Assembly (NCBI GenBank): GCA_004431415.1
Contig: QPMI01000012.1
Span: 1 to 31,863, forward strand
DNA from: Cyanophora paradoxa CCMP329
Lineage: Eukaryota > Plantae > Glaucophyta
Direction: 5' to 3'
Length of the DNA stretch: 31,863 nucleotides
Shown: piece by piece, positions 1-31,863 of the stretch
How positions within the stretch are numbered: the stretch's first letter is position 1
Layout: each line of letters opens with the position of its first letter
Made by a program: the position numbers and the translations under genes
Notes under the pieces: generated by a model
Told to the model about the DNA's origin: nothing
Seen by the model: only the letters and a program-made list of their open reading frames with translations
The model's database searches: none

Positions 1-441
1 CCCGCCCCGCACGGCCGCTGTCCGGGGCGAGCTGACGCCTCGGTTCTGCGCATGCGCAGGCTACGCCCAGGGCCCGGCGCCACCTGTCTCTCCTTCGGAT
101 CCCGCTTCCCCGCCCACCGCCGCCGCGCGCCGCCAGCGTCGCCACCCCCACCTACCCGCCTCGCCACCCCGCCCGCCTCGCCCGGCTGCCCGCCTTCCGC
201 ATGCCTCTCTAGCTGCCCCTTCAGCCCCCCTCCCCTGCGCCCCCGCCTCCCCCAAGTACCCTGCAATGTGTACCAGTACCCCCCCTTGCACCTCCGCGCG
301 CGGCCCGCACTTGCCGCATTTGCACAGGGCCGGGCGCGGTCTGCTTGTAGGAAGAGAGGATGGGTCGGACAAGTGAAGCAAAGAGGAAAAGAGGATGGGT
401 CGGACAAAGAGTAGCAAAGCTGCAGATGCGAAGGCATGGCT

Positions 442-484
442 GGCTTGGGCGTGTCTTATACATACTCTTCTTCTTCTTCTCTTC
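442..484 (+). mobile_element. Extreme 3' terminus of LINE family A (about 40-bp truncated copy with (TCT)n tail)
   Basis: ggcttgggcgtgtcttatacatactcttcttcttcttct matches the element termini at 8496-8531 and 10110-10147. Confidence 0.8.
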
Positions 485-1613
485 CAACCAGCTGTCTCTA
501 TGAGTTCAGGTATCAGCCGCTCATGTCCTATATGCTTGCAATTGATGGTGTTCAACTGTAAAGAGTTCCTCAATGAGTTTGTGGTCTTTGACGCAGCCCC
601 TGTGACCCTGTAAAATTTCAGGGGGAAACCAGAAAAGAGACTCGTCCAACATCATGTGCACTTGACAGAGTACACTGGAGAATCTAAGCTACATGTCCAG
701 CTAGCTGTACAGGATTTTATGCCCAGGGATTCTGTACCCCGGGAAGGGCGCGCAACGTAGGTCGGCGGGGCGGGAGAAGCGCCCGCCGGGCGCGCGCCCG
801 GAGGGCACAGGTCGCCTCAGTAAGGTCTAGAAGCGCTTCTAGCCGCTTAGCCGCAGTGTCCGTTAGGCGATTCGTTCGTCGGCGGGCGCGGTTGGGCGTG
901 CGGCCCCCAGGTCAGATCAGCGGTCTCAGCAGTGCTCATTGCCTCTAGTTCGGGCTTCTCTGCGTCGGCGCCGCTCTGCGCAACAGCGCCCGCGCGTTCC
1001 AGCATGTCTAGGCGCAAATCTAGCGAGGGCGGACCAAGCTGGCCGCGGCAGTAGGAGGAGCGACGCAGAGAAGGGCGCGGTGCTCGGGCTCTGGAGGAGA
1101 TGGCGTGCTGCTCGGCTCCCGCCGACCAGCCTGGGTTCCCGCCGGGCATTGGCGATGCCGCGCCCAGCTGCAGCTGCCCGCGATGTTGACGCGCGGCTCG
1201 CTGCGCGGCGCTGCAGCTCGGCGGCTGGCGGCGACTCTGGACTCAGCGCTCGCCGTGGAGGCGGCTGAGGAGCGCGGCTCTTGCTGCGCGACCACCAGTT
1301 TTTCATCCGGGCCCTAACTAACGGGGCTCCGGTTTTCTGGGCCTACATCTTTCTGCCGCGCTCACTGCTAGAGGACCGGCGCATATTATGTTCTGGAGAC
1401 GACTCGGTAGACTACAGCTAAGGCACTAGCTCGACACGACTACTAGCTGTAGCACTCTTGTTATCTATCTCCTCTTGCAGTCAGCATCTCAGTATCCGGT
1501 AGGCGTGGAGCCGCCGGAGCGGGGGACTGTTGTCAAGTGTGTACGAATGCAGCAGACTTTCAAAAAAAAGGATTTTATGCCCAGGACAGGCAAAGGATTT
1601 TATAAAAAAAATA

Positions 1614-2200
1614 AGAGAGAAATGCAGTAGACACATCCACGCCAGCAAGACTGGGTATGACAAAGCCGCAGAGGCCCCGAATGGGACGTGCAAGGCCCGT
1701 CAGGGACCCACTAGCGTGGGGAGTGAGTGGAAGCCACGTACAGGACCCTGGGCCACCACCCCCAGGGCGCCAGCAGAATGGAAAGCCAACCTATGTGGAC
1801 ACCCGACGGCGCCACAGAGGAAGAGCCTGAATCCCCGTGACGGCCCGCTCCCTGTCGGGCGGCCCGAGGGTATCAGGGTTTGCCCCGGGCAAAAGAAAGA
1901 CACAAGCTCATAAGTGACACAGGATTACTCATTAAAAGCAGCATCTGCCATACCAACAGAGGAGCCATTAGACTCAGGATCAGAAAGATGGGTGCGCTTA
2001 TTAGCAGGTTCAGAAGATTGGGCCTGAGCCGGTGCTGCGGACTCACGAGTAATCTGCTGAGCAGTGGCAAAAGCTCGCTGAATGGAATGGAAACGAATGA
2101 TCTCCTCACGAGCAGTAGAGCTCAAGAAATAGAAAACAGGATCTCATGGATCTCGAAGGCTCAGGTGTGTTTTCATACATACTCTTTTTCTTCCTCTATG
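1614..2200 (-). mobile_element. 3' fragment of a LINE, family B subfamily 1 (ORF2 C-terminus, 3'UTR, short (TC)n tail)
   Basis: The minus-strand peptide FLSSTAREEIIRFHSIQRAFATAQQITRESAA aligns with FLPASVSEAIKAFHIKQKGQHVANIITREARQ of the neighbouring element. The terminal segment (aatgcagtagacacatccac...gccgcagaggcc) recurs at about 10262-10330 and 11700-11723. Confidence 0.6.
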
Positions 2201-2262
2201 GATCTCAAATGACCCAGGTTCCCCAGATTCTCCTATATATGGTGCTTCTTGAAAATAACAAT

Positions 2263-3240
2263 GAGAGAGAGAGAGAGATGAAGCAAAAGACACGCCCGTG
2301 GACCAGGTGCCAAGTATAGCAGCCCCGCAGAGGCCAAAAGGACGTCCAGGCACGCCAGGACCTCCTGGCACAGGTAGTGATGTGTGTACGCACCGAGAGG
2401 GCAGGCCGAAGCCCTGCGCCGAAAGAGCAAAAAGAGAGCAACCAGGCAGAGAGCCACAGGCCCCCACCATGGAAACCTCGAATCCCGGAACGACCCGCTC
2501 CTATCGAGCGCCCGGGGTATTGAGGTGGCAGCCACAGGATAAAAACAGAAGCAGTGTCAAATGCAATTGATTACAAGACAGCCTCATCCATACCATCATC
2601 ATGAGAGCCATGCTCCCACCAGAAGAGTGGCCACAATTAGGCGGAGAAGATGGAGAATGATGGGGACGAGAAGAAGAAGCCGAAGCAGACTGACGAGCTT
2701 CACGAGTTATGATGTTTGCGACATGCTGACCCTTTTGCTTAATGTGGAAAGCCTTAATGGCCTCGGAAACAGAAGCAGGCAAAAAAATAGAAAGTTGGAA
2801 CACGGTGGAAGTGATACAAAATGCGAGAGTCAGAAAGAGCCCTAGTGGAATAATAAGCAGTATGAAGGGGATGGGAATGATCGGTACACTCCTGGACAGC
2901 AGGGAGGCCGCAATTGGCTACAGTATTTGCAGAAAAATAAGACATGTTGGAAGAGCGAGCAGGATCAGCAACGGCGGCCCAGTAGGGGACGCTAGTTAAA
3001 TCAGGACGAGGGGAATTGACATGAAATCGACCAACACCATGAAGGCCCTGCAAGCCAATGGACTGAAGCTTAATAGGATTACCAGAGGAAGACTTCAGCT
3101 TGTCATACTGCCCACGAGAGGCCAAGTGAATAGGGTGAGTAGCAGGAACCTCTACAAGCAAAGTAAAGCGGCAGTGGAAAGATGAGGCAGACACAGCAGA
3201 CCAATTGCAAGGCTGGAAATTTAGTTGGCAGAAAGTAGTA
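2263..3240 (-). mobile_element. 5'-truncated degenerate LINE, family B subfamily 2, with (TC)n tail
   Basis: (GA)8 on + at 2263-2278 is a (TC)n tail. The minus strand encodes QHVLFFCKYCSQLR (2929-2946 = HVLFFC), the HX4C half of the LINE ORF2 CCHC knuckle. The 3' end is copied in + orientation at 11866-11927. The 5' boundary is approximate. Confidence 0.6.
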
Positions 3241-3510
3241 CCCCCCCGGATCTGGCGAGGCACGCAGCAGCACAGCAGCAGCAGCGCAGAGCGCGGTGCG
3301 CACTTATCCTTGTTGTGTGCTTCGTTTTGAGACTCTCCTGCCGTCTGGCACCTGCAATCTGCCGAAAGGCACCTATTCCTGTCCCTCGGACACCTATCCC
3401 TGCAGCCGCTCCCTATCTATGTGTCAATACGCCTAGCATGACGTGTTTTCCGCTTGCGTCCCTGCGCGCCCTTGATCGGCGTCTTTAAGGCGTTGGCGTC
3501 TTTGGCGTCT

Positions 3511-4745
3511 TGCGGATGGGATACCTGTTGGCGTCTTTAAGATGCACATTAAGCCTTGGTCTGTCTTTTGGCTGCTTACTTTCAAAGATCGCTGTTCAAG
3601 GCTTCCTTCCTGATTTTATGCGCGACTTGACCTACACTTCATCTGGAAGCGTCGGGCTTGCCCACAGAGCCTCAAAATATCGACCTATTGAGTCTCTAAC
3701 ACACTCTTGCGCCTATTTGAGAGGACGATGGTTACAATAGCTAACCCGATCCTGCAACTCATCGTTCCTGAAGATCAGTTCGGTTTCGTGCAAGGTCGGG
3801 ACGTTCATAAAAATCTTTGCGGTGCTGGCAACGTATGCACGCATCCGCTACGCCAATTATGACTATGTTATTGGATTCGACTCGGATCTTAAGTCCGCAT
3901 ACGATCTGTTGCTTTGGGTAATAATGGCGCTCGTTCTCCATATTCAACAATGGCCCTGGCTTATCCGACGGATGCACCATTGTCTGTACAACCCTAGAGC
4001 CCCCTCCGTGCACGTGTATTTGCGAATGGCTCTTCTCTTCTGTGTTCTCACGTCTGGTGGGCACCATTCAAGTGGTCCCTGAGCCCGGTTCCTTCATCCT
4101 CTCAATCAGCCCTCTACGTTCTCTCTTGCTCTCACTCACTGATATACCCGCCCGTTGCACCCCTTGTCAGTTTGCTGACGATATTATCAGCTTTCTGCTC
4201 CGCGCCAGGGCTATCTCTGCGTGACTCTCTCTTAGCCATCCATGCACGTTTTGGCTCTTTCAAGCCACTGTCCGGTCAGCATCTCTCCATGGAAAAATCT
4301 CTGGCCATCGTCTTGCGGGAACCTGCTGCCTCGCCGTTGGACTCGATCCTGCTGATCCCCTACCGTTCCCTGTTCTTCGCGCTACTGAGCTCGATCCTGC
4401 CTTCATAAGCAGCTTGTTTCCCTCATCAGCTCCTTCTTGATCGCGAGCACCATCCGTCCTGGAACATGATTCAGCATAAAGCAACCTTCTTTATGGAGAC
4501 AGCAGTTGATTTCCAGTCATCCCTTCTTGGACGTGGTCGCATCGCCTATGCTTTTTGTCAGGCGTCTTAAGCTTTTATATCCGTGCAGTCCCAGCACCTC
4601 CTAAGATTCTCCGGGCTATTTCAAAGAATCTACAGACCTTTGTCTGGAAGCGATCTACGTATTCCGATGCATTCATCTTACCCCATCAGGAATGACCACT
4701 GCCTCCTGTCGGCCTGTATCTCTCGGTGGTCTCGGAGCGCCCTCC
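3511..4745 (+). pseudogene. Frameshifted non-LTR reverse transcriptase domain (ORF2)
   Basis: ADGIPVGVFK (3511), YRPI (3678-3689), QFGFVQGR (3776-3799), DLKSAYD (3885-3905), GTIQ..SISPL, catalytic QFADDI (4168-4185) and GGLG (about 4725). The motifs are spread over several frames. Confidence 0.9.
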
Positions 4746-6016
4746 CCGAACACTTCCAACTGGCCTTCGCCGCAAACTCTTGGATCGTGGCTTGCTACCC
4801 GGCGGCGCTTCCTGGTCGAGAAATTATTGAGCCTTCACGGAAACAGTGGCTTTGGCTCTGGCTTCCTTTTCTCAACAGGACTGATCGCTTGGTTAAGCCA
4901 TTTGGCCCCGCCTGCTGACCCATTCTTTGCCATCTTCGAAGCTTGGCGGACTATTTTCGATGTCAAGAAGCCCCGCTGCGCTTGGGATTTCCTGCGTATG
5001 CCGATCATGCACCCTGTATAAGAAAGCATGTACTATGAGCGTGACTTTACTTTTCTGCTGCTTTTCCGTCTCCGTTTCCGTTCAACTATCAAATCGGATT
5101 TCTCTGGTGAACATACTCTCTATGTCGAGCCTCCTATCCTGAGCAACTGCGCGACCAGCTGCATGCGCTCAATAATCGACTTGCGCAAGAGGTTTGCGTT
5201 GTGGTAAAACTGCAGACTGAAACACGAACCTGGAGGTCTCGCTATTGGCCCTTTCTCGAAACTTGCTGCTGAGCGCGTCTCGCTCCAGGGAGTACTCTCT
5301 GTCGCGTTCGCCTCTTCCTGACACACAGCTCGCTTTCCATGAGATTGACGTGCCCTGCAATGTTTCGATTGACAGTCCCGTTGCCCTCCCCGATGTGCTT
5401 GCGATCCGGCCGCGGCCCGTGCGATCGACTTCATTCCCGTGCCTGCGCATGCGCTTAGCCTTGTTAAGAACGCTTGCAAGTTGCCTCCATGCCCGCACTC
5501 GTCCGGTTCCTCATGAACTCGTTGCAGCTTTCCGACCTTGCACTCCGTCCGCTGCCACCGTCGTCTTCCCGTACGTTTGCGTTCTACTCTGACCGCGAGA
5601 ACATCAGCGATCGTTCAAAGGAAGAGCTGCGCCTCTCTAAGTCGGTTGCGTACAAACTGCCTGCTGCCCCGTCGCGTTTCACGGTTCACGACGTGTACAA
5701 GTACCTTTCCTCCACGCTTTCATGGCGCGACGACCGCTGAGACTAAGTGGCGTGCTGATCTCTCTCAAAGTTCCTCTGGCCGCCGGGCTACGATGCGCGC
5801 ACTGATCGCTTTCCCTGGTTTAACACGGTGATTCCCGACCTCCGCTACGCTCTCACGCAGCGGGTCTTGACGGCTACTTTGCACTGCGCTACAACGCTCT
5901 CCGCACATCGTCCGCATCGCTGATATGCTGCACGCTCTGATCTTCAGCGTCCTGCTTCGGCAAATTTGCTTGACAGTGAGCTCCTCTCCTCCCTATGTCC
6001 GGTCTGCCACCGGCGC

Positions 6017-6025
6017 TGCAATGCG
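6017..6025 (+). repeat. Left target-site duplication TGCAATGCG
   Basis: Identical 9-mer at 8532-8540. It occurs only once at the orthologous position of the uninterrupted copy (6903-6911). Confidence 0.85.
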
Positions 6026-8531
6026 ACTGCGCGACCAGCTGCATGCGCTCAATAATCGACTTGCACAAGAGGTCTGGCGCTGTGGTCGCATGCAGACTGG
6101 AAACACGAACCTGGAGGTCTGCTATTGGCCCTTTTTCGAAACTTGCTGCTGAACGCGTCTCACTTCAGGGCGTAGCTCTCTGTCGCGTTCGCCTTCTTCC
6201 TGACACACAGCTCGCTTTCCATGAGATTGACGTGCCCTGCAGTACTTCGCTTGACAGTCCCGTTGCCCTCCCCGATGTACTTGCGATCCGGCCCGCGGCC
6301 CGTGCGATCGACTTCATTCCCGTGCCTGCGCATGCGCTTAGCCTTGTTAAGAATGCTTGCAAGTTGTCCCCCATGCCTGCACTCGTCCGGTTCCTCATGA
6401 ACTCGTTACAGCTTTCCGACCTTGCACTCCGTCCGCTGCCTCCGTCGTCTTCCCGTACGTTTGCGTTCCACTCTGACCGTGAGAACATCAATGATCGCTC
6501 AAAGGAAGAGCTGCGCCTCTCTAAGTCGGTTGCGTACAAGCTGCCTGCTGCCCCGTCGCGTTCACGGTTCACGACGTGTACAAGTACCTTTCCTCCCACG
6601 CTTTCATGCGCCGACGACCGCTGAGACTAAGTGGCGTGCTGATCTCTCCCCAAAGTTCCTCTGGCCGCCGGGCTACGATGCGCGCACTGATCGCTTTCCC
6701 TGGTTCAACACGGTGATTCCCGACCTCCGCTATGCTCTCACGCAGCGCGTCCTTGATGGCTACTTTGCACTGCGCTACAACGCTCTCGCACATCGTCCCG
6801 CATCGCTGATATGGCTGCGCGCTCTGTTCTTCAGCGTCCTGCTTCGGCAAATTTGCTTGACAGTGAGCTCCTCTCCTCGCTATGTCCGGTCTGCACCGGC
6901 GCTGCAATGCGCTGCACGTTTTCGTTCTCTGCCCTGTTGTGCAGCAGTTTTGGTCGCTCATCTTCCATGCCCTGCAGCTCCAACCGATGCCCATTCCTTC
7001 CGCTCGCTTGTTGCCTGGTTGCTTACTGGCTCGGTCCGTTTTGCTGACAGCTGGATGTTCTTGCAGAAACTGGGAGTGGCAGGTTGTTCGGATTCTTGGA
7101 TTGCACGTCATTTTCCGCTCGTATTGTCTGGCCTATCGAGCAGGTCGCACTGAAGCTGCGGCCACGTTTGCAATGGACCCTAACACACAGCTGCCCCTTA
7201 CACCTTCCTCAAGACGGGCTTGAAGGCCGCTACTCTGATGACTGCCTTGTTCCGCGAACTGGACGATTTCATGGACATGCTTCCTCGCCGTTTACCTCGA
7301 TTTAAAGTCACCTATGTCCGTGGGTATTTCCGTTTCATCTCTACTGCTGACCCCTCTCATTCTTCATTCTACGCTAATCTTTTAGACGCTGCTCGTACTT
7401 ATGACCATTCCCTAGCCTCTTATGAGCACTGTGAACACATTGCTCAGCCTGCCCTAGCCCCGATCTAGCCCCTAGCCCCCTTGTGGCACAGTTTCCTTAT
7501 GCCAGTGCGCGGCCTGTCCTGCTGCAGCGTCTTGAAAAGGAGGATCTTGAAGGCTATATGTCCCCTCCTGACAACGGCTCAGACTCCTCTGACCTTTCCG
7601 ACCTTGGCCCTGATGATCCTGGTGATTCCTCCAGTAGTACCTCATCGGATGATGACGACCCCTGGGGGACCCGACCCTGCCCCTGACCCTGGTCCTGTGG
7701 CTCACTCACCCCCTCACCCGCTGCCACCTCACCGCCGCCCGATATTGACTTGGAGGATGAGCCGCCTCTTCAACGCCGTCGTGTTGGTGCTTCAGCGTTT
7801 GGTCTTGATGCTGCTATAGATGATACAGGTTCACCTCCGCCCTCTCCTCAAGTTATCATCTATGTGGATGACACTGAGCTTGCCCTGATCTGCTGCCGAT
7901 CTCTCCTATCCGAATCGACGCTGTTGATGTTGAGCCCGACTTCACAAGTCATGCTGTCATTGCTTCCCAGCTCCTCCCTCTTCTGCCCCTCTGCCGTCTT
8001 CTGCGCCTATGAGCCCATGGATACTGATCCTCTTTCTCCTTCTATTGTCCCGCCTAAGCGTCGTCGAGTGTCTTCTCCAGACCCTGGTGCTCTGGATCAT
8101 GGTGATAACATTCCTGGTGTCCCACCTCAGGTTTCTTTCAAACGCTTGCGGCCTTCACCTCCCCAACTCTCCATCCGCTGCCCCTATGGATCTTGCTGAT
8201 GACCCAGGTTCCCCAATGGTGCTTATCTCTGACGAAGAGGCTGATGACATGACTGATGGCTGAAGGTTTCACACGTGAGGTCGTGACCAGGACTCCCCCA
8301 GGCCGGCATTAGGAAGAGGCCCGCATTGGGATGTCTGTGGTTGCTTTCCGTGTCTGCGTGTATGAGCGCCGGACCGCCGGGGCATACATGGCAGACCGTA
8401 AGGCGTTTGCGCGCCACTACCCTTGTCTGGTTGGTTCACTGTCGATTGTGCTTCGGGCCTTTGGGTCCTTCGCCTTTCGTCAAAACCGCACAACCGGCTT
8501 GGCGTGTCTTATACATACTCTTCTTCTTCTT
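6026..8531 (+). mobile_element. 5'-truncated second copy of LINE family A nested inside the first copy
   Basis: Begins at the sequence equivalent to 5146, runs through an uninterrupted knuckle region (about 6882-6933), stops at 8261-8263 and ends in a (TCT)n tail. Flanked by the direct repeat TGCAATGCG. Confidence 0.9.
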
Positions 8532-8540
8532 TGCAATGCG
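8532..8540 (+). repeat. Right target-site duplication TGCAATGCG
   Basis: Immediately follows the (TCT)n tail of the inner copy. The outer ORF2 resumes with LHVFVLCP. Confidence 0.85.
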
Positions 8541-10261
8541 TTGCACGTTTTCGTTCTCTGCCCTGTTGTGCAGCAGTTCTGGTCGCTCATCTTCCATGCC
8601 CTGCAGCTCCAGCCGATGCCCATTCCTTCCGCTCGCTTCGTTGCCTGGTTGCTTACTGGCTCGGTCCGTTTCGCTGCCAGCTGGATGTTCTTGCAGAACT
8701 GGGAGTGGCAGGTTGTTCGGATTCTTGGATTGCACATCATTTTCCGCTCGTACTGTCTGGCCTATCGAGCAGGTCGCACTGAAGCTGCTGCTACATTTGC
8801 AATGGACCCTAACACCCAGCTGCCCCTTATACCTTCCTCCAAGACGGGCTTGAAAACTGCTACTCTGATGACTGCCTTGTTCCGTGAACTGGACGATTTT
8901 ATGGACATGCTTCCTCGTCGTTTACCTCGATTTAAAGTCACCTATGTCCGTGGGTATTTCCGTTTCATCTCTACTGCTGACCCCTCTCATTCTTCATTCT
9001 ACGCTAATCTCTTAGACGCTTCCCGTGCTTTTGACCGTTCCTTTGATCAGCCGGCCCCTAGCCCCGATCTAGCCCCTAGCCCCCTTGTGGCTCAGTTTCC
9101 TTATGCCAGTGCGCGGCCTGTCTTACTGCAGCGTCTTGAAAAGGAGGATCTTGAAGGCTATATGTCCCCTCCTGACAACAGCTCAGACTCCTCTGACCTT
9201 TCCGACCTTGGCCCTGATGATCCTGATGATTCCTCCAGTAGTACCTCATCCGATGATGACGACCCCCCTGGGGGACCCGACCCTGCCCCTGACCCTGGTC
9301 CTGTGGCTCACTCACCCCCTCACCCGTTGCCACCTCACCCGCCTCCGGATATTGACTCAGAGGATGAGCCGCCTCTTCAACGCCGTCGTGTTGGTGCTTC
9401 AGCATTCGGTCTTGATGCTGTTATCGATGATACAGGTTCACCTCCGCCCTCTCCTCAAGTTATCATCTACGTGGATGACACTGAGCTTGCCCCTGATATG
9501 CTGCCGATCTCTCCTATCCGGATTAACGCTGTTGATGTTGAGCCCGACTTCGCGAGTCATGCTGTCATTGCTTCCCTAGCTCCTCCCTCTTCTGCCCCTC
9601 TGCCTTCTTCTGCGCCTATGATGCCATGGATACTGATCCTCTTTCTCCTTCTATTGCCCGTCTAAGCGGCGTCGAGTGTCTTCTCCAGACCCTGGTGCTC
9701 TGGATCATGGTGACAACGTTCCTGCAGCTGGTGTCCTACTCAGGTTTCTTTCAAACGTTTGCGGCCCTCACCTCCTCCAGCTCTCCCATCCGCCGCATCT
9801 ATGGGTCTCGCTGATGACCCAGGTTCCCCAATGGTCCTTATCACTGACGAAGAGTCTGATGACATGACTGATGGCTGAAGGTTTCTTACGTGAGGTCGTG
9901 ACCAGGACTCCCCAGGCCGCATTAGGAAGAGGCCCGCATTGGGATGTCTGTGGTTGCTTTCCGTGTCTGCGTGTATGAGCGCCGGACCGCCGGGGCATAC
10001 ACGGTAGACCGTAAGGCGTTTGCGCCGCCACTACCTTTGTCTGGTTGGTTCACTGTCGATTGTGCTTTGGGCCTTCGGGTTCTTCGCCTTTCGTCAAAAC
10101 CGCACAACCGGCTTGGGCGTGTCTTATACCTACTCTTCTTCTTCTTCGTATAATAGGATCTGTCTGCAGACTGAGAAATGGTTGGAAGACAAAATAACAA
10201 TGAGGCTGATTATATAGCTGATGGCTGATGAGTGAACCAGGCAGACAAGGGTAGTAAAAAA

Positions 10262-10408
10262 AGAGAATGCAGTAGATACATCCACATCAGCAGGACTGGT
10301 CATGGGTATGACAAAGCCGCAGAGGCCTGCGGCCGGAATGGGGCATCGGCCAAGCCAGCCGAACGGTTTTGACAAAAGGCAAAGAACCAGAGGCCAAGGC
10401 ACAATCAG
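10262..10408 (-). mobile_element. Composite of a family B1 3' terminus fused to a family A 3'UTR fragment
   Basis: 10262-10345 resembles 1614-1690. 10364-10408 (cggttttgacaaaaggc...ggcacaatc) is the reverse complement of about 8444-8489. Confidence 0.6.
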
Positions 10409-10839
10409 CGCTTCTTTGTCACTTTTCTTCCTTCAAACCCTGTCTGGCCTGTAAGGAAGCAGGTTGTATAATTAGTTTATAGTTAGAAATTTTGGATGCA
10501 TAGAGGATGCATACTCAACATGATCATATGTGTATCAACATACATATTTATCTTCTTTGTATCAACCATTTGACATGCTGTGATGTTTTGGGCATACACC
10601 TGCCAAAAACCCATGCTACAGTGAAATTCTATCCTGGGCCTGAACACATCAATCAACCTTTGCATATAGTGTGCTCTTTATCCTGCTGGCCCCTAGGACT
10701 GGTGGTACAGGGTCCTGTATGCTGTTTCACTCACTTCCCTTCTAGCTTCAATTTGTCAAGAGCCACCTCTTCAATACCGTCGTATTGGTAATTAGAGGTC
10801 ATTGGTACCCCCTGCCGACGGGCGCCCTTCTAGCGAGGA

Positions 10840-11385
10840 TTCTCTGCCTTCGACGCACCTAAATGCACCTGGTTCGTGTTCTATGCATCATTCTCTACTA
10901 CTGCCCTGCTTTGCGGCCACCACATTCGAATCTCCACCACCTATCGGTTGTTCTCTGCCTGCGGGCGCTTCCTTGTTGTCAATCTGCCTTCGGGCACAAT
11001 ACGCTTGTTGTCCATCTGCCTTCGGCACAATCTCTGATAGCGGCGACCGTGCCCATTGGTTTCCCGCCACTTCCGTCGACTGTCCTTAGCGTCTCGCCAT
11101 GTCATGTTATTGCTTTTGTCCTTCAGCTGCTCTTGTAGCTCATCCATCTCCTGCGCAGTGCGTACAATCCTCATGCCTCCCAGGCGTGCTCCCGCGCCCC
11201 AGGCGTCTGATGGCGCACCTTCTGCGGACGTCGGCACACCTTTATGCACCTGCTTCGTGCCATATGCATCCGCCTGCTTCTTCGTTATGCCCGGCGGGCG
11301 CCTTGTCACTTTCCTTGTCGCCGTTTGGTTGTCGTCTGCCTTCGGACGCTTCTCTCTGACGAATCTGTCTTCGGGCACAAGACTC
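10840..11385. repeat. Degenerate dispersed/tandem repeats of tctgccttcgggcacaa inside a possible coding remnant
   Basis: The motif occurs near 10841, 10954, 10983, 11016, 11335 and 11364, with a local period of about 30-33 bp at 10954-11030. It overlaps the minus ORF 10941-11516. Confidence 0.45.
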
Positions 11386-11579
11386 TTCACGCTTGCTGAA
11401 TTTCCGATCCCGGCAGCCGCACCCGCTGGTCTCCCGCCACTGGCGTTGGCCGTATTCTGCTCCTGCCTCGTACACGCAGCGCCAGCTATGCTCCGTTCAT
11501 GTGCAGTGCTTATCATGACATGTGCAGGGCGTACGCTTCTGCTTGGTCTGCTCTTGTGGCTTTCTCACCTTTGCACCCA

Positions 11580-12310
11580 ACGGTTTTGACGAAAGGCGAA
11601 GGACCCGAAGGCCCCAGGCACAGAAGGGGGTGCACCAAAAGAACAGAAGCAGCCTTAAGGTGATCAAGAGCACGAGTTGAATGAGATTTGATATGATCCT
11701 GAGAGAGAGAGAGAAATGCAGTATGATCCTGACTGATTTGCTGGCATACTACATGATTCTTAGGAACAAGCTCAAGAAGGGAGCGCATTGAGCACTGCAT
11801 CTGAAAGTAGGATCAATGTGAGAAGAAGAAGAGTATGTATAACACACGCCCAAGCTAGCTGTACTGGGGGCTGCTATACCTTGTCACCCTGGTCCACGGG
11901 CGTGTCTTTTGCTTCATCTCTCTCTCTATTAGCTGTACTGTCTGGCCTCTTCCGATTCTTGGACTGCATGTCATCTTCCGCTCAAACTGTCTGGCCTATC
12001 GAGCAGGTCGCACTGAAGCTGCTGATACGTTTGCAATGGACCCTAATTATAAAGCACAACTGCCCTTATGCCATCTTCCAAGACGGGCTTGAAGACAGAA
12101 GAAGAAGAGTATGTATAAGACACGCCCAAGCCGGTTGTGCGGTTTTGACAAAAGGCGAAGGACCCAAAGGCCCAAAGCACAATCGACAGCGAACCAACCA
12201 GACTCTTCTTCTTCCAAGCCAGCTGTACGGGTTTGACAAAAGGAGAAGGACAGTGTATAAGAGTGCCGCAGAGGCTCCAAAAGGGACGTGCAGGGCAAGC
12301 CAGGGACCCT
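11580..12310. mobile_element. Patchwork of short fragments from LINE families A and B in both orientations
   Basis: In order: A-3'UTR(-) 11580-11620, B1 tail(-) 11700-11723, A tail(-) 11821-11855, B2 tail(+) 11866-11927, A ORF2(+) about 11935-12096, A terminus(-) 12097-12203, A UTR(-) about 12228-12250 and B(-) about 12265-12309. Confidence 0.8.
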
Positions 12311-14004
12311 CCCAGGAGGATGCATAGCTATAGAGCTCGAACCCGGCCTAGGTGCGTATACGTGCGCCAAGGGCAGATCTTTCAGGTATGAGTATTTATT
12401 TACATTGCATTTCACATGCATGGATTGAATTCTTTGAATCTTCTCAGGGTTCTCGAATCTACTCAGGATTCTTAGCTCCAGTCCTGACTGTTCACTACAG
12501 AGTGAAGATCTTCAAATCTATCAACCTCTTGAAGTTCCTTGTAGCCTGGGAGAGACTTGTGGTTGCCCGAGGCAGCATTCAAAGAGCCATATAAAGCGCT
12601 TCCAACAGGGGCTTGATTAAGCTCGAGAACGTGCCTGGATGAAGGTCCTCAAGAACACATCCAGCTGCATTACATGAAAAAGTCAAGGTTAATTTATTTC
12701 TCTACAAGAATTTCAAACCTCACCCTGGAGCTGGAGGCTCTCAAGGCCTGGAACTATGTTGAGCTCAATATCTGGTTGTCCAGCCTGGATTCGTCCACTT
12801 GCGTGGTGGGATGCACTTCAACTGAGCAAATTCCAACACAATTATCACACAGAATCGCCACTCTTATAAAAACGACCCACCTTGCTTGTGAACTTGTGTG
12901 TTAATGTCAGCAGTACTGTTCAAGGATGTTAAATTAGGGTTCCCCAGCAGAGGAAGCTCCGGGCCGAGGCGGGCAAGCTTGTTCTTGAAGATGTATGTGT
13001 TGTCTTCATCGAGCTGAAATTGAACCCCTGACATAGAGATGACAGAGTTAGATCATGGCTTGACAAGTGATTGGCCATGAATGCACGTGCACCGGAAGCT
13101 TGAACAGTTGAATCAAAATCTTGAGGCATGGAGTTGTCAGGCTATACTTGCGTTTCTGAGGTCCTGACAAGAGAGGCAAGGGAGCTGGAGCATACTGTTC
13201 ATACTGTTGGAGCAGTAAATGGCTGATGCAATTTGAAGTTGTGCAAAGTGGCATGATTTCACCGGTTCCTTGTCATTAGTAAATACTTGTTGGTGGTCTT
13301 CGAATTGCTCTGAGTCCTCGGAGTGTGTCCCTGATAGAGACATATCAACAACACAGTAGAGAGCTATATATCTGTAGGAGGCATGATTACCTGTACTCAG
13401 ACTGTCAATATCTGCTGGCACCATGCCCTCACTCGAGTCTTCATCAGAGACATCATCTAGATTAAAGTGCATGTTAAATGCTGTCAGCCGCAATCACAGG
13501 TGTGCTCAAGCAAGAAGTGTGTGCACCAAGGGGCACTACTGAAGGCACATCCCTGCCTGGTCGCCATGTGCATTATCGTCATCTGATGCATATGAACGAT
13601 GGATGTGATCAGATCCCTTTCCGGAGCAGAAATTCAAAGACGAAGAAAGGCCCTACCTTGACCTGCAGCTGGGTCAATGTTGACTCCCTGTTGGACTTCG
13701 AATTCTGAAAAAAACACAATGTAAGTGGTAAAAACGTTTGCATAAAAGTGGATGGTGAGGGAAGGAAAGGCACCCAAAGCCAGCTGGCTCTGCAGCTGTG
13801 GGTTCAAAGCCTGAAGCTCGTGGTTCTGCCAGAGAGCCTCTTCTGTAAAGGATACAGTCACGAGGAGGCTTACACTCACGGAGAGGATCTAGAGTCAAAA
13901 AAGAGAACGAAGACGGGGACAAATTAAGCAGCTAGTGGCTAGCGGCCTTTGGAGATGGAAAATAGGAAGAAAACACAGGGCACTGAAAAAGGGAGCAATC
14001 TAGA

Positions 14005-14860
14005 AGGCCAGGGCCAGAGTAGCAGGGCCTGTAGTTGGAAGGGAGGAATAGCCCAGTGGGACTCAGAAAGGGAGGGGCCTCAAGCCGCAGTAGACAGCAC
14101 ATGCTCCTGGCTAGCAGAGCACAGGGCCTGCTACCAGGGCCTGCAGCTGGAACTGCTCATGATCATGGGCGTCCAGAAGAAATGGCCCAGTGGGGCTCAG
14201 AAAAAAAAGGGCCTCAAGCGGCACTAGAGGGCACATGCTCCTGGCTAGCAGCTGCAGAGTAGCAGGGCCTGCAGCTGAGACTGCACGTACTTGGCCTCCA
14301 GGAATGGCCCATGGCCAGTACTAGTGGGGCTCAGAAAGAATGGTGCCTGAAGGCATGGCTGAGGCAGGCTCATAGCTAGCAGAGCTGCAGGGCCTGAGAC
14401 TACACATGGGCCTCCGGAAGAAACCGCCCAGTGGGGCTTGGCACAGGGGGACATGCTCCTGGCTAGCAGAGCACAGGGCCTGCAGCTGAGACTGCACATG
14501 GGCCTCTGGGAACTCGGAGCGGCCCAGTGGGGCTCAAAAAGGAAGGGCCTCAAGTGGCACTAGAGGCACATGCTCCTGGCTAGCAGAGCAGCAAGGCCTG
14601 CAGCTGAGACTGCACATGGGCCACAGGGAACGGCCCAGTGGCCTGGGGCTCAAAAGGAAGGGGCCTCAAGCGACACAGGGGCACATTTTCCTGATTAGCA
14701 GAGCAGCAGAGCCTCCAGGAATGGCCCAGTACTAGTGGGGCTCAGAAAGAATGGGGCCTGAATTCGAAGGCATGGGCGGAGGCAGGCTCGTAGCTAGCAG
14801 AGCTGCAGGGCTGAGACTGCACATGGGCCAGAGCAGCAGGGCCTGAGACTACACATGCAG
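14005..14860 (+). repeat. Degenerate minisatellite, about 7-8 units of about 95-135 bp
   Basis: Recurring cccagtggggctc (near 14052, 14186, 14315, 14427, 14523, 14634, 14725), gcacatgctcctggctagcagagc and gggcctgcagctgagactgcacatggg. Confidence 0.85.
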
Positions 14861-15049
14861 CTAGCTGTGTATGTGGTTGGATAGAACAAGCACAGTATCA
14901 GACAGACAGATTTATCGAAGGAAAGCTACGAAGAAAGAAAACAAGACACAGATCTACAGAATACATATGCATAAGACAACAAGCAGAGACAAGCAGAGAC
15001 AAGAGAGACATCCAGTTGCCCAGGAAAAGGAACAGGGCCTCCAACAAAG

Positions 15050-15118
15050 GAGAGGGGGGGGGAGGGGGGGGTGCTAGGGCCGGAGGATTGGAGGGGGGGA
15101 TTGGAGGGGGGAGGGGGA
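15050..15118 (+). repeat. G-run cluster (G-quadruplex-capable)
   Basis: More than four runs of 3-9 G with short spacers. Confidence 0.6.
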
Positions 15119-15146
15119 ACCTAGCCAGTGATGTGGCAGGCACTTT

Positions 15147-16132
15147 TCATAGGGTCACTTGACCATCCCTGGCCCCCCCTAGATCTAGATATATATCGAA
15201 GGGGTTCCAATGTTCTAATGCTGGAGCAGCCACACGCATCACAAAGAATGAAGAGAGATTACCAGTGCTGTCCAAATCGAACTTCCAGATGGCCTCCACG
15301 ACAAGCACCCGCGAGTCACAGCCAACAAGCCGGTAGCTCCCCAATGGGTTCTTCACTGCAAGCAGCAGACTGCAGCATTGAAGTTCATGATCAGGCATTG
15401 ATTGCGAGTGCCAAAAGGGCTTCGAGTAAACAAGTGCACCGGTAGCAGAAGAATTCCTTTGAGGGTCGGTTTCCCTGGCTTGTACGGTTGATGTGCCGGT
15501 CACACGTCCATCGGCAGGAACGACGAGATGGTCCCGGCCACGGTCGCCCTCACACTTCTCCTCGGACATACCAGGGCCTGCATCAGTCTTGAGAAGGTCT
15601 GGATCGGCTTTCTCTGCGCATGCCTCCTCTGAGCACGCACAGTCAGCAGCGGTACAGCAAGTGGATGATCATGAGCTGGAGAGCGCTGACGGAAACGAAC
15701 CGATGGACTGCGGGGTGCGAGGCTGTAGGGCTCTTCAGGCGCTGGACCAGAACGACCATCTCCTCGCCCTCCAGGAGCTTCGGCTCGGCGTGACCTGCAT
15801 GGCGCGCGCGCGCGAGTGAGCTTGGCACGCGTGTGCACACCCGCCAGCCGCGCGCACCGTAAACCGTGTCTCGAGTTGCTTGCTTATGACAAAACAGCAC
15901 CGCCAGTAGCCCTAATCGCCCCAATGACTTTCTGGATGACGGAGAAGGCTTTGACGGCTCTGGGGCTCTTCTTCGCCCGTTTCTCGGCGAGGAACAACGC
16001 CAGCGGCTTGATGGGGGTGGCGTGCGCATTGCGAAGCTGCGTCGTGCCGGCCGGGATCCCGTTCTCGGCCTCGGCCTTCAAGAGCATCCGATGGCGGAAC
16101 GCGAAGTCGATCTTGTATTGAAGCTCAGCCAT
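15147..16132 (-). CDS. Hypothetical spliced gene or pseudogene, unknown product
   Basis: ATG at 16132 gives MAELQYKIDFAFRHRMLLKAEAENG...GAIRATG. Donor GTGCTG (about 15901) joins in frame to acceptor gctcac...catgcag|GT CAC GCC GAG CCG AAG (GHAEPKLLEGEEMVVLVQRLK). A further branch/acceptor (gctgac...ctcag) lies near 15630. The 3' end is uncertain and I recognise no family. Confidence 0.35.
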
Positions 16133-16407
16133 TCCCGCGCGCTCGGCGGCCCGGACAGTGCGAAACTACTTCTGCTTGCCGTCTGATGCGATCGCGGCCC
16201 AGCGAGATGCGGCTCAAAGAAGATCTCGCCAGGCAAATGTGTGGGGAGGGTACGACTGAATCACAACTTAGGGTACCCGATTTCGATCAGGCTCATGCGA
16301 GTAAAACAAACCCACGTTTGTTTTTCGACCAACGAAGTTCCGATTGGCTGGCGGCGTTTCGAATTGAAAATTAAAATTAAAATTAAAGAATTAACTCGAC
16401 TTCACTC

Positions 16408-16712
16408 TTAATTTTGCATAAGCAACTCGCGATCGATATCGGCCGCAGTCAACTCGCGATCGAGCTCGCGATCGGCCCGCGCTCATATGCATGCCATGAT
16501 GATCAATTTGCAAATCGTCCGCGGCGCCGGAGTATACTATACCGGGGGTACGTACGTAGGCCTGCACCTGCGCATGCGCCATATGCCACGTGCACCGGTA
16601 CCTGCATATGCATGGCCATGGTGCACAGCTGCATGCGCAGGCATGAAGGAAATCAAAATTAAAGGAGACCTGCTCTACTACACTATGATAGCTAGCTATC
16701 ATAGTGCATATA
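16408..16712. repeat. Island saturated with overlapping short palindromes, ending in a 26-bp perfect palindrome
   Basis: Near-continuous 6-10-bp palindromes. Inverted pairs at 16408-16416/16654-16662 and 16567-16577/16631-16641. cactatgatagct|agctatcatagtg at 16681-16706. Confidence 0.85.
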
Positions 16713-16774
16713 GGGGGGCCGACTCGCTGCCGAGGTGCCCGCCCCACTCCAGGTCGGGTCGGGGGCGGAGCTGA

Positions 16775-17571
16775 CTATCCTGAGAGGTAGCGCTGGAGGG
16801 ACTCTCCCGACATCTCCTCGAGGAGCTTGATGGCGCGCCGCACCTCCGCCTCCACCCCCGCGTCCGCGTCCTCCATCAGCTCCGCCAGGAACGGGATGCT
16901 CTCCGGCAGCAGCACGAGGTACTCCTCGCCCACCCGTGCCGCCACCACCTCGAAGCACCGCAGCGCCGCCGCCCGGATGACGGGATCCTCGCTCCGCGTC
17001 GCCATCAGCAGGGCATGGTTCAGGGGCTTCCACAGCGCCTGTGAAGAGAGTCAGTGGCCGCCGAGTGTGGCTGCGGGGGCAGTGGTGGACGCACGTCGGA
17101 GCCCGCTGCCATGGCCATCTCTGCCAGGCAGGGCGCCAGGAGCGTCTCCACCCGCGCCTCGTACGGGCCCGTCGCCGGCCCCGCCTTCTCCTGCCCCTCC
17201 TTCCCCTTCTCCTTCTTCTTCTTCTTGCCCTCGGAGCTTGCGCCGGCGGCTGGCGCCGGACCGGAGGCGGCGGCCGCCGCCGCGGACGGGGCGGGGGTGA
17301 CGTCGGTGTGCTGGAGGAGGCCCACCAACGCGGGCATCATCCGATCAAAGCGCGCCTGCGATACACAGCGTTAGGCCCGTCCTAGGCGAGCAGGTGGGCG
17401 GGGGAGCGGGGGGAGGGGGGGGGGGGGCGGAGGCGGGAGGGGGGGGCGGAGGCGGGAGGGGGGGGCGGAGGCGGGAGGGGGGGGTAGGGGAGGGGGGCGG
17501 GGCGGGGGGTTAGGGAGAGAAGGGCTTGAAGCAGGGGGTTGGGCGAGGAGGGGAGGGCGGAAGGGGGGGAG

Positions 17572-17607
<36 letters not shown>

Positions 17608-20600
17608 GCGGGGGGGGGGGGGGGATGGCAGGTGGGGGACGGGAGGGAGGGAGGGAAAGAGAGGAGATGGGCCGACAGACCTGGGTGGTGAAGCCCGTCG
17701 CGGCGGCAGCGTCATGCCGGAAGCAGAGGAGCAGCGCCTGCAGCGCCAGGGCGATCACCTCGTCCCGCGCCAACCGCTCCGGGTCCACAGCTGCGGAGGA
17801 GGCCGCCTGCTTGGCCGCGGAGGCTGGGGCCGCGGCCTCCCCCTTCTTTGCCCGGCGGCGCTTGGCCGAGGGGGGCTCGCTTGAGAGGGCGGCCTCGGGG
17901 GCGACGGTCGCTGCCGCCGGCGCCACGTTGGCGTCCCCGACGAGCTCCACCTCCCCAGTGAAGTGGGCAGCCGTCGCCTCCCACACGTGCCCGAAGAAGG
18001 GGACGAAGATGGCCTTGAGCCGCTCCGCCAGGGAGCCGAGCAGCCGGTAGAAGGCGATGGCGCGGTTCGGGTCCGCGCGCTCGCCGGAGCCCGAGCTGGA
18101 GCCGGCGGGGAGGGCGGAGGCCCAGTCGAGGGCGCGGAGGAAGAGGGGCCGGAACTCGCGCTCGCTGAGCTTCATGACCAGGGAGGCAGCGGCGGAGGAG
18201 GCGGCGGCCTCCACCGCGGGGGCCTGCTCGGCGGGGAGGCTCGGGCGCAGCTCGAGGGCGCGCAGGATGAGGTCGAAGGCGGGCCGGTGCAGCGCCGCGG
18301 CGTCCAGCCGCTGCATCGAGGCGCAGCAGGCGCCCGTCGCCTCCAGCAGGCGGATGACGCCCTCGGGCCCCGCCTCCGCGGCGCGCGGGAGGGCGGCGGC
18401 GAGGGCCGGGAGGAGGAGGCGGGGCGGGACGCGGGCGGCGGCGGCGGAGAGGAGCGCCGCCGAGCGGTCCAGCAGCGCCTGCTGGCCCGAGGCGAGGAGG
18501 CGGGGGTGGACGCAGGCGGCGAGGGCGTCCGGGAGGTGCGGGCCGAGGAACTGGGGCACCGTGCTCACGAGCGCCTCCATCGCGGCCAGCGCCGCCACCG
18601 GCAGCACCGCGGGCCGCCCGCCTCGCCGCCCGCCGCGGCCGCGGCGGCTTGGGCTTGGGCTGGGGCCTCGAGGGAGCGGGCGAGGGCCTTGAGGAGGGGC
18701 GGGAGGCGCGGGGCACGTGGGCACGACGCGGGGCCCGAGCTCCACGGCGAGCGCCGCGAGGGTCAGGAGCGCCGAGGCCGCGAGCGCCTCGCTGGGCCCC
18801 TCCAGCGCCGCGAGGACGCGCGGGACCGCCGCAACGAAAGGCTCCGGGCGGCGCCCCGCGAGGCGCCGGGCCAGCTGCTCGACGGCGAGGAGCGCCGCCT
18901 GCGCGTTGCCCGCCCGCTGCGCGACAGAGCGAGCTCGGCGATCAGAGAGAAAGAGAGGGAGGGAGGGAGGGAGTGAGGGTGGCACCTCGGAGGAGGCGGC
19001 GTGGGAGGGGTGCCCGTCCTCCTCGAGGACGCGGAGGGCGGCGGGGAGCAGCGCCTCCAGCGCCGCGTCGCCCTCGGGGCCCTCCGGCGTGTGGCCCACC
19101 CGCTCCGCCAGCACCTGCGCGGGGAGACCGTGAGCCGCGGAAGAAGAAGAAGAGGCGGGGAGAGGCTGCGCTGCGTGCCTGGAGGGCGCGGCGGCGGACG
19201 GCGGGGTCGCTGTGCGCGAGGAGCGCGTCCATGGCGGAGGCGAAGGGCGCCGGCGGGAGCAGCTCGACGGCCCGCGCGAGCGCCGAGCCGGCCGCCTGCG
19301 CCAGGGCCGCCCCGTGGGCCGCCGCCGCGGCGCCGGGCTCCGCGGCGGCCTGGAGGGCGGCGGCGCGGCGGAGGGCGAGGAGGGCGGCCTCGAGGAGGCG
19401 GCCGCAGCTCGCCTCGACGGCGGCGCGGGCGTCGGCGGGGCCTCCAGCAGGGCCCGACGAGGGGCCGGCTCCCAGCACGCGGGCGGCCAGCTTGAAGGAC
19501 TCGAGGGCGAGGGCGCGGCAGCGGGCCGGGCCCAGGGTCGCCGGGTCCACGTACTCGGGCACAAGGGGCGCCTCGGCGGGGGCGGAGGCGGCGGCGGCCT
19601 CCTTCTCCTTGCGGGCGCTGGCCTTGCCGCTGCCCTTCGCGGGGGCGGGCGCCGCCGCCGCGCGGTCTCCGGGGAAGCCGTCGGGGAGGGGCAGGACGGC
19701 GCGGTGGAGGAGTGTGGAGAGGGCGGCGGCGGCGGCGCGCGGGCCCTCGTGGAGGAGGAGCGCCGCCGCGAACTCGGGCGCGTCGAAGCCGGGGGCCGGG
19801 GCGGCGGCGAGGAGGAGGAGGAGGGCCGGGGGCAGGGCCGAGGCGGACCCGAGGGTGCGGAGGAGGGTGGAGAGGAGCGGGAGGCGGCGGTGCGGGGCGG
19901 TGCGGGGCACGGCGGAGACGAAGGCCTCGAGGAGGGGCCGCGCCCCGTCGGGGCCGTGCGCCGCCAGCACGGGGACGACCCGCTCGATCGTCTGCGTCAC
20001 CGCCGCGAAGGTCGCCGCGTCGTCCGCCGAGAGGGAGGCCGGCCCCAGGACGGCCGCCACGGGGAGGACGTGCGCCAGGACGCGGTCGGGCGCCGCCTCC
20101 GCGAGGCCGGCGAGGAGCAGCAGCGCCGCGTTGCGCGTCTGCGGGTCCGCCGCGCCCTGCACGCAGAGCACGACGGCCTCCACGTCCAGCGCCTCGGAGG
20201 GGGCCGAGCCGCCCGCCGCGCACTCCCGCAGGCTCCCCATGCACAGCTGCTTGAGGTACTCGGGCGCCGGGCCCTCCGCCTCCTCGCCCTCTGCGGCCGC
20301 CGGGCGGGGCCGCAGGAGGGCCCGCAGAAGGGCGAAGAGGGGCGGGAGGAGGACGGGCGCGCCGCCCGCCGCGACGGCCTCGCCCGCCTTGTACTGGAGC
20401 ACCTCCAGCGTCAGGGCCGCGCCCCGCAGCGCCACGCCCGAGGGCGCCGCGGCCGCGCCCGAAGCCGAGGAAGCGGGGCTGTCGGGAGTCTCCTCCGCCT
20501 TGCGCCGGGCCCGCTTGGCGGCCGAGGGCGGCGGCGTGCGCTCGCAGCGCCGGCGCCGCCGGCGGCGAGGCGGAGCGGGGCGGCGAGGGCCTCGGGGGGT

Positions 20601-23600
20601 ACGGGGAGGGCCCGCAGGGCGCGGTGGACGGCGCCGGCGCACTCGGGGGCGGCTTCGCTCCCGAGGAGGGTGAGGAGGGCGCCGAAGACGGCGGCCTGGC
20701 GGGCGGCCGGCAGCGCGGCGTACCAGCCGCCGGCGCCCTCGAGGGCGGCGAGGGCGTCCAGGCGGACCGAGACGCGGCCGGGGAGGTGGTGCCGCCCTGC
20801 GGGACGGCCGCCTCGGCGGGGCTCGCGAGGAGGCCGAGGAGGGCGTCGAAGAGGGCGCGCCCTCGTCCCCTCGAGCGCTCCGGCCGCCTCCGGGCGGAAG
20901 GCGACCGCAGCGACGGCGGAGAGGAGGCGGGCGTCGCCGGCGGCGGCGGCCGAGGCGGCGGCGGCGGCGCGGGGCCGACCTCCTCCAGGAGGGGCGCCCC
21001 GAGGGCGCGGAGGGCGGGGGCGGGGCGGGCGGCGGCGAGGGCGGCGAGGAGGGCGGCGCGGGCGTGCCAGCCGGCCGGGCCGTCGAAGCGGAGGGCGAAG
21101 GCCGCGAGGAAGTCGACCACGTCGCCCGCCACGTCCGACGCCGGCGCCTCCCTGCGAGCGAGCGGGCGGCGAGGCTCAGGCGAGCAAGCGGGAGCAGGCG
21201 GGCGGGCGGGGGGTACGCACTTCTTGCCCCTGCGGGCGGACGGGGGCGGGGCCGGGGCGGCGAGGCGCTCGGCGAGGAGGCGGGGCAGGGCGGCGGGGTC
21301 GGCGGCGAGGGCGTCGGGGCGCCGGCGATGACGGCGAGGAGCGCGTCGAGCGCCGCGTCGCTGGGGCCCTCCGCCGCGCACTCCTCCTGCGCCGCGCCGC
21401 GGCCGCCCTTGTCCGACGCCGAGGCCGCCTTGCGGCTGGAGCCCTTGCGCGCGCTGCCCGCCGCGGCGGCCGCCTTGGCGCGCGCCCGCCGAAGAAGAGG
21501 TGGAGGGGTGGGGCGGCGGCCCCCGCGGGGCGGCGGGGGCGGCCCCGGGGCGGCCGCCGGGTCGATGGCGAGGCGGGTGAGGAGGCCGAGAGGGCGGCGG
21601 CCGGCTGCTCGGCGGCGGCGGCGGCGAGGCGCCCTTCAGGAGCGCGGCGAAGGCGGCGGCGGCGCGGCGGACGGGCCGCTCGGGGCCGCCAGCGCGACGC
21701 AGGCGGCCGGGAGGAGGCGGGCGGCGGCGGGCCCCAGCGCGGCGCGGGAGCCCGGCTCGGCGCGGGCGGCGGCGGCGGCGGCCTCCTGGGCGAGCTGCAG
21801 GCAGCGCACGCGCACGTTCGCCGGCACCTCGGCCGCTGCGGGGCGGGGCGTGAGCCAAACCGAGCCGGGCGGGAGGGGGGGGCGGAGGCGGGGCGCACGG
21901 TGGGAGGCGATGAGGAGGGCGAGGAGGTCGAGGAGGCGCCCGGGGGCAGGGTGCGGGCCACGGCGTCCACGCACGAGCGCGCCTCGCCCTCGAACGAGGC
22001 CGCCCCGCACAGCCCCGCCACCAGCTCCTTGAGCACCGGCAGCGCCGCGCCGGCGGCGGCGGCGGCGGAGAGGGGCGCGGCGGGGGCCGGGAGGGGCGGG
22101 AGGCGGCCCAGGGCCGCGCGAGGCCGAAGAGGAGCGCCTCGCGCTCGGCGTGCGCGGCGGCGGCGGCCGCCTGCGCCGGCCGCAGCGCCCCGCACCCGAA
22201 GAGGGCGGCGAGGGTCTCCAGGGGCGGCAGGCCCTCGGCGGGGGCGAGCCCCGCGGCGGCCGCGCGGGCGGCCTTGAGGCAGGGCCGCCGGCGGGGCCGG
22301 CGGCGGGGCCGTCTCCCAGAGGCGCTGGAGGGGGGCCAGGAGCGCCGGGCGAACTCCACGGCGGTCCCTGGGTACGATGTTAGGCGGGGGGCGGCTCGGG
22401 GGCGGAGCGCGGGCTCGCACGGTCATCGTGGGCCTCGGCGGCGGCGCGGGCGAGGGCGAGGGTCGCGAGGGCGGCCGCGGGGCCCGTCCCGGCGGCGGCG
22501 GCGCGGCGAGGGGCGGGATGCAGGCGTCGGGGTCGGCCGCGGCGGCCGCGGCGAGGCGGCGGATCAGCTCGACGTTGACGCAGAGGCCCTCGGCGCGCGC
22601 CTTGCACGTCGCCCGGCGGCCGCCCGCCTCCCCGCCCTCCTCCTCCTCCTCCTCCTCCTCGCCGACGCGGCGGCGGCGGCCTCGGCGGCGGCTCGAGGGC
22701 GCCCTCCAGGCCTCCGAAGAGGCGGCCGGCCCGCCGAGCTCGGCGAGCTCGGGGCCTGCTGGACGCAGGCGCGGCTGAGCTTGGCGGCCGCCGGCGTCCA
22801 CGGGAGCCGCTGCAGCAGCAGGCGCGCCGCCTCGGGCGCCGACTCCGGTGGGCCTTGGCCACGGCGCGAGGGCGTCGGCCGCCGCGGGGCTCGAGCCGGC
22901 GGGTCCCGCCAGCGCGGCGAGGAGGTCGTCGGCTTGCAGAGGCGGGCGAGGGCGGGGTGGCGGAGGGCGCGGCGGGCGACGCGCGGCTCCTCGTCGGCGG
23001 CGCGGCGGAGGAGGGCGAGCCGAGCGCCTCGGCGTCGCCGGGGGCCGGGTCCTCGGGGACGCGCTCGAGGGCCGCCAGGCGCACGCCGGCCTCCGGGTGC
23101 TCGAGGCGAGCAGGAGCGTCGTGCCGGCCCCGCCCGCCACCGGCTCGTGCCGCGTGCCGGCCAGCGTGCCCGCACCAGCTCGAAGACCCGCTCCCGCCCC
23201 GCCGCCGCCTGGGGCCCTCCGAGGGCGCCGCCGCCGCCTCCTTCTTGCCCCGGCGGGCGGCGGGGGGCGGCGCCTGCGCCCAGGGCGGAGGCGATGGCGC
23301 GGTCGAGCTCCTCGGGAAGCGGAGGCGAGCAGTTGGAGGAGCTCCCCCGAGACCTCCTCGTCCGCCCCCGCCCGCCCTCGCCGGCCGCGTGCCGCGCGAG
23401 CACGGCCGCCGCCGCCGCCTCCGCGTGGGGCCGCAGGGCGGCGGCCGGGAGGCCCTCGGCGAGCTCGCGGAGCAGCGCGCGGTAGTTGGCGTGGCGGTAG
23501 CAGTGCTCGACGAGGTGCGCCAGGAAGGGGCCGAGGAAGGCCCCGATGGCGTGCCGCTCCGAGAGGGCCGCCAGCGCCGGCGCCAGGCCCGCGAACTTGC

Positions 23601-24872
23601 TCGCGAAGCGGAACGCGTTCACCGAGAGCGCCCCCGGGCCCTGCGTCTGCGCCCCGCGTCGGGAGGCCGCCGAGAGACCGGGGCCAGGAGCGAGGCGCAC
23701 CTCGCAGAGGAGGACGAGGCAGGTGAGGGCGGCAGGGCTGTCGGCCGCGTCCTGCGGGGCGTGCTTCGCCAGGAGCTCCCCGAGGGTCGCCACGCCCTTT
23801 GCGTCCAGCGGCGCCCTCGTCGCGATCGCCCCCAGGATCATGTACGCCGCACACTGCGCCGCGGCGCGTCAGGCGTGGCGCGGAACGCAGAGGGGGCGAG
23901 GCGGACCTGGAAGTCGGCGTGCCCGAGGCGCGGAGGCGTCGATGACGAGGGGAAGGACGCGGGAGACGAGGTCCGGCTGCGGCCGCCCCACGCGGTGCAG
24001 CACCTCGACCACCAGAGCCACGGCGAACGAGAACGAGGTCGCCCCCGCCGTGCCCGCGCCCACCGCCGCCTGCGTCTGCGCGTCCTCAGCGCCCCGCTCG
24101 CACGCGTCGCGCGCGCGCGAACGGCGGCGGCGCCGCGCACCGACTCGCAGACGAAGGAGAGCAAGCCCTGGTTGCGGATGCACTCATTGACTAGCACCAC
24201 GCGGCTGATCGGCGTCACCGGCCCGTCCCGCTTCTGCTGCATGCCCTCCAGGAACGCGAACATCGTCCCCCTGCGCCGCACGCGCTCAGCTAACGCGGCG
24301 CGCTCGTGCGGCGCCAGGCGGGGCGGGGCCGCACGGCAGGCGCAGGATCTGCACGACGCGGACGAAGATGTTCGTCTCGTGGTACGGCAGGATGCAGCGC
24401 ATGACATCGTTCACGTTGTACTCGTTGACCCTGCGCGCCGGGGGCGGCCTCAGCTAAGCCCCGCGCAATGTGATCGCGATGGGGTAGCGCTGCATGCGCA
24501 CTTGAAGCGGCGAACGAGGTACTCGAAGACGCGGTGCGCCGGCTTCTGCAGGAAGTAGTTGCTCAGGAGGCGCAGAACGCCAGCGATCGCGTCGTCCAGC
24601 TTCTTGTTCTCTTCCTTGGTCTGCAGCTCGCGGTTCGTCTCCTTCGCCTTAGCGCTGAACAGCGAGCGCTCATACTCCTGGAAGCGCGCATCTAGCTTCT
24701 CAAGCTCCCGAGGCCGCCGAGGCCGAGCGAGTGGATGCTCTCGAGATCGAGTTCTGCAGCCTCCTGGGGCGTGAAGAGGATCGACGCCTTGCCGCGGAGC
24801 CAGGGATCGGCGCCGGCCGACCGCCGCCTTGGCGCTCAGGCCGGCGAGCTGTCGCGCTAGGTCGGACGCCAT
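16775..24872 (-). CDS. UTP10: U3 snoRNA-associated protein 10 / HEAT repeat-containing protein 1 (multi-exon)
   Basis: N-terminus MASDLARQL...LFSAKAKETNRELQTKEENKKLDDAIAGVLRLLSNYFLQKPAHRVFEYLVRRFK|VNEYNVNDVMRCILPYHETNIFVRVVQIL. BP28CT-type segment LVMKLSEREFRPLFLRALDWA...RAIAFYRLLGSLAERLKAIFVPFF. C-terminus WKPLNHALLMATRS...LLPESIPFLAELMED...GESLQRYLSG*. Many short introns. Internal frameshifts are probably sequencing errors. Confidence 0.95.
17395..17660 (+). repeat. Poly-G / (gggggggcggaggcggga)n tract in an enlarged UTP10 intron (17356-17680)
   Basis: The intron is bounded by CAG|GTCTGT (17680) and cctaac...cgcag|GCGCGCTTTGAT (17356). It contains G runs of more than 30 nt and three approximately 18-bp units. 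Confidence 0.75.
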
Positions 24873-24981
24873 TTGTACCCCCTTAAACTTCGTCCTCTGG
24901 GGTGTTGCCACTCCACTACGTACCCTTTTGCACCACGTAGCAGAATCGAGTTGGACGGGCCTATTACATGATTGCGGGGCC

Positions 24982-25079
24982 CGTGCCCAAATCCGCTTTG
25001 GGCACGTCGGGGCTAGGGCGGCGTCGTGCCCAAAGGCCTGGCACGGCGGGTAGAGCAGCGTCGTGCCCAAGTCGTGCCC
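24982..25079. promoter_or_regulatory. Cluster of CGTGCCCAA motifs in the divergent UTP10 / gene X intergenic region
   Basis: Forward copies at 24982, 25025, 25062 and 25073 (partial). Inverted copies at 24997-25006 and 25039-25045. The cluster lies 110-210 bp upstream of the UTP10 ATG. Function is inferred only. Confidence 0.35.
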
Positions 25080-25602
25080 GCGATGGCGGGAGAGCAGCCT
25101 GGCAGCGCGGCAGGCGGGGGCGTGCAGGCTCCAACTATGTGGTCGTTCTGTGTGTACTTGCATAGCGAAGTTGGCAATCCAGCGGAGTGCTTGCCGACGA
25201 TGGGCAACATGGTCCCAGCACCGCTCATACCGTCGGCGGAGCCCATATTCAGGAAGCTGGTAGACAGGAAGCTTCTTCGTCCGGAGATACAGCAGATAGA
25301 TCAGCTGCGCTTCTGGCAGTGCTGGCGGGGAGCTACTGTGCGACTCTATCATGACGTGCGAGTCGTACTGCCGCGTGCAAGCAACGCCGATCGACTGATC
25401 TGGACTCGGGCATGCGCAGGAGTTCGCCGTGGTGGTCGAGGGAGGGCCCGTTACCCTCATCGTCGCGCCGGCCAAGTAGTGCAGCCCGACCTGGCGCACT
25501 ACTGCCGGTAACTTCCGGTCGACAGAAGCAGCTTGCGACGACTAGAAGGGAGCGCGCACGCATATCTAGACCAGCCGCGGTCTTTCGGACCAGCGCGCAT
25601 CC

Positions 25603-26828
25603 ATGGAGAACGTCAAGCGCACCACGCTGCCCGCTGGCGCAGCGCCGTTTGAGGCGTTCGAGGAGGAATTCAAGAAGGCGCTGAAGACCCGGCGAGCAAA
25701 GGGAACACTGGCACGGCAATCGAGCGGGTCCGCTCGCTTTCGGTGATGGTCCTCGCGCGACCGACGCCCGGCGGCGCCGCGCGCAGACATTGTTGAAGCT
25801 CGGCTATTCGGATGTTAGCCTCGAGAAGCTGGAACCCGGTGAGCGGCCGCGCCGGCGCGCGCTGGGCGCCGCGCTGGCGCTGCGCGCGCATGTGCTGACC
25901 CGATGCAGCCGAGATTCTGCGCCAGGACGTTTCAGCCTACACGAAGCAGGTCATTCTCGGTCTGCAGGTCCGCTCAAAAATGCCCTCGCGACGCGCGCGC
26001 GCCGCCGCCGGATCGCGGGACCGGCCCGGCGGGCCCGGGACGAGATTCGTGCTGAGGCGCGGGCCGCGGGGCCGGGGCGCAGGGGAAGGCGCTGGTGACG
26101 AGCTACACGAACCCGCCGCAGCGCGTGCTGCTGGAGCAGATGGAGCTGAAGGAGATCCCCCGCAACGTCTTCTCGACCATCCGCAACCCGGACCCGGCGC
26201 AGCCCTTCGTCTTCTACCAGGCGACCAGGAAGGTCCAGCCCACCCCGGAGTGCCGCATTGACGACTTCGAGAAGATCTGCATCGACACCATGGCGCGCGC
26301 GCCCCTGCGGCCGCACCCCCGCCCCGGGCCCCGCCGCGCTCACCGCACGGGCCCGGGGCGCGGGGCGCGCAGAACGTGGCGGCGGCGCCGCTGCTGCCGA
26401 TCGCGCGGGAGGGCGAGCAGGCGCGGGTGCTCGACGGCGAGGCGGCGAAGAAGTACGGCGGGGCGGAGCTCATCGTCGCCGGCCGCATCACGGCGCGCCC
26501 CCGACCCCGCAGTACCCCCCTCTTCTTCCCCCCGCTGACCCGGGGCGCCGAGCAGCTGATGGCGCCGGAGGTGGCGCTGGCGGAGGCGAAGGCGGCGGCG
26601 GGGCAGGGCTCCTCCTCCTCCGTGCCCCAGGTCCGCCTCCTCGCCCCCGCCGCCTAGGTCTGGGAGCCGGGGCTTCGGGATCTGTCGAGCACCGCACTGC
26701 CCGGCCCCTCCCTGCCCGCCTGGTTCGGGGCCCCCGCTCAAACTCCTCGCGCCGTGCGGCAGGGGCGGGCGACGGCGCACGACGCGGCGCTCGTGCTCGC
26801 GACCGACGAGGCCGGCGACGCCATGCAG

Positions 26829-26862
<34 letters not shown>

Positions 26863-27345
26863 CCCATCCGATCCGAGCCTCCCTCCCCGGCCGCGGCCCG
26901 CGCCTTACGCCCTCGCTCCCGCTCCGCGCCAGGTGGTGATCGGGTCGGACCCGGACTTCGTGCTGAACACGCTGCGGGACCAGAAGCGCCTCGCCTCCGT
27001 CGAGGCCTTCCTCTACCTCAAGGTGCCATGGGACCAGCTGGCCCTAGTAAATGGAGCTCAGAGTTGGATCCAGCGCTAGCTGGCGCGGCGCTTGCGAGGG
27101 CCGCCACTCTGACTCGGGGCGGGCCCCGCCCCCCGCGCCCAGGCGGAGGAGCTCTCGGCCTCCGAGCGGCGCGACGCCGTCTTCATCAAGGTGCTGCCCC
27201 GTGCATTTCAAGAGGAAGCTCTCGCTGAGGCCTCTCTCTCTCCCAGGTGTGGCCCGTGGTGCAGCAGATCCTGCAGGCGACGGGCCAGACCGAGCGCCTC
27301 GCCGCCGGCCGCGAGCGCGCCGCCCGCCTCGGCATCACCAAGTAG
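25603..27345 (+). CDS. Gene X copy 1: hypothetical protein, 10 exons, about 310 aa
   Basis: Exons 25603-25727, 25787-25838, 25909-25967, 26083-26292, 26373-26492, 26556-26630, 26763-26828, 26933-27022, 27143-27190 and 27247-27345. Exons are much better conserved than introns relative to copy 2, and the phases are compatible. One 1-bp indel in exon 1 is corrected by the consensus of the two copies. Two introns have GC donors (26293, 26493). Confidence 0.8.
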
Positions 27346-27404
27346 TGGGCAGCTCGCTCCGTTCTTCCTTTGAAAGGACACGGGACCGGGAGACTGCGCT
27401 CGAG

Positions 27405-27640
27405 CTGGATAACCTGCGCACGCCGCGGCTCGATCTAGCTCGCGCGCCCCGGGCCCGGGCCCGCGCGGCGCTGAGCCGCGGAACTCTCGCCGCTTTCGGC
27501 GCTGGGCGCTCCGCGGAAGCAAACCTTTGGCTCGCTGTTAATCAGCACGCAGCGCGCCTTTCCGTCGCGTCGATGAAGGAACGCGCGAGTCAGCGGGGCG
27601 TCGGACTCGAACCGCCCCAGCCCAGGCCCAATGAAGCGGA
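27405..27640 (-). pseudogene. Deleted remnant of zeta-tubulin (exon 2 region plus upstream flank)
   Basis: 27405-27593 aligns to 31384-31558 (still encodes DGKARCVLINSEPKV) and 27596-27640 aligns to 31819-31861. The equivalents of 29635-31383 and of exon 1 with the ATG are deleted. Confidence 0.85.
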
Positions 27641-27850
27641 TGCGCTCGTTCTTCGATTCAGAGCTGCACAGGGCCGCCAGCGACCGTAGCGGGGAGCGTG
27701 ACTTTTCGGTGCACGTGGGTACGGCACGCGTACGTCTGATCGAACCGCTTCTTTCAGGTCTATCCTCTCGAAGGAGCGCGCAGTGTTCTTTCAGTAAGAA
27801 GAAAGCGCACACGCAGATCTAGACCAGCCGCGGTCGTTCAATCATCGCGC

Positions 27851-29578
27851 ATGGATGGACGTCAAACACTGCCGCTAGCGCTAGCGCCGCGCCGTTCGAG
27901 GCGTTCGAGGAGGAATTCAAGAAGGCGCTGAAGGACCCGGCGAGCAAAGGAACACTGGCACGGCAATCGAGCGGGTCCGGCCGCTTTCGGTGATGGTCCC
28001 TCGCGCGACCAAGGCCCGGCGGCCGCGCGCAGACCTTGTTGAAGCTCGGCTATTCGGATGTTAGCCTCGAGAAGCTGGAACCCGGTGAGCGGCGCGCGCC
28101 GGACGCCGCGAGGGCGCCGCGCTGGCGCTGCGCATGCGCGCGCATGTGCTGACCCGATGCAGCCGAGATTCTGCGCCAGGACGTTTCGGCCTACACGAAG
28201 CAGGTCATTCTTGGTCTGCAGGTCAGCTAAAATGCCCTCGCGACGCGCGCGCGCCGCCGCCGGACCGGGGGACCGGACCCGGGACGAGATTCGTGCTGAG
28301 GCGCGGGCCTGCGGGGCCGGGCCGGGGCGCAGGGGAAGGCACTGGTGACGAGCTACACGAACCCGCCGCAGCGCGTGCTGCTGGAGCAGATGGAGCTGAA
28401 GGAGATCCCCCGCAACGTCTTCTCGACCATCCGCAACCCGGACCCGGCGCAGCCCTTCGTCTTCTACCAGGCGACCAGGAAGGTCCAGCCCACCCCGGAG
28501 TGCCGCATCGACGACTTCGAGAAGATCTGCATCGACGCCATGGCGCGCGCGCCGCTGCGCCCGCACTGCGGCACCCCCGCGCCGCCGCGCTCACCGCAGG
28601 GGCGCGGCGCGCGCAGAACGTGGCGGCGGCGCCGCTGCTGCCGATCGCGCGGGAGGGCGAGCAGGCGCGGGTGCTCGACGGCGAGGCGGCGAAGAAGTAC
28701 GGCGGGGCGGAGCTCATCGTCGCCGGCCGCATCACGGCGCGCCCCCGACCCCGCAGTACCCCCCTCTTCTTCCCCCCCGCCGCTGACCCGGGGCACCGAG
28801 CAGCGGACGCCAGCTAAGGCGGCGTGGGTCCGCCTCCCCGCCGCGGCGTCCTAGACCTGCGGAGCGGGGCTTTAGGGGGCCGGATCTGGGGAGCCGCCGG
28901 CGCCGATCCTTGGGAGACGTCCGCCCGATATCCGGGACCGCGAGCCTCGACGCGGCCTAGGGGACCAGGGGACTACTTCGCATTCCCCAGGCCCCCTCTG
29001 CCCGCCTCGCTCTCACGCTCTCACGCTTCTCCTCGCCCCGGGTGGCAGGGGCCGGCGACGACGCACGACGCGGCGCTCGTGCTCGCGACCGACGAGGCCG
29101 GCGACGCCATGCAGGTCCCGCCCCGCCGATCCGAGAATAGGACTCGCCCCTCCCCGGCCGCGCCACGCCCCTCACCCCGCCCCAGGTGGTGATCGGGTCG
29201 GACCCGGATTTCGTGCTGAACACGCTGCGGGACCAGCAGGGCCGCGCCGCCGCCGAGGCCTTCCTCTATCTTAAGGTAATGGGGCTTAGAGTTAGATACA
29301 GCACTGGCGCTGTGCTTGCGATGGCCGCCCCTCTGACTCGGGGCGGCCCCTGCCCCCGGCGCCCGGCTCGCCCAGGCGGAGGAGCTCTCGGCCTCCGAGC
29401 GGCGCGACGCCGTCTTCATCAAGGTGCTGCCCCGTGCATTTCAAGAGGAAGCTCTCGCTGAGGCCTCTCTCTCTCCCAGGTGTGGCCCGTGGTGCAGCAG
29501 TTCCTGCAGGCGAATGGCTGGGGCAAGCGCCTCGCCGCCGGCCGCGAGCGCGCCGCCCGCCTCGGCATCACCAAGTAG
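27851..29578 (+). CDS. Gene X copy 2: paralogue of 25603-27345
   Basis: Same exon-intron structure and near-identical core exons (SYTNPPQRVLLEQMELKEIPRNVF...). Exon 6 is shortened in frame to 24 nt (28804-28827, RTPAKAAW). Stop TAG at 29576-29578. The start may be 27851 or 27855, and there are indels in exon 1. Confidence 0.75.
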
Positions 29579-29687
29579 TCGGCAGTTCGCTCCGTTCTTT
29601 CTGTGAAAGGACACGGGACCGGGCGACTGCGCTCCAACCCGAGGTCGGGCTCGGATCGGGCAGCTGAGATGAGGAGGCGGGCGGGGG

Positions 29688-31671
29688 CTAGGCGACGAGG
29701 GCGCGGTAGGCGGCGGCGGCGGTCGCGGCCTCCTCGAAGGCCGCCTCCATCTCCTCCGCCCCGCACCCGTACCGCCCGTACCTGCCCCGGGTCACGCTCG
29801 GGCCGGGCCGGGATGGGCCGCGGCCCGCGGGGGCACCAGTGGAGGTAGGCGCGGGCGTCGAACATGGCGCGCGCCCGCGAGAGGAAGTGCTCCAGGAGGC
29901 CCGCCACCCCGCTCCGGTTGCTCACCTGAGGCGCGCCGGAGCGGGGCGGGGCGGGGCGGGGCGGGGCGGGGCGCGTGAGATTCAGGGCCGTCCTCTATCC
30001 CGCGGCCCGGCCGGCTGCGCACCGCGGTGACCACGGGCGGAGGCGGCGGCGCGTCCGCCGCGCGCTTGGAGGGGGCGGCCGACTTGGAGGGGGCGGGGGC
30101 GGAGGCCTCGGAGAAACGGACGTCGAAGGGAAAGGGGTTCCAGGGGACGCTGGGGTACGCGTGCAGGAGGCGGGCGCGGGGCCCCGTCCCGGCCGCGTCG
30201 GGCGGGCGGTGGCGGGAGTGGCCCGGGGCGAGGCCGGGCCCTGCGGCGAGGGGCAGGAGGGAGCGGTACAGGGCGGCGTCGCCCCGCACGAGGAGCTGGG
30301 TGGAGAGGCTGACGAGGGGCGGGCCGGAGCCGCCGCGCTCGTACCCCGCGTGCCCGACGAGCAGCTCGTCGAGGGCGGCGAGGGGCCGCGGGCCCGAGGC
30401 GCGGGCCTCGAGGAACTTGGCCGCTGGCAGCGGGCACAGCGTTGCGACCAGGTCCCCCGCGTCGTACGGCCGCCACGGGCCCCCGGGCCCCTGCCGCGAG
30501 GGGTACAGGATCCCCGCCAGGCAGCCCGCGACGTGCCGGTTCAGGTCCCGCGTGGAGACGCGCGCCCCTCCCCACGCTCCCCCGCCCCCCTGCGGCCCGG
30601 CCTCCCGGCGCGCCAGCACCCGCTGCGCGTCCTCGTTCGGGAAGAGGAGCACGGCGTCCGCGTGCCTTTGGCGGAATGGAGTCAGATGGAGTTTGGAGGG
30701 AAGGGAGGGAGGGGGGTACGCGCGCGCCTCTGGAGCCAGGCGATGGTCAGGAGCGCGTTGTACGACTGCGTGGGGGTCTCGCCCTGAGGGGGCTACGAGT
30801 TTCAGGCAGAGGCGCCGGGGTCTGGAGGGTTTGGGGGCAATACGAGGGGTACGGTTTGCGCGCCTGGAGGAAGGGGGCCACGGAGACGGCGGTGATGTAG
30901 TTGGGGGGGTACTCCTCCCGCACGGCCTCGACCAGGCGCGAGCCGACGCCGGCGCCCGTGCCGCCCCCGATGCTGTGCAGCAGCACGCACCCCTGGTACC
31001 AGTCGCACCGCTCGGCCTCCCGCCTCAGCGCCGCCATCGCCCGCCCCACCAGCGACCGCCCGTTCCGCTCTGCCGCGCGTGCGCGCGTCCTGGTCAGCCG
31101 GGCGGCGGGCATGGGCGGGGCCGCGCGGCAGCACCTTCCTCGTCCACATTCCCGCCGCCCGCCCCCGCCCCCGCCGACGGCTCCCAGTACCCCGACTTGT
31201 AGTATCCTGCGGAGCGGCGCGCGCGGCGCTCGGAGGAGCGCCCCCGGGGCGGGACGGGGCCGGGCGGGGCGGGAGGGATCCAAGAGCGGGCGCACCGAGG
31301 GCCCAGTTGTTGCCGCGGCCCGACTGTTCGTACGCGACGTTCCCCGGGCGGAAGAGGTCGCCCCCGGGACCCTTCAGGAGGCCCTGGATGACCTGCGCAC
31401 GCCGCGGCCCGCCCCCGCGCAGCGCTGAGCAGCGGAACTCTCGCCGCTCCCGTCGCTGGCGCCCACCTTCGGCTCGCTGTCGATCAGCACGCAGCGCGCC
31501 TTCCCGTCGCTGTCGATGAAGGAACGCGACGCGCTCGCGCTGCGTACGCGCGAGTCAGGGCGCGCGCCACCATCGAGCAGCGCTCGGGTCGCACTCGGCC
31601 TGGACGAGCCGCCACCACTCTCCACCGAGCTGATTGCCGCACTGGCCGACCTGCAGGACGACCGTGGACAT
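29688..31671 (-). CDS. Zeta-tubulin (eta/'cryptic' tubulin; delta-like subgroup), multi-exon
   Basis: MSTVVLQVGQCGNQLGGEWW, ARCVLIDSEPKV, SGRGNNWALGY, RREAERCDWYQGCVLLHSIGGGTGAGVGSRLVEAVREEYP, GETPTQSYNALLTIAWLQRHADAVLLFPN, ARAMFDARAYLHWYGRYG. From recalled family alignments, EWW, DSEPKV, GRGNNWA, GE(S/T)PxQxYN and WLQR fit zeta, whereas delta has DMEPKV, GSGNNWA and GEVIVQNYN. Confidence 0.8.
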
Positions 31672-31863
31672 GCGGCGCGCTCGCCGCTGCCGCTGTGCGC
31701 TCCCGCTGAACGGCACGGTCCGCCGCCGCTGAGCGCTCGCAAGGGAGTTTCACGATGCAAGTTCTGAGCGATAGCGCACGGGTAGATGCGCGCCAACTCT
31801 GGTGTTCTTCTACAAGCCGGCGTCGGACTCGAACCGCCCCAGCCAGGCTCGATGAAGCGGAGA

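Follow-up and report, generated by a model that had tools for sequence, protein, structure and literature searches.

Closest described systems

The footprints of plant CACTA elements (En/Spm, Tam1, and Tpn1) combine a variable-sequence 3-bp target site duplication (TSD), additional bases where the element had been, and flank bases copied in inverted orientation. To our knowledge, the flank hairpins invoked for this superfamily rest on the plant footprints themselves and not on biochemistry. Opening of a hairpin leaves loop-less palindromic additions, the P-nucleotides. Short template-switch (quasi-palindrome) mutations make local inverted repeats in one step.

Excision by hAT, Transib, RAG, and MULE transposases seals the flanks as hairpins (PMC5499845). 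At V(D)J coding joints and in hAT, Transib, and MULE repair, off-center hairpin opening followed by end joining gives loop-less additions of variable length (0 to 4 nt), together with trimming and other additions (PMC5499845). For PIF/Harbinger elements of the mPing/mJing type, which have 3-bp TSDs at TWA targets, pairing of TSD-derived ends is reported to guide empty-site repair (PMC4561436; PMC6850418). The outcome is mostly precise restoration or a mixture of deletions and insertions, and mJing footprints fall into 11 types, many with deletions (PMC6850418).

We analyzed a 31,863-nt stretch of the Cyanophora paradoxa CCMP329 genome (contig QPMI01000012.1, positions 1 to 31,863; here, the window), in which a triplet X recurs in the expanded form X.rc(X).X, where rc(X) is its reverse complement; we refer to these nine-mers as scars. 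The scars share with plant CACTA footprints the variable 3-bp TSD, the extra bases, and the inverted flank copies explained by hairpins, but they are near-uniform (exactly 3 palindromic nt, or C plus 3 nt plus G) and are fixed at several per kb, in arrays, with the element absent from the window. They resemble V(D)J, hAT, Transib, and MULE products in their loop-less additions and differ in that the palindromic addition is as long as the TSD, presumably since an identical triplet on each flank allows the two to anneal. With mPing/mJing-type elements they would share a 3-bp TSD and TSD-derived pairing in repair, whereas X can be any triplet and the gain is a 6-nt palindrome. Template switching, in contrast, copies a nearby preexisting inverted template at variable length and produces neither a direct-inverted-direct unit fixed at 3 nt nor C..G bases that stay constant. 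A sequence-only reading of this DNA had raised the prospect of a possibly undescribed process; none is needed, as the hairpin/P-nucleotide route already supplies the chemistry, and what looks new is the uniformity and density of the scars. In our search of the literature, in which older plant work was thinly covered, we found no published account of an X.rc(X).X scar that is uniform across a genome. High GC and many introns of 59 to 74 nt are in keeping with the description of C. paradoxa in PMC6704402, which mentions neither palindromes nor transposons.

Excess of scars with 3-nt arms

The window contains 105 exact X.rc(X).X nine-mers, compared with 33 ± 7 in Markov simulations (order 1 to 3, in 2-kb blocks), and 84 versus 19.7 expected once (NN)n runs are excluded; together, scars make up about 1.7% of the sequence. 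GC-rich parts of the window hold many GC-only chance nine-mers. In the lower-GC half (positions 1 to 17000), 44 to 46 scars were observed versus about 4 expected (46 versus 4.3 ± 2.1 in the Markov comparison; ~11-fold; z of ~20). Composition-matched arrangements in the same interval were far rarer (X.X.rc, 7; X.rc.rc, 6; X.X.X, 9; versus 44 for X.rc.X), an enrichment of 4- to 7-fold.

The excess is confined to one arm length: arms of 2, 4, or 5 nt showed none in the window, P-tracts of 1 or 2 nt were at expectation, and the base that would extend the P-tract to 4 nt was present at 8 of 30 one-spacer sites, which is the chance level. A variable P-length series was therefore rejected as a description, since the 1-, 2-, and 4-nt forms are unenriched, as was general palindrome enrichment, given that six-mer palindromes as a class exceed expectation by just 5 to 8% and X.X.rc and X.rc.rc are flat. 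Forms one change away from X.rc(X).X were also in excess (156 versus 103 expected), as expected if older scars decay.

In every scar rc(X) abuts X with zero spacer and without a loop. At least 15 triplet classes serve as X, most commonly CAG/CTG, GCA/TGC, and ATG/CAT, and CA/TG-containing triplets account for 32 of 44 (29% expected), a bias partly inflated by copies. This bias is unexplained and counts against reading the scars as excision footprints.

Scars as derived insertions

Polarity was assigned from an alignment of seven tandem-repeat units, supplemented by pairwise alignments of paralogues. Each long form in the tandem repeat occurs in just one or two of the seven units, and it is therefore the derived state; taken together, the two kinds of alignment identify at least seven sites at which the long form arose by a 6-nt gain. 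The individual sites are as follows.

14249 to 14257: CAG to CAGCTGCAG (CAG.CTG.CAG), 6-nt insertion in one of seven units; unit alignment, also in short-read contigs
14309 to 14317: CCA to CCATGGCCA (CCA.TGG.CCA), 6-nt insertion in one of seven units; unit alignment, also in short-read contigs
14317 to 14325: AGT to AGTACTAGT (AGT.ACT.AGT), 6-nt insertion; unit alignment, also in short-read contigs
14760 to 14768: GAA to GAATTCGAA (GAA.TTC.GAA), 6-nt insertion relative to the sister unit at 14326 to 14432; unit alignment, also in short-read contigs
14639 to 14646: TGG.CC.TGG, 5-nt variant that fits a 2-nt palindromic addition; unit alignment
12044 to 12052: TAA to TAATTATAA (TAA.TTA.TAA), 6-nt insertion that the copies at 7181 and 8810 lack; pairwise alignment
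28129 to 28137: TGC to TGCGCATGC (TGC.GCA.TGC), clean 6-nt insertion relative to the paralogue at 25880; pairwise alignment
27874 to 27882: GCT to GCTAGCGCT (GCT.AGC.GCT), probable 6-nt insertion relative to 25633; messy pairwise alignment

All of the strings listed by the sequence-only reading, among them the near match tgg.tca.tgg at 10297, are present where it placed them, and its central claim of recurrent expansion is borne out by both the excess over Markov nulls and the paralogue-polarized insertions. Its cases at 14249, 14309, 14317/14728, and 14760 proved to be 6-nt insertions in the seven-unit alignment, as did that at 12044 in pairwise alignment; the AGT.ACT.AGT at 14728 to 14736 and that at 14317 probably go back to a single insertion, which a higher-order duplication then carried to the second place. 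The insertion proposed at 27874 is plausible, with the messy alignment to 25633 leaving it less clean. At 14639, the proposed near match is a real 5-nt variant of a class (2-nt addition) with no overall enrichment in the window, and at 27076 the string ct.ag.ct is there, as a net difference of 4 nt in pairwise alignment. The claimed iterated ccc.ggg expansion at 27448 to 27462 had to be dropped: it differs from 31412 just by substitutions and a 1-nt indel. The TGC site at 28129 was absent from that earlier list. The insertion at 14309 to 14317 sits within an older TGG-C-CCA-G-TGG-like site.

Short-read contigs from three independent DNA runs (2012, 2019, and 2024) show zero substitutions and only 1-nt differences relative to positions 12120 to 17000, and the inserts there are present in all three, so the scar sites in that interval are real and not assembly artifacts; absence from independent reads had been named beforehand as grounds for doubt. 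A contig of one run (X19) is identical to the window over 12000 to 12100, which spans the 12044 site. No 6-nt scar polymorphism was seen between runs, which appear to represent one strain, and no filled allele (X-element-X) was found at a scar site in the contigs of four runs.

We consider it highly improbable that the scars reflect chance, composition, selection for palindromic hexamer motifs, or assembly artifact. The window comes from a long-read assembly that is unpolished and contains numerous 1-nt deletions, and the GC-rich parts of the window do yield chance matches; these points are set against a z of ~20 in the lower-GC half, flat composition-matched controls, a near-normal count of six-mer palindromes, events that are insertions relative to paralogues, and the agreement of three independent short-read assemblies.

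Genomic setting and clustering

Scars are concentrated in introns and in intergenic or promoter DNA, with densities per kb of ~2.4 in exons, 7 in introns, and 23 in promoter spacer, and none has arisen in 2.5 kb of repeat copies that are 92 to 94% identical. Such uneven density is easier to reconcile with targeted insertion than with mutation acting uniformly, although part of it could come from selection or from repeat copies having diverged before inserting. Exonic scars add two codons, in frame. Four features define the setting.

13843 to 15262, minus strand: 1,420-nt intron with a 115-bp tandem repeat and ~12 scars; intron taken from a spliced record of run X22
16408 to 16662: 11 exact scars plus one C..G variant (a "polylinker"), in intergenic/promoter DNA upstream of a minus-strand gene
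16681 to 16706: perfect 26-bp palindrome CACTATGATAGCT|AGCTATCATAGTG with CACTA...TAGTG ends, adjoining the preceding cluster
27400 to 27900: spacer with a third local cluster (GTGCACGTG, ACGCGTACG, AGATCTAGA, and GCTAGCGCT) in the assembled sequence, separating tandem duplicates 25544 to 27401 and 27797 to 29634

The polylinker at 16.4 to 16.65 kb is 28% scar. Collapsing its scars in silico shortened the interval from 260 to 188 nt and uncovered two nested sites where none was expected. The adjoining 26-bp palindrome occurs once in the window and lacks a 3-bp TSD. Of five scars, three fall no more than 3 nt from a splice junction, a marginal tendency (P of ~0.03 by our own estimate). An introner origin was considered and rejected for the nine short introns of the minus-strand gene, which are ordinary GT..AG introns without shared sequence.

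Search for a responsible element

No element with terminal inverted repeats (TIRs) and a 3-bp TSD was found in the 32-kb window, a result that says little about the genome. Scans for TIR-plus-TSD pairs returned only GC-rich chance pairs, and those CACTA/TAGTG pairs that had TSDs spanned short intervals containing exons. Twenty open reading frames (ORFs) in the window gave no significant Pfam match, the best signal being a sub-threshold SBP (17.8 bits versus a cutoff of 27), and an exact look-up of the repeat-encoded ORF at 8331 to 9662 was without match, probably owing to the 1-nt errors of the window. The choice between transposon turnover and a repair pathway had been left undecided; the evidence favors a transposon, and since the window holds no 3-bp-TSD element, we infer its link to the scars.

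Which superfamily would be responsible is constrained just by TSD length and one terminal nucleotide per end. The same footprint chemistry acting in another 3-bp-TSD superfamily (for example, Academ- or Zator-like), or in several families, would accommodate the coexistence of two scar types, with one family producing the 6-nt scar and another the 8-nt C..G scar described below. We regard this as quite unlikely, as C...G ends fit CACTA...TAGTG and the TWA requirement of PIF/Harbinger, which X does not follow, excludes that superfamily; just one site (12044) is TAA/TTA.

The C..G variant and proposed mechanism

Among the 16 spacer combinations, only X-C-rc(X)-G-X was enriched (14 versus 3.25 expected), and the reverse control, with a G..C pair, was not (2 versus 3.7 expected). 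One instance could be polarized.

26022 to 26032: CGG to CGG-C-CCG-G-CGG, 8-nt insertion relative to the paralogue at 28273; paralogue alignment

The C and G are constant whatever the X, which points to the terminal nucleotides of one element and not to generic repair. One C and one G are recovered in this way, and nothing further of CACTA/TAGTG.

We propose, with a probability of roughly 0.7, that a cut-and-paste element with 3-bp TSDs and C...G ends, CACTA-like, left the 6-nt insertions as footprints of its excision, formed through hairpinned flanks that anneal. Judged from these bases, the element would most likely be of the CACTA/EnSpm type, with 5'-C...G-3' ends. Each direct copy of X measures exactly 3 nt, which is indirect evidence of a variable-sequence 3-bp TSD, the element itself being gone. 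Insertion would create X-[element]-X, and excision would seal each flank as a covalent hairpin. Opening of the hairpins 3 nt from the tip would give one flank a 3' tail that ends in rc(X) and the other flank a 3' tail that ends in X. Since X is identical at the two flanks, the tails would be fully complementary over these 3 bp, and fill-in and ligation would yield X.rc(X).X. If the first nick fell 1 nt inside the element, the terminal C and G would become unpaired hairpin tips, giving X-C-rc(X)-G-X. Successive rounds of insertion and excision within introns and promoter/intergenic DNA could build arrays such as that at 16408 to 16662, new insertions perhaps being favored by palindromes from earlier scars.

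If TSD-derived tails anneal, stereotypy at the length of the TSD is to be expected, and an inverted copy that abuts X without a loop fits a covalent hairpin and not snap-back priming. The near-uniform scar, set against the heterogeneous footprints known elsewhere, requires an additional assumption, either selection by annealing or a fixed opening site.

Break repair independent of transposons would take one of two forms: a host nuclease (e.g., a domesticated transposase) making 3-nt staggered, hairpinned breaks or an end-joining polymerase adding a templated inverted copy at ordinary breaks. The window without an element, a product far more uniform than classical plant footprints, and clustering in DNA that resembles promoters and is probably open, a setting in which breaks are common too, all speak for such repair. 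Yet a plain hairpinned break would give X.rc(X) followed by unrelated sequence, and the second X requires a 3-bp duplication, the hallmark of transposon integration; moreover, the constant C/G of the 8-nt form is hard to derive from sequence-independent repair, and snap-back synthesis requires a loop, of which none is seen. The two forms together thus appear unlikely, and 3-nt-arm specificity, loop-less addition, and the constant C/G favor a transposon over a lineage-specific repair pathway.

Implications

A further reading, conceivable but doubtful, is that the scars, rather than being idle leftovers of routine transposon turnover, come from an insertion-excision or hairpin-nuclease system that reinforces itself by returning to its own palindromes and that the host may have co-opted. 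If so, promoter and intron DNA would be built de novo as overlapping arrays of palindromic hexamers, exons would gain in-frame two-codon insertions, and the lineage would have a distinct, dominant indel process.

If the excision-footprint reading is correct, the genome would preserve past cut-and-paste transposition in a form that can be read and counted, each scar standing for a single insertion and the excision that came after it. Rates of excision and preferences for targets would then be directly estimable, as would the share of intron, promoter, and coding sequence written by transposon repair. For annotation, in silico removal of scars may restore older reading frames and repeat relationships. 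The uniform product would also amount to a testable statement of mechanism, hairpinned flanks plus annealing of TSD-derived tails, for a superfamily whose excision chemistry is so far deduced from its footprints.

Excess of direct-inverted-direct nine-mers

Nine-mers in which a triplet X is followed by its reverse complement and then by X again (X.rc(X).X) occur 105 times in the whole window, against 32-35 ± 7-8 in Markov simulations of order 1 to 3, run in 2-kb blocks to preserve local composition. The sequence-only reading had proposed that such strings are recurrent 6-nt insertions; every string that it listed was found where it had been placed, and the phenomenon proved stronger than that reading had stated. 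With dinucleotide runs left out, 84 nine-mers were observed versus 19.7 expected, and in the lower-GC half of the window (1-17000) the figures were 46 and 4.3 ± 2.1. Once corrected for repeat copies and overlapping hits, an estimated ~37 independent sites in these 17 kb compare with ~4 expected.

Arms of 2, 4, or 5 nt showed no excess in the same block Markov test, and six-mer palindromes as a class were just 5-8% over expectation. Across 1-17000, controls of the same base content stayed near background (X.X.rc, 7; X.rc.rc, 6; X.X.X, 9) versus 44 for X.rc.X. Nine-mers differing from X.rc(X).X by one change were also in excess (156 versus 103), as would result from the decay of older sites through substitutions. 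Triplets containing CA or TG (CAG, GCA, CAT, CAC, TCA, CAA, and CCA) were over-represented in this half (32 of 44, versus 29% expected), a bias partly due to copies, and many of these putative insertion scars consequently create CANNTG or TGNNCA hexamers.

Polarity of the insertions and support in independent runs

The seven aligned units of a 115-bp tandem repeat (14058-14845) served as the reference for polarity. Five gains were found, each confined to one or two of the seven units:

14249, CAG to CAGCTGCAG
14309, CCA to CCATGGCCA
14317 and 14728, AGT to AGTACTAGT, in two units
14639, TGG.CC.TGG, a 5-nt gain
14760, GAA to GAATTCGAA

Because the long state is restricted to one or two units, it is the derived one, as had been proposed. 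The two AGT gains are probably one event, since both units belong to one higher-order duplication, and TCATGATCA (14157) is likely a further gain in the repeat. Elsewhere, pairwise alignment bore out the reported gain of TAA to TAATTATAA (12044), added a clean one of TGC to TGCGCATGC (28129), and made that of GCT to GCTAGCGCT (27874) plausible. An iterated CCC.GGG run at 27448, previously listed with these, is no insertion relative to 31412. Among the indels separating the 92-94% identical copies of 5143-10146, which are mostly 1-nt differences, none had the X.rc(X).X form.

Contigs from three DNA runs of the same organism (2012, 2019, and 2024) span 12120-17000 with zero substitutions relative to the window, and these short-read contigs independently contain every palindromic insert of that interval. 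No 6-nt polymorphism was seen among them over the interval, the runs appearing to represent one strain. Across the 5 kb of 12000-17000, single bases present in the contigs of the three runs are missing from the window at 35 places, and the differences (12 of 35 listed) are single inserted bases only, indicating that the window is an unpolished long-read assembly with frequent 1-nt deletions, in which reading frames are therefore unreliable.

Distribution and nesting of the scars

A fourth run (X22), which is spliced, reveals an expressed minus-strand gene that spans 12383 to about 16231 and is dense in introns; these have canonical GT..AG borders and measure 59-74 nt, with a further one of 1420 nt. 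Its larger exonic open reading frames gave nothing significant in Pfam, the only match being a sub-threshold one to SBP. The features relevant to scar distribution are as follows:

13843-15262, minus strand, 1420-nt intron containing the 115-bp tandem repeat
16408-16662, scar cluster within the 470-bp spacer upstream of the gene
27.4-27.9 kb, third local cluster, in the spacer between tandem duplicates

Scar density in and near the minus-strand gene (our count from the nine-mer list and run contigs; expectation, ~0.25 per kb)
Exons: about 2.4 per kb
Introns: about 7 per kb
470-bp spacer upstream of the 5' end: about 23 per kb

When each X.rc(X).X in the 16408-16662 cluster was collapsed to X, 260 nt shrank to 188, and two more sites became visible only after the first collapse (chance expectation, none), so that some scars sit inside older scars. 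Within 12383-13842 of the gene, three of five scars (13084-13092, 13586-13594, and 13697-13705) lie ≤3 nt from a splice junction, which is statistically marginal; one of the three reads GTGCACGTG on the minus strand and starts precisely on a donor GT.

A second form with constant spacer bases

When the 16 possible spacer pairs of X-a-rc(X)-b-X were counted, C..G alone stood out (14 observed versus 3.25; G..C control, 2 versus 3.7). At 26022, CGG to CGG-C-CCG-G-CGG is an 8-nt insertion verified by a paralogue. In the tandem-repeat unit, three later gains of 5-6 nt arose at an old site resembling TGG-C-CCA-G-TGG. Shorter palindromic tracts of 1 or 2 nt (X.c3.X, X.c3c2.X, and mirror forms) were at expectation, and palindromic extension to 4 nt was at chance level (8 of 30). 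There are thus in essence two products, 3 nt and C+3+G.

Candidate elements and nearby features

No element with terminal inverted repeats and a 3-bp target-site duplication (TSD) was found in the window. At 16681-16706 lies a perfect 26-bp palindrome, CACTATGATAGCT|AGCTATCATAGTG, with arms of 13 nt and CACTA/TAGTG at its ends; it has no TSD and no other copy in the window, and it directly adjoins the scar cluster. PIF/Harbinger was excluded as a source, X not being TWA. At 12097-12203 (also at 8425-8530 and 10039-10145, inverted), contig depth is about 4,000-20,000, versus 20-60 in single-copy flanks; this segment of 107 bp, which terminates in (TCT)n, forms the 3' end of a repeat with a few hundred copies. 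In the region 17000-24500, about 7 kb at 75-84% GC, there are GGC-type repeats and a tract of poly-G/GGGGGAG (17396-17655); all six phases contain long open frames, and these had no Pfam match.

Proposed hairpin opening and the probable origin of the scars

A loopless inverted copy directly next to its template is the mark of off-centre opening of a covalently closed hairpin (P-nucleotides), and the hairpin model is a long-standing explanation of transposon footprints in plants. The chemistry proposed for the scars is this known route. For hAT, Transib, RAG1, and MULE transposases, hairpin formation on the flanks has been documented; host enzymes open the hairpins, and end joining leaves footprints (PMC5499845). 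The footprints of documented 3-bp-TSD elements differ from the uniform scars here: those of mJing are of 11 types, with deletions, and keep a single TSD in about half of events (PMC6850418), and mPing excision is reported to be mostly precise (PMC4561436). In the literature searched, thin on older plant papers, a uniform X.rc(X).X scar at such density across a genome was not described, and a description of Cyanophora paradoxa mentions neither palindromes nor transposons (PMC6704402).

The sequence-only reading had left two options, turnover of a 3-bp-TSD transposon or a lineage-specific break-repair pathway. The former is best supported, at a probability of roughly 70%; as neither an element nor a filled site is seen, we infer this origin. 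The 3-nt direct arms would be the TSD left by a departed element, its flanks joined with an added inverted copy. If the opening lay 3 nt from the tip in both flank hairpins, their 3' tails would end in rc(X) and X, pair perfectly because the flanks share the TSD, and yield X.rc(X).X upon fill-in; opening one hairpin alone 3 nt from its tip would give the identical product. Such opening and pairing of TSD tails would make the palindromic tract equal in length to the TSD. If the first nick fell 1 nt inside the element, the C that terminates its left end and the G that terminates its right end would remain unpaired at the tips, and X-C-rc(X)-G-X would follow by the same route. That C..G is constant whatever X is argues for the ends of one element and against sequence-independent repair, and it fits CACTA...TAGTG termini.
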